In this document: positions 1-51,505 of the stretch, piece after piece
Layout: every line of letters begins with the position of its first letter
How positions within the stretch are numbered: the first letter of the stretch is position 1
Origin: an uncultured Candidatus Saccharibacteria bacterium
GTDB lineage: Bacteria > Patescibacteriota > Minisyncoccia > UBA6257 > WO2-44-18
Assembly (NCBI GenBank): GCA_964373675.1
Contig: CAYJVO010000003.1
Location: forward strand, 1-51,505
DNA length: 51,505 nucleotides
Reading direction: 5' to 3'
Position numbers and translations under genes: made by a program
Notes under the pieces: generated by a model
Database searches by the model: none
What the model was told of the DNA's origin: nothing
The model's input: only the letters and a program-made list of their open reading frames with translations

Positions 1-649
1 CGATCTTCACCATTCGAATTACTTCCTCAATATATTTACTTTCTTTTTTATTAAAAGCAAAACCTATTAAATCACGACTATTGGTATATCCTTTAGCTAA
101 ATAATAACCGACCAATCGACAAAAATTCTTATCAACGATGATTTTGTGTTTAATAGCCGTTACTTTATTTCCTATAGGCACAATTAATTCCTGTTTTGTG
201 TCTACCTTTATGTCAAAATTTGAATTACTGACAATTTCTTGAAGATCAATCATCTTGTGATTTTTGAAAAGATTTTTAAATCGAGGAAAAATTAAAATAT
301 CGCCGCATTCTAATTGACTGGCCATCAGCCATTGCGGTTTATAATTTCTAAAATATTTACTTCTGCATCTATTTAAATACTGATGGGAAGGCTTACAAAT
401 TCCCCCACTCCCATGACAATTCTTGTGCGTTCTTATTGCATAAAACGGGTGTTCAGAAGTTGTCATTAATCCTAAAGAAAGGTTTCGCGGTTTAATATGA
501 TACGCTTTCCCATGATAAGGACGTTTAAAAATCTCTTTTACTCTACGCCATCGATTCTGATGAGTTATGACTAAATCGCCTTTTTTTATATCTTGAATTG
601 GTTTTAATAAATCATCTTGAGTATGAACGACCGCGTCAGGCAAAAGACA
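1..649 (-). mobile_element. Intein (N-terminal part) in endonuclease Q, with LAGLIDADG-like block
   Basis: After IPAH the frame reads CLLPDAVVHT (block A), TTSEHPF (block B TxxH) and RLVGYYLAKG (LAGLIDADG-like motif 1). C-terminal splice junction lies outside the window. Confidence 0.85.
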
Positions 650-1138
650 ATGCGCCGGAATCAAGGCCGCTTCCGGATTAGCGTTTAAAACGATTTTTAA
701 AAGTTCTTCGGAGTCCATGCCTAAAATAGGCCGTCCGTCAGATTGCAAATTCCCTGTCCAGGAAAGATGGGTGTTGATTTTTTTAACGGTTTCCAAATCC
801 GGCGCCAAGATAATATGATGCGCGCGCCTAACTCGTCCGCCTCGCTTGTAAATACAAGAAATTTCAACCGTCAGCAGAAACCGAGTCTCGGCAAAAGTAT
901 CCTTAATGGTCTTTCTTTTTAAATGGTTCTTTAATTTAAAAAGTCCCGACTCGGCCGGCTCTAATTTTTGCTGGATTTCTTTAAACCACGCTGGGTGAGT
1001 AAAATCTCCAGTACCCATCACCAAAATCCCCTTATCGTCTGCCCACCGATCTAATTCTTCCAAAACCATGTCTTTAGATACGGCCCGGGAATACTTTGAA
1101 TGAATATGCAGATCGGCAATAAATTTCATTTGTTCCAT
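1..1138 (-). CDS. Endonuclease Q family (PHP-domain) protein, intein-containing; 3' end runs off the window
   Basis: Manual translation (absent from ORF track, no stop in window): MEQMKFIADLHIHSKYSRAVS...GTGDFTHP...EIS...HHIILAP...SDGRPILG...IPAH. Second ATG at 1129 is the likelier start (TATAAT 7 nt upstream). Confidence 0.85.
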   Translation of the reverse strand, partial: MEQMKFIADLHIHSKYSRAVSKDMVLEELDRWADDKGILVMGTGDFTHPAWFKEIQQKLEPAESGLFKLKNHLKRKTIKDTFAETRFLLTVEISCIYKRGGRVRRAHHIILAPDLETVKKINTHLSWTGNLQSDGRPILGMDSEELLKIVLNANPEAALIPAHCLLPDAVVHTQDDLLKPIQDIKKGDLVITHQNRWRRVKEIFKRPYHGKAYHIKPRNLSLGLMTTSEHPFYAIRTHKNCHGSGGICKPSHQYLNRCRSKYFRNYKPQWLMASQLECGDILIFPRFKNLFKNHKMIDLQEIVSNSNFDIKVDTKQELIVPIGNKVTAIKHKIIVDKNFCRLVGYYLAKGYTNSRDLIGFAFNKKESKYIEEVIRMVKI

Positions 1139-1157
1139 TATACAACAAAAAAGAGCC

Positions 1158-1562
1158 TTACGGCTCCTCGTTTAAATAATAGCAGTCTCTAGTCCTACAC
1201 CTACCGTTTCTGACTTTTGCCGGATCTACTACTCGGATAAACGGCCACAAATGGCCGACTATCCACACATGTTGTTTATCAATCGCAAAAGAGCCGGGTT
1301 TCTGTTTTGAAAAAATGGTCTGGACTAATCTCTCGGCTTCTTTCTGCGAAAGCGCCCGAACATTCGGCCGAGAATTCACGTAAATGACCGAGGATCCTTG
1401 AGAATACATCGGTCGCAATTTAAAAAAATAATCCGGCCACCAAACATCAAAATCTCCGTCAACATATTCGTCTTCCACAATGACAAACGGATTAACTCCT
1501 GCCGGCAATCCCTGCTTTTCTGACTTTTTCTCAGACTGTTCTATCATTCTTTTGCCTCTCAA
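1158..1562 (-). CDS. Hypothetical protein
   Basis: 134-aa ORF filling the gap between tRNA and endoQ; no recognisable motif; start uncertain. Confidence 0.45.
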   Translation of the reverse strand: MRGKRMIEQSEKKSEKQGLPAGVNPFVIVEDEYVDGDFDVWWPDYFFKLRPMYSQGSSVIYVNSRPNVRALSQKEAERLVQTIFSKQKPGSFAIDKQHVWIVGHLWPFIRVVDPAKVRNGRCRTRDCYYLNEEP

Positions 1563-1616
1563 AAAAGCTCATGATATATTAAACAACCTAGTAAAAAGTG
1601 TCAAGCAGCTCGCTTG

Positions 1617-1696
1617 TGTCCCCGCGTGGAATTGAACCACGATCTCATCCTTCGGCCTCAGGCCCGTTGGGCCTTACGGCCCAGAGGGAGGGATGC
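1617..1696 (-). pseudogene. Truncated tRNA-Arg-like copy (anticodon stem to 3' end) with 33-nt insertion in the anticodon loop
   Basis: 1624-1655 is identical to 1714-1745 and 1689-1696 to 1746-1753; 33 extra nt at 1656-1688; different acceptor 3' strand (CGGGGAC-A); no 5' acceptor strand or D arm. Confidence 0.7.
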
Positions 1697-1706
1697 CTAC
1701 TAATTG

Positions 1707-1778
1707 TGCGCTTGCGTGGAATTGAACCACGATCTCATCCTTCGGAGGGATGCGTCCTGTCCGTTGAACTACAAGCGC
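1707..1778 (-). tRNA. tRNA-Arg(CCG), CCA not encoded
   Basis: Cloverleaf: acceptor GCGCTTG/CAAGCGC, D arm GTTC..GGAC, anticodon arm CATCC-CTCCGAA-GGATG, T arm CGTGG-TTCAATT-CCACG. Confidence 0.95.
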
Positions 1779-1853
1779 AAAAACTGATCTATAAATTTTT
1801 TCTTTTCAGAAAAATTATTTTTTAATTGACGTTCTCGCCATCTTGCTTCTTTT

Positions 1854-3248
1854 CTATTCAGGCATTTCTCGTACCCATATTATACTATGGGCGCTCGCCA
1901 GCAATATACCGATAATAAGCCACAGCATCAAGCGACCGGGTTGAAGAGTCCAAAGAAAATGATCAAAAAGACCAAAGACTAGCAACGATGACAACATGAC
2001 TATAACAATAACAGTTTGGACATTTTGGTTATTATAATTTTGAATTTGTTTAGAATTTAGAAATTTGACATTAGAAATTAACAAGCTAAGTAAAAATAAC
2101 AAAAACGCCGCGCCTCCTAAAATCCCGATCTCCGAACCAATTAGGATATAAATATTGTGTATCGGCTGCCATTGCCAGACCTCATTCATCCCAAACTGCT
2201 GATAGAAGCCGTTCTTAACCGATGATAAAACCTGATTACCGATTCCGATGCCTAGCGGGAATTTCTTTATGAGATCCCAACCCAGCTCGTTGTAATCCAG
2301 ACGTTGAACCAGCGCCGGCTCGCCCACCGAAACTTGAGCGCGGGAAAAAACGTAAGGGCTAAATGCGGCTAATAGCAAAGCGCCAATTGCTGACAGCGTT
2401 ATCAATAAACCGGCTGCCTGGCGACGACGCTCCTTTGCTGTCAAGGCGTAGCCAATAACCGCTAGCGTCGTCAATATAGCGATGGCCCAGGCGGTTCTGG
2501 AAAAAGTCAGTAAAAGACCGAGTGATATCAGGAAAATTCCGCTGGTCAGCGCTGTGGAATACGAATTTCGTACGAATATGTGAAAAATATTACCGCGGAT
2601 GGTTTCGTATATTTGTAATTTTTTCGTATTTCGTAGCCATAAATAGTACAACGCAAATAATCCGAGTAGTAAAAAGGCCGCTAGCACGTTCGGATGCGGT
2701 AAGGTGCCGTAAGCCCGCAAAATCGGCGCTCCTTCAACGATAATTTTCGCCGCTCCGCCGACCGTCGGCCCCAAAACCGATTCTCCTAGAATTCCCAGGC
2801 CCAAACTGGCTTGTCTGAAAAACTGCGCAATGCCAATTAATGATTGGAAAATCGCCGATGCGGCAATAACAGTAAAAATAGTTCTTACTCTCAAAACGCC
2901 GCCGCGGATCAACTGTCCAGTAGCGAGCGCAGTCAAAATCAGCAAGACCAACCGGACAAAATTATAAACCGCTAATCCCTTGGAATAAGCGAAGAGAATA
3001 GATGTAGCCGCGGATAGCAAAAAAACCGTTATAGCCATTCCGACGAAACTCATTCTTACGTTCTTAAGAACGTAAGAATGAGCGATGGAAAATAAAATCA
3101 AAAACGTTATAAGCAATACATCGCTTGCGTATAAAAATACCGCCTCGTATTCATGAAATCCAGTTGTGAATTGGCCAACCAAAACTCTTGTCCCAAAAGG
3201 GAGGGAAATCAGAAGGCCATACAAAGACCAGCGTGCCAGCCAAGACAT
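1854..3248 (-). CDS. O-antigen ligase (Wzy_C) family membrane protein
   Basis: Multi-TM protein with RAYGTLPHPN, TFSRTAW, GIGIGN and PIHNIYIL motifs; ATG at 3248 preferred over TTG at 3254. Confidence 0.85.
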   Translation of the reverse strand: MSWLARWSLYGLLISLPFGTRVLVGQFTTGFHEYEAVFLYASDVLLITFLILFSIAHSYVLKNVRMSFVGMAITVFLLSAATSILFAYSKGLAVYNFVRLVLLILTALATGQLIRGGVLRVRTIFTVIAASAIFQSLIGIAQFFRQASLGLGILGESVLGPTVGGAAKIIVEGAPILRAYGTLPHPNVLAAFLLLGLFALYYLWLRNTKKLQIYETIRGNIFHIFVRNSYSTALTSGIFLISLGLLLTFSRTAWAIAILTTLAVIGYALTAKERRRQAAGLLITLSAIGALLLAAFSPYVFSRAQVSVGEPALVQRLDYNELGWDLIKKFPLGIGIGNQVLSSVKNGFYQQFGMNEVWQWQPIHNIYILIGSEIGILGGAAFLLFLLSLLISNVKFLNSKQIQNYNNQNVQTVIVIVMLSSLLVFGLFDHFLWTLQPGRLMLWLIIGILLASAHSIIWVREMPE

Positions 3249-3262
3249 ACTCAAATTCTAAC

Positions 3263-3285
3263 AAAAAACCCCGTTTGACGGGGTT
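3263..3285 (-). terminator. Intrinsic terminator
   Basis: AACCCCGT-caa-ACGGGGTT hairpin followed by a T run on the minus strand, at the stop of the upstream ORF. Confidence 0.65.
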
Positions 3286-3895
3286 AACGAATGACCTCTC
3301 TGGTAGGAACTACGAGATTGAACAAAGGTTGACTAGGATCAACAGTAAATCTGTTTTGTCCTGGATACCAGGTTACAACGGCATAATTCCACCAGGCATC
3401 CCTGGCATTAATGCAATGTGTGTACCCTCTGATGTCTAAGTGCTGGCCGGTTTCCAAAAAATACTTTAATTCAAACACTAACCGTTCCTCTAAAGTAATT
3501 ACCAATAATTTATTGGGGTTGTCTAAAGCTAGGGACAAGTCGGATTCAATATTGTCTTTGACCCAAACGGCGTAATTTTTGGAAAACTTGGGTTCAGGAA
3601 CAATAGCGTTCAAATCGGAGAATCTAGTAGTGACGATTTCCGACTTAGTGCTAATAACCTTCTCTATCCTGTTGAAAATTTGTTCCGACTTTAGTTCCGG
3701 AACGATAATCAGCAATCTATTATATCCTAACCGAGACTTCGGAATTCTTATAAAAGAAAAGCTGCGCTGAATCTCAAATTGCTCCTTATAAAATTTCTGC
3801 CATTCCCGAACTTCTTTTTCATAAGGATAATAACTGGAAACATCTCCGTGGGCTAAAAGGGGAAAGAGTAAAATAAGAGCGGTTAATATCCGCAT
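3284..3895 (-). CDS. Hypothetical exported protein
   Basis: 203-aa ORF with signal-peptide-like N terminus (MRILTALILLFPLLAHG). Confidence 0.65.
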   Translation of the reverse strand: MRILTALILLFPLLAHGDVSSYYPYEKEVREWQKFYKEQFEIQRSFSFIRIPKSRLGYNRLLIIVPELKSEQIFNRIEKVISTKSEIVTTRFSDLNAIVPEPKFSKNYAVWVKDNIESDLSLALDNPNKLLVITLEERLVFELKYFLETGQHLDIRGYTHCINARDAWWNYAVVTWYPGQNRFTVDPSQPLFNLVVPTREVIR

Positions 3896-3937
3896 TATCG
3901 CTCCCTTTCAAGTTTCTGCTTAAATTATAAGGGATTT

Positions 3938-4444
3938 TTAAAAAAAATCAACTGCGATCTCCACTACGTCGCTGGGCGCCCCAGAAAACCTTGTGGTTAT
4001 TATTACTCTATCAAAAACCTCTTTTATTTTTTTGGCCAATTTTTTGGCCAATTGATTTTCCGTGGTGGTCGCCTCCCAAACATCTCCTTTCTTTTTTATT
4101 TCTATTAATCGGTCCAGCGGATCGCGCTCAAAAGCTCGGTGGCAAAAATTGCGGATTAAACCGTCCAACTCGTCAGCGAATTTATCCGGCACGTTTTTTA
4201 TCACCACCCTGCCTTCGTATTGGCGATTTACAATCATCTGGCAAGCGGGGCAAATGGTAAAATGAATCGGCAAATCTTTATTGAAATTTTTTAACCCCTC
4301 CAGATCGTGATGCCACGATTTTTTAAAATAAGCGCTGGTGCATTTTTTGCATAAAACCAAACCCTTCTTGGCGCCAAATTCCTCAACTTCGTGCTGAGAC
4401 TTTGGCAACTTAATGTCGTAAGGTTTTTTAAAAATTTTAGCCAT
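3938..4444 (-). CDS. Conserved hypothetical protein with CxxC pairs (BCAM0308/NMD3-like)
   Basis: CKKC...W...CPAC...YEG...DPLDRLI...TTENQLA pattern; family assignment from memory, not searched. Confidence 0.55.
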   Translation of the reverse strand: MAKIFKKPYDIKLPKSQHEVEEFGAKKGLVLCKKCTSAYFKKSWHHDLEGLKNFNKDLPIHFTICPACQMIVNRQYEGRVVIKNVPDKFADELDGLIRNFCHRAFERDPLDRLIEIKKKGDVWEATTTENQLAKKLAKKIKEVFDRVIITTRFSGAPSDVVEIAVDFF

Positions 4445-5564
4445 AATTCACTACTCTTATTATTTCATACACTACCGCCGCCGCAAAGACCGAAAGCAAA
4501 AATATTGCTGTCGGAAGAGAAAATTTCAAACGCAAACCTTCTTGAATAACTACTTTTTTGGCTTTCAGCCACATCCAAACGATAAAAATTCCTTCTAAGC
4601 CCAAAAATATTCCTCCGGTAAAACTCACTAATTCTATAAAACTTTGGGAAATGAAAAAGTAAATAACTAAAGGTAGGCCAATTATTAAAACCGCCGCTAT
4701 CCAAAATGGAATTTTTAAATCCAATCGCATACTGTTTTTCACATCCAAACCAACCACGATGTAAGAACTGATAAGAGATAATATTCCCAGTAAACCAACC
4801 AATGCCAGCGCCCAATCCGGTATTTTTCCAAACAAACCGGAAACTGCGTCCTCGGAAACAAAATAAGTCAAGGACAAAATGCTTAATGAAAATGCCAAAT
4901 AGGCAATGGCGGAAACTGCTACCCCCAAAATGATGGATGCCTTAATAGCCCTCGGATTTTCGTAAAACCGAATTAAAGCTGGCATGGCCACCCTCCCTGA
5001 AAGAGCAAACAGCACCGGCGCCAGCGGCATCAAAATTTCCGGCCATAATGGCCGGAAATTTTGAGCTACTGCCCCGCTGAGACCGCTCATTCCAAAAACA
5101 AAAATCATAAATATGATTGCCAAAATACCCCCGCTGATCAAAAATTCTGCCAGCGCGATTCGTTTTAAACTGGCAAAAACCGCCAATGATCCTAATGCCC
5201 AAAAAATGAGCATCTTTACAACCGGATTGCCTGCCGCAAAGATCAAATTTCCGAAGCTCTGCGCCAAAATAAGGTAAATCGTCAAAACTAAAATCATCTC
5301 CGCAATCGTCATTAAAACGCTTAACCAAAATGCCCATCTTCCCAGATAAATTCTGGCATATCCGGCAAACCGATGATCTCCGATGGTCCGCAAAACTAAA
5401 TCCGCATACATCCAATAAGCAAAGATGTAAACGACGGAAGCCAAAATCAGATAAAAAATTCCGGTAGCGATGCCGGAATTTTTAAAAACAAAAGGCAAGG
5501 AAAACATTCCCGCCCCAATGATAGTCCCGATCAATAAGCCGGTTTGCAAAAAAAGCTTTGCCAT
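4437..5564 (-). CDS. Amino acid permease (aromatic amino acid/HAAAP-like)
   Basis: GTIIGAGMFSLP N-terminal APC-fold motif; about 11 TM segments. Confidence 0.85.
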   Translation of the reverse strand: MAKLFLQTGLLIGTIIGAGMFSLPFVFKNSGIATGIFYLILASVVYIFAYWMYADLVLRTIGDHRFAGYARIYLGRWAFWLSVLMTIAEMILVLTIYLILAQSFGNLIFAAGNPVVKMLIFWALGSLAVFASLKRIALAEFLISGGILAIIFMIFVFGMSGLSGAVAQNFRPLWPEILMPLAPVLFALSGRVAMPALIRFYENPRAIKASIILGVAVSAIAYLAFSLSILSLTYFVSEDAVSGLFGKIPDWALALVGLLGILSLISSYIVVGLDVKNSMRLDLKIPFWIAAVLIIGLPLVIYFFISQSFIELVSFTGGIFLGLEGIFIVWMWLKAKKVVIQEGLRLKFSLPTAIFLLSVFAAAVVYEIIRVVNYG

Positions 5565-6037
5565 TAATCGGTATCTTCCTCGCCGATGCCTTCCTCGCGA
5601 TAAACTGCCAACTTCACTAGCTTGTCTTCAATAAACCAAAGCAAAAACAAAATGGCGACTGTTAAAACGGTGGTAAAAACTGCCAAAGAGTAGTATTTAA
5701 AAGCCACCGCCATGCCAATCGCTCCAGAAACCCACATGCCGGCGGCCGTAGTCAAACCGCGAACATTGGATTTCTGAAAAATAATTACGCCGGCGCCGAT
5801 AAAACCGATGCCCACTACTACCTGCGAAGCAATCCGCGAAGGATCCAGACTACCAACGCCGGAAAATTCCTTAAAAGCCAGGACGGAAATTACAGAAAAG
5901 AGGCAGGCGCCGAGAGAAACTAAAGCAAAAGTGCGGATGCCAGCGCCTTTACGCGCTAATTTTCGCTCAAGGCCAATCAGCGCACCCAAAAGCGCCGCTA
6001 ACAAAAGTTGCCCAAATATTTCTAAATTCTCAATCAT
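5564..6037 (-). CDS. MgtC/SapB family protein
   Basis: GALIGLER, GIRTFALV, DPSRIASQVVVGIGFIGAG, GLTTAAGMW motifs; ATG 6037 preferred over the ORF-track start 6085. Confidence 0.92.
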   Translation of the reverse strand: MIENLEIFGQLLLAALLGALIGLERKLARKGAGIRTFALVSLGACLFSVISVLAFKEFSGVGSLDPSRIASQVVVGIGFIGAGVIIFQKSNVRGLTTAAGMWVSGAIGMAVAFKYYSLAVFTTVLTVAILFLLWFIEDKLVKLAVYREEGIGEEDTD

Positions 6038-6146
6038 GTTGCTAACGCATATAATGCCAATAATGCGAATATAGACGAATGCCACGAATAAAATGAATAT
6101 ATTTGCGGTATTCGCATGTAATGCGCATAGTTTGCATTATTTTAAT

Positions 6147-6416
6147 TTACTCCACTAAATACACTTCGTCGCCCTCTCTCACTTTTTCATCAACCTTAAT
6201 GCCAACCTCCTGTCCTTTCTTTGCCGTATCTATATCCTTATGCTCATACTGCATAGAATCCATCTTTTGGCGAAGATTGGTGGTGGCCCCCCGAATTTCA
6301 ACTTCTGTTCCCTTTTCTACGGCCTTATTAAACTTCACTATCGCCACTCCGATGCCGCCGTAATAATGAGTTACCACCCCAATCGGTTTTTCTTTTTTAA
6401 CTTTTTTTACCGCCAT
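6147..6416 (-). CDS. Small beta-barrel protein (EF-Tu domain II-like / U32 peptidase C-terminal-like)
   Basis: IGVVTHYYGGIGVAIV...SMQYEH...AKKGQEVGIKVDEKVREGDEVY. Confidence 0.7.
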   Translation of the reverse strand: MAVKKVKKEKPIGVVTHYYGGIGVAIVKFNKAVEKGTEVEIRGATTNLRQKMDSMQYEHKDIDTAKKGQEVGIKVDEKVREGDEVYLVE

Positions 6417-6437
6417 AGTATTTAAATGTTTATGTTT

Positions 6438-7049
6438 CTATGTATTTTTGGCGACCTTTTTATTGCCGTTTTTTGATTTCTCTTTGGCAATCATTTCCTT
6501 AAGTTTAGCAATGAGTTTTTTGGGATCGTTTTCGTAAATTATATTCCCCGGGCCGCGATTGGCTTTTTTAACTATATCGCGGATTTCATCGGCAATGCCA
6601 CCCGTTTTTTCTAAAACACCGATTGGTTTCTGATCTTCAAAAGCAATAGTGAATTCGTTAAGCGTTCCCATGCGGCCGCAGACAATTACCACCGCGTCGG
6701 AAGAACGAGTTAGTAAAAGATTACGCCCGGAGTATTCAAAACCAGTGTAAACGATCATATCGTGGTAGTCAGTTGGCAGTTTATAACTCTTAACATGGGC
6801 TTGTTCGGAAGCCGCTGGCGATAGCCCAATAACCATTCCCCCTTCTTCTTTTGCCCCCTTAGCCGCCCAAAACGGCGCGCCAGTCGTAGCTCCAGTAACT
6901 AAAACCATTCCCTGCCGAACAACTTCCCGTCCGAGTTCCTCCGCTTTTTTAGTCGCGTCCCTAGCGCAAACGCCCGTGTCCGCTGCCCCGGAAACGCAGA
7001 TTTTGTATTTTAAATAATTATCTTCAACTGAACGCTTCTTATTGACCAT
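6438..7049 (-). CDS. LOG/TIGR00725-like nucleotide-binding Rossmann-fold protein
   Basis: VTGATTG, IGLSP, GRNLLL, GRMGTLNEF motifs. Confidence 0.85.
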   Translation of the reverse strand: MVNKKRSVEDNYLKYKICVSGAADTGVCARDATKKAEELGREVVRQGMVLVTGATTGAPFWAAKGAKEEGGMVIGLSPAASEQAHVKSYKLPTDYHDMIVYTGFEYSGRNLLLTRSSDAVVIVCGRMGTLNEFTIAFEDQKPIGVLEKTGGIADEIRDIVKKANRGPGNIIYENDPKKLIAKLKEMIAKEKSKNGNKKVAKNT

Positions 7050-7113
7050 TTTTATATTATAAAATAAATAAGTTCTAAATTCTATTTAGGGTTTAGGGGT
7101 TGGAGTTTAGGGT

Positions 7114-8475
7114 TTAAAATTCATAGCTTTCTCCTTCTTCTGGCATCACCGTTTCCACCGCCAATTCATCCCTCAATTTCTGAGCTAACACTGTCATTGG
7201 TTTTTCTTCTCCCTGAACCAAAAAAGTTTTTTTCAATGAACCTCTCATCGGCCGAACCCAATCCAATAACTGCGGCTGGTCAGCGTGGGCCGAATAACCG
7301 CCAATGGCTTTCACCCGGCACTTCACTGGCACATCTTCGCCAAAAATTCTTACGCTTTCTGCTCCGTCCAAAATTTGACGCCCTAAAGAGCCCTTGGCTT
7401 GATAACCGATTATCAAAAGCGTGCTTTTGGAATCGGGCAAATAGCGGCGTTCATGGTGCAGAATCCGGCCGCCATGCGACATCCCAGAGCCAGCAATAAC
7501 CACTTTCGGCGGCGGGACCTCGTTGATCGCCTTAGACTGTTCGGTAGTCAAAGTCATTTTTAAGCCGGGGAAATTAAAAATGGAATCGCCGCGGCGAATC
7601 AACTCTTGGGTTTCTTTGTCAAAATACTGCGGGTATTTTTTATAAACCTCCGTCAGTTTTATCGCCAATGGACTGTCAACAAAAATCGGCACGCGGGGAA
7701 TCCGGCCGTTTTCCGAAAGATCGTTCAATTCAAACAGCAACTCTTGAGTGCGTTCCATCGCAAAAGCCGGAATCATCAGCGTTCCGCCGGCTTTTACCGT
7801 CTCCTCAATCAAATCTTCAACGATTTCTTTTCTTTTTTCGGTATCTTCGTGAACTCGGTCGCCATAGGTGGATTCCACTAGGCAATAATCAACATCGGCC
7901 GGCGGAACTTCCCGCGCGCCGATAATCGGTGCCGGAGAATTGCCTAAATCACCAGAAAACAAAACTTTTTTGCCTTCGGCTTCTATTTGGATAAAAGCCG
8001 ACCCTAAAATATGCCCGGCGTTATAAAAGGTTATTGTAAAATGTCCAATGTTAAATGGATTATGATATTCAACTGCTTCCCAATTAGCCATTAATTCTTC
8101 CACCTCTCTAATGCCGTAAAGCGAAGGTTTTTTCATTTTTTCCGCTTCCTGCATCAAAATGTGCTCTGAATCCATTAATAATTCCTTGGAAGCGTCCCGT
8201 GTCGGGGCAGTTGAATACACCTTGCCGCGAAATCCTTCTTTTACTAACTTCGGCAACCGACCGGTATGGTCAATGTGGGCGTGAGTAATAAAAACCGCCG
8301 CGATTTCTTTGGGATCATACGGAAATGGTTCCCAGTTATGTTTCTCACAAAAATTACTCCCCTGATGGAGTCCACAATCTATTAGAACCCTTGACACTTG
8401 ACCCTTGACACTTGACTCCAATAAATAGTTCGCCCCAGTCACCATTTTTGCCCCGCCATGAAATATCAGTTTCAC
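7114..8475 (-). CDS. MBL-fold beta-CASP ribonuclease (YSH1/CPSF73-like)
   Basis: THAHIDHTG, NAGHILGS, SGDLG, ESTYG, AGSGM, YSAHAD motifs. Confidence 0.93.
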   Translation of the reverse strand: MKLIFHGGAKMVTGANYLLESSVKGQVSRVLIDCGLHQGSNFCEKHNWEPFPYDPKEIAAVFITHAHIDHTGRLPKLVKEGFRGKVYSTAPTRDASKELLMDSEHILMQEAEKMKKPSLYGIREVEELMANWEAVEYHNPFNIGHFTITFYNAGHILGSAFIQIEAEGKKVLFSGDLGNSPAPIIGAREVPPADVDYCLVESTYGDRVHEDTEKRKEIVEDLIEETVKAGGTLMIPAFAMERTQELLFELNDLSENGRIPRVPIFVDSPLAIKLTEVYKKYPQYFDKETQELIRRGDSIFNFPGLKMTLTTEQSKAINEVPPPKVVIAGSGMSHGGRILHHERRYLPDSKSTLLIIGYQAKGSLGRQILDGAESVRIFGEDVPVKCRVKAIGGYSAHADQPQLLDWVRPMRGSLKKTFLVQGEEKPMTVLAQKLRDELAVETVMPEEGESYEF

Positions 8476-8508
8476 GGTAGTAATTATAACAAATAAACGA
8501 ATTCCCCC

Positions 8509-8538
8509 TCCAATACTCTCATTAATGAGAGTATTGGA
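8509..8538. repeat. Perfect 30-bp palindrome TCCAATACTCTCATTAATGAGAGTATTGGA
   Basis: Read directly; intergenic, about 20 nt upstream of the TATAAT of the beta-CASP gene. Confidence 0.9.
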
Positions 8539-8567
8539 AAGAAAAAAGGGGACGTTAAAAAAACCGC

Positions 8568-8891
8568 CTAAGCAGGCGGATCTTCAAAAGAAAATTTATC
8601 TAACGCTAATCTCAATAATTCTCTGTCCTTGTCTGTTAATTTCAAATAGTTTAATAACTCTTTATTCGCGCCCAATAAAATAATGCACCCGGGGCAAGTG
8701 AGAATTTGCAAAACTTCTTTCTTCCCAATTTCCTGTCCTACCTGGAAACTATGACCATCTGCGCATTGATGCGTTGGCGTTGGTTTTGACCGCGACAAAC
8801 GCATGTTAATCTCGATCGGTTTTGGCGGCTTTGACAAAATCACCACTGCCACCGCTGCGGCCACCACCAAGATTGCAAGCAAAACAAACAT
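8568..8891 (-). CDS. Hypothetical membrane-anchored protein
   Basis: N-terminal TM helix; C..H and CPGC; resembles ORF 11948-12283 (C-terminal L.DK.LL..LL). Confidence 0.55.
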   Translation of the reverse strand: MFVLLAILVVAAAVAVVILSKPPKPIEINMRLSRSKPTPTHQCADGHSFQVGQEIGKKEVLQILTCPGCIILLGANKELLNYLKLTDKDRELLRLALDKFSFEDPPA

Positions 8892-8921
8892 ACTTAATAG
8901 TCTCCGAAGAACTAGATAGGA

Positions 8922-9527
8922 TTATAATGCTTTAATAATTTTTTGAACAGCTTCTTTTTCGTCCCACGGAATTTTTTTGCCCTCGGCTTCAAACTCAAAA
9001 GTTGCTTTTCCTAAAATCAAGAAACATTTGTAAAAGCTGAAACGCGGCGAGAATCCAGCTCGGGAAAACAGTTCTTGTAATTTTTCAAAAGTGCGCGGCA
9101 ACGCTCCGGTATCTAACCGAAAGACTGGCCAAGCCAAAAATTTGAAATGCCTCGGCAGTATCAAATCGTTAATTAAAATGTGGCCGCCGGATCTAACAAC
9201 ACGAACCATCTCTTTAAAAACGCGCGTTAATTGCTCATCAGTCAAATGATGTAAAATAAAGTTGCATAATATTAAGTCAAAAGTCGCATCGGGGAATTCT
9301 AACTTAACCGCATCCATTTGCTGAAACTGAACACCAGGGTGCTTCTTTTTAGCCGTTTCAAGAATTTCAGAATCATTATCAATGCCAATATAATTTTTCG
9401 CGGGCAGCCGCGAATACCAACCATAGCCGCAACCTACATCTAAAACTTTTCCGTCCTTAAAACCAATATAGCGAAGATAATTTTTAATCTTTCGCTTAGT
9501 TAATTGAAATAAAAGCCAAGTTAGCAT
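8922..9527 (-). CDS. Class I SAM-dependent methyltransferase
   Basis: VLDVGCGYG motif I, GID, DAVKLEFPDATFD, LHH, GG.I.I.D. Confidence 0.9.
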   Translation of the reverse strand: MLTWLLFQLTKRKIKNYLRYIGFKDGKVLDVGCGYGWYSRLPAKNYIGIDNDSEILETAKKKHPGVQFQQMDAVKLEFPDATFDLILCNFILHHLTDEQLTRVFKEMVRVVRSGGHILINDLILPRHFKFLAWPVFRLDTGALPRTFEKLQELFSRAGFSPRFSFYKCFLILGKATFEFEAEGKKIPWDEKEAVQKIIKAL

Positions 9528-9528
9528 A

Positions 9529-10971
9529 TTAACCCTTAATTACTCCCACGGGTTTTAAGCGAGCGACTTTCTGAGCTAAACCGGCGCCATGAACCGCGTC
9601 CACCACTGCCTCTACATCTTTATAAGCAATCGGCGCTTCTTCGGCTAATCCGGCCATAGAACCTGATCGGACAGCGATTCCCTGATTTTCCAGTTCTTCT
9701 TTCAAAACAGAACCGCGAACCACTCTTTTCGCTTTAGTGCGCGACATCATTCTGCCGGCACCGTGACAAGAACTGCCAAAACTTAACTCCATTGCTCCGG
9801 GCGCACCAACCAAAACATAAGAAGCTGTGCCCATTGAACCAGGAATCAAAACCGGCTGCCCGACATTTTTATAAAGCTCAGGCGTCTCCTGATGTCCCGG
9901 AGGAAAAGCACGAGTCGCACCCTTACGATGCACCACCAACTTTTTCCCATCATACTCTTCTAATTTCGCCAAATTATGCGCCACATCATAAACCAACTTC
10001 AAATCCTCTTGACACTTGATGCTTGACGCTTGAAACGTCTTTGCCCACGCTTCTCTAATTTCCCAAGTAATAAATTGACGGTTCGCCCAGGCAAAATTGG
10101 CGCAGGCGACCATTGATTTCCAGTAGTTTTGGCCTTCCGGCGATTTGAAAGGCGCGCAAGCTAATTCCGGATCCGGTACTTTAATTCCATACTTTGGCAT
10201 GGCATCCATCATCACCCGGATGTAATCCGTGGCATTCTGATGACCAAGCCCTCGCGATCCGCAGTGAACCATCACTGTTATCTGATCTTTAAAAATCCCC
10301 ATCGCCTTCGCCGCTTCCTGATTAAAAATCTCGTCAACTCTTTGAACTTCCACAAAATGATTGCCTGCTCCGATAGTGCCGAGCTGATCGCGACCGCGGT
10401 CTTTAGCAATTTTGGAAACTAGTGAAGGATCGGCATCCGTAAGCCGACCGAGCGCCTCGCAATGTTCTTTGTCTTCTGCTGTGGCATACCCCGATTCAAT
10501 CATTTTATCCACGCCTTTTAACAAAACCTCATCCAATTCTTTATTGACTAAATTCAAACGACCGCCGCGCCCGACGCCGGAAGGAACCTCATGATAAATC
10601 TGAGTCGCTAAATCAGGAATTTGGTTTTTTATCCCTTGATAAGAATGAGGGGTTCGGATCAAACGGACGCCGCAGTTAATGTCGTATCCAATCCCGCCCG
10701 GAGAAATGACGCCGGTTTCCACGTCAAATGCCGCCACCCCGCCGATCGGAAATCCGTAGCCCTCGTGAATGTCCGGCATGGCCAAGGCCCACTTTTGAAT
10801 TCCCGGCAGAGTCGCAACATTTACTAATTGCTCAAGCGAGCGATCCTTAAACAAATCTTCAACCAATTTTTCATTGACAAACACCCTCGCCGGCACGCGC
10901 ATATCATTCCGATATTCCTTTGAGATTTCCCAAATGTATTCAGAAATTTTTTTAAGGTCGGATTTATTCAT
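9529..10971 (-). CDS. rtcB: RtcB RNA ligase
   Basis: MPDIHEGYGFPIG, GYDINCG, GAGNHF, HCGSRG, DVAHN, HRKGA, PGSMG, HGAGR, EEAP.AYK. Confidence 0.97.
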   Translation of the reverse strand: MNKSDLKKISEYIWEISKEYRNDMRVPARVFVNEKLVEDLFKDRSLEQLVNVATLPGIQKWALAMPDIHEGYGFPIGGVAAFDVETGVISPGGIGYDINCGVRLIRTPHSYQGIKNQIPDLATQIYHEVPSGVGRGGRLNLVNKELDEVLLKGVDKMIESGYATAEDKEHCEALGRLTDADPSLVSKIAKDRGRDQLGTIGAGNHFVEVQRVDEIFNQEAAKAMGIFKDQITVMVHCGSRGLGHQNATDYIRVMMDAMPKYGIKVPDPELACAPFKSPEGQNYWKSMVACANFAWANRQFITWEIREAWAKTFQASSIKCQEDLKLVYDVAHNLAKLEEYDGKKLVVHRKGATRAFPPGHQETPELYKNVGQPVLIPGSMGTASYVLVGAPGAMELSFGSSCHGAGRMMSRTKAKRVVRGSVLKEELENQGIAVRSGSMAGLAEEAPIAYKDVEAVVDAVHGAGLAQKVARLKPVGVIKG

Positions 10972-10991
10972 CTCTGTGGTTTAATTCTAAC

Positions 10992-11015
10992 AAAAAACCG
11001 GCATTTCGTGCCGGT
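10992..11015 (-). terminator. Intrinsic terminator
   Basis: ACCGGCA-cgaaa-TGCCGGT hairpin plus T run on the minus strand. Confidence 0.6.
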
Positions 11016-11024
11016 GCCGGATTG

Positions 11025-11333
11025 TCAATCCTCAAATCTTATGGGGTTAACAAGCACTTTAATCCCGTCTTTCTGCAAACATCCTTCACATATACCGCCA
11101 AACGGCGACTTCCCACCTTGTTCTTTCTTCGCTTGAAAGTAATAATACGAAGAACCCCTAGACCTACCGCTGAACAGTTTACCGCCCACAACCTTATGAT
11201 CCCGGTAGCTGCTTAAATCACAGTTTTGCTGGTCAAGCGGCGGCCCCTCGTAAGTTTCTTCAATGCAGCTAAAAACAATCTCATTCTTCTCACAAATGAC
11301 GCAACGGTAAGAAAATTCATGTTTTCTTTCCAT
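11025..11333 (-). CDS. Hypothetical protein, two CxxC
   Basis: 102-aa ORF with CVIC and CEGC. Confidence 0.5.
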   Translation of the reverse strand: MERKHEFSYRCVICEKNEIVFSCIEETYEGPPLDQQNCDLSSYRDHKVVGGKLFSGRSRGSSYYYFQAKKEQGGKSPFGGICEGCLQKDGIKVLVNPIRFED

Positions 11334-11399
11334 CTAATGCTCCTCAAAGATGCTTTTAGTAGTTAAGCAAATTCGAATTTATATATCAAGCGCACCCCC

Positions 11400-11429
11400 C
11401 ATGCCACTATCGCATGCGATAGTGGCATG
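11400..11429. promoter_or_regulatory. Perfect 30-bp palindrome immediately upstream of TATAAT (candidate operator or cassette end)
   Basis: CATGCCACTATCGCATGCGATAGTGGCATG; TATAAT at 11431-11436; ATG at 11444. Confidence 0.75.
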
Positions 11430-11443
11430 TTATAATCCCCCGC

Positions 11444-11893
11444 ATGGACATATCGAAAATACTAAACAATAAACATCGAACGGAATGGGAAGAAGCGGTG
11501 TGGACAGAAATTGTTAATCATTTGGCGACGGCGAAATCTCAAAAAGATTTCAAACAAATTTTAGACAAACTATTAAGCGAAGATGAGAAGCGCATAATTG
11601 TAAATCGGGTAGCAGTTTTGGCGCTTGTAAAATCAGGAAAAAGTTATTCAGAAATCGGTAGTGCGCTTTGGGTTTCGCCGGTAACCATCAGTACTGTAAA
11701 GAAAAATTTCTGGGATAAATCCGGGCATTATAAAAGCTGCCGATCAATACCGAACAAAAAGAAAGGGTGGGGCGGCGGGATGGAAACCAAAACTAAAAAA
11801 TCTTTTTGGGACGAACTATTTAACAACATAGATCTGTGGGATTTAATTACAAATCCGCCTCGTCCACCAGGAATTGGTTTAAAAAACAAATAA
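11444..11893 (+). CDS. TrpR-like (YerC/YecD) HTH protein, paralog 1
   Basis: LLSEDEK.II..R.AV..L...GKSYSEIGSALWVSPVTISTV: TrpR-type HTH pattern. Confidence 0.8.
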   Translation: MDISKILNNKHRTEWEEAVWTEIVNHLATAKSQKDFKQILDKLLSEDEKRIIVNRVAVLALVKSGKSYSEIGSALWVSPVTISTVKKNFWDKSGHYKSCRSIPNKKKGWGGGMETKTKKSFWDELFNNIDLWDLITNPPRPPGIGLKNK

Positions 11894-11901
11894 CGGAACA
11901 A

Positions 11902-11929
11902 TCACCACTATCGCATGCGATAGTGGTGA
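11902..11929. repeat. Perfect 28-bp palindrome, second copy of the CCACTATCGCATGCGATAGTGG core
   Basis: TCACCACTATCGCATGCGATAGTGGTGA, 9 nt after the stop of paralog 1. Confidence 0.9.
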
Positions 11930-11947
11930 AGGAAATAAAAAACCGGC

Positions 11948-12283
11948 CTACTTTGGGCCGGGTGGCATTTTCAATTTGATTGGCTCTAGAAGAAATTTCA
12001 AAAGCTTTTTATCGCTATCTAATAGTTTCAAGTCGTTTATTTTTTCCGGATGCCGTTCCAATTCTCCGAGGCATTCTCGACAAGACAAAACATGGCTGAA
12101 AGTCATTCTGAAAACCGGATCGGAAACGACAACTAGCGGCTGTTTGGAACTGCAGGGAAATGGCCAGTTGGTTTCCAAAAACCCAATCTGTTCTTTTAGT
12201 TTTCTAATATCATTCGCAGCGCAAAACACAAAGACTCCAAAAAAAGAGATAACACCAAGAAGCGCGGTCCAATACCAATCCAT
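11948..12283 (-). CDS. Hypothetical membrane-anchored protein
   Basis: N-terminal TM helix, H..SC.EC. Confidence 0.55.
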   Translation of the reverse strand: MDWYWTALLGVISFFGVFVFCAANDIRKLKEQIGFLETNWPFPCSSKQPLVVVSDPVFRMTFSHVLSCRECLGELERHPEKINDLKLLDSDKKLLKFLLEPIKLKMPPGPK

Positions 12284-12309
12284 CCGGCCACCTCACTCAA
12301 AGAACTGGT

Positions 12310-12768
12310 TTAAATATCAAGTACGAGGCGGGTTTTGTAAAGATCGTCTTCTTTTTTTATATCCACTTCGTGATAAGTGACAGCTTTTATGTCTTCTTCG
12401 AATTTATCTACCGACGCTCCGGAAATTTCCGCCTCAATTTCATTATCTTTCAACTTTAAACTTTCCACTTTATAAACTCGCTTATTGATTTGGCTTCTCG
12501 CTAAAATCTCATTCAAAAAATCAACCAGCAAAGTGTTCGTATTCGCTGATTGAATTTTGATTTTTTCTGTCACTGTTTTCACGCGTGAAAGCAGTTTTTG
12601 GCGGCCCCCCAAAATGTCGGCGAGAGCTTCAGCGGCATTGATAAATAATTCCTCGATAGTTTTGCCGTAAACTTCAAAGCGCAAATCGGCAGTATGGCTA
12701 AGGATTTTATATTTCATCCCGTTAGAAGGGGCCCCAACTTCAGTTTTTCTATTATTTTTGTTATTCAT
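12310..12768 (-). CDS. Archease (RtcB cofactor)
   Basis: HTADL...YG.T.EELF.NA, L.DFLNE, IKAVTYH, VLDI C terminus; real start may be ATG 12717. Confidence 0.93.
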   Translation of the reverse strand: MNNKNNRKTEVGAPSNGMKYKILSHTADLRFEVYGKTIEELFINAAEALADILGGRQKLLSRVKTVTEKIKIQSANTNTLLVDFLNEILARSQINKRVYKVESLKLKDNEIEAEISGASVDKFEEDIKAVTYHEVDIKKEDDLYKTRLVLDI

Positions 12769-12822
12769 CGTGCTTTAATAATTCTATTCAGACGGCCGCA
12801 TTTGTTCACCTTCTAACGGGAT
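12716..12822. repeat. 14-bp inverted repeat pair ATCCCGTTAGAAGG / CCTTCTAACGGGAT spanning the murE-archease junction
   Basis: Read directly; the same arm occurs at 34500-34572. Confidence 0.75.
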
Positions 12823-14149
12823 CGTTCAGCAATTCCTCAACAATCTTTCTTTCATCCCACGCAATTTTCTTTCCTCTCTCAATATGCAGCCACGACTCAC
12901 TGCCTTTGCCGGTAATAACTACGGTATCGCCTTTTTTAGCCATCTCAATAGATTTTTTAATGGCTTCGCGGCGATCCAAAACTTTAAAATGACCGGCCAT
13001 TTTTAATTTAGAATTGAGGGCGTGCGCAAAACCCCGCTCAATGTCATTTAAAATTCTCAGCGGATCTTCATCGTAAGGATCTTCATTGGTTAAAATAACC
13101 ACATCGCAATTTTCTGCCGCAATCTTGCCCATAACCGCCCGCTTCCATTTATCCCTTCCTCCTCCTGCTGCCCCAAGAACGCAGATCAATCTACTTTTGG
13201 ATTTTGGATTTTGTTTCCCTTCGGGAGATCCCCCGTAGGGGGAAATTTTGGAATTTCCGACGGCCTGATAAACCTTTTCTAAACTGTCAGGCGTATGCGC
13301 ATAATCAATCACCAATCTAAACTTTTCCTGATTGCCCGCCGACCTGTCCGCCAAAGCTTTAGCGTCGGCGGAAGTTTTAACGGAGACGGAGATAATCTCC
13401 ATCCGCCCAGGCACGCCTTTGAAATTCTGGAATGCTTTTTTAATCACTGACCAACCAATGCCCTGCGATTCAGTAAAAGCTGATGCGGCGGCGGCATTTT
13501 CCAAATTAAAATTGCTGGCCAGCCAATCACCAATGGATACCCGGCCGTTATTCAGCTGATTTTTAATAAAACTATCACGGCTGAAATACCTTATCTCGCC
13601 TGAATTATTTATGGCATTTATAAAATAGTTTTTGTACCGATCCTCCTCGTTAATGAAAAAGGTCTTGCGCGGCTTTTTGGAACAGCGGATGATGTCATTA
13701 AAGAATTTCAGCTTGGCATCACGGTAATTCTCAAAAGACCCGTGGGCTTCAATATGCTCGGGATGAAGATTTAAAATCATGGCCGCGTCCCAATCAATAA
13801 ACCTATGTCTGTGTTGTAAAATGCCTTGCGAAGTAACCTCAACAATAGCATACCCGCATCCCGCCTTCACCGCTTTCTTCAGCAATCGCTGGATAAAAAA
13901 CCGGCCCGGCATGGTCATGGAGGTGGTATTTTTCCAATTCTCTTTTCCAACTTTAAAACGAAGTGAAGAAATAATGGCGGTTTTTTTTCCCGCCGCTTCC
14001 AAAACCGCGTTTATCAACTCCACCGTAGTCGTCTTACCCTTCGTGCCGGTCACCCCGATCACAAAAAGCTTTTTGGACGGAAAACCGTAAATAATATTCC
14101 CCGCCCAAGCAAGCAAATAATGATAGATGTCTTTTAAGAAATTAATCAC
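12806..14149 (-). CDS. murE: MurE-type Mur ligase
   Basis: GVTGTKGKTT, EVTSQG, NLHPEH, PGRME, DYAHTPD, GKG.E motifs. Confidence 0.88.
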   Translation of the reverse strand: MINFLKDIYHYLLAWAGNIIYGFPSKKLFVIGVTGTKGKTTTVELINAVLEAAGKKTAIISSLRFKVGKENWKNTTSMTMPGRFFIQRLLKKAVKAGCGYAIVEVTSQGILQHRHRFIDWDAAMILNLHPEHIEAHGSFENYRDAKLKFFNDIIRCSKKPRKTFFINEEDRYKNYFINAINNSGEIRYFSRDSFIKNQLNNGRVSIGDWLASNFNLENAAAASAFTESQGIGWSVIKKAFQNFKGVPGRMEIISVSVKTSADAKALADRSAGNQEKFRLVIDYAHTPDSLEKVYQAVGNSKISPYGGSPEGKQNPKSKSRLICVLGAAGGGRDKWKRAVMGKIAAENCDVVILTNEDPYDEDPLRILNDIERGFAHALNSKLKMAGHFKVLDRREAIKKSIEMAKKGDTVVITGKGSESWLHIERGKKIAWDERKIVEELLNDPVRR

Positions 14150-14242
14150 TTTTAAATTATAACATCAAAAAAACGTCTTATTGATGCCGTTTTTTAAGAG
14201 TACTCTTATCCGCGATCGCGTTTATAGGTAACTAACAAAAAT

Positions 14243-14830
14243 TTAGTTCCTTGCTTTCCGCAACGCCTCTTTTAATCTTTCCTTAAATCCAGAAACTTTA
14301 GGGTCAATTTTGGAAATTGTGGCTTTGGCTTGCTGTTTGGTATAACCCAAACTTATTAAGGTTTCTTCTAGCTCTAAATCCGATTCCATCAGTCCCAACG
14401 CTTGCGCGGAAGCCGATCCGCCGCCATCGTCCAATTTGCCCTTTAAATCCACTACCACCCGCTCGGCAGTTTTTTTGCCGATGCCGGAAGCTTTGGTCAA
14501 AAGATCGGTTTTTCCATTGTTGATAGCCGCCGTCAGCTGATCAATCGGCGCTACGCTCAAGATCGCCATTGCTGTTTTCGGGCCAATGCCGCTAACAGTA
14601 TTTAATTTTTCAAAAAGATAAAGCTCCTTCTCGCTCAAAAATCCGAAAAGCTCAAACGGCTCGTTTTCGCGGTTATAAAGAGAGCAAAAAATTTTGATTT
14701 GCGATCCCGGCTGTGGTAAACTCTGGGCGTTCCGCGGAGAAAGAAAAACCTTGAAACCGATTCCACCCGCTTCCAAAATCACGAAATTTTCCTTTCTACC
14801 GACAAGCTTTCCGGATAGAGAATAAATCAC
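14243..14830 (-). CDS. ruvA: Holliday junction branch migration protein RuvA
   Basis: GGIGF, L.GF, VSGIGPKTA, GIGKKTAERVVVDL, LISLGY. Confidence 0.95.
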   Translation of the reverse strand: MIYSLSGKLVGRKENFVILEAGGIGFKVFLSPRNAQSLPQPGSQIKIFCSLYNRENEPFELFGFLSEKELYLFEKLNTVSGIGPKTAMAILSVAPIDQLTAAINNGKTDLLTKASGIGKKTAERVVVDLKGKLDDGGGSASAQALGLMESDLELEETLISLGYTKQQAKATISKIDPKVSGFKERLKEALRKARN

Positions 14831-14853
14831 ACATTAAGTATAAACTATGACTA

Positions 14854-15200
14854 ATGACTATGACTAATGACCAAAAAATAAATAATTACGGCTTTAGATT
14901 CAAAGATTGGGATATTTATAATGATGCCCGTTATTTTAGGATTTTTGTGAACAATATTCTTAAAAAACTTCCTCCTGAAGAAAAATATATCCTTGTAAAT
15001 CAAACTAAACGAGCCTTAATTTCCATAATTCTAAATATTGCTGAGGACGCTAACAGAACTACGGATAAAGAATTGCTTGTATTGATTGCTGTTTAGACAA
15101 CCAATATATTACCGAAAAAGAATATGAGGAGATATTAGTTAAGGCAGAAAGTATAGCTAAAAGACTTCGCAAATTTTCTTCTCATTTATCATCGTCATAG
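14854..15200 (+). pseudogene. Four-helix-bundle protein (23S IVS protein/bAvd-like) with internal deletion and frameshift
   Basis: FKDWDIY...FPxEEKY-like...NQ.KRA..SI.LNIAE in one frame; after 15072 the family-like tail (ACIDCCLDNQYITEKEY...KRLRKF) continues in another frame to TAG at 15200. Confidence 0.75.
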
Positions 15201-15231
15201 TCATAGTCATTTGTTATTAGTCATAGTAAAT

Positions 15232-17007
15232 ATGTTTAAACTGGTATCCCAATTTGTTCCAAAAGGCGATCAGCCGCAGGCCATCGCCAAACTAACGGAC
15301 GGCATCCAAACTGGCTTAAAAGACCAAGTTCTTTTAGGCGTTACCGGCTCCGGCAAGACCTTTACTATGGCCTCGGTAATGGAGAAAATCGGCCTGCCGA
15401 CACTTGTTATCTCACCCAACAAAATCCTCGCCGCCCAGCTTTATCAAGAGTTCAAACAATTTTTTCCGAATAATGCCGTACACTATTTTGTTTCCTACTA
15501 TGACTACTACCAGCCAGAGGCCTACATTCCTCAAACCAACACCTATATCCAAAAAGACGCTCGCATCAACGAAGAAATAGACAAGCTCCGTCATGCCGCC
15601 ATCCAAAGTGTGCTTACCAGAAAAGACACGATCGTTGTCTCTTCCGTCTCCTGCATCTATGGCATCGGCGATCCCAATGAATACCAGCGCGCCCGCCTGG
15701 AACTCAAAACAGGACAATCTGTCGGCCAAAAAGATTTGGAACGCAGTTTAAGTTTTCTCCAATATGAACGCACTACCAAACGCCCGCTTCTCGGCCAATA
15801 CCAGCTTTTAAAAACCGCCCTGGAAATTCACCTTGTAACTGACGAACTTGTCCACATTGAATTTGATCGCGGCCGAAAAATAAAATCCGTTACGAAACTC
15901 GTTAACTCGTTAACTCATCAACTCATTAACTTAATCATCTATCCGGCCAAATTCTGGGTCACACCCCAAAACAAACTCAAACTGGCCCTCAAGAATATTA
16001 AAGCGGAAGCGGAAGAGCGCGTTGAAGAATTACAGTCCGCCAATAAATTTATGGAAGCCGACCGCCTAGAAAAACGCACTGGATTTGATTTGGAAATGCT
16101 CGCTAAAAAAGGTTATATTAATGGAATTGAAAATTATTCCCGTCATTTGAGTTTCCGTGAACCCGGCGAGCCGCCAATGACGCTTTTAGACTACTTCCCA
16201 AAGCCGTTTCTGCTTTTCATTGACGAATCCCATATTGCCATCCCCCAACTTCGCGCTATGGAAGCCGGCGACCGAATTAGAAAAGCCACCCTGATTGAAC
16301 ACGGCTTCCGACTGCCTTCGGCGCTGGACAATCGGCCGCTGAAATTTGAAGAATTCAATTACAAAATCGGCCAGAGAATTTATGTTTCCGCCACCCCCGG
16401 TCCCTATGAGTTGGAAAAGACGGGGCAAATCGTTGAACAACTGGTAAGACCAACTGGTATTTTGGATCCTAAAATTTCTATTCGGCCGGCCCAAAATCAG
16501 ATCAAAGACCTCTTGGAGGAAATCAAAAAACGGATCGCCTGCAATGAACGGGTTCTGGCGCTGACACTAACCAAAAGATCTGCCGAAGATTTGACGGAAT
16601 TTCTGCTTTCCCAAAAAATCCGGGCGCAATATCTTCATTCAGAGATCAAAACCCTAAAGCGCCCTGAAATTCTCAATGCTCTGCGGCGCGGCAAAATTGA
16701 TGTTGTCGTTGGCATCAATCTTTTACGCGAGGGATTGGATCTGCCAGAAGTAAGCTTGGTGGCAATTTTAGACGCCGACCGCGAAGGATTTTTACGCAAC
16801 TACCACGGCCTCATCCAAATGTCTGGCCGCGCCGCCCGCTCAGTTAACGGCAAAGTAATTCTATATGCTGATTTCATCACTGGATCAATAAAAAAAGCGA
16901 CTGTGGAAACTTTGCGGCGGCGCAAAATCCAAGAAAAATTCAACAAAAGCTACGGCATTATCCCGCAGACTATTCAAAAAGAAATTTCTATTGACTCTAT
17001 AAACTAA
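15232..17007 (+). CDS. uvrB: Excinuclease ABC subunit B (short, no C-terminal UVR domain)
   Basis: GDQPQAI, LLGVTGSGKTFT, YFVSYYDYYQPEAY, DESH, DNRPL, NLLREGLDLPEV; ATG 15232 preferred. Confidence 0.96.
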   Translation: MFKLVSQFVPKGDQPQAIAKLTDGIQTGLKDQVLLGVTGSGKTFTMASVMEKIGLPTLVISPNKILAAQLYQEFKQFFPNNAVHYFVSYYDYYQPEAYIPQTNTYIQKDARINEEIDKLRHAAIQSVLTRKDTIVVSSVSCIYGIGDPNEYQRARLELKTGQSVGQKDLERSLSFLQYERTTKRPLLGQYQLLKTALEIHLVTDELVHIEFDRGRKIKSVTKLVNSLTHQLINLIIYPAKFWVTPQNKLKLALKNIKAEAEERVEELQSANKFMEADRLEKRTGFDLEMLAKKGYINGIENYSRHLSFREPGEPPMTLLDYFPKPFLLFIDESHIAIPQLRAMEAGDRIRKATLIEHGFRLPSALDNRPLKFEEFNYKIGQRIYVSATPGPYELEKTGQIVEQLVRPTGILDPKISIRPAQNQIKDLLEEIKKRIACNERVLALTLTKRSAEDLTEFLLSQKIRAQYLHSEIKTLKRPEILNALRRGKIDVVVGINLLREGLDLPEVSLVAILDADREGFLRNYHGLIQMSGRAARSVNGKVILYADFITGSIKKATVETLRRRKIQEKFNKSYGIIPQTIQKEISIDSIN

Positions 17008-17037
17008 AAGCTATAAGCTAGAATCTATCTCAATAAT

Positions 17038-17301
17038 ATGCCAATTACCAAATCAGCCAAAAAAGCGTTGCGCCAAAGCATCCGCCGCCGCGAACGCAAT
17101 TTATCCACAAAGAAAAACCTTAAAGAAGTTCTTAAAACTTACAAAAAGCAGGTGGCCGCCAAAAATTTTGATGAGGCCAAAAAACAACTTTCTCTGGTGT
17201 ATCAAAAACTGGATAAAGCGACAAAAACAAATATTCTAAAAAAAAATACCGCTTCACGGCTGAAATCACGATTAACTAAACTAATAGCCGTTAAGCGCTA
17301 A
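17038..17301 (+). CDS. rpsT: 30S ribosomal protein S20
   Basis: MPITKSAKKALRQS...KNTASRLKSRL. Confidence 0.96.
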   Translation: MPITKSAKKALRQSIRRRERNLSTKKNLKEVLKTYKKQVAAKNFDEAKKQLSLVYQKLDKATKTNILKKNTASRLKSRLTKLIAVKR

Positions 17302-18036
17302 ATCCAGAAGCGCCTCTTCGTATTCCAGTTTGCCGGATTTGATGGCGACGTCGTAGTCGGCCATTTTTGTTTTCAAATCGCCATCAACCTGTGAGGCCAT
17401 AATATTAAAAACAGCAGCCGGCTCTTCGCTGCAAAGTAAAAAAGAAAGCGCTGAAAGTCGACTAGCTAAAGCTGATTTTTTTAACCGTTGAAGTAAAGAA
17501 AAAAAGTTCGGGTAAGCAAAATCATGTTCGGGCTTTCCGCCGAGTGCTAATTTATCTAGTTCGTTAACCGCGAACCAAATATCTGATCCGCTGGCGCGAA
17601 TTAAATCATTGATCGCATTTGAATCCATTTCTGGGCCTCGTTTAGCTGCTTCTTTTTTTATAAATGCAGCAAACTGCGCTCCAATTAATGGCTTAAACTC
17701 TTCCGATAAATAAGGTTTTTTAAAAAGAAAATTAAAATCTTTTCCTAAATGCCTTTCGGCAACTATAAATAAATGAGAATGTTTTTGTTGAGAGGCCAAT
17801 TTTATTAATCCTGCTAAAGCCGCGGGCGCTTCCTTGCACCGAATAATGCTCAACCTAGATCCGCCAAAAAGCGACTGCGCGCTCAAAGAATCCCTTAAGA
17901 GATCTATTTCTTCTCCGTTTTCCAAATCAAAATGTTCCACTGTCAAACCAGAATGTTTTTCTTTATATTTACCGATCAGCTCCTTTAGCTTTTGCTGTCG
18001 CCGATAAGCATCGGGGCCGTAGAGATAGAGAATCAT
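17281..18036 (-). CDS. holA: DNA polymerase III delta subunit
   Basis: YLYGPDAYRR, SLFGG, NELDKL and D..IKSG...EEAL; head-to-head with rpsT as in many bacteria. Confidence 0.8.
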   Translation of the reverse strand: MILYLYGPDAYRRQQKLKELIGKYKEKHSGLTVEHFDLENGEEIDLLRDSLSAQSLFGGSRLSIIRCKEAPAALAGLIKLASQQKHSHLFIVAERHLGKDFNFLFKKPYLSEEFKPLIGAQFAAFIKKEAAKRGPEMDSNAINDLIRASGSDIWFAVNELDKLALGGKPEHDFAYPNFFSLLQRLKKSALASRLSALSFLLCSEEPAAVFNIMASQVDGDLKTKMADYDVAIKSGKLEYEEALLDLALNGY

Positions 18037-18043
18037 TTATCCA

Positions 18044-18988
18044 TTATATCAATAATCTGTTTAGCGGTAACTTCTGGCATTTTGGGCAATAATGCGCTGA
18101 TCTGCCGCCTAATTTAATTCGCTTTATTTGAGTTCCGCATCTTTGACATGAGTCTCCTTCGCGCTGATAAACTAAACGTTCATCAGTATAGGCGCCGGGT
18201 TCGCCAGCTGTATCGCGGAAGTCGCTTGTTGAAGTGCCGCGAAGTTTTACGGCTTTTTTTAAAATCTCTCGCATCGCCTTATAAATCGCTTTTAGTTCCT
18301 GATCCTTTAATTTATTCGCCGACTTGAACGGATGTACTTTCGCTTTCCATAAAATATCGTCCGAATAAATATTACCAATGCCGGCAATCACCTGTTGATC
18401 CATTAATACTTGTTTAATTTTTCTTTTTTCTCCCCTTATTAAACTCATAAACTCAGCGACTGTTAAATTGGGCGAGAGCGCGTCCGACCCAAGATTTACT
18501 AACTCCGGCAAATTCTCAACCTCTTTAGTCCGCCCCAAAATGGCTTTCGCGAATTTCCGCAAATCGGAAAGCGCCAGCATCTTCCCGTTATCCAGATAAA
18601 AAATGAGGTGAATATATTTATTATATGGGTCCTCAACGGCCGCCTTCGGCTCTAGCGGAATAACCTGACACCTGACACCTGACACCTGACACTTGACGCT
18701 CCACTTTCCAACAAGCATATGCCCGGTCATCTTTTGGTGGATTAAAAGAAGCTTATCGCCGGACAGATAAATTAAGATGTTTTTCCCTCGCCGCTCAACA
18801 TTAATAATTTTTGATCCCCGAATTGCCTTTTCAAATTCTTTAACATGCGCGTGCTTCCTTGCCCGCCATTGATCTAACGGATCTTTAATTCCTTTTGGCC
18901 AATCCGACCAAACACCAACGATCCGCCGCCCTACTACTTTGTGGTTTAAATCGTTAACCACAGTTTGAACTTCCGGTAATTCTGGCAT
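18044..18988 (-). CDS. mutM: Formamidopyrimidine-DNA glycosylase
   Basis: MPELPEV, RRGK, H.KMTG, GIGNIYSD, C-terminal CQRC...CPKCQ zinc finger. Confidence 0.97.
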   Translation of the reverse strand: MPELPEVQTVVNDLNHKVVGRRIVGVWSDWPKGIKDPLDQWRARKHAHVKEFEKAIRGSKIINVERRGKNILIYLSGDKLLLIHQKMTGHMLVGKWSVKCQVSGVRCQVIPLEPKAAVEDPYNKYIHLIFYLDNGKMLALSDLRKFAKAILGRTKEVENLPELVNLGSDALSPNLTVAEFMSLIRGEKRKIKQVLMDQQVIAGIGNIYSDDILWKAKVHPFKSANKLKDQELKAIYKAMREILKKAVKLRGTSTSDFRDTAGEPGAYTDERLVYQREGDSCQRCGTQIKRIKLGGRSAHYCPKCQKLPLNRLLI

Positions 18989-18995
18989 GCGGATT

Positions 18996-20333
18996 TTAGT
19001 GTTTTTCTAAATTCCCCCAATTTTCTCCGTAAGAAAAATCCACCTTCAAAAACACGGATAAATTATAAACCCCTTCCATAATTTCTTTAATTCTGGGTGC
19101 AACTTCTGTTAACAAATCCTTTTTGATTTCAAAAAGAAGTTCGTCGTGGATAGACAAAAGAAGCCGCGCTTCTTTTTGCCAGATTTTTCCCTGTTTTAGA
19201 AAATCTGTCACTTGGATCATTGCTAGTTTTATAATATCCGCCGCCAACCCCTGAATCGGCATATTGATCGCCGCCCGCTCAGCTTCCGCCGCCACCCGCC
19301 GATTTTCCGAAACGATGGCCGGCAGCCAACGCTTGCGGCCGTTCAAATTCTCCACATATCCAACCTCCCTTGCCTTATTAATCGTTTTTTCCTGCCAACG
19401 TTTTACTTCTGCAAAATCACTAAAATACTCGGCAATAAAATTCTCCGCCTCTTCACGGCTTAAACCTGTATTGCGAGCAAAAGCATCTGGCCCCATACCG
19501 TAAATAACGCCAAAATTCAAAGTTTTGGCAAAATGCCGTTGTTCTTTGGTAACTCTTTCCACCGGCATGTTAAAAACGTTAGCCGCCGTGATAGCGTGAA
19601 TGTCCAAATCTTTTTTGAATGCCTCAATCATTTTTGGATCCTTCGTCACTGAAGCAAGCACCCGCAATTCAATTTGGGAATAATCAAAAGAAACCAGAAG
19701 ATAGCTCTTTTCGGCGACAAAAACTTCCCGCACGCTTGGCGGCACATTCTGCAAATTGGGGTTTTGCGAGCTCAAACGGCCGGTGGCCGTACCGGTCTGC
19801 AAAAATTCCGTATGAATTCGGTTTCCTTTGTCCGTAGCGGCAAGTTCCTTCAGTGGTTCAATATAAGTTGATTTAATTTTAAAAAGCTCGCGGTATTTTA
19901 AAATTTTCTCTACTGCTGGATGGCGGTCCTTGATTTTCATCAACGCCTCCGCGTCCGTGGAAAATGAACCGGTTTTTCTTTTGGGGATGCCGCGAGTGTC
20001 TATTTTTAATTTCTCAAACAAAACTTCCGAAAGCTGTTTTGGCGAATTTAAATTAAATGGGAAACCAGCCAAGTCGTAAATTTTCTTCTCCAAACCAGCT
20101 AATTCTTTTGCCAAATCTTTGGACATCTTTTTCAAAAGCTTCGGGTCGGCCTTAATGCCGGTCTTCCGCATTTCTTCCAAAATCGGGATTAGCGGCAGTT
20201 CAATCTCGCGATAAATTTTTTCCAGCCCTTCTTCTTTCAATTTCTTCTCCAAAACTTCCGGCGAATCAGCCTTAACCAGGCCCGGCGCATCGGAATTCAA
20301 AAGCCATCGCGCGATTTCTATTTTAGTTATCAT
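18996..20333 (-). CDS. polA: DNA polymerase I, polymerase domain only
   Basis: TGRLSSQNPNLQN, DYSQIELR, AK.LNFG..YG, N.PIQG.AAD, HDEL. Confidence 0.93.
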   Translation of the reverse strand: MITKIEIARWLLNSDAPGLVKADSPEVLEKKLKEEGLEKIYREIELPLIPILEEMRKTGIKADPKLLKKMSKDLAKELAGLEKKIYDLAGFPFNLNSPKQLSEVLFEKLKIDTRGIPKRKTGSFSTDAEALMKIKDRHPAVEKILKYRELFKIKSTYIEPLKELAATDKGNRIHTEFLQTGTATGRLSSQNPNLQNVPPSVREVFVAEKSYLLVSFDYSQIELRVLASVTKDPKMIEAFKKDLDIHAITAANVFNMPVERVTKEQRHFAKTLNFGVIYGMGPDAFARNTGLSREEAENFIAEYFSDFAEVKRWQEKTINKAREVGYVENLNGRKRWLPAIVSENRRVAAEAERAAINMPIQGLAADIIKLAMIQVTDFLKQGKIWQKEARLLLSIHDELLFEIKKDLLTEVAPRIKEIMEGVYNLSVFLKVDFSYGENWGNLEKH

Positions 20334-20352
20334 TACTCGCTTGATCTTGCGT

Positions 20353-20372
20353 CGTTTTGACGCGTCAAAACG
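20353..20372. repeat. Perfect 20-bp palindrome CGTTTTGACGCGTCAAAACG, downstream of TrpR-like paralog 2
   Basis: Read directly; 6 nt beyond the stop at 20379. Confidence 0.9.
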
Positions 20373-20378
20373 TTCCAG

Positions 20379-20843
20379 TTATGCGCGGCCGTTTTTAAGG
20401 CCCATTCCCGAGGGCCTGGGCGGATTTTTAAAAATTTCCCAAATATCAATATCGCCCAACAATTCTTCAAAAAGCGGCTTCTTACTTACGGTAATTGGTA
20501 AGGCCTTCTCCTTTTTAAGTTTTTTGAAGAAACGCTGGCTTCTGTAAATACCGGGGCTATTAAAAAAATTCTTTTTAAGAGCGCTGATGGTCGCTGGCGA
20601 CATCCACAAAATCCGACTAATTTCTCTGGGTCCTTTACCAGAACGCATCAATGCCACCGCCGCCAATCTTTTGGTTATTATTGATTTCTCGTACTCGCTA
20701 AACAACACATCAATAATCCTGCCTGTTTCTTGTTTGGTTTTAGTTCGGGCCAATTTTTCTAAAAATCTGTTCCACAAAAATTCCCGCCATTCAATCCTGT
20801 GTCGGCTCTGAAAATCTTCAACTTTTTCATTGGTTTTATTCAT
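20379..20843 (-). CDS. TrpR-like (YerC/YecD) HTH protein, paralog 2
   Basis: Aligns by eye with paralog 1 (HR.EW, SE.EK.II, SP.TIS, NPPRP.G.GLKN); ATG 20843 preferred. Confidence 0.8.
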   Translation of the reverse strand: MNKTNEKVEDFQSRHRIEWREFLWNRFLEKLARTKTKQETGRIIDVLFSEYEKSIITKRLAAVALMRSGKGPREISRILWMSPATISALKKNFFNSPGIYRSQRFFKKLKKEKALPITVSKKPLFEELLGDIDIWEIFKNPPRPSGMGLKNGRA

Positions 20844-20862
20844 AGTTATAACATTATACATC

Positions 20863-20886
20863 ACCGTTTTGACGCGTCAAAACGGT
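20863..20886. promoter_or_regulatory. Perfect 24-bp palindrome upstream of TATAAT (candidate operator or cassette end)
   Basis: ACCGTTTTGACGCGTCAAAACGGT; minus-strand TATAAT at 20858-20853. Confidence 0.75.
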
Positions 20887-20913
20887 AGTTAAAAAATTGG
20901 GAACGGTCCCCCC

Positions 20914-21816
20914 TCATTTATTTAGACGCTCCAACAGACTCTTAAAACCCAATTTTTGGAAATATTCCGCCAATTTTTCTTTATTCAGCTCCCCCGCCGA
21001 AAGCGAAGCGAGATCGCTGACGGCGATTGGGGCGTCGCGGCGGATGAAGGCTAGTTTTTTGGACATTAAAGCGATTTCTTTTTGCCCTTCCAGTTTTTTG
21101 GAAATTTTTTCCGGAATGATGCCAATGCTCGCGAAAACTTCTTCAAGGTTGCCGTATTCTTTTAAAAGCGGCTGGGCGGTTTTAGGCCCCACTCCCTTGA
21201 TGCCCGGGATGTTGTCGGAAACATCCCCCACCATTCCTTTGTAGTCCGCAAGCTGATTCGGTTTGAGTCCATACTTTTCTTCTACTCCTTTTTCGTCATA
21301 AATTACGGTTTCGGAAAGGCCAGTTTTTACAATTTGAGCCAATACTTTTTCATCGCGCACGAGCTGCAGCAAATCATTATCGCCAGAGAGAATCACTACT
21401 TTTAAATCCGAGCCATCTTGTGGTGAGCCTGTCGAACCACCAAATTGCTCCGCAAGCGTCCCGATAATATCGTCGGCTTCAAAACCCGGCACGTCAAAAG
21501 TTTTGACACCAAATGCCTCAAAAACATCTCGGGCCTTAATAATTTGCGGCACTAAATCATCGGCAGTCGGCGGCCGGTGAATTTTGTATTCTTTGAAAAT
21601 TTCATCGCGAAAAGTCGGCTCGGGACGGTCAAACGCGGCGGCGGCATAATCAGGTTTTTGTTCACGAAAAACTTTCAACAAAATTCCGCAAAGTCCGTAA
21701 ATCGCCCCGATCGGCTGGCCATCCGGCGTCGTCAAAGGCGGAAGCGCGTGAAAAAACCGATGAATCAACGCATTGGCGTCAATAAGTAATAAAACGTTCG
21801 TTTTCTTTTCTGCCAT
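20914..21816 (-). CDS. 5'-3' exonuclease (stand-alone PolA N-terminal domain)
   Basis: LIDANALIHR, AFD, EADDIIG, SGDND, GD.SDNIPGIKGVGPKTA. Confidence 0.93.
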   Translation of the reverse strand: MAEKKTNVLLLIDANALIHRFFHALPPLTTPDGQPIGAIYGLCGILLKVFREQKPDYAAAAFDRPEPTFRDEIFKEYKIHRPPTADDLVPQIIKARDVFEAFGVKTFDVPGFEADDIIGTLAEQFGGSTGSPQDGSDLKVVILSGDNDLLQLVRDEKVLAQIVKTGLSETVIYDEKGVEEKYGLKPNQLADYKGMVGDVSDNIPGIKGVGPKTAQPLLKEYGNLEEVFASIGIIPEKISKKLEGQKEIALMSKKLAFIRRDAPIAVSDLASLSAGELNKEKLAEYFQKLGFKSLLERLNK

Positions 21817-22276
21817 GACTAAAGTTTACCCAAATTGTGTCTTTTGGTAAAAGTTTTTTTATTTTCTCTCCCCACTCAATTAGCACAATGTTAAATGGAT
21901 AATGTAAAATGGATTTAAAATTTAAAACGTCTAATTCCTTAATGTTGTGAATTCTGTATAAATCAACATGATAAAAGTTTTGTATTTTATCCCGATACTT
22001 GATACTTGATACTTGATGCTTGATGCTTGATGCTTGATACCTTCTAAATATAAGGAATGTCGGGCTGACTATCCGATGTTTTATACCAAGCGCTTTTGCA
22101 AACCCCTGAACAAAAGTGGTTTTACCGGCGCCAAGATCGCCGCTCAGGGCAACAACAGTGGCATATCGCATGCCTGCCTGTCCGGTAGGCAGGTCGCTTT
22201 TTACATTTAACAAACGCTTAGCAAGCTTGGCCGCTACCCGTTTGGTTTGCGCGGCGCTTCTTGAAACAAACCTCAT
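21779..22276 (-). CDS. tsaE: tRNA threonylcarbamoyladenosine biosynthesis ATPase TsaE
   Basis: GDLGAGKTT, SPTF, HVDLYR, IEW. Confidence 0.95.
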   Translation of the reverse strand: MRFVSRSAAQTKRVAAKLAKRLLNVKSDLPTGQAGMRYATVVALSGDLGAGKTTFVQGFAKALGIKHRIVSPTFLIFRRYQASSIKHQVSSIKYRDKIQNFYHVDLYRIHNIKELDVLNFKSILHYPFNIVLIEWGEKIKKLLPKDTIWVNFSHGRKENERFITY

Positions 22277-22277
22277 G

Positions 22278-23279
22278 CTAAATCAACATCCCTTCCGGCG
22301 GCTGAATCCCAAGGTGTTTGTACGCCGCTTCGGTTACCATGCGGCCAGCGGGCGTGCGGGCCAAAAAACCGATACTCATCAAATATGGCTCGTAAATATC
22401 CTCAACATTGCCGCGCTCGTCGTTGAGCGCCGCCGCCAGCGTCGCCGCTCCCACCGGACCGCCTTTAAATTTTTTAATAATTACCTCCAAAAGCCGGCGG
22501 TCTTGCGGTTCCAATCCCAAATCGTCAATTTCCAGCATTTCCAAAGTTTTGCCTGCTGTCTCTGCAGTAATAACCGGCAAAGAGCTGACTTCGGCGTAAT
22601 CTCTGACGCGCTTAAGCAAACGGTTGGCCACCCGCGGAGTAAAACGAGAAGCTTTAGCAAGAATTTTTATAGCCGCCGGCTCAATTTTAATTCCCAAAAC
22701 ATCGGCGGAACGCTTTAGAATCGCCTCAATATCATCCAGCTCGTAATAATCTAATTTAAAAGAGGCGCCAAAACGAGAACGCAATGGCCCAGAAAGCAAA
22801 TTTGCCCGAGTGGTTGCGGCAATCAAAGTGAAAGCCGGCAAGTCCAGCGCTAAACTCCGCGCCGCTGGCCCTTTGCCAATCATAATGTGAAGCTTGCGGC
22901 TTTCCATTGCAGGATACAAAACTTCTTCAATCATCCGATTCAACCGGTGCGCTTCATCAATGAACAAAATGTCTTTTTCTTCAAGGTTGGTCAATACTGC
23001 TGCCAAATCGCCTGCCTTTTCCAATGCCGGACCGGAGGTAACCTTTAAATTGGCGTTTAATTCTTTAGCGACCAAATGCGCCAAAGTAGTCTTGCCAAGT
23101 CCGGCCTGGCCATAGAATAATAGATGGTCGCAGGCCTCTTGACGTTTTTTGGCCGCTTCTAAAATAATTTTTAGGTTGCGCTTGATCTTTTCCTGACCAA
23201 CATATTCCTTCCAGCTGGTCGGCCGCAGGACTTGATCAACGGTTAAATCATCTTTAGATTGACTTGACATTTTAATCAT
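22278..23279 (-). CDS. ruvB: Holliday junction helicase RuvB
   Basis: LRP, GQAGLGKTT, FIDEAHR, ATTR, RF, TPRVANRLL, EPYL. Confidence 0.97.
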   Translation of the reverse strand: MIKMSSQSKDDLTVDQVLRPTSWKEYVGQEKIKRNLKIILEAAKKRQEACDHLLFYGQAGLGKTTLAHLVAKELNANLKVTSGPALEKAGDLAAVLTNLEEKDILFIDEAHRLNRMIEEVLYPAMESRKLHIMIGKGPAARSLALDLPAFTLIAATTRANLLSGPLRSRFGASFKLDYYELDDIEAILKRSADVLGIKIEPAAIKILAKASRFTPRVANRLLKRVRDYAEVSSLPVITAETAGKTLEMLEIDDLGLEPQDRRLLEVIIKKFKGGPVGAATLAAALNDERGNVEDIYEPYLMSIGFLARTPAGRMVTEAAYKHLGIQPPEGMLI

Positions 23280-23299
23280 AATATGCTAACATTCTCGCA

Positions 23300-23460
23300 G
23301 AAATCATTAACCAGTGGGCAAAAGAACTTCTTTTAGATATTTAGGATAGTTTGGCTCAGGCTGGACTACTCCTCTGGGGAGTTCCAACCTCTTTTAAAAT
23401 TTTTAGAAGAGTCCCATTTCCCCCGCCGAAAGGCGGACTTGCCCACTGATCAATGATTTC
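23300..23460 (-). ncRNA. Candidate structured RNA (161 nt), family unassigned
   Basis: Ends pair over about 22 nt (continuous with two G-U pairs on the minus strand); several internal hairpins. Confidence 0.4.
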
Positions 23461-25160
23461 TACCAACTTATCGGCCCTGTCGCGCTCTCCACTTCTTCAA
23501 AAGTAGTAAGCCCGGAAATAACTTTTAAAATTCCGTCCTGTTGCAAAGTTACTATTCCTTGCTTCAAACCTTGATGCTGAATTGCCGCCTCCGTAACTTG
23601 CGCCGTAATCAGCTCTTCCATTTCGTCGCCGATCCCCAATAGCTCAAAAATTGCGATCCGACCTTTATAACCCAGGTTTCCACACTGAGAACATCCTTTG
23701 GCTTTAAAAATTTTAATATCTTTAGAACCTTCTTTTTTCGCTCGGTCTGGCAGATTTTTAACCAATTTCTCAATGTTACGCTTTAAATCCGCGCTCATCC
23801 TTTGAGAAATTTTGCAGTTTTCGCAAAGCCGCCGCACCAACCGCTGGGCGATCACTAAATTAAGCGCCGGACCGATGCTGGCCGGCTTCACCTTCAAGTC
23901 CAGCAGGCGAGGGACTGCTCCGGCCGCCGAATTAGCGTGCACTGTAGAAAAAACCAAATGTCCGGTCAAAGACGCCTGAATGGCTATTCCCGCGGTTTCC
24001 TGATCCCGAACTTCACCAACTAAAATCACATCCGGATCCTGACGCATAATAGACCGCAAGCCGTTAGCAAAGGTATAACCGGCGTCCTCAGCTACTTGAG
24101 TTTGCTCAATATCCTCTAAATGATATTCAATCGGATCTTCAATGGTAATAATTTTTATTTCCGGCGTTCTTTTGTGCAGCAAAAAAGCATACAAAGTGGT
24201 CGTCTTTCCTGAACCAGTGGGGCCGGTGTTGAGAATCATGCCGTTGGGAGACTTTAATTCCCGTTCAATAATTTCCAAGTCGTCTGAGCGTAAACCGAGT
24301 TCGTTAAGTTTTAATTGAATGGTTTTTGGATCCAAAACGCGCATTACAATCGTCTCGCCAAACTCAGAAGGAATAATCGAAACCCGCATCTCAATTTCCC
24401 GATCCGCTAAAGCAATGCTGAACCGGCCGTCCTGCGGCTGATCATGAACATTCAGCTTTAAATTGGAAAGAAGTTTAATTCGCGAATCAATATGTTCATA
24501 AATTTCTTTAGCAAGGTCTGGCACAACATCATACAACAAGCCATCAATCCGAAAACGCAAACGCACGCCTTTTTCTTCAGTTTCAAAATGAATATCCGAA
24601 GTCCGATTGCTAAGCGCTCCGGCCAGCACAATTTCTAAAAGTTGGGCGGTGGAAAGAGTCTTAAAGTCAAAATCCTCAATTTCTTTTTTAACTTTTTTTA
24701 AATCTGTAAGTTTTTTATAAAGCTTATCAAAACGATCCCGTTCAATGCTGACTTTTCCGGTTATTGCTTCGGTTTTTTTGGAAACGAACTTATAATTGGC
24801 CCAAACTTGTTCTAAGGAACTAAGTGAGGCGATAAAAACTTTAATCCGATACCCCTGCGTTTCCCAGTCTTTGAGAAGTTTTTTTACTTTGGAATCTTCC
24901 AGATCAAAAACCGCTACCGCCGCATTTTTGGCTCTTAATTGAAAAGGCGCGACCCTAAATTGGCGCGCCTCTTTTTCATCTAATAATTTTAAGGCATCCA
25001 CTTGAACCGGTTTGCCAGCAGCGCTGAAATAATCCAATCCAAGAACCGAAGCTTTTCTCTGCGCTTCTCTTTCCTCGCTCTCGCGGCGAAATTTTGGGAG
25101 TAAATCCGATCTGTCCTGAGCCATTAATTTGATGGTAGCCAAATACTCTTTAAATAGCAA
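23460..25160 (-). CDS. GspE/PilB family type IV pilus assembly ATPase
   Basis: SDIHFE, RFRIDG, PQDGR, GPTGSGKTT, TIEDPIEY, RQDPD.I.VGEVRD, TGHLV.ST.H, CENC..CSQC. Confidence 0.93.
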   Translation of the reverse strand: MLFKEYLATIKLMAQDRSDLLPKFRRESEEREAQRKASVLGLDYFSAAGKPVQVDALKLLDEKEARQFRVAPFQLRAKNAAVAVFDLEDSKVKKLLKDWETQGYRIKVFIASLSSLEQVWANYKFVSKKTEAITGKVSIERDRFDKLYKKLTDLKKVKKEIEDFDFKTLSTAQLLEIVLAGALSNRTSDIHFETEEKGVRLRFRIDGLLYDVVPDLAKEIYEHIDSRIKLLSNLKLNVHDQPQDGRFSIALADREIEMRVSIIPSEFGETIVMRVLDPKTIQLKLNELGLRSDDLEIIERELKSPNGMILNTGPTGSGKTTTLYAFLLHKRTPEIKIITIEDPIEYHLEDIEQTQVAEDAGYTFANGLRSIMRQDPDVILVGEVRDQETAGIAIQASLTGHLVFSTVHANSAAGAVPRLLDLKVKPASIGPALNLVIAQRLVRRLCENCKISQRMSADLKRNIEKLVKNLPDRAKKEGSKDIKIFKAKGCSQCGNLGYKGRIAIFELLGIGDEMEELITAQVTEAAIQHQGLKQGIVTLQQDGILKVISGLTTFEEVESATGPISW

Positions 25161-25187
25161 GAACCTATCTCAAAAAATCTTTGGGAT

Positions 25188-25216
25188 TTGACATTTCCAT
25201 TAATTTTTGATAAAAT
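25188..25216 (+). promoter_or_regulatory. Sigma70-type promoter
   Basis: TTGACA-17 nt-TAAAAT upstream of ORF 25241. Confidence 0.7.
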
Positions 25217-25240
25217 AAAACAGCATTTTGAAGGTGGATA

Positions 25241-25639
25241 ATGAAAAAAATTGCCGGTCCGGCATTGCTGTTCCTGACAGGGTGCGGCTGGATTGAAATC
25301 CGGGGCAATTTGCCGGGACTTTCCTATCATGTCTTAGAAGTCGTCAATAAAAGCGACTATGAGCTGGAGATAACCGCCAGCGGCGAGCGCGTCAGGTTTG
25401 AATCCGAAAACGAAACCAGCGAACGCCTGCTCCCAACCCAGACGGGAGTAATCCGTTTCCGATCTTTTTCCCAATACGGAAGCGATGCCAGCGTCGCCAT
25501 CAAGGCCTGGAAAAAGGGACGGCTGGTGGAAGCAATTTCCGGCAAGGTTTATGTCCACGCCTATGGGTCGCATTCTTCGGTCTGGATAGTGAGAAATGAG
25601 GACTTTAACCGCCAGAATATCTGGCGATTGCCCTGGTAA
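25241..25639 (+). CDS. Putative lipoprotein
   Basis: MKKIAGPALLFLTG|C lipobox; own promoter and a terminator-like hairpin (GCCCTGG-taaa-CCCAGGGC, 25630-25648). Confidence 0.7.
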   Translation: MKKIAGPALLFLTGCGWIEIRGNLPGLSYHVLEVVNKSDYELEITASGERVRFESENETSERLLPTQTGVIRFRSFSQYGSDASVAIKAWKKGRLVEAISGKVYVHAYGSHSSVWIVRNEDFNRQNIWRLPW

Positions 25640-25667
25640 ACCCAGGGCATTTTTATTCTCCTTCGCC

Positions 25668-25908
25668 GAAAACCCCGGGCGGCCTACTCCGCCGAAGTAG
25701 CTCCGGCTACGAAGGCTGGATAAGCCCGCGGGATGAAGGCAAGGAGAACCCTTCCGTAGCTCCGCCTTGCGGAGCGAAGGAGGGTTTTGGCTTCGGAAGA
25801 ATTCCGCTAAGAAACCACGGCCGCCACGCCCCGCCAAAAGCGTGGGGCTCCGCCGAGTCTGACTCGGCTCCGCTTCCAGCGGGGCCAAGGGTAAGGCCGG
25901 GGAGTTTC
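25668..25908. repeat. GC-rich structured intergenic segment with nested REP-like hairpins (possible ncRNA)
   Basis: Ends pair (AAACCCCGG / CCGGGGAGTTT); internal hairpins at 25749-25784, 25852-25868 and others. Confidence 0.6.
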
Positions 25909-25927
25909 ATTTGAAACGACAAGCTAA

Positions 25928-26198
25928 AAACCTATCTCAAAAATACTCCCAAGCCGCGTTGCGAGAAATTTTCTCGTCCCGCTGCGTTGCTCCTCGTCAA
26001 TGTAGTTAAAACTACAATTTCCTCTTCGCGCCTTGCAGGGACGAGAAAATTTCCGCAACCCTTCGGGATACTGCCAATTTTGCCTATCGCGGCGTCGCTC
26101 CTTCTCTGAGTATCGCAAAGGATACACCTTCGTCGTCGCTCCTTGCGCTAGAAAAAATTGACTAGTATCGCGGCCGGGAGTATTTTTGAGATAGATTC
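25928..26198. mobile_element. MITE-like element, copy 1
   Basis: 19-bp perfect inverted repeat CTATCTCAAAAATACTCCC (25932-25950 / 26176-26194); no credible ORF; subterminal similarity to copy 2. Confidence 0.75.
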
Positions 26199-26209
26199 AA
26201 GCTAAAGCT

Positions 26210-26764
26210 ATGGCCGGACATAGTCATTGGAAACAAATCAAAGCGCAAAAAGGCGCGGCGGATAAAAAGAAAAGCGCGGTTTTTTCAAAACTCTTAAATG
26301 CCATTTCCGTAGCGGCGCGACAAGAATCTAATCCGGCATTTAATCCGCGCCTGCGTTCAGCAATGGAAAAAGCCAAAGACAATAAAATTCCGCAAGAAAA
26401 CATAGAGCGAGCCATCGGCAAGGCATCGAAAAATAAAAACTTGGAAGAAATCATTATTGAAGCTTACGGTCCGGAAAAAACGGCCTTGATTATTGAAGCG
26501 ATAACTGACAATAAAAACCGGACTATTGCGGAAATCCGGCATCTTTTAGACGCAAATAAGGCAAAGATGGCCGATCCAGGAAGCGTTTTATGGGCTTTTG
26601 ATCCGCCAGCCCCGCAGACTACGAAGCAAACTAGTGGAGGCGGAGAGTGGAAAGCCAAATTTCCTCAGCAAATATCCGACGAAGGAAAAAGGAAGTTGCA
26701 AATAATTATAGAAAAACTGGAAGAACATAATGATGTGCAATGCGTTATAACAAATAGCCAATAG
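26210..26764 (+). CDS. yebC: YebC/PmpR family protein (short form)
   Basis: MAGHSHWKQIK, NPRLR, AK.NKIP..NIERAI, YGP, TDNKNRT..EIR, LE..NDVQ.V. Confidence 0.92.
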   Translation: MAGHSHWKQIKAQKGAADKKKSAVFSKLLNAISVAARQESNPAFNPRLRSAMEKAKDNKIPQENIERAIGKASKNKNLEEIIIEAYGPEKTALIIEAITDNKNRTIAEIRHLLDANKAKMADPGSVLWAFDPPAPQTTKQTSGGGEWKAKFPQQISDEGKRKLQIIIEKLEEHNDVQCVITNSQ

Positions 26765-26820
26765 CCACTAGGGTTTAGCTAATAGGGTTGAAACCCTAAA
26801 ACCTAAACCCTAAACTCTAA

Positions 26821-27291
26821 ATGAAAATATTAGGTATAGATCCCGGTACTTCCAGAATTGGTTATGGTTTAATTAAAGATGGCAGTGAATTGAAATTAAT
26901 AGATTGCGGAGTAATAGAAATTACCGAACCTGATAAAAAAATTCTTATTCTAGGCAAAAAATATGCCAAGCTTTTGAAAAAATTTCAGCCGGATTTAGTG
27001 GCAATAGAAAAACTTTTTTTTGCTAAAAATAAAAAAACGGCTCTGGGGGTTGCTCAATCCCGAGGAGTATTAATTTTAAAAAGTTTAGAAGCCAAAATCC
27101 CCATTGCGGAATATGGACCAATGGAAGTAAAGCTGGCCACTACTGGCTACGGATTATCGGACAAAAAAGCCGTGGCCACAATGGTAAAAATATTTTTAAA
27201 AGCCGACTCTTTAAAGGGGTATGATGATGCCAGCGATGCCTTAGCTATTGCAATAGCCGCCTCTTTCCATCAGAAACAAAACAAAATTTAA
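26821..27291 (+). CDS. ruvC: Crossover junction endodeoxyribonuclease RuvC
   Basis: ILGIDPG, AIEKLFF, RGV, VK.A.TGYG..DK, DDASDALAIA. Confidence 0.95.
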   Translation: MKILGIDPGTSRIGYGLIKDGSELKLIDCGVIEITEPDKKILILGKKYAKLLKKFQPDLVAIEKLFFAKNKKTALGVAQSRGVLILKSLEAKIPIAEYGPMEVKLATTGYGLSDKKAVATMVKIFLKADSLKGYDDASDALAIAIAASFHQKQNKI

Positions 27292-27315
27292 TTCGTTTAG
27301 TATAACGAGCAAACA

Positions 27316-27343
27316 TTGACATTCATTTTTGTACGCTTATAAT
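27316..27343 (+). promoter_or_regulatory. Sigma70-type promoter
   Basis: TTGACA-16 nt-TATAAT. Confidence 0.75.
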
Positions 27344-27403
27344 ATTTATTTATCGTTTTTAAATTCTATAAAGGTCGCATAGAATTTGATGGAATTCTAA
27401 ATA

Positions 27404-27565
27404 ATGGCAAAATACTCAACTGACGAGGATTTCATCTTAACCGCCGCTGAAGACGATGGCCTCTTAAGTGATGACGGTGAAGAAAAAGAAGGAGGCGGCG
27501 AAGAAAAAACTGAAGACGAAGATGAAATGGAGGCAGAGGAAGAAACGGAAGAAGAAAAAGAATAA
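27404..27565 (+). CDS. Small, highly acidic hypothetical protein (53 aa; below ORF-track cutoff)
   Basis: MAKYSTDEDFILTAAEDDGLLSDDGEEKEGGGEEKTEDEDEMEAEEETEEEKE; bracketed by a consensus promoter and a terminator. Confidence 0.7.
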   Translation: MAKYSTDEDFILTAAEDDGLLSDDGEEKEGGGEEKTEDEDEMEAEEETEEEKE

Positions 27566-27571
27566 GAAAAG

Positions 27572-27605
27572 AAAAAACCGCCAAGGCATTGCCTTGGCGG
27601 TTTTT
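27572..27605. terminator. Bidirectional intrinsic terminator
   Basis: AAAAAACCGCCAAGGC-att-GCCTTGGCGGTTTTT. Confidence 0.85.
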
Positions 27606-27619
27606 GTATTATAATTTAT

Positions 27620-27765
27620 TAGAACCTATCCCAAAAATATCCCCAAGCTGCGTTCTTAGCCATTTTCTCCGCAGGACGAGGCGCGATGAGAAAACTGTAG
27701 TCGCTCCTTGCACTTTCTAAAATTTGCCAGTATCGCAGCCGGGGATATTTTTGGGATAGGTTCTA
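27620..27765. mobile_element. MITE-like element, copy 2
   Basis: 25-bp perfect inverted repeat TAGAACCTATCCCAAAAATATCCCC including terminal TA (possible target-site duplication). Confidence 0.8.
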
Positions 27766-30167
27766 CTGTGGTTATTACTGTGATTAGAAAGCTGTTATTA
27801 GCATCTGCGGCTGCTGCCTGCTTGGCGGCAGTTTTTAGCATCTTTTTCTTTTTTGCCGTTCTCAAAGATCTACCCAGTCCAGAACTTATAGAAAACCGAA
27901 GAATTGCTCAATCTACTAAAATTTACGACCGAACTGGTCAAATTTTACTTTATGAAATCCACGGGGAAGAAAAACGCACCGTTATTCCCTTCTCCGAAAT
28001 TCCAGAACAGGTAAAGCAAACCACTATTGCCATAGAAGACGCGAATTTTTATCAACATTCGGCTTTTGATTTACGCTCTCTTTTGCGCGCCTTAATGGTT
28101 AACCTTTCTCAAGGCCGGATTGCTCAAGGTGGCTCCACTATTACTCAACAATTGGCAAAAAATGCCTTTCTTTCTCCGGAAAGAACCTTTACAAGAAAAA
28201 TCAAAGAGTTGGTCTTGGCCATTATTTTAGAAAAGCGGTATTCCAAAGACGAAATTTTGAATCTTTATCTTAATCAGATTCCTTATGGCGCCAATGCCTA
28301 CGGCATTGAAGCGGCTAGCCAGACTTACTTTAAAAAATCTGCCAAAGAATTAAAGCTGGCCGAAGCCGCTCTTTTAGCTAGTCTGCCGAAAGCACCGTCA
28401 TACTATTCCCCGTGGGGGCCGCATTCGGATGAACTAATAGCTAGGAAAAATTACACTCTAGAACAAATGGCTAAATTAGGATTTATCAGCGAACGGCAGA
28501 AAAACGAAGCTAAAAAAATCCAATTCCAATTCGCCACTCCCAATACCGGCATCAAAGCGCCTCATTTTGTGATAGCCGTTCAAGAATATCTTAATAAGCA
28601 ATATGGCGAAGATTTCGTAAGAACTGCTGGCCTGGAAGTAACCACTACTCTTGATTGGCCAATGCAGGAATTGGCGGAAAAAGCAGTTCTAGAAGGGGCG
28701 CGGCGAAACTCTGACCTTTATCAGGGAAAAAACGCGGCTCTAGTAGCTCAAGACAGTTCCACCGGACAAATTCTGGCATTAGTCGGCTCACGAGATTATT
28801 TTGACAAAGAAATTGACGGGAACTTCAATGTTGCCGTTCAAGGATTGCGTCAACCGGGCTCGGCAATCAAACCGTTCGTCTATCTTGCCACTTTTAAAAA
28901 AGGGTTTACGCCGGACACGATCATATTTGATGTACCGACTGAATTTGTGCCAAACAATGAAAACTGTCCGCTAATTGTTGATTTCGCCAATGAATCAAAA
29001 GAATGCTATCATCCGCAAAATTTTGATGAAAATTTCCGCGGTCCCATAACGCTTCGCAATGCGCTTGCCCAATCAGTTAATATTCCCGCGGCTAAAACCC
29101 TGTATCTTGCCGGCATTGATAATGTTTTAAAATTGGCAAAAGATTTCGGAATCACCACTTTAACCGAACGAAGCCGCTATGGACTATCACTGGTATTAGG
29201 CGGCGGAGAAGTAAAACTAATTGAATTGGTTCAGGCCTATTCAATACTGGCGCAGGAAGGATTAAAACATAAACAAACTTTTATACTAAGAATTACTGAT
29301 CAAAATAAAAAAGTTTTGGAAGAATACCGTGATGAGGCGGAACAAATCATTGATCCGCAATATCCGCGTTTAATTAATGACATTCTTTCTGATGTTCAAG
29401 CTCGCGCTCCTCTTTTTGCCAACAGTCTAAACCTTACCGTCTATCCCAATCAAGAAGTATCCCTGAAAACCGGCACTACCAATGATTATCGCGACGCTTG
29501 GGCAATCGGTTATACCCGTTCTTTGGTTGTCGGCGTGTGGGCCGGCAATAATGACAATCAACCAATGCAAAAACGCGGCAGTAGTATTTTAGCGGCTATT
29601 CCGATCTGGAACGCTTTTCTTTCCGAAGCTTTAAAAATCCGATCTTTAGAAACTTTCACTAAGCCAGAACCTATTTTTGCCGACAAACCGGCTCTGCGCG
29701 GTGAATATCTCATCAACGGACAAATTCACGATATTCTTTACTATGTCAATAAAAATCGGCCGCTTGATCCGCCGCCAGCTAATCCAGACAGCGACCCTCA
29801 ATTCAAAAACTGGGAAGAGCCGATTGAAGAATGGCTTAAAAGCAACCGAGATAAAATCAATCTTTTGGCAAGTTTAACACCAATCGGTAGTCTTAATTTA
29901 GAGATATTGTCGCCAACTAAAGGAAGTGCGATCTTTAATAATAAAATTAGCGTATCAACGCAAGTTTCTTCCCCGGCAGACATTACCAAAATGGAAATCT
30001 GGTTTAATAACAAAATTATTTCTCAACAAAGCGGAAATTTTGGAAAAAATTGGTCTTACCAAAATATTGTATCAGCCTCCGATGTCCAACTGCAAAATCT
30101 TTTCAAAATTGTTGTTTGGGACAATCAAAATAATAAAACCGAAAAAGAAATAATCCTCTATAAGTAG
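27708..30167 (+). CDS. Class A penicillin-binding protein (PBP1A family)
   Basis: IEDANF..H, GGSTITQQL, RKIKE, YLNQIPYG, RQPGSAIKP (SxxK), SVN (SxN), KTGT; first ~20 codons come from the MITE, so the true start is probably GTG 27768 or 27780. Confidence 0.93.
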   Translation: MHFLKFASIAAGDIFGIGSTVVITVIRKLLLASAAAACLAAVFSIFFFFAVLKDLPSPELIENRRIAQSTKIYDRTGQILLYEIHGEEKRTVIPFSEIPEQVKQTTIAIEDANFYQHSAFDLRSLLRALMVNLSQGRIAQGGSTITQQLAKNAFLSPERTFTRKIKELVLAIILEKRYSKDEILNLYLNQIPYGANAYGIEAASQTYFKKSAKELKLAEAALLASLPKAPSYYSPWGPHSDELIARKNYTLEQMAKLGFISERQKNEAKKIQFQFATPNTGIKAPHFVIAVQEYLNKQYGEDFVRTAGLEVTTTLDWPMQELAEKAVLEGARRNSDLYQGKNAALVAQDSSTGQILALVGSRDYFDKEIDGNFNVAVQGLRQPGSAIKPFVYLATFKKGFTPDTIIFDVPTEFVPNNENCPLIVDFANESKECYHPQNFDENFRGPITLRNALAQSVNIPAAKTLYLAGIDNVLKLAKDFGITTLTERSRYGLSLVLGGGEVKLIELVQAYSILAQEGLKHKQTFILRITDQNKKVLEEYRDEAEQIIDPQYPRLINDILSDVQARAPLFANSLNLTVYPNQEVSLKTGTTNDYRDAWAIGYTRSLVVGVWAGNNDNQPMQKRGSSILAAIPIWNAFLSEALKIRSLETFTKPEPIFADKPALRGEYLINGQIHDILYYVNKNRPLDPPPANPDSDPQFKNWEEPIEEWLKSNRDKINLLASLTPIGSLNLEILSPTKGSAIFNNKISVSTQVSSPADITKMEIWFNNKIISQQSGNFGKNWSYQNIVSASDVQLQNLFKIVVWDNQNNKTEKEIILYK

Positions 30168-30174
30168 AACCTAT

Positions 30175-31290
30175 CTAGGTTGTTTTTATGGGCATTAAAA
30201 TATAAAAATATGAATTGTCATTTACCGGTTTAAGAACGGCGGGACGGCTTTCATTATTGATGCAAAAAATTATTTCCGGAGAATCCATAACTCGCAAACC
30301 ATCCAGCAAATACCGCCAATTAAAACTGATTTCTTTAAAATCTTTGCCTTTAATTTTAGCCGGTATCAAATAGTTATTTTCGCCCAGATACTGATTAGCG
30401 GAATAAACTTCCAAAGCTTTTTTTCCCTCTGTCATTTTAATTCTTATATCATTAACTTTACCGCTAAAATTACTCACTAACTTAAGCGCATTAACCAGGT
30501 AATCTTTATCAAATTGACTTTCCGTTTCTAATTCTTTTGGAATAATTGAATCGTAATCGGGGTATTCGCCGTCAATTAATCTGGATACTATTTCCAAATC
30601 TTCATTTTTAAACATTACTTGGTTCGGATCAACAAAAATCATCACATTTTTATCCTGCGGTAAAATCCTAATTAATTCCTGAACGGTTTTTAAAGGGAGG
30701 ATTATTTTAAAACCTCGGTTAAAATTTGTTTTAAATTGATTAGTGTTAATGGTTTTTTCCGAAAGTCTAAAACTGTCCGTGCCAGCTAGTTTTAGAAAAG
30801 TTATCTGAAAATCAAATAAAACGCCGCTTATTTCCGGTCTAATCTCGGAAATTTGAACCGAAGACAGAACTTTTAATAAAGAATTTTTTAAAATATCGCC
30901 ATTAATTTCCAGATAATAATCAGTATTTTCCAATTTAGGGATTATTGGGAATTCTTCCGGATCTATTCCTTGAATAGCCGCTTCATAATTATCAGTTTTT
31001 ATTAAAAGATTATTTTTTTTGGTTTCTAAATCAATTTTATCTGAATTAAGATTATTAATTATTCCGTATAATATTCCAAACGGCACGCTGATTTCTCCTT
31101 CTTCAATGATTTTTCCCGAAGTTAAATAAGAAATTCCTAATTCTAAATTAGTGGTAACCGTTTTAATGCGGTTATTAAATGTTTTAATTAAAACATTTTT
31201 TAAAACTGGCAAAGTTGTATTTTCCGAAACTGCTTTTTCCACAGCCGCCAAAGCGATTTTTAAATTATTTCTTAATATAATTAATTTCAT
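30175..31290 (-). CDS. dnaN: DNA polymerase III beta sliding clamp
   Basis: LPVLKNVL, TNLE, EEFP, TDSFRL, SRLIDGEYPDY, F N..YLLD, LMPI. Confidence 0.97.
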   Translation of the reverse strand: MKLIILRNNLKIALAAVEKAVSENTTLPVLKNVLIKTFNNRIKTVTTNLELGISYLTSGKIIEEGEISVPFGILYGIINNLNSDKIDLETKKNNLLIKTDNYEAAIQGIDPEEFPIIPKLENTDYYLEINGDILKNSLLKVLSSVQISEIRPEISGVLFDFQITFLKLAGTDSFRLSEKTINTNQFKTNFNRGFKIILPLKTVQELIRILPQDKNVMIFVDPNQVMFKNEDLEIVSRLIDGEYPDYDSIIPKELETESQFDKDYLVNALKLVSNFSGKVNDIRIKMTEGKKALEVYSANQYLGENNYLIPAKIKGKDFKEISFNWRYLLDGLRVMDSPEIIFCINNESRPAVLKPVNDNSYFYILMPIKTT

Positions 31291-31396
31291 TTATTTAATA
31301 AATTAGTTGTAGATGTAGTAGGAAATAATTTTGTTGATAACCTTAAATTTATTCCTATTTTTTTATTTATAATTCTTAAATCCTGTTAATTATTTG
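31291..31396. other. Probable oriC unwinding region (DnaA box plus DnaA-trios)
   Basis: TTATCAACA (minus, 31340-31332), 10-nt spacer, then TAG TTG TAG ATG TAG TAG (31304-31321); AT-rich; between dnaA and dnaN. Confidence 0.75.
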
Positions 31397-32755
31397 TTAG
31401 CTTTTACTAATCATATCTTTGACCATTAGAATATTCTGATTCAGTTTATGATTTTTATTGATTTCCTCCCCTATTTTTCCACAGGCATAAATAGCAGTTG
31501 TGTGATCACGCTTCCCCAATTTTTCCCCAATTGACGGATAAGAAAGGTTTAAAATTTCGCGCATTAGATACATGGTAACCTGCCGTGGTTCCACTAATTC
31601 TTTTTTCCGCGAACGACCGGTTAAATCGCCGGTAGTAATTTCGTAAAATTCCGCAACGCAGTTTAGAATTTGGCCCGGACTCACATTATGTGAAGATTCC
31701 TGAATATTCTGATTGATTAGCTCCTCCACCTTTTTAGGAGTTAACTCGCCCTTATTTTGCTGATAAAATAGGACTTGATTAAGAACTCCTTCCAGTTCCC
31801 GGAGATTTTTTTGGGCTTTGGTTGCCATAATCTTGAGATATTGGTCATCTAACTGCGTTCCTCTTTCTACTAGTTTGTTTTTTAAGACAGCCAGCCTTAA
31901 TTCAAAATCCGGATAATCAATACCTACAGTCATGCCGCCGGCAAAACGCGACTTTAGCCGTTCGTGAAGAGTAGGAGTAAAATTCGGCGGGCGATCGGAA
32001 GAAATGATTATTTGTTTATTATTCTCATAAAGCGCATTAAAAGTATGGAAAAATTCTTCTTCAGTTGATCCTTTTCCAGTAATGAACTGAATATCGTCAA
32101 TAATTAAGACATCTACCAAGCGGTACTTTTCTTTAACTGTTTCCATTCTTTTGGAACGAATGCCGGCAATGACATCGTTGGTGAATTTTTCCGAAGGCAC
32201 ATATCTTACTTTTATTTTATTTTGGTAACGATTTTTGATTTCGTTTCCGGCCGCCTGAATAAGATGAGTTTTTCCTACGCCGACCCCGCCGTATATGAAT
32301 AAAGGATTATATTTATTGCCAATGGATTCAGTGATGGCTAGACAGGCGCTGTAAGCGAGTTCGTTTGATTTGCCGATAACAAAAGAATTAAGGGTATAGC
32401 GGGGGTTTAAATTAGTTTCCGGATCAAGTTTGAATTCCGAGAATCCGATTTGACTTGGAGATGATGCTTTAACTTCCAATTTTTCTTTTGCCAAACCCGA
32501 CTGCGGATCTTTAATTACCGCATAATCAATTTTTTTAGTGGTTTCATCAAGATTTCTTAAGGCGCGAAGAACAATTTTCCCATATTTATTTTCTACCCAT
32601 TCTTTTGCAAAACTATTGGGAAGTCCGATTAAAGCAACCCCCTCTTTTTTTTCTAGTAAAGAAGTGTTTTTAAACCAAGTAAGAAAATTTGGTCTCGAAA
32701 TTTGCAGTTCAATTTCACCAAGAGCAGCTCGCCAAATTTCATTGAGACCATTCAT
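31397..32755 (-). CDS. dnaA: Chromosomal replication initiator DnaA
   Basis: NPRYT...FVIG.SN.LA, YNPLFIYGGVGVGKTHL, IDDIQF, RELEG, RDHTT. Confidence 0.98.
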   Translation of the reverse strand: MNGLNEIWRAALGEIELQISRPNFLTWFKNTSLLEKKEGVALIGLPNSFAKEWVENKYGKIVLRALRNLDETTKKIDYAVIKDPQSGLAKEKLEVKASSPSQIGFSEFKLDPETNLNPRYTLNSFVIGKSNELAYSACLAITESIGNKYNPLFIYGGVGVGKTHLIQAAGNEIKNRYQNKIKVRYVPSEKFTNDVIAGIRSKRMETVKEKYRLVDVLIIDDIQFITGKGSTEEEFFHTFNALYENNKQIIISSDRPPNFTPTLHERLKSRFAGGMTVGIDYPDFELRLAVLKNKLVERGTQLDDQYLKIMATKAQKNLRELEGVLNQVLFYQQNKGELTPKKVEELINQNIQESSHNVSPGQILNCVAEFYEITTGDLTGRSRKKELVEPRQVTMYLMREILNLSYPSIGEKLGKRDHTTAIYACGKIGEEINKNHKLNQNILMVKDMISKS

Positions 32756-32821
32756 AGTTTTAATTTTATGCTCTTGCCACCAGCCGTCAAATAGCTACAA
32801 TAAAATAAAGTGTTAATTGTT

Positions 32822-32830
32822 TGTGGATAA
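32822..32830 (-). promoter_or_regulatory. Consensus DnaA box
   Basis: TTATCCACA in the dnaA-rpmH intergenic region. Confidence 0.75.
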
Positions 32831-32842
32831 ATAAAAATCATC

Positions 32843-32977
32843 ATGTCTATCACCTATCAGCCAAAAAAACGGAAAAGAGCGCGAACTCATGGTTTTTTGA
32901 CGCGCAGTCGGACGCCGGGAGGCCGGCGAGTTTTAAGAAATAGACGGAGAAAAGGCCGACATCGGCTTACGCCGTAA
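32843..32977 (+). CDS. rpmH: 50S ribosomal protein L34 (below ORF-track cutoff)
   Basis: [44 protein letters not shown]. Confidence 0.96.
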
Positions 32978-33017
32978 GCAAAGAGGATAGAGAAAAGAGG
33001 AAAGGGAACAGAAAATT

Positions 33018-33338
33018 ATGTTGTCGAAGCAGCAAAGATTGCCGATTCAAAAATTTATAGGGAAAAGCGGCAAAATAGTTAAAAGCCGCTATTTTTTATT
33101 AAAAATTTTTGAAACCGGCAATGCCTTTTGCCGATTCGGCGTTATTATTAGCAGTAAAGTGGCAAAAAGAGCTGTTGATCGCAACAGATTAAAAAGGCAA
33201 ATATTTAATTTTTTCCGCATTGCCGGACACGCATTGCCGATTGCCGATTATTTGCTAATTGTTTCGGTAAATGCGGTAAAACTCGGCAAAGAGGAATTAA
33301 AAAACGAACTCTCCAAATTACTAACAACTAACAACTAA
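33018..33338 (+). CDS. rnpA: Ribonuclease P protein component
   Basis: RFGVIISSKVAKRAVDRNRLKR (RNR motif); canonical position after rpmH. Confidence 0.92.
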   Translation: MLSKQQRLPIQKFIGKSGKIVKSRYFLLKIFETGNAFCRFGVIISSKVAKRAVDRNRLKRQIFNFFRIAGHALPIADYLLIVSVNAVKLGKEELKNELSKLLTTNN

Positions 33339-33359
33339 CAACTAACAACTTTTGCTTTC

Positions 33360-34103
33360 ATGGGTTCTTTATTCAACACAATTTTATACCAGCCGTTATT
33401 TAACGCTCTAGTTTTTTTATATAAATACGTAGCTTTTCAAGATTTGGGCATCGCCATTATTTTATTGACAATCCTTATTCGTTTTATCCTGTATCCGTTT
33501 TTCTACAAAAGTTTTAAAAATCAGACCCTGATGCAGCGGCTTCAGCCGCAGATTCGCAAAATCCAGCATGACCACAAAGATAATCGGGAAAAACAAGCTC
33601 AAGTCCTAATGGCTCTTTATAAAGAGCATAAAGTCAACCCTTTTTCCGGATTTTTGCTGATTTTGCTTCAACTGCCGGTATTAATTGCCCTTTACCAGCT
33701 TTTTTTAAAGGGTTTTACCCCAGAATCCTTTGTTAATTTGTATGATTTTATATCGTCTCCGGATCAGATTAACCATTCTTTTTTAGGCTTGATTGATTTG
33801 CAAAGCCGCAGTATAGTGATGGTTGGTTTGGCGGCTTTAGTCCAATATTTTCAAGGACGGCTAGCCTTGCCAAAATTTTCTGCTTCAGAAAAAGATCCGT
33901 CTTCTAGAATTGTCAGGCAGATGGTGTTTATCGGACCGATTTTGACCGTCGTCTTTTTAACATCTCTGCCGTCCGCCATAGGGTTGTATTGGTTGGTAAC
34001 TTCGCTATTTTCCATCGGTCAGCAGATTATAATTAACCGTCAAATAGAAAAAGAACAACAAAGACATGGAAAATCTGAAAATAGCAGTCAAAACCATGCT
34101 TGA
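33360..34103 (+). CDS. yidC: YidC/Oxa1 membrane insertase (short form)
   Basis: DLGIAIILLT..IR, MQRLQP, NP.SG.L..L.QLP, P.A.GLYW. Confidence 0.93.
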   Translation: MGSLFNTILYQPLFNALVFLYKYVAFQDLGIAIILLTILIRFILYPFFYKSFKNQTLMQRLQPQIRKIQHDHKDNREKQAQVLMALYKEHKVNPFSGFLLILLQLPVLIALYQLFLKGFTPESFVNLYDFISSPDQINHSFLGLIDLQSRSIVMVGLAALVQYFQGRLALPKFSASEKDPSSRIVRQMVFIGPILTVVFLTSLPSAIGLYWLVTSLFSIGQQIIINRQIEKEQQRHGKSENSSQNHA

Positions 34104-34500
34104 ACGCGCCGGCTTTGCGGATGCGGGGATTGAGGTTGATTCAGAAAACAGAAAAATAACGATTTTTATTAATGAAAGCGAGTGGTTTCAAAAAATAATT
34201 CCTAATTTCGTTAGCGATTTGGAGCACATAGTAAAGTTATTGGCGCGAAAAAACAGTTTGGAGACGGTTTTCGTGGATGTGAATAATTATCGCCGAGATC
34301 GGGAAAAGCTCATTATTGAATTGGCGCAGGCGGCAGCCCGAAAAGCGCTGACCACTAAATCCCCCGTTGATTTACCGGCCCTTAACGCTTACGAACGGCG
34401 GCTAGTGCATGTGGAATTGGCAACTAGACCGGATGTTAAAACTGAAAGCATTGGCGAGGGTAAAGACAGGCACGTGGTCATCAAGCCGATAGAGCTATAA
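34066..34500 (+). CDS. Jag/KhpB-like R3H-domain protein
   Basis: VDVNNYR, L.AYERRLVH, TESIGEG.DRHVV; follows yidC. Confidence 0.88.
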   Translation: MENLKIAVKTMLERAGFADAGIEVDSENRKITIFINESEWFQKIIPNFVSDLEHIVKLLARKNSLETVFVDVNNYRRDREKLIIELAQAAARKALTTKSPVDLPALNAYERRLVHVELATRPDVKTESIGEGKDRHVVIKPIEL

Positions 34501-34572
34501 TCCCGTTAGAAGTAGCCCGCCCTTAGGGTCCTTCGGACCGCGCTCGCGCGCGGGCGAGACTTCTAACGGGAT
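34500..34572. repeat. Hairpin element with 14-bp arms ATCCCGTTAGAAGT / ACTTCTAACGGGAT and a nested GC-rich core, between convergent genes
   Basis: Read directly; core includes GCCCGC..GCGGGC and GGTCC-TTCG-GACC. Confidence 0.8.
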
Positions 34573-34763
34573 AGTTTTTTGTTAATTAGTTCCAGAGTTT
34601 TGGTTGTATCTTGGAGCATTTCTAGGTAGCGCCGGTTGATTTCGTTGGCGGTTTTAAGATAAACCAGCGCTAGGTTAACATAGAGCGCTCCTTTTGCTTC
34701 ATTAGACATCGGTTTTTCCAAAAATTTTTGAAGTTTGGTAAGATCCATAGTGTTATTTTTCAA
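34563..34763 (-). CDS. Hypothetical protein
   Basis: 66-aa helical ORF overlapping the upstream gene; its stop lies inside the hairpin arm. Confidence 0.55.
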   Translation of the reverse strand: MKNNTMDLTKLQKFLEKPMSNEAKGALYVNLALVYLKTANEINRRYLEMLQDTTKTLELINKKLSR

Positions 34764-35937
34764 ACCAAGATTTTGTTGCCAGCAATCTTTTAAGCAAAAT
34801 TCTTTTTTCTAGTGGCAGGCGGGGGTTTTTAGTAAGAACTTCTAAGTTCTCAAACATTCTTCTTTTGGCAGTTGGACCCAATCCTTCAGTTTTAAGATTT
34901 TCTTCAATTATTTGTTCCATTTCTTCCAGCGGTCGCGGATTAAGCTTTTTGTCATAAATTGCGAAAATAAGTTCCTCGGTAACTTTATTTTCAATAAGAC
35001 GATCCAGTTCTTCCGATAATTTTTCTTTATCGGTTTTTTCCAAAAGTTTTAAGGCATCATCTGTTCGCTCCAGTTCTTTTAGGTATTTCTTGGCATCTTG
35101 AAGATTTTCCAGTTTCAATCCTTTTTCACTTTCGGGATTCAAAAAATCGCCAAAGATTTTTGCCACTTTCTTTTGGACTTTTTCCCGAACCATTTTTCCG
35201 GTTGGCAAAGTTTCAATCAAGAATTTTTTGGCCAATTCCAGTCTTTGCCGGGCCTCTTTGGTTAACTCTAAGAGTTCTATGTCCGATTCTAATTTTTCCA
35301 TAGTGGTTTGGCGCAGCATTTCATCCTCTTTGTTTCTAAAAAACCAGCCGATCAGCTCGGAACTTTTTATGTTAAAAAATTCGCGCCAGCCGACGGTTTT
35401 GAGCTTTTCCTCTTTGAGGAGTTTGGTTTCCTTCAAAACCTTTTCCAGTATTGCTTGGGGCGCGATGGCCTTTAGAGATTCATATTCCGGCTTGTATCCG
35501 CTGACAAAAATAAGCAGATCCAGATTCAGCGTTTCTTTTTCTATTTTTTCATTAAACCCGCGATATTGTTGAAGATTTTCGGCGATGAGCTTCACTAATT
35601 CAGGGGTTTCAATGGCCTCTTTTTCTAAATATTCATCCAGAAATTTAAATTCTTTCCTTTTTTCTTTTTCTTTAATTTCCAAACCAGCCTTTTTATAAAT
35701 TTCTTCAGTATATAAATCTTTAAGGCCGTCGCGCGCCCATTCTTTGAACATAAAAGCTTCATGCCGTTTTTCAATTTCCTCGGCATTTTCATTAGTTAAC
35801 TCTAAAGATTCGGCATCCGGATAGCTTGATAAAAATTTAAGAAACTCCGGATTGTTGAGAGTTTCTTCAAAGCGAGATATTTTTCCTGCCTGCTCAATTG
35901 CTTCAGGCGTAGGAACAGGAAACTTTTCTTTGCTCAT
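34753..35937 (-). CDS. Hypothetical E/K-rich helical protein
   Basis: 394-aa ORF; TACAAT 9 nt upstream of the start. Confidence 0.7.
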   Translation of the reverse strand: MSKEKFPVPTPEAIEQAGKISRFEETLNNPEFLKFLSSYPDAESLELTNENAEEIEKRHEAFMFKEWARDGLKDLYTEEIYKKAGLEIKEKEKRKEFKFLDEYLEKEAIETPELVKLIAENLQQYRGFNEKIEKETLNLDLLIFVSGYKPEYESLKAIAPQAILEKVLKETKLLKEEKLKTVGWREFFNIKSSELIGWFFRNKEDEMLRQTTMEKLESDIELLELTKEARQRLELAKKFLIETLPTGKMVREKVQKKVAKIFGDFLNPESEKGLKLENLQDAKKYLKELERTDDALKLLEKTDKEKLSEELDRLIENKVTEELIFAIYDKKLNPRPLEEMEQIIEENLKTEGLGPTAKRRMFENLEVLTKNPRLPLEKRILLKRLLATKSWFEK

Positions 35938-35957
35938 GCTCGCCTTATTGTATCACA

Positions 35958-37061
35958 TTACAAACCGAGACTATAGAGTTTATTATCAATACGATTTAAG
36001 AAATATAGCTTATTATCCTGGATTTTAATGCGGTCCATGTCTATATTTTTGTTTTCTATTCCGGCATCAAAAATTGTAAAAATAAGGTTATTGATTGTAC
36101 TATCTATTCCTAAAGAATGCGGGATCAAATATATGTTATCAGCATAATAATTTATTTTTTTAAGATAGTCGTCCGGAAATCTAATAAGATTATTTTGATT
36201 AGCTGGCACAGCGCAATAGATTCGATTTGTCATGTTGTCATAAACACATTCATCAGGAACGGTGATAAATGACAGGGTGGCTAAAGATCGATTTTTATCG
36301 TCAATGAATTCCAATAGGGGCCTTCTATTTTTATTGGACAGTTTTAGTCCCAGCGAGCCGTTAGAAAACCATTTAGTTATTAAGCCAAGTTCTTTTTTAA
36401 TAATCGGTTTAACGGTTTTATTTCTTATGTTGAAGGACCATACCGAGCCATCAACTTCTTGGGATGGTTTTTCCATAATATAAATCTCATCTGGCGAAAC
36501 CCACTCTAATAAGACGTCCTTTTGATTGAAGCTGATAATTTCGGAAGATTGATTGTTTGATAGCGTTAATAAGTTAAGCGAATTTTTGTTTCCATTATTT
36601 TTAAGGTAGATTAATCTGTCAGAGGACTTGGGATCCCAGTCGGTAGCTACAGTTCCGTCCGGCAAGGGATTCCAGATTTTTCTTGCAGTATCAAATACAG
36701 CAAAAACTTCTTTTAGCGGATAACCAAAGGAAATGATTGCTTTTGATCCGTCAAATGAAGAATTTATATTGCTCAAACTTTGAATTGTTTGCGTTAAAAT
36801 GATTTCTTCAGCGCCGCCGGGCGATATTCGGTAAATACTGCCATTAAGATTAAGATAATAAATTTCTTTGTTAGCAGTTATCCAGTAATCAAAAACCGAC
36901 GCATCCGTTACAGGATTTATTTTTTTGATTAAAAGTTCTTCGCCTAATTTTGTTACCGGGCTTTTGGGCAGAACTTTTGATTGTATAAAATATCGCCATC
37001 CAGCATAAAGCAGCAAACCAGTTATTAAAATTATTCCTGTTATAATTAGAATTTTTTTCAT
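35958..37061 (-). CDS. Membrane-anchored extracellular protein, beta-propeller-like
   Basis: N-terminal TM helix; beta-rich repeats (SFDG, DWDP, EWVSP). Confidence 0.65.
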   Translation of the reverse strand: MKKILIITGIILITGLLLYAGWRYFIQSKVLPKSPVTKLGEELLIKKINPVTDASVFDYWITANKEIYYLNLNGSIYRISPGGAEEIILTQTIQSLSNINSSFDGSKAIISFGYPLKEVFAVFDTARKIWNPLPDGTVATDWDPKSSDRLIYLKNNGNKNSLNLLTLSNNQSSEIISFNQKDVLLEWVSPDEIYIMEKPSQEVDGSVWSFNIRNKTVKPIIKKELGLITKWFSNGSLGLKLSNKNRRPLLEFIDDKNRSLATLSFITVPDECVYDNMTNRIYCAVPANQNNLIRFPDDYLKKINYYADNIYLIPHSLGIDSTINNLIFTIFDAGIENKNIDMDRIKIQDNKLYFLNRIDNKLYSLGL

Positions 37062-37070
37062 AGTTTACCG

Positions 37071-38138
37071 TTATCGCGCCGTTTCTGCAGCTTGCAGTCT
37101 AGCTGAAGCAGTATTCGCGGCTTGTCTTGTTTGAATTACGGCTTGGTTAGCGGCATTTGCTTGTTGGAGTAATTCGCTATAAGCTCTATTGACCATAGCC
37201 AGGGTTTGAAAGAAGCTTGCTTCTTGGTTTTTGGGTGCATCTCCGTAGTCTTTTTCGGCTTGAATAACTTGAAGTTTTTGTATCTTTGCCCTTTGCGATA
37301 ATTCAAGGTACTCAAGCTCTTTGGCTTTAGCATTAAGTTCTGCCACTTCCCATTCGTTCCTTAATTTATTTATTTCTCCAAACTTTGCGCCTTGTTCTGA
37401 TAATTTTTGTTCGGCCTCCTGCTTTTCTGACAACAATGATCGCAATTTCTCCTCATATTCCTTTCTTTGTTGTTCCTCTTCTTGCCGTCTTTTTCCAATG
37501 ATTTCATTAAGGCTAAGCCTTTCTTCTAATTCTAAAACTTTTTTGGCAAGGGGTTTTATTTCCGGCAGTTTCAATTTAGTTAGTTGCGGATCAATGGTGC
37601 GAAGAATAATATAGGATCCAAAAAGCAGCGCCAAACCGTAAATTGCATTTAAAATCCGGTCTTTAGCGTCTTTCTGCAGAGAAGGATTGCCGGCAGAAAT
37701 CGTATATTGGATTGCGCCGAATATAATCATAGCCATTGCTACTAAACCGGCAGCACCCATGCCAAATTGAAAAACGGTTCTTACAAATTCTGCCGGACTG
37801 GAAATTGTAGTTTTTAGTCCTTCCGGCGTAGGAATGGGAATAATTAGTTTATAGCCCCCTGACTGTTGAGCCGACTGTTGTGCTCGGAGTTTATGTGCTC
37901 GGCGTTCAATAGTCTGTTTTTCTTCAGGAGTTACTTGACCTGCGCCCGTTTCTAAAAATTTTTCAAAATTCTCTACGAAAAATCCTTGCTCTTCCTGCAA
38001 TCTTTTTCTGGCTGCCGCGGTTTTTTCCGCATCTGTCTCTTGAGCAAAAACAATGCTAGAAAATAGAAAATAGAAAATAGAAAATAGGGTCAAAATGAAT
38101 GCCGTTCCAATTTCCAATTTCTTAATTTCTAGTTTCAT
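37071..38138 (-). CDS. Pilin-like (TrbC/VirB2-type hydrophobic hairpin) protein with coiled-coil tail
   Basis: Signal peptide; FGMGAAGLVAMAMIIFGAIQYTISAGNPS...AKDRI.NAI.GL.LL..SYIIL.TIDP.L. Confidence 0.7.
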   Translation of the reverse strand: MKLEIKKLEIGTAFILTLFSIFYFLFSSIVFAQETDAEKTAAARKRLQEEQGFFVENFEKFLETGAGQVTPEEKQTIERRAHKLRAQQSAQQSGGYKLIIPIPTPEGLKTTISSPAEFVRTVFQFGMGAAGLVAMAMIIFGAIQYTISAGNPSLQKDAKDRILNAIYGLALLFGSYIILRTIDPQLTKLKLPEIKPLAKKVLELEERLSLNEIIGKRRQEEEQQRKEYEEKLRSLLSEKQEAEQKLSEQGAKFGEINKLRNEWEVAELNAKAKELEYLELSQRAKIQKLQVIQAEKDYGDAPKNQEASFFQTLAMVNRAYSELLQQANAANQAVIQTRQAANTASARLQAAETAR

Positions 38139-38144
38139 GTTTTT

Positions 38145-38837
38145 TTATTGGCTTAAAAAATTTAATGAATTGCTGGTGGATTCCAGAACTTGTTTTAAAT
38201 TTTTGACTAAAACGCTGATATTTATATTTATTCCCGCAGGCAGAGACGCCAATTCTAAAATATTTGGATTTTCCGGTGTGCCTTCCGGCCGCTGGCCGTT
38301 AACTGTCCATTCAAAATTAAGCTGGTTTAAGCTGGCAGTGTTGAAAAAATACGGCAAAGCTTTAAAGATATTATCGGCTAAAGGCGTTATTACCACTTCT
38401 GGTTCGGCAATTGGTATAACAATAGTTTCTTCTAAATTGGCGCCTCGGTAGCGGCGGACTTCTATTCTTATTGTTTTGTCTTGTCGTTCAAAACGTAGTG
38501 GAATATAAGTCAAAGTTTTTAATCCCAAACCAGATTTTTGGAGCTGATTATTTATAAACCAGCGAACCTCATTCCCGGCTAAATTAACTATTCTGCTATT
38601 TTCCAGCAATTCAAAAGCGATTTCTATTGGTGAAGTCGGTGAGGGCAGAGCTTTGCCTGGGTAATCCGGCGGAACATAAGAATTGGCTTTCCAGGAAACC
38701 ATAAACTCTGGCGCTTGTTGGCCTCTAGAGGACAGAGGATAGAGGATAGAGAAAAGCAAAGAAAATAAAACAAGCGTAATCGCAAAATTCGTGAAAATAC
38801 TGCCCTCCCTCCTCTTTTCCCTATGCTCTTTTATCAT
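38145..38837 (-). CDS. Hypothetical exported Ig-like protein
   Basis: TM/signal helix, SWKANSYVPPDYPGKALP, W.ING/VNG beta strands. Confidence 0.65.
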   Translation of the reverse strand: MIKEHREKRREGSIFTNFAITLVLFSLLFSILYPLSSRGQQAPEFMVSWKANSYVPPDYPGKALPSPTSPIEIAFELLENSRIVNLAGNEVRWFINNQLQKSGLGLKTLTYIPLRFERQDKTIRIEVRRYRGANLEETIVIPIAEPEVVITPLADNIFKALPYFFNTASLNQLNFEWTVNGQRPEGTPENPNILELASLPAGININISVLVKNLKQVLESTSNSLNFLSQ

Positions 38838-39229
38838 ATCTTTTTAATCACTTCCGTTATCCTTTTTGCTTTTTGAGCTACCGGCGCGGCTGACTTTACT
38901 TCTTTTAAAGCGGCGATTCTCTGAACTTTTTCTTTCAGTTCACCTTGTTTCCCTTTAGCCATCAATTCCGGATGCCGATCTAAGTAAACCGTGGCCGCCA
39001 TTGCAAGGGTATAGGCCGGTAAAACGCTTAAGACCGGTATCAACTCTAAAATATTGCCGATCAGAGCATAATGTCCTCTTACTCCTTTAATCCTAAAATA
39101 GATTTGAGTGATCGGAAACATAACGGCTGCCACAACCCAGTTCACTACTGGAATCCAGTTAATTAGGTCAGCGATAATGCCGGCAAGGATGAGAAAAACT
39201 GCTTCAGTCGTGGAGATTTTCGGGCTCAT
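38834..39229 (-). CDS. Hypothetical membrane protein
   Basis: D..NWIP, ELIP.LS.LP hydrophobic segments; ATGA-type overlap with the next gene. Confidence 0.65.
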   Translation of the reverse strand: MSPKISTTEAVFLILAGIIADLINWIPVVNWVVAAVMFPITQIYFRIKGVRGHYALIGNILELIPVLSVLPAYTLAMAATVYLDRHPELMAKGKQGELKEKVQRIAALKEVKSAAPVAQKAKRITEVIKKI

Positions 39230-40926
39230 TGTTGTTGTAATACCTGTTCCGGTTTGGTGGTAATGATTTGGTCTTCTAAATACGACGCGATTACTTGAAT
39301 TGCCACATGGTTGGGACCGACAAAAAACAGTCCTTGCCCAATCCCGACTTCTAGTAAAAGATTTTTTTCATATTCAGTTAAATTGAAAGCTTTGGCCACC
39401 ACATCAATGGTTGCCGGCGCTTGTTTTAAAAGGAGCTGCAGAGAGGAGTTAGTAATAATTGGTCGGCCAAAAGGAGAATTCAGGAAATCTTCAACATCTT
39501 GAGTAACAGTAGTGACGCCAAGGTAATATTTACGGGCACGTTTTACCAGACCAAAAAGAAATGAAGCGCCTTCGGGGTATTTCATCATCCACCAAGCTTC
39601 ATCTACAATCAGAACTCGTTTTTTCAATTCAGCGCGGATCAAATTCCAGATAAAATTTAAAATAATGTACATAGCGATCGGCCGCAGTTCTTCTTCCAAG
39701 TCGCGGATGGAAAAGACGATCAGACGATTTTTGATATCAATATTAGTCGGCTTATTAGTGAAGCCGGCAAAACTCCCTTTAGTGAAGCGGTAAAGCCGCT
39801 GGGCAAGATCGTGGCCGCCTTTCATATTGGCAAGGACTTTTTCTAAATCTTCCAAAAGCGGGGGTTCGGCTTTGGAAAAATCTTTGCCGGGGATAATATC
39901 GCGGGCGGCATAAGTTTCACTAATGGCTTGGTCAAGCATTGCTTCTTCTTCAGAGGTGATTTCTCCGAGCATGAGTTTCAGGAGGCCAGCCAGATTTACA
40001 ATATGGGAACGCAAAACTTCAGCTGGATCTTCGTCTTTAGGGATAATCGGGATTTCAAAGGGATTGATGTTATCTGTGGAGGTTAGCGAGATTTTGAATA
40101 AACTGCCGCCGACAGCATTGGCAAGGTTTTGATATTCATTTTCCGGGTCAATGATGACAACATCGGTTCCAAGCATCAGGAGACGCAGAGTTTCCAGTTT
40201 GGTGGCGTATGATTTTCCGGCTCCGGATTTGGCAAAAATTACCATATTGGCGTTTTCTAAAGAAAAGCGATCAAAAACTATCAAAGTATTGTTATGGCGA
40301 TTAAGACCGTAGAGCATGCCGTCATCAGAAGTAAGATTGGCTGACACGAACGGGAAAAAGGAAGAAACTGGACTGGAGTTTAGCGGAGTATGGATAGATA
40401 ATTTGTCGGTTCCCAGGGGCAAGGTTGAGCTTAAACCTTCCAATTGCTGGAAAATCGCCGGTTTGGCATAAATTAGCCGGCTTTCCAAAAGATTGCTGAT
40501 TTGCGCTTCTAATTTATTGAGATTTTCCAGCGTATCGGCGTAAAGAGTGATGTATAATCCAACATTAAAGAGCTGTTCTGTGGCTTGCTGGAGTGAATCT
40601 CGGAGCGCTTCAATGTCTTGAAGAGCGGTTTCCAAAACCGGATTGCGCACCAATCCTTTTTCTTCCTGTTCGCTGATTTGGGCCTGCACCTGAGCGGCTT
40701 TTTTGCGAAGATTTTTAAGAGCCAGAGCAGTATCAATAGAGTGAACGAATATGGAGATGTCCAATAAATTCGGAAGATTAATGATCGGCGAGAACCATCC
40801 GGTTGAAAGATAGCGAGGGTAAGAAAAGATAAAAAGAGTCTTGGCAAACTTTTTTCCCAGCTTCAAGTAATTGGAATCAATTTCCAACGCCGGCGGGGCT
40901 AGTAAGTCTTTAAATTGTTGGTCCAT
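39226..40926 (-). CDS. VirB4/TraE-like ATPase
   Basis: YGLN, FDRF, AKSGAGKS (Walker A), IDPENEY, INPF, IVDEAW (Walker B), RARKY, TQD. Confidence 0.9.
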   Translation of the reverse strand: MDQQFKDLLAPPALEIDSNYLKLGKKFAKTLFIFSYPRYLSTGWFSPIINLPNLLDISIFVHSIDTALALKNLRKKAAQVQAQISEQEEKGLVRNPVLETALQDIEALRDSLQQATEQLFNVGLYITLYADTLENLNKLEAQISNLLESRLIYAKPAIFQQLEGLSSTLPLGTDKLSIHTPLNSSPVSSFFPFVSANLTSDDGMLYGLNRHNNTLIVFDRFSLENANMVIFAKSGAGKSYATKLETLRLLMLGTDVVIIDPENEYQNLANAVGGSLFKISLTSTDNINPFEIPIIPKDEDPAEVLRSHIVNLAGLLKLMLGEITSEEEAMLDQAISETYAARDIIPGKDFSKAEPPLLEDLEKVLANMKGGHDLAQRLYRFTKGSFAGFTNKPTNIDIKNRLIVFSIRDLEEELRPIAMYIILNFIWNLIRAELKKRVLIVDEAWWMMKYPEGASFLFGLVKRARKYYLGVTTVTQDVEDFLNSPFGRPIITNSSLQLLLKQAPATIDVVAKAFNLTEYEKNLLLEVGIGQGLFFVGPNHVAIQVIASYLEDQIITTKPEQVLQQQ

Positions 40927-40943
40927 GTTTTAGAATTTAGATT

Positions 40944-41618
40944 TTAGGATTTAGGATTGTTTTCTAACACACCTTTTTTCTCAATTGTTTCCGGATTGTA
41001 AAGATTGTAGAAGAGTTCCGTCACCGAAGCGGTGTCTAGGGCAATAGCATTTAAACCGATTGCGCCAAGCGCGCTGACGACCTGTTTCACTCGTTGACCG
41101 AGCTGTACTAAACCTTTGGCAATTTGCTGTTCTTTTTCTTGTTGAGTAGCCTGCGGCGAGGTTTTTTTGCCGAAGAGCCCCATAATTTTGGCGGCGATTC
41201 CCGCTGCGATTTGAGGGATTTGGATCGGATCAAAAGGTATAATGACAAAAAAAGTCTTGTTCATAATCGGGTTTTCGGTTATAAAGGAGGAAACGAATTG
41301 GCGATACTCGCCAATTTGATTTTTTAAAAGTTCATTTTGTTCCTCCTGCTGGCGAGTGCTCAATTTTTCCAAATAGCGATCCAGATTAATTTTTCGGGAG
41401 TGAATGAAAAATTGAAGCGAAAAGTCCAGCGCGTTTAAAAGATTTTGGTAACCGTAAAGAATAAGATTTTGCTCTTCTTCGGATTTCAGGTCAAAATTTA
41501 CGCCGGCAACCATTAAGATTTGGCGAAGGGCGCCGTTTTTTAAAATAATCACGCCATCGCGGACTTCTTCAATTTCCACTATTTGCTGAGAAAATTTTGC
41601 TGTTGTTGGTTGAGCCAT
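40944..41618 (-). CDS. VirB4-associated protein (TraE N-terminal-like)
   Basis: DGVIILKNG.LR.IL.V..VNF.LKSEEEQ, F.LQ..I.SR; position between PrgI-like gene and VirB4. Confidence 0.7.
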   Translation of the reverse strand: MAQPTTAKFSQQIVEIEEVRDGVIILKNGALRQILMVAGVNFDLKSEEEQNLILYGYQNLLNALDFSLQFFIHSRKINLDRYLEKLSTRQQEEQNELLKNQIGEYRQFVSSFITENPIMNKTFFVIIPFDPIQIPQIAAGIAAKIMGLFGKKTSPQATQQEKEQQIAKGLVQLGQRVKQVVSALGAIGLNAIALDTASVTELFYNLYNPETIEKKGVLENNPKS

Positions 41619-41655
41619 ACTTTAATTATTGTTTAGAAATCAGAAATTGGAAATT

Positions 41656-42129
41656 TTAGCGGTAGTCTATTTTTCTTGCGAATCTTTTTTGGCTGAACGC
41701 TTGTTTATACACATCCAGCCTTTCTTTTTGCGCCATCTGAGTTGGGATCCGCAGAGTGGTGGTGATTTTCAGCCAAATTCTTTTAAGCGGAGAAACAATT
41801 TCCAGACGAGGGGCTTCCGGTATTTTAATTTCCGGAACAGCAGCGATTTCTTCAGATTTTTTCCATAAATAAAGTTTTGGTTGAGTCGCGTATTTTAAAG
41901 CCGAAGCGATTATCACCGGCATTGGTCGGCCATTATACTTTAAAAATGCCAAAATTGCCGCTGTCGTCCCGAGGATTGCAGTGACGATGAACCAAAACCA
42001 GAGTTTCAGGACAAAAAACAGCAAGAAACTGATCAGTCCGGCCGCCGCCAAATAAATAAATTGTTTGAGCGTCAGCGGCCCGACGATTTTATCCTCCATT
42101 TCTATAAATTGTGGAACTTGAAATTGCAT
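41656..42129 (-). CDS. PrgI family protein
   Basis: QFQVPQFIE.EDKIVGPLTLKQF, two TM helices, YNGRP. Confidence 0.85.
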   Translation of the reverse strand: MQFQVPQFIEMEDKIVGPLTLKQFIYLAAAGLISFLLFFVLKLWFWFIVTAILGTTAAILAFLKYNGRPMPVIIASALKYATQPKLYLWKKSEEIAAVPEIKIPEAPRLEIVSPLKRIWLKITTTLRIPTQMAQKERLDVYKQAFSQKRFARKIDYR

Positions 42130-42133
42130 ATCA

Positions 42134-42639
42134 GTTGATGAGTTAAAGAGTTGATGAGTTGATGAGGTTGACTTTGTTTTCCGGAAAATTTTCTATGAAT
42201 TTTATGTAGCCAAAAATTGCTTTTCTAAGGTTAATATACTGGCCCGAAACTTTTTTTGCTGTTTCTTGGTCAATAAACCCTTTATCGGAACATCGTAGGA
42301 TATTGGTTCTTGTTTCTTCTAATTCCGCTATCGCAATATCCCTTAATATATGTATTTTATCGCGTTTATGCTGTTTATAATAAGCCTCAGCAATATTATT
42401 AGTTATTGAAGAAGACGATCTATTTAATTGATCAACGCTTCTAAACCGCTCGTCTTTGGGAAAAGCTTTAGTGAGCTCGCGAACTTCCAGTTCTAGATCT
42501 TTAGCCATATTGTAAATTTTTAAGTTTTCTATTCCTGTAGCCATTGAAATTATTCCTCATTAACTGTAGCGAAGCCAAGTCTGACTTAGCGAAGCCAAGT
42601 CTGACTTGGCGAAGCGTAACTCATTAACTCTTCAACTCA
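42134..42639. mobile_element. Putative cassette: 8-mer array - four-helix-bundle gene - CTCATTAACTGTAGCG end
   Basis: Both ends recur without the gene at 49053-49137 and 49581-49665. Confidence 0.55.
42143..42544 (-). CDS. Four-helix-bundle protein (23S IVS protein/bAvd-like)
   Basis: ENLKIY, FPKDERF...DQL.RSS.SI..NIAE, IA..EL.E. Confidence 0.88.
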   Translation of the reverse strand: MATGIENLKIYNMAKDLELEVRELTKAFPKDERFRSVDQLNRSSSSITNNIAEAYYKQHKRDKIHILRDIAIAELEETRTNILRCSDKGFIDQETAKKVSGQYINLRKAIFGYIKFIENFPENKVNLINSSTL

Positions 42640-43226
42640 GTCTTCATATTGCTATAATGAACCTTTTTTGGTTCATCATCGTGGGTCGGAATAGGGCCGA
42701 TACTCGGAACCTTAAAAGCTTGGGGCGCTTGTCCCGCCAACGGCGAGAGTTTTGGCGGGGACGGAGCCTCTGTTTGTTCCGGTATAGTTAAAATAAATCC
42801 TGGTTTGGAAATAAAGAATTTATATAAAGAATAGCGATTGGATTTTAGCCAATTAATTTTTTCTTCAGCTGTTCCCCCGGGTATAGCTTTTGAGAATTGT
42901 TTTTGTAGAAATTCTAATTCTGTTGCAGGTAGTGATTCATAAACAGCTTTCATAGCTTCTTCGTTAAGAGAATCAATTACCGCTTTCATAATCACCGGCT
43001 TAGCTGATTTTTCCCATTCCTCCGAGGTTAAATTACCTCTAAAAGCTGGAGCGCCTTCTATGATGAGTATCCATTCAATATCTTCCCAATCTTCAGGTTT
43101 AAAATTAGTTAATATCCGTTGAAGATTGCTTTGGGTCAAAGAATAGTCTTTTTTTTGTAAAGCTTCCCAAACCGTTGGTTCCCAGATCGGTATTGAATTT
43201 ATAATTATTTTTTCTACTGCTGGCAT
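42624..43226 (-). CDS. Hypothetical protein
   Basis: 200-aa ORF with Pro-rich linker; last codons and stop lie inside the repeat end. Confidence 0.65.
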   Translation of the reverse strand: MPAVEKIIINSIPIWEPTVWEALQKKDYSLTQSNLQRILTNFKPEDWEDIEWILIIEGAPAFRGNLTSEEWEKSAKPVIMKAVIDSLNEEAMKAVYESLPATELEFLQKQFSKAIPGGTAEEKINWLKSNRYSLYKFFISKPGFILTIPEQTEAPSPPKLSPLAGQAPQAFKVPSIGPIPTHDDEPKKVHYSNMKTELKS

Positions 43227-43290
43227 AATTAGGTTTTTTTCTCAGCGCTTTTTTCTTTTTTTTCACCTTCCTCTTCTATTAATGCTTTAG

Positions 43291-44820
43291 CTAATTCTTT
43301 CGTCTTTTTTTCTTCGGCATCGTTTCATGGCGTCCGAAGCCGAGCTTTAGTCCCTCTAAGAGTTCGTTAGCAACAGCGGGTTCCATTTTAATTAAGTCAA
43401 GTCTCTTATTTCTTGCTAATTCAGATAGAATAAGCATTTTCATTGGTTTTGGAGCAAATTTGTATCTTCTAGCTATTTCTTCCAAAGATAATCCTTTGAT
43501 TGATTGTTCGTAAGGTTTCAATATCTGTTTTTCAGCCGTCATGCGAATATTAGCTAGTCCAGCGCCAGCTGTTCTCAAAAGCGGCACTTTCTGCATACCC
43601 GCAACTATGTTGCGACCGATTTGAGTTCTTAGTGGCCAAGAGCCGGCCCGCAAACCGATTCTTCCAGTTTGACCAATGGCGAAGTTTTTCACGGCTCCGG
43701 TTTGACCAATGGCGAAGTTTTTCACGGCTCCGGCCCATCTTAACCCCATATCTGCTCCGCTGATGCTCATAGAATTGGCAGCCATTAGTCCGCCGACCAT
43801 TAAACCAGCCGAAATAATAATTTGAAGAAAAAGTCCTAGGGCATCTTGAATTAAAAGCCCATCATTAACAAAACGCGCAATTTGACTTGAGGCCGTATGC
43901 TGGTTAATCGATTCGCCAATTTTATCAACGGTCACTAAAGCAAGATAGATGAAGAAGGTTGCGGCTGGCAAAAAGAAATTCCACTGTAAGAATTTTGACC
44001 ACCAATTCCTCCAAAGGTGGCTAAGATTTGGGAAAATCCACATCAGCCAAGCCAGTGGCATTAAAAGAAGAAGAATGGTGAGCATGATATAGCGGATCAA
44101 AAGCATAAATCCCGTGACGAACATTACTATAGCCGTAATGGCTCCAAAAATAATCATGAAAATGGGGGCTAAAACTAATGAAATTAATTTAAAAACTACT
44201 CCCTCAACATCAGAAATATCATTCCTGACCGATAACAATTTTTGGGGATTAAAAGCGGCCATAATATTGTTGGTGAAAAGCGCTGGATCACCACCGGCTC
44301 CTTGATTGACAAAGACGGCTGCCAGCGCATTATTGAAATCTACAATTGGTGCGGCAATCACTAAACTAAAATTTACTAATAAAGCCGCAACAATGAGTTT
44401 CCACAGAGTTTTTTTAATGGCATAACTTTCAATTCTTAAAATAGTTGCAAAGGCAATAATGATAATTGCTAACACGAAACCGAGATTGGTAATGTCTAAG
44501 ACGACACCAAACCCGTTTTTTAAAAGATGATTGGTATCCAGATTAAAGACTTGGGCGTTGAAAGCGAGCATGAAATTAATAAGATCCGTCCCTACGCTAA
44601 TTAAGTACTGAATGGCGATTGCCGGAATGAATGTAACATACCGCAGTAATAAGGATATGCCTTCCTCTACGCAGGCATACAAGTCACCAGGACCGCAATT
44701 TACGAAAGCCGGCTGCGTTAATAACTCGCTGACATTTTGAGCAGAAGCGAAGTTCGCCGCAAAAAGAAAAACGGCAATCAGTGAAATTAATAAAATTTTA
44801 TTTACGGAATGTTTCTGCAT
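43291..44820 (-). CDS. VirB6/TrbL-like polytopic membrane protein
   Basis: D..NL.F....IIIAF.TIL, L..LI.AALLVNFS, R.I.L..L..L.PLA......P, W..WW..F..W.FF.P; possible frameshift near the 3' end. Confidence 0.7.
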   Translation of the reverse strand: MQKHSVNKILLISLIAVFLFAANFASAQNVSELLTQPAFVNCGPGDLYACVEEGISLLLRYVTFIPAIAIQYLISVGTDLINFMLAFNAQVFNLDTNHLLKNGFGVVLDITNLGFVLAIIIIAFATILRIESYAIKKTLWKLIVAALLVNFSLVIAAPIVDFNNALAAVFVNQGAGGDPALFTNNIMAAFNPQKLLSVRNDISDVEGVVFKLISLVLAPIFMIIFGAITAIVMFVTGFMLLIRYIMLTILLLLMPLAWLMWIFPNLSHLWRNWWSKFLQWNFFLPAATFFIYLALVTVDKIGESINQHTASSQIARFVNDGLLIQDALGLFLQIIISAGLMVGGLMAANSMSISGADMGLRWAGAVKNFAIGQTGAVKNFAIGQTGRIGLRAGSWPLRTQIGRNIVAGMQKVPLLRTAGAGLANIRMTAEKQILKPYEQSIKGLSLEEIARRYKFAPKPMKMLILSELARNKRLDLIKMEPAVANELLEGLKLGFGRHETMPKKKRRKN

Positions 44821-46196
44821 ATCCTGATTTGAATTTCTAATTCCGCAATTCTCTTTGAAACCTTTTCTTTAATGGCATCGTTTTCTTCTTGGGCATTTGC
44901 CAAAACGTCGCTGGTGGCCTGAGGATTTAATTTTTCAGAAGCATTGCCATAAATTGTTGTCAACGATGCCCAATCGCCCTGCGGGACTTGTCTAATTTGT
45001 GAAAGCATTGCCTGTGCCTCATCAATCAGAACTTGATTTTGCCGCAGATCCTCAGTTAAACGATCAATAATTGTTTGTTCTTTAGCAATTTCATCCTGCA
45101 AAGCAATCCGCGGACTGCAGTTATTAAGTTCATTAAGTTTGTTAATTAACAATTGTTCTTTAGAAACGGAATCGTTGATAAGCGCGGCTGCCGATTGGCG
45201 GGGAATTATTACATTATTTATTTGATCAATAAATTTGGAACGGGCAAGGTTAAAGGAATTGTCGTTGGTCCGAATATAATTCAAACAGTTTTGACGGGCG
45301 GCGCCGCTTAATCCGGCACAGTTTCCAGTAACAGTTTGGGGAACGCTGCCGCCGCGGGGCGCCTTGGCAGTGCTAACGCCGCGTAGCCCTTCTCCGCCGG
45401 CAAGAATCAAGCGATTAAACAAGGCATCGGCGACTGCACCGACATAAGCTTCTATTTGATCCGCTGAAAGTATAAAATCAATATCAGAACCAACTGCTTT
45501 AGCAACTGTAGATCCTAAAATTGATCCTGGGGTAGTTACTACGCAGTTACGGCCATTTTCGTCGCATTGCTTCAAAGAAAAGAAGCCGTTGCCAGAGATT
45601 CCTTCACTAAAGGCCGCTGCTGATGCGCGAGCGGCTGCATGATTCTGGGCAGATTCGGCAATAAGAGTTGCAGTGTAAAAATTATTTTGTGGCTTTAACA
45701 TTTCTCCGTAAGCGATCCAGCTTCCACTGCGAAAATCATTGTAAAATCCTTGAATATTTTCCACGATTTGGTCTAAGGTGCAGCTAATTTGTTGAGTAAA
45801 TTTGGGTACGGGGGCTAGCAGCAGCTGCACTTGTAAATTAAATGGCGAACAGAGGAAGCCTAGACCGGCAAGCTGGGCCGCATCTCCGGCGGCGGCACTA
45901 GCAGCATCACTTAAAAATCCCTGCCAGTCAGTAATAAACCGTGGCTTTCCGCCTCCTTGGACAAATTGGATAATTTGATCTACCAACATATCCAACACTC
46001 GTTTTTTTAGAGAAGAAACAACAAAAGTTTGCGCCCATTCATAGAGTTGTTGAATAAAACTTCCAGTATTGTCGGCTAAAAGCTGGACATTGGTTTCAAT
46101 GACCGGAATAGAAGCCCGGACGGGGTTCACTAAAATTACATTTTGGCCTATTAAGCCAATAATCGTTAGGGTTATTACGATTAATTTTAATTTCAT
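44802..46196 (-). CDS. Hypothetical exported Cys-containing protein
   Basis: Signal peptide; FITDW..F, LCSPF, CTL, GSW.A, C....C...TPG; coiled-coil C terminus. Confidence 0.7.
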   Translation of the reverse strand: MKLKLIVITLTIIGLIGQNVILVNPVRASIPVIETNVQLLADNTGSFIQQLYEWAQTFVVSSLKKRVLDMLVDQIIQFVQGGGKPRFITDWQGFLSDAASAAAGDAAQLAGLGFLCSPFNLQVQLLLAPVPKFTQQISCTLDQIVENIQGFYNDFRSGSWIAYGEMLKPQNNFYTATLIAESAQNHAAARASAAAFSEGISGNGFFSLKQCDENGRNCVVTTPGSILGSTVAKAVGSDIDFILSADQIEAYVGAVADALFNRLILAGGEGLRGVSTAKAPRGGSVPQTVTGNCAGLSGAARQNCLNYIRTNDNSFNLARSKFIDQINNVIIPRQSAAALINDSVSKEQLLINKLNELNNCSPRIALQDEIAKEQTIIDRLTEDLRQNQVLIDEAQAMLSQIRQVPQGDWASLTTIYGNASEKLNPQATSDVLANAQEENDAIKEKVSKRIAELEIQIRICRNIP

Positions 46197-46197
46197 T

Positions 46198-46944
46198 TTA
46201 GTTGTTCAGGGCTTGAAATTTTTGTTTTAAGACAGCCAATTCTTTATTTAAATCATCGTTCGCTCTAAGCGCCAGCACTGTTTGAAACGGATCCTGTTGA
46301 TAATTGAGAATAATTTCAAAAACCGTTTTTTGAGCAGTTAAAAGCGCAATTTCTTCTTTATGAAGTTCTTTTAAAGAAGACGGAACGGCAAGTTTTTTTA
46401 ATTCAGTAACAGTTTTTTCATAAGCGGTTAATAAACTTTTTAAGTTTTCCGCAACAAATCCCTCATCTTTTTTAAACCGCGGCACATTACTAGAAAGAAC
46501 ATTTTGGAAAAATGCAAGGTAGGCGTTGACAGAATTTTTATCATTTTGGGGAGAAATTATGATTTCCGAATCACGAACTATTGGTTTAAAAGATTGGTAG
46601 TCAAAATTTGCCAATGTTTCGTCAATTAGTTGGTCCAGTACTGCTTCCGGATCAGCGACCGATAACCAGGGTTTTTCTCCTATTAATTCTGGCCCGTTGG
46701 CATTACGGGACAAAATTTCTTGGCTTAATTTGGACGCGATTTTTTCGGTGGAATTGATAACTTTGACGTTTCGGTCGGAGCCCTGACCCAAAGGCGTCGG
46801 GGTTGTGGCTGATTCTAAATTTTGAATTTTAAAAGCCGCTGGCTCACCGAGTATTTCTTTGTTGGAATTTTTTTGAAAAACAATCAAGCCGGCAAAAATT
46901 AATGATCCAACAATCAGCGTTATTGATAAAATTTTTGAAACCAT
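46198..46944 (-). CDS. Hypothetical membrane-anchored protein
   Basis: N-terminal TM helix; VP.SL.ELH helical C terminus. Confidence 0.65.
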   Translation of the reverse strand: MVSKILSITLIVGSLIFAGLIVFQKNSNKEILGEPAAFKIQNLESATTPTPLGQGSDRNVKVINSTEKIASKLSQEILSRNANGPELIGEKPWLSVADPEAVLDQLIDETLANFDYQSFKPIVRDSEIIISPQNDKNSVNAYLAFFQNVLSSNVPRFKKDEGFVAENLKSLLTAYEKTVTELKKLAVPSSLKELHKEEIALLTAQKTVFEIILNYQQDPFQTVLALRANDDLNKELAVLKQKFQALNN

Positions 46945-46998
46945 TTTCGTTAATTCTTTATATTTTTACCCTTTATTCCTTATTTCCCATTCTTTAAC

Positions 46999-47406
46999 TT
47001 AGGGTGTGCACCAGCAAATACCGGCAAACCAAAGCGCTCCTTGAGGTGGGGGACACAGTAAATTTAGGCAGCCGGGAATGATTCCGGTTGGTGTTGGAAT
47101 ATCAAACGGTGGTCCGGGAATCGGCGTTGCCGTAGGCGCAAAACTCGGGACCGGAATACCGCCTTGGCGAAAGACTAAGGGATTGTGAGTCGTTTTTTGA
47201 CGCAGCACTGCTTCATATCCTCTGTAGGTAGTGAGATGTTTTAAAAGCCGGCGGGCTTCGCTTGTAGAAAATTGCTCTTTTACAGCTTCACGAAGATAGC
47301 GAAGCGGATTAGAATTTTTAGGCAATGAAAATGATTGAGCGCTTAATGCGGGTCTATAAAATATGCTTGTAGCAACCAAAATTGCTGTTAGAAATAGCAG
47401 TCGCAT
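46999..47406 (-). CDS. Hypothetical exported protein with Cys-rich C terminus
   Basis: Signal peptide; PGCLNLLCPPPQGALWFAGICWC. Confidence 0.55.
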   Translation of the reverse strand: MRLLFLTAILVATSIFYRPALSAQSFSLPKNSNPLRYLREAVKEQFSTSEARRLLKHLTTYRGYEAVLRQKTTHNPLVFRQGGIPVPSFAPTATPIPGPPFDIPTPTGIIPGCLNLLCPPPQGALWFAGICWCTP

Positions 47407-47428
47407 ACATTATTATTATAGGTTAATG

Positions 47429-48292
47429 CTATAAGCTGAAAAAGTGAGAAAGAGTGGATAACTTTTCTAAACTTAAATCCTGCGGTCTTGTATTGACCGG
47501 AAGACCATTTTTGGCAAGAATTTCAGCAATTTTTGACTTATCCACAGATAATCCCCCCTTCGCTAAAGCTACGGAGGGCAGGCCACTAGTCAAATTATTA
47601 AGAAGGGTCTTTCTCGGCTGTTTAAAAATAATTTTTATCAACTTATAGTAGTTTTTCTCCGCTTCCCTAGTGGTTAATGGCTGAACCCTAGTGGCTAGTT
47701 TTATAATTGCCGATTCCACTTTCGGCGGCGGTGAGAAATTAGACGGCTTTAAATAAGATATTATTTTTGGCTCGGCCCAAAACTGCACCGCCGCCGCCAG
47801 CAAATTCATCCCACACATAGGACATTTCCTACGTGTGGGATTCATTTTCGGCGGATGAGCGCAAATTCGTTCCGCGACCTCCCTTTGAATAGTCAGCACA
47901 GTCAGCGCCGGCTTATTTTCCAATTCGCTCAAAATCCGCAAAAGCTTGCCGGTGATGTAATAGGGAATGTTGCCCACTACTTTGAAGAATCCGGAATATA
48001 GAATATAGAATTCAGGGTTGGCTAGTACTTTTAGCGCATCGCCGTGAATAATTTTGGCGTTTCCTAAATTTTGTATCCTAAATTCTAAATCCTCGGCTAA
48101 ACGAGGGTCTTTCTCTATACCAATGACTTTGCAACCGATTTTCGCGCATTGTTCCGCAAGCGGTATTGTTAATGCTCCCTTTCCTGGACCGATTTCCACA
48201 ATCGTCTCGCCGGCGTTTAATTCCAAAGCGGCGATTATTTTTTGAATCGCTGAACGTTTAATCAAAAAATGCTGTCCTAATTTGCGTGACAT
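47429..48292 (-). CDS. rsmA: 16S rRNA adenine dimethyltransferase RsmA/KsgA
   Basis: LGQHFL, VEIGPGKG.LT, IEKD, GDAL, VGNIPYYIT, Q.EVAERI, F.PPPKVESA, F.QPRKTL.NNL. Confidence 0.96.
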   Translation of the reverse strand: MSRKLGQHFLIKRSAIQKIIAALELNAGETIVEIGPGKGALTIPLAEQCAKIGCKVIGIEKDPRLAEDLEFRIQNLGNAKIIHGDALKVLANPEFYILYSGFFKVVGNIPYYITGKLLRILSELENKPALTVLTIQREVAERICAHPPKMNPTRRKCPMCGMNLLAAAVQFWAEPKIISYLKPSNFSPPPKVESAIIKLATRVQPLTTREAEKNYYKLIKIIFKQPRKTLLNNLTSGLPSVALAKGGLSVDKSKIAEILAKNGLPVNTRPQDLSLEKLSTLSHFFSL

Positions 48293-48335
48293 AATGCTAA
48301 CTGCTCTAACTTTTACACGAATTACACGAAGTTAG

Positions 48336-48749
48336 TTATTTTTTAAATTTAGCATTTATTATGCGTTTTGGTTTCAGATATTTTTGTTTGAAGTTCACAA
48401 TCATTCCCAAAGATAGGTTAGAAAATTCTAAATAACGCAGAACTTGATAGAAGTCGTTTCTTGTGGTGAATGGTTTGTTTTTTAACTCGATCACAATGAT
48501 TCCCTCGATTACGAAATCCGCCCTGTTAATATCATCACCAGTCTTTGAAATTAGTTTTTCTCTTTCGTACTTGATCCCCGTCTTCATAAGCAGTTTTTCT
48601 AATAGATCGCCGTACTGTTTTTTTCTCGCATATCTTCCGAGGGAGTCTTGGGTTTTAAAAAACAAGCCGACGAGTCTGTAAGACAAATCTTTATGTAGAA
48701 TATTTATTGTTTGTGTTATTCGTGTATTAGTTCGTGTTGTTGGTTTTAT
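48336..48749 (-). CDS. GxxExxY family protein, possibly degenerate
   Basis: ILHKDLSY.L.G..F....LGRYARKKQY, RADF.IE..I..ELK, Q.L.YL, G..VNF; frame open to ATA 48749 with no ATG; motif Glu appears as Lys. Confidence 0.7.
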   Translation of the reverse strand: MKPTTRTNTRITQTINILHKDLSYRLVGLFFKTQDSLGRYARKKQYGDLLEKLLMKTGIKYEREKLISKTGDDINRADFVIEGIIVIELKNKPFTTRNDFYQVLRYLEFSNLSLGMIVNFKQKYLKPKRIINAKFKK

Positions 48750-51505
48750 ATTTCAGATTCTTCAATGTAAATATCCTCCTCGGATTCTTGATATTTAGGC
48801 CTGCCGATTTGTTTTACCTCAGTTAATTCCGGTGGAATTTCGCCGAGGAAACGCGATGGCAAGTTATAAAAACTTAAAAACAGATTTTTTCGGGCGCGGG
48901 TCATAGCGACATACATCAGCCGGCGTTCTTCTTCCGTGTCGTCCAGCGATCCGTAAGACATTTGGTGCGGCAAAGTGCCTTCGTTGCAGCCGGCAACAAA
49001 AACCGTTTCAAATTCCAAGCCCTTGGCGAGGTGGATGGTCATTAGGCTAATAGTTGATGAGTTGATGAGTTGATGAGTTGATGAGTTTTTTTCGGTCCGA
49101 AACTCATTAACTGTAGCGTCAGCGTGACTCTTCAACTGATTAGCGGGTTGATCGGCTGATTGAAGAAGCGAAACGCGTTCTAAAAATTCGCCCAAGTTTT
49201 CAAAGCCGGAGGCAAAGACGATTAATTCGTTGATGTTTTCCTTGCGTTCCTGGTAGTTTTTATAGTTTTTTTCCAAATAATCAAAGTAATCGGCATTATT
49301 TAAAAACCAACTAATCAATTCCAGGATTTTGAGGTTTTTTCCGAGGCGTGGCAGTTCTTCCAAAAGCAGTTCGGTCACTGATTTGGTGAAATTTTTAACA
49401 ATTCTCTCGCGGCTGACCTCATCTTTAGGGTTGGCGGCAATCCGTAAAGCGGCAACAATGTCTTTTATTTCTTTTCTTTCATAGAATTTCAACCCGCCGA
49501 AAATTTTATAAGGAATGTTAGCTATAATTAACGTTTGTTCAATCGCGCGGGACTGGGCGTTAGTGCGATAGAGTATCGCGGTTGATGAGTTAATGAGTTG
49601 AGGAGTTGAGGAGTTTTCTCGGCCGTCGAACTCATTAACTGTAGCGTTAGCGCGACTCATTAACTGTCTAATTTTGTCCGCGATAAAATCCGCTTCTTGT
49701 TCCGCATCTTCGCAGGCGGCGACTTGAATCAAATCCCCGCTGGGATTTTTCGTCCACAACTCTTTAGGTTTTTGAAATTTGTTGTTTTTTATTACCGTTG
49801 AAGCGGCATTAATGATATTGGAAGTGGAGCGATAGTTTTGTTCCAGCAGTACTACTTTGGCGTTCGGCCAGTCTTTTTCAAAGTTTAAGAAATTACGGAA
49901 ATCCGAACCGCGGAATCCGTATATTGAATTATGGACAACAAAGTCATTAGCAACGTAATTGTGGACATTTTTTACGTCTAAGTCATAAACATAACCGTCG
50001 TACTGTTCCACCTCAACCTTTTTTACCGTTTTTTCTATTACTTTCTTGCCGTTTTTGACAGCGATTTGCATAGTAGGCCGAACATGAGATGCCGGCTGAA
50101 AAAAAAGCCTTTTTCCTTTTGTCAGGCAAGCGCTTCTAACAATTTCTACTTCCGAACTTGCTGTCATCAAACGTTCAGCAATTTTTTCAATTTCGCTGTA
50201 ATTAAGACGAGCGATTTCCAGTCGCCAATCTGTTATTTTGCCTTTTCTCGTAGTGAATCCCAGCTTCTCAATCGCTGTTTTTAGTGCTGAATCTTTTGTA
50301 TTGACGCTGATTCTGCTCATTCCCCACGGATGCGCTAAACTTTTTCTGCGATCATCAAATAACGTCAAACGAATGCGCAATCGTCGGGAAGAATGGCGTA
50401 TTGTTCCTTTTGGCAGCCAATGGGGATAGCTAAAATACAACAATTCGTCTTTCATTAATTTCCGGACACGGCTTTTGGTGTCAATGGCATCAAATAATTT
50501 GTCTACATGGCTTTGGGGGATTAACATATCGCGGTTGTTAGTGTCAAAAACGAGCGTTGGCAAGCCGTAATTAAATGCATAATAGTATTCGTAATATTCA
50601 GCTTCCGCTCGAGAGAAACATACTTTCAGAATCCACATTTTATCGGCCCTTTCTTGATTAGTTCTAACCATTAGTCCCAGCTGACGTTTGTCTCTGCTCC
50701 AGCGGGAGCCTTTGGTAAGGCCAATTCTAAACCCCTTATCTTTTCTGTACATTAAGTAAACGTAGAAAATATCATCTAATAGCTGCGTTTTTGTAAAAAT
50801 AATATGATTGGGTGTTAACTTAAGAGTTTTTTTGTCCGTAGTTGTTATTTTTATCAATGCGCCGCGATATCGAAATTTTTTTATTTTATCTATATTAGCA
50901 AAGCAGATTTTTTCGTCGCCTGCAGCCGCAATCACTCTGTTTTTAAGAGAAATATTTTTAATCATTTTTAATCCGCCATCGGTTGCAATTTGCGTTTCGG
51001 GCAGCACGCACTGGGCATCATCGCCAACAACCGTTAAGTTTTGAGACCCCTTTGATAAAAGTTTTATCAGTTGATATTGGGCGGGATTAACATCTTGGTA
51101 TTCGTCCACCAAGATATAACGGAAGCGTTTTTGATATTTTTCCAGAACTTTCGGATGATTTTTAAATATCCAAACCACTTTCTCTATAAGATCGTCAAAG
51201 TCCAAGGCGTTGTTTTTAACGAGCGCCGCCTCATATTTTTTAAAAATGTCCAGCGCGGTTTTGTCCAGGTATTCTTCCGGATCAATGAGTTCGTTTTTAA
51301 CATTTCCGATTTTGGCTTTTGCGGTCAGTGGGTTGTAGCGGTCTTTGGAAATATCCATAGTCTTCATTATTTTTTTCATAAGACTCAACGAATCGTCTTC
51401 ATCAAAAATAGTGAAGGAGGCAGTTCGGCCGACCGACGTCGCTTCTTGTTTTAAAATCCGAGCGCCGAGAGAGTGGAAAGTGCCAATAAACGGGGTTGAT
51501 GGGTT
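48746..51505 (-). CDS. pcrA: ATP-dependent DNA helicase PcrA/UvrD, intein-containing; 5' end beyond window
   Basis: GTFHS, DFDDL, VDEYQD, VGDDAQ|intein|SIYGFRG, LEQNYRS, LYRTNAQSR, MTIHLAKGLEF, EERRLMYVAMTRA; frame stays open to the window end. Confidence 0.95.
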   Translation of the reverse strand, partial: NPSTPFIGTFHSLGARILKQEATSVGRTASFTIFDEDDSLSLMKKIMKTMDISKDRYNPLTAKAKIGNVKNELIDPEEYLDKTALDIFKKYEAALVKNNALDFDDLIEKVVWIFKNHPKVLEKYQKRFRYILVDEYQDVNPAQYQLIKLLSKGSQNLTVVGDDAQCVLPETQIATDGGLKMIKNISLKNRVIAAAGDEKICFANIDKIKKFRYRGALIKITTTDKKTLKLTPNHIIFTKTQLLDDIFYVYLMYRKDKGFRIGLTKGSRWSRDKRQLGLMVRTNQERADKMWILKVCFSRAEAEYYEYYYAFNYGLPTLVFDTNNRDMLIPQSHVDKLFDAIDTKSRVRKLMKDELLYFSYPHWLPKGTIRHSSRRLRIRLTLFDDRRKSLAHPWGMSRISVNTKDSALKTAIEKLGFTTRKGKITDWRLEIARLNYSEIEKIAERLMTASSEVEIVRSACLTKGKRLFFQPASHVRPTMQIAVKNGKKVIEKTVKKVEVEQYDGYVYDLDVKNVHNYVANDFVVHNSIYGFRGSDFRNFLNFEKDWPNAKVVLLEQNYRSTSNIINAASTVIKNNKFQKPKELWTKNPSGDLIQVAACEDAEQEADFIADKIRQLMSRANATVNEFDGRENSSTPQLINSSTAILYRTNAQSRAIEQTLIIANIPYKIFGGLKFYERKEIKDIVAALRIAANPKDEVSRERIVKNFTKSVTELLLEELPRLGKNLKILELISWFLNNADYFDYLEKNYKNYQERKENINELIVFASGFENLGEFLERVSLLQSADQPANQLKSHADATVNEFRTEKNSSTHQLINSSTISLMTIHLAKGLEFETVFVAGCNEGTLPHQMSYGSLDDTEEERRLMYVAMTRARKNLFLSFYNLPSRFLGEIPPELTEVKQIGRPKYQESEEDIYIEESEI
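49053..49137. repeat. 85-nt element in frame in pcrA, copy A
   Basis: (GTTGATGA)x4 + 18 nt + CTCATTAACTGTAGCGTCAGCGTGACTCTTCAACT. Confidence 0.85.
49581..49665. repeat. 85-nt element in frame in pcrA, copy B
   Basis: GTTGATGA GTTAATGA GTTGAGGA GTTGAGGA + 18 nt + CTCATTAACTGTAGCGTTAGCGCGACTCATTAACT. Confidence 0.85.
49928..51010 (-). mobile_element. Intein (361 aa) in PcrA/UvrD motif III
   Basis: DAQ|CVLPETQI (block A), LTPNH (block B), VYDLDV (block F), VVHN|S (block G); removing it restores GDDAQSIYGFRG. Confidence 0.95.

What the first reader, a model, noticed from the sequence alone, without database searches (positions are those of the whole stretch)
49053..49665. Two homologous 85-nt elements inserted in frame in PcrA/UvrD
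Seen: 49053-49137 and 49581-49665 have identical length and layout and encode near-identical ~30-aa inserts (NQLKSHADATVNEFRTEKNSSTHQLINSST and RQLMSRANATVNEFDGRENSSTPQLINSST). They sit just before the conserved MTIHLAKGLE and ILYRTNAQ motifs. The frame is preserved both times. Inference: these are footprints of the 42134-42639 element tolerated in surface loops, a route by which selfish DNA adds new peptide to an essential helicase.
Basis: partly seen in the sequence, partly recalled or inferred. Interest (0 to 1): 0.75.

Follow-up and report, generated by a model that had tools for sequence, protein, structure and literature searches.

The report
In-frame hairpin repeats inside PcrA helicase
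Two copies of a small hairpin-forming repeat, the gene-less form of a nearby 'intervening-sequence' cassette, sit in frame in two flexible linkers of a DNA-repair helicase of a CPR bacterium, so the Rickettsia-style habit of repeat DNA adding peptide to housekeeping proteins also occurs in this phylum.

Summary
Window 49052-49138 and 49580-49666 (gene on the minus strand) are two 87-nt copies of one repeat. They are 69/85 identical, against about 33% in the flanks. Each adds 29 codons to an otherwise intact PcrA/UvrD gene, just before the LYRTNAQ and MTIHLAKGLEF strands. Each copy has a 5' arm, a loop and a 3' arm of tandem octamers (CTCATCAA)n, and folds into a long imperfect hairpin. Only one of six frames is stop-free, so the similar peptides are forced. 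The same arms flank a four-helix-bundle (23S-rRNA IVS protein/S23p, TIGR02436) gene at 42130-42639, so the PcrA copies are ORF-less members of that cassette family. The closest orthologues without repeat DNA have much shorter linkers. Other orthologues carry different palindromic repeats in the same two linkers. A relative's contig (L099) holds five ORF-less copies of this family, two in frame in genes and three just upstream of start codons. An AlphaFold model places both inserts as low-confidence excursions before beta-strands. This is best read as a CPR analogue of Rickettsia palindromic elements, built from IVS-type cassettes. The mobility mechanism and retention of the peptides in the protein are inferred, not shown.

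The parts
49052..49138 (-). Mini-element A. An 87-nt ORF-less hairpin repeat in frame in PcrA, encoding QLKSHADATVNEFRTEKNSSTHQLINSST. Layout: 5' arm, side mini-hairpin GCTGACGC, loop, then 4.5 perfect octamers.
49580..49666 (-). Mini-element B. An 87-nt ORF-less hairpin repeat in frame in PcrA, encoding QLMSRANATVNEFDGRENSSTPQLINSST.
48746..51505 (-). Host gene, a PcrA/UvrD-type helicase. The N-terminus lies beyond the window end. All conserved motifs in the part seen are intact.
49928..51010 (-). 361-aa intein splitting GDDAQ | SIYGFRG. It is a separate, unrelated insertion in the same gene.
   Evidence: (intein N- and C-terminal models), (coordinates; PF14890 in orthologues).
42130..42639 (-). 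Full-length IVS-type cassette C, with the same arms as A and B around a four-helix-bundle gene. It sits between a 200-aa gene (whose last codons and stop come from the 5' arm) and the PrgI start codon.
42143..42544 (-). Four-helix-bundle protein gene (TIGR02436 / PF05635, 23S rRNA IVS protein, S23p). Its C-terminal ...NLINSSTL is read from the octamer arm.
42567..42615 (.). 20-nt tandem repeat (2.5 copies) that expands the side mini-hairpin of cassette C's 5' arm. Relatives have only GCTTCGC here.
15896..15931 (+). Solo array of the same octamer family (AACTCGTT/AACTCATC x4.5), in frame in UvrB (KLVNSLTHQLIN), with no net length change of the UvrB_inter domain.

Best explanation
A and B are two non-autonomous, ORF-less copies of a palindromic repeat family of CPR/Patescibacteria. 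The full-length form of this family is an 'intervening-sequence-type' cassette: tandem-octamer inverted arms around a small four-helix-bundle (S23p/IVS protein) gene.

The copies entered PcrA at the DNA level and persist for three reasons:
- They lie in the only orientation and phase, of six, that has no stop codon.
- They are 87 nt, or 29 codons.
- They sit in two linkers that lead into beta-strands of the second RecA-like domain, just before LYRTNAQSR and just before MTIHxAKGLEF.

They are transcribed and translated with the gene. Each adds a short helix (...ATVNEF...) followed by a disordered Asn/Ser/Thr-rich coil, and the helicase core is left intact.

Shown here: the repeat identity, the hairpin, the single open frame, the family relationship to the cassette, short linkers in repeat-free orthologues, a dispersed multi-copy distribution in relatives, and modelled loop locations.

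Inferred: that the peptides are present in the protein, and how the copies spread.

My best guess for spread, at low confidence, is a strand-specific single-stranded-DNA hairpin process. This could be a Y1/RAYT-like enzyme acting in trans, or replication template switching or gene conversion between arm-like sequences. The reasons are that the hairpin is consistently stronger on one strand, no target duplication is seen, and the target sites resemble the arm.
For: Repeat identity and significance.

Hairpin: (z from -3.5 to -6.4).

One of six frames open.

Same arms and 16-mer around a TIGR02436 gene at 42130-42639.

Conserved 5' module AGTTRAWRAGTYAC-[2-5 bp GC mini-hairpin of varying sequence]-TACAGTTRAWGAG, seen in 11 element copies from 5 contigs.

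Orthologues:
- The modal site-A linker is 22 aa against 47 here, measured from FLE. Site B is 22-31 aa against 43.
- The nearest clade contains repeat-free genes with B 6-7 and A 16-17.

Other orthologues hold other palindromic tandem-arm repeats in the same two linkers, often the same family at both sites.

The L099 contig has 5 ORF-less copies of this family in 22 kb. Two are in frame (PcrA site A, and RsmA with EQLRFATVEQLNSSKTAQLLNSST). Three end 0-15 nt before start codons.

More than 100 IVS-protein homologues at 52-76% identity were found. Of 15 relatives read in full, most have C-terminal tails ...LINSST/NSSTH read from the octamer arm.

Orthologous cassettes sit in the same operon slot in L102 and L104.

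An independent Logan assembly is 100% identical over 40510-42617 and breaks inside the arm, as expected for a multi-copy repeat.

Structure: the model has pLDDT 83 overall and about 50-77 in the inserts, which lie just before strands 116-120 and 293-297. The fold matches PcrA 1pjr with TM 0.71.

Strand asymmetry: the antisense hairpins of the octamer family are 12-15 kcal/mol more stable, through G.U pairs.

The classical Coxiella IVS has the same parts: an S23p ORF, an inverted-repeat stem and tandem heptamers (PMC4990558).
Against: - No transposase or other mobility gene lies in the window (tblastn with a Y1 transposase from L100 was negative).
- No target-site duplication is visible.
- The exact 16-mer was not found outside this genome in the genome and metagenome collections, only chance hits. 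Recent mobility of this precise subfamily is therefore not demonstrated.
- The cassette at the PrgI slot looks vertically inherited rather than recently mobile.
- Same-family occupancy of both PcrA sites in at least four genomes could reflect intragenic copying or gene conversion rather than two independent insertions.
- No read, transcript or protein data were available.
- The orientation of all copies is confounded with gene orientation.
Confidence: 0.75

Rival explanations
1. There was one ancient insertion, or an ancient pair of linker extensions, followed by copying between the two sites. The two PcrA copies would then come from ectopic gene conversion or template switching between the two linkers 528 nt apart and with other genomic copies, not from two independent insertion events. 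The sequence in each lineage would be periodically overwritten by whichever repeat family is active.
For: - In the query, L096, L097 and L098 both linkers carry the same genome-specific repeat family, although each genome has several families.
- Filled sites are patchy on the orthologue tree.
- At site A, native codons are missing rather than simply interrupted. In UvrB the octamer array replaces native sequence with no length change.
- The repeat-free target sites resemble the arm (CAGTTA..., TTAATAATGA).
Against: - L099 has site A filled and site B empty, and L094 has different sequences at the two sites.
- A and B differ at 16 of 85 positions, about as much as each differs from cassette C, so there has been no recent homogenisation.
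- This rival concerns origin only. It does not dispute that the copies are in-frame repeat elements.
Confidence: 0.15
2. The hairpins are removed and are not part of the mature product. They would be excised from the mRNA, as IVSs are from rRNA by RNase III, and the RNA rejoined, or they would be removed from the protein.
For: - The parent cassette type is excised from 23S rRNA by RNase III in Coxiella (PMC4990558).
- The copies form long stems.
- The genome encodes an RtcB RNA ligase.
Against: - Every in-gene copy examined is in a stop-free phase and keeps the host frame: A, B, L094 site B, L099 site A and L099 RsmA. That is unnecessary if the copies were spliced out.
- IVS excision does not religate (PMC4990558).
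- RNase III ends (5'-P/3'-OH) are not RtcB substrates (established enzymology, from memory).
- No intron or ribozyme family matches.
- No intein motifs occur in the 29-aa segments, and the true intein is elsewhere in the gene.
- The sense-strand stems are weakened by one A.C mismatch per octamer.
Confidence: 0.04
3. The inserts are functional and selected. One form is a contingency switch, in which slippage of the perfect 8-nt x 4.5 array frameshifts PcrA and toggles a repair helicase. Another is lineage-specific surface modules or regulatory hairpins.
For: - Copy A has 4.5 perfect octamers. A change of one unit shifts the frame, while all three frames of the array itself are open.
- Similar 7/8-nt arrays lie in frame in UvrB, Fpg, RtcB, TsaE and a beta-CASP RNase.
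- Heptamer copy number varies between Coxiella strains (PMC4990558).
- Intergenic copies end right at start codons, as reported for TAACTGA repeats (PMC4679880).
Against: - No population data on repeat number are available.
- Copy B's array is degenerate (88% matches).
- The peptides are not conserved between orthologues; different families occupy the sites.
- The model gives them low confidence.
Confidence: 0.08
4. This is an assembly artefact. Repeat-containing reads would have been mis-joined into the PcrA gene in a metagenome-assembled contig.
For: - The source is a metagenomic contig.
- The arms are multi-copy and break another assembly.
- Reads could not be inspected.
Against: - Both copies keep an 880-codon ORF open in the only possible frame.
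- The two copies differ from each other and from cassette C.
- Independently assembled orthologues from other samples carry analogous palindromes in exactly these linkers.
Confidence: 0.03

Closest known systems
Rickettsia palindromic elements (RPE; Ogata et al. 2000 Science 290:347; Ogata et al. 2002 Genome Res 12:808; summarised in PMC10969869)
   Same: - A dispersed palindromic repeat of about 100-150 bp or less.
- Many copies are inserted in frame in unrelated housekeeping genes, always in a phase that encodes a conserved peptide.
- The positions are compatible with the protein fold.
- There are also intergenic copies.
- No transposase is known.
   Different: - No sequence relationship was seen or expected.
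- The arms here are tandem 8-nt units.
- A full-length form carrying a small gene (S23p/four-helix bundle) exists.
- The host is a CPR bacterium.
- The same two linkers of one protein are occupied repeatedly, by different families, across orthologues.
23S rRNA intervening sequences with an S23p ORF (Leptospira, Coxiella; PMC4990558)
   Same: - Cassette C has the same parts: a PF05635/TIGR02436 ORF, terminal inverted repeats predicted to form a long stem, and tandem 7-8-nt repeats next to the ORF.
- ORF-less short IVS hairpins of about 90-110 nt also exist in enterobacterial rRNA (from memory).
   Different: - The elements are located in protein-coding operons and inside ORFs, not in helix 25/45 of 23S rRNA.
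- In ORFs they must be translated rather than cut out.
- RNase III processing was not tested.
- The stem is stronger on the antisense strand.
MITEs and REP/REPIN elements mobilised by Y1 (RAYT, IS200/IS605-type) transposases (PMC3116915, PMC3733652, PMC10969869)
   Same: - Small, non-autonomous, hairpin-forming and multi-copy.
- No target duplication, as for Y1-type elements.
- A strand-specific hairpin with G.T wobble.
- A Y1_Tnp gene flanked by its own hairpins sits next to PcrA in a relative (L100).
   Different: - The gene inside the full-length form is not a transposase.
- No RAYT lies in the window.
- The arms are tandem octamers of about 35 nt rather than a 20-40-nt GC-rich REP.
- The L100 hairpins are of a different sequence type.
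Heptanucleotide tandem repeats: cyanobacterial STRR (from memory) and TAACTGA repeats of Beggiatoaceae/cyanobacteria (PMC4679880)
   Same: - Short arrays of 7-8-nt units.
- Most are co-oriented with genes and end within a few nucleotides of start codons.
- Occasional copies lie inside ORFs.
- The terminal motif here is (T/C)AACTGA.
   Different: - Those are described as direct repeats with, in Beggiatoa, a single inverted pair.
- Here two inverted arrays form a hairpin with a conserved side stem-loop, and are linked to a cassette gene.

Membership tests
RPE-like protein-coding palindromic repeats (functional class) | The repeat is present in several dispersed copies, both intergenic and intragenic. 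| tested here: met
   There are 3 full copies plus 1 solo arm in the window. L099 has 5 ORF-less copies in 22 kb.
RPE-like protein-coding palindromic repeats (functional class) | Palindromic, with a predicted hairpin. | tested here: met
   z from -3.5 to -6.4, with 28-36 paired positions.
RPE-like protein-coding palindromic repeats (functional class) | Intragenic copies keep the host frame and encode a recurring peptide. | tested here: met
   Only 1 of 6 frames is open. The ...ATV(N/D/E)E(F/L)...NSST.QL(I/L)NSST peptides occur in PcrA twice, in L094 PcrA and in L099 RsmA.
RPE-like protein-coding palindromic repeats (functional class) | Insertion points are compatible with the fold (surface or linker). 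| tested here: met
   AF2 model, gaps in the PDB PcrA alignment, and short linkers in repeat-free orthologues.
Rickettsia RPE families proper | Sequence homology to RPE-1 to RPE-10. | not tested
   No RPE consensus was available in the tools. Different phylum and different arm structure. The elements are not filed as members.
23S rRNA IVS (S23p type) | An ORF of the PF05635/TIGR02436 family inside the element. | tested here: met
   Cassette C scores 83.6 bits against TIGR02436 (cut-off 24). Not met for A and B, which are ORF-less.
23S rRNA IVS (S23p type) | Terminal inverted repeats forming a stem, with tandem 7-8-nt repeats beside the ORF. | tested here: met
   Compare PMC4990558.
23S rRNA IVS (S23p type) | Located in helix 25 or 45 of the 23S rRNA gene. 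| tested here: not met
   No rRNA is present in the window. The elements lie in a T4SS-like operon and inside PcrA.
23S rRNA IVS (S23p type) | Excision from the transcript by RNase III. | not testable with these tools
   This needs RNA data or an in vitro cleavage assay.
MITE | Terminal inverted repeats and small size. | tested here: met
   The termini are CAGTTG...CAACTG and the length is 87 nt.
MITE | Target-site duplication. | tested here: not met
   The flanks of A, B, C, L094-B and L099-A show no direct repeat.
MITE | Derived from an autonomous IS that encodes a transposase. | tested here: not met
   The full-length form encodes a four-helix-bundle protein, not a known transposase.
REP/REPIN with RAYT | An associated Y1 (RAYT) transposase gene flanked by the repeats. 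| tested here: inconclusive
   None lies in the 51-kb window. A Y1_Tnp with different flanking hairpins is present in relative L100. The rest of the genome was not seen.
Intein / self-splicing intron | Splicing motifs or an Rfam intron model. | tested here: not met
   Intein models hit only aa 127-199 and 466-488 of the ORF, at the DDAQ|SIYGFRG site. No Rfam family reaches threshold.

The most novel reading that the evidence does not exclude
S23p/IVS-type cassettes and their ORF-less hairpins may form a still-active, structure-guided 'copy-and-overwrite' element system in CPR bacteria. A strand-specific hairpin with a conserved side stem-loop would be recognised, perhaps by the Avd-like four-helix-bundle protein or by a Y1 enzyme. 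It would then be written repeatedly into arm-like sequences, hitting the same linkers of housekeeping genes again and again and sometimes replacing native codons without changing length. That would give the long-mysterious rRNA IVS proteins a role in mobility and would make these repeats a regular source of new protein segments and of translation-start contexts.
Probability: 0.15. Interest if true: 0.85.

Novelty: new variant of a known kind. Interest (0 to 1): 0.6.

Why it matters
In-frame palindromic repeats have been regarded as a near-unique oddity of Rickettsia. Finding the same phenomenon in a CPR/Patescibacteria genome has three consequences:

1. It shows that repeat-driven peptide gain in core proteins is more general. 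Here the in-frame copies can be tied to a full-length cassette of the 23S-rRNA-IVS (S23p) type, and the same two helicase linkers are re-used across orthologues.
2. It links the unexplained IVS/S23p cassettes to a dispersed repeat family outside rRNA. This gives a tractable system for asking how these cassettes move and what the four-helix-bundle protein does.
3. It warns annotators that many 'lineage-specific insertions' and odd N/S/T-rich segments in CPR proteins are repeat DNA read through, and that these repeats fragment assemblies.

Tried and rejected
1. Exact search for the shared 16-mer CTCATTAACTGTAGCG. It gave 70 loci in genome contigs and 17 in metagenome contigs, all chance matches with no octamer arms nearby. 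Relatives differ at a few bases, so this test was too strict. They were found later through the cassette protein and orthologue contigs.

2. (GTTRATGA)3 in viral contigs found 6 unrelated simple arrays.

3. A peptide search with the two concatenated insert peptides returned nothing, not even the window's own protein. It is therefore uninformative.

4. The exact-protein look-up of the window's PcrA found no record.

5. Ribozyme, intron or small-RNA idea. The antisense strand reads UGAUGAG...CGAAAC and UGAUGA...CUGA.
- Rfam gives nothing at gathering threshold.
- Relaxed thresholds give only sub-threshold C/D-box snoRNA look-alikes (26.6 and 21.1 bits against a cut-off of 50).
- I treat these as a by-product of the TGATGA unit.

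6. A Y1 transposase in the window: tblastn was negative.

7. Target-site duplication: none seen.

8. A formal covariation count on the side mini-hairpin was not attempted, because MAFFT does not align the variable loops in register. The compensatory pattern is read directly from the sequences.
Full report
**What is there**

The right end of the window holds a minus-strand ORF, 48746 to beyond 51505, that scores strongly as PcrA/UvrD/Rep (TIGR01073, E 3.5e-124). It carries the usual motifs in the part seen, including DEYQD, GDDAQ...SIYGFRG, NYRS, LYRTNAQSR, MTIHLAKGLEF and VAMTRAR. A 361-aa intein splits GDDAQ|SIYGFRG.

Ungapped, 69 of 85 bases agree, against 22/60 and 18/60 in the flanks. Bounded by their terminal inverted repeat (sense strand CAGTT...CAAC[T/C]) they are 49052-49138 and 49580-49666. 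Each is 87 nt, or 29 codons, and the peptides are 21/29 identical. Copy A ends three codons before MTIHLAKGLEF. Copy B ends directly before AILYRTNAQ.

**Anatomy**

In the sense orientation each copy reads as follows:
- a 5' arm: CAGTTRAWGAGTC(A/G)C, then a tiny GC stem-loop (GCTGACGC or GCTAACGC), then TACAGTTAATGAGTT;
- a 10-15-nt loop;
- a 3' arm of four to five tandem octamers (AACTCATC), ending CAAC(T/C).

The arms pair into a long imperfect hairpin, with z from -3.5 to -6.4 against shuffles. The pairing has one A.C mismatch per octamer on the mRNA strand. On the opposite strand this becomes a G.U or G.T wobble. The antisense fold is therefore 12-15 kcal/mol more stable in all four octamer-family ORF-less copies tested: the two PcrA copies here, L094 site B and L099 site A.

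Only one of the six reading frames runs through either copy without a stop. Any copy that survives inside a gene must therefore have this orientation and phase, which forces the similar peptides.

**Relation to the 42.1-42.6 kb element**

The same two arms and the same internal 16-mer bound window 42130-42639. The 16-mer has three exact hits in the window, and shuffles give a mean of 0.18 matches even when up to 3 mismatches are allowed. There the arms enclose a 133-aa gene of the four-helix-bundle family (TIGR02436, 83.6 bits; PF05635 '23S rRNA intervening sequence protein'; weak similarity to DGR Avd).

- The ends of this cassette are predicted to pair.
- Its 5' arm supplies the last codons and the stop of the upstream gene.
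- Its 3' arm ends one base before the PrgI start codon, and the cassette protein's own C-terminus (...NLINSSTL) is read from the octamers.

The PcrA copies are therefore the ORF-less form of this cassette type. The parts match those described for the Coxiella and Leptospira 23S rRNA IVS: an S23p ORF, an inverted-repeat stem and tandem heptamers next to the ORF (PMC4990558).

**Are they insertions?**

The organism is a CPR/Patescibacteria bacterium. The best PcrA hits are 57-59% identical with the intein and up to 72% for intein-less genes, and named hits include Liptonbacteria and Harrisonbacteria.

- Across about 100 orthologues the site-A linker is modally 22 aa against 47 here, measured from FLE. 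Across about 65, the site-B linker is 22-31 aa against 43.
- In the closest clade, P0115 and P0074 have linkers of 6-7 aa (B) and 16-17 aa (A), against 27 and 35 here. Their DNA at these places is ordinary coding sequence.
- G. stearothermophilus PcrA (1pjr) aligns with gaps at both sites.
- An AlphaFold2 model of the C-extein has mean pLDDT 83 and matches 1pjr with TM 0.71. Insert B is a continuation of the preceding helix plus coil (pLDDT 54-77) before strand 116-120. Insert A is a helix plus coil (pLDDT about 50) before strand 293-297.

At site A the comparison with L100 suggests that about 6-8 native codons (LVNGQR...) were displaced as well. Both empty sites contain arm-like strings (CAGTTA..., TTAATAATGA).

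**The same two linkers are used again and again**

Other orthologues carry different palindromic, tandem-arm repeats at exactly these two places:
- L096 has GTCATTGCGAGCGCTAGCGAAGCAATCTC at both.
- L097 has ATGACNA heptamer hairpins at both.
- L098 has ACGAATN hairpins at both.
- L095 has an AAGTTGAT/AACTTATC hairpin at site B.
- L094 has a relative of our octamer element at site B.
- L099 has one at site A and an empty site B.

On a rough tree the filled and empty states are interleaved. This could reflect a target preference, selection that leaves only these permissive linkers, or overwriting of older copies. These options cannot be separated here.

**The family exists elsewhere and is dispersed**

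Exact-word searches failed, but the cassette protein has more than 100 relatives at 52-76% identity. Of 15 relatives read in full, most end in ...LINSST or ...NSSTH(QLIN). One begins with the 5'-arm peptide ...LRVNEF.

Orthologous octamer-arm cassettes occupy the same slot (x-gene | cassette | PrgI) in L102/L103, L104/L105 and L097. The slot is empty in L096 and L100, and holds a different cassette in L094.

In L099, 22 kb contain five ORF-less copies of this family:
- one in frame in PcrA site A;
- one in frame in RsmA (EQLRFATVEQLNSSKTAQLLNSST);
- three intergenic copies ending 0-15 nt before the start codons of RsmA, PrgI and VirB4.

Across 11 copies the 5' module is conserved. Its small side stem-loop keeps pairing with different sequences: GCTGACGC, GCTTCGC, GCCGCGC, GGCAGTAGCC, GGCCAAGAGCC and TCCCCTTTCGGGGA. 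That pattern is what a recognised structure would show.

All copies are co-oriented with the surrounding genes. An independent Logan assembly reproduces window 40510-42617 exactly and stops inside the arm, as expected for a multi-copy repeat.

**How it most likely works**

Shown: identity, hairpin, single open frame, family membership, dispersed copies, short linkers in repeat-free orthologues, and linker location.

Inferred: the segments are transcribed and translated as part of PcrA. Every in-gene copy examined keeps the host frame open, which would be unnecessary if the copies were removed. The spread mechanism is unknown.

A strand-specific single-stranded-DNA hairpin route is my preferred guess, based on four observations:
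- No transposase lies in the window.
- No target duplication is visible.
- One strand has the stronger hairpin.
- The likely origin is near 32.8-33.0 kb: dnaA at 31397..32755 on the minus strand, rnpA from 33018 on the plus strand, and a GC-skew change (dnaA is assigned by synteny with L102). This would make the plus strand the lagging-strand template at 42-50 kb.

A Y1 transposase gene with its own flanking hairpins lies next to PcrA in L100, so such enzymes exist in this group. Orientation is confounded with gene direction, so this remains weak.

**Comparison with known systems**

Functionally this is closest to the Rickettsia palindromic elements, which are in-frame, peptide-coding, fold-compatible and lack a transposase (PMC10969869). 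I do not file it as an RPE family member.

The full-length form has the hallmarks of an S23p-type IVS except its defining location in 23S rRNA. It fails two MITE criteria, having no target duplication and no transposase-encoding parent. The arms resemble the heptanucleotide arrays reported just upstream of start codons in Beggiatoaceae and cyanobacteria (PMC4679880).

No paper in the searchable library describes such in-frame repeats in CPR bacteria.

**Verdict**

The correction is that these are complete ORF-less family members, not excision footprints. It is a new variant of a known kind and is of moderate-to-high interest.

Noticed in passing
window 49928-51010 (-): A 361-aa intein (C...HN|S) interrupts PcrA between GDDAQ and SIYGFRG. 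Most of the listed orthologues have one at the same place (PF14890), but several of the closest do not.
   Followed up: partly
window 48291-48749: A second cassette type fills the PcrA-RsmA spacer: a GxxExxY protein gene (TIGR04256, 48336..48686, -) between inverted arms of TTACACGAA-type repeats. In L096 the two genes overlap, so the site is empty. In L100 the same spacer holds a Y1 transposase gene.
   Followed up: partly
window 14829-15235: A third cassette lies between ruvA and uvrB: (ATGACTA)n/(TAGTCAT)n inverted arms around a truncated four-helix-bundle gene (only profile positions 1-54 of 109, then a stop). Its arm peptide MTMTND recurs in the PcrA inserts of orthologue P0114 (L097).
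   Followed up: partly
window 8387-8416, 10008-10033, 18663-18697, 21994-22040, 15896-15931: Solo arrays of 7- or 8-nt units lie in frame in a beta-CASP RNase, RtcB, Fpg, TsaE and UvrB (peptides such as SVKGQVSRV, QASSIKCQ, SVKCQVSGVRCQV, QASSIKHQVSSIKYR, KLVNSLTHQLIN). Fpg and TsaE are about 30 aa longer than their Pfam models. UvrB shows no net length change.
   Followed up: partly
L099 12989-13066, 19905-20028, 21668-21737: Intergenic ORF-less copies of the octamer family end 0-15 nt before the ATG of RsmA, PrgI and VirB4, with no obvious Shine-Dalgarno sequence. In the window, cassette C likewise ends 1 nt before the PrgI ATG. This may bear on translation initiation.
   Followed up: no
window 1612-1778 (-): tRNA-Arg(CCG) at 1706-1778 is followed by a partial second copy, from the anticodon stem to the 3' end (90% identical over 42 nt), with about 31 extra bases in the anticodon loop. 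Neither ARAGORN nor Rfam detects it. It may be an integration scar or a decayed tRNA.
   Followed up: no
window ~32.8-33.0 kb: A probable replication origin: dnaN and dnaA on the minus strand to the left, rnpA-yidC-jag on the plus strand to the right, a GC dip to 34% and a change in GC skew. The whole T4SS-like/PcrA block to the right would then be transcribed head-on to replication.
   Followed up: partly
window 11404-11926: Two identical, self-palindromic 22-mers (CCACTATCGCATGCGATAGTGG) flank a 149-aa ORF with weak TrpR/YerC-like HTH hits. This may be another small cassette.
   Followed up: no
window 43663-43733: A perfect-frame 33-nt tandem duplication (2.2 copies, 97% identical) lies inside the 509-aa ORF 43291..44820 of the T4SS-like cluster.
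   Followed up: no
window 27620-27765 and 26132-26198: A perfect 25-nt inverted repeat encloses 96 nt just upstream of the 819-aa ORF at 27708. Its right half is 79% similar to a 67-nt stretch upstream of the YebC gene. No Rfam match.
   Followed up: no
L100 4780-5560: A 237-aa Y1 (HUH) transposase gene between PcrA and RsmA is bracketed by identical hairpins TGATTGATTTACGAAATCAATCA. This is a REP/RAYT-like arrangement in a CPR genome.
   Followed up: no
window 49068-49112 and 49596-49640 (+): On the antisense strand both copies give sub-threshold matches to a C/D-box snoRNA model (26.6 and 21.1 bits, cut-off 50), because of the UGAUGA...CUGA motifs. This is probably a by-product of the octamer unit.
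   Followed up: partly
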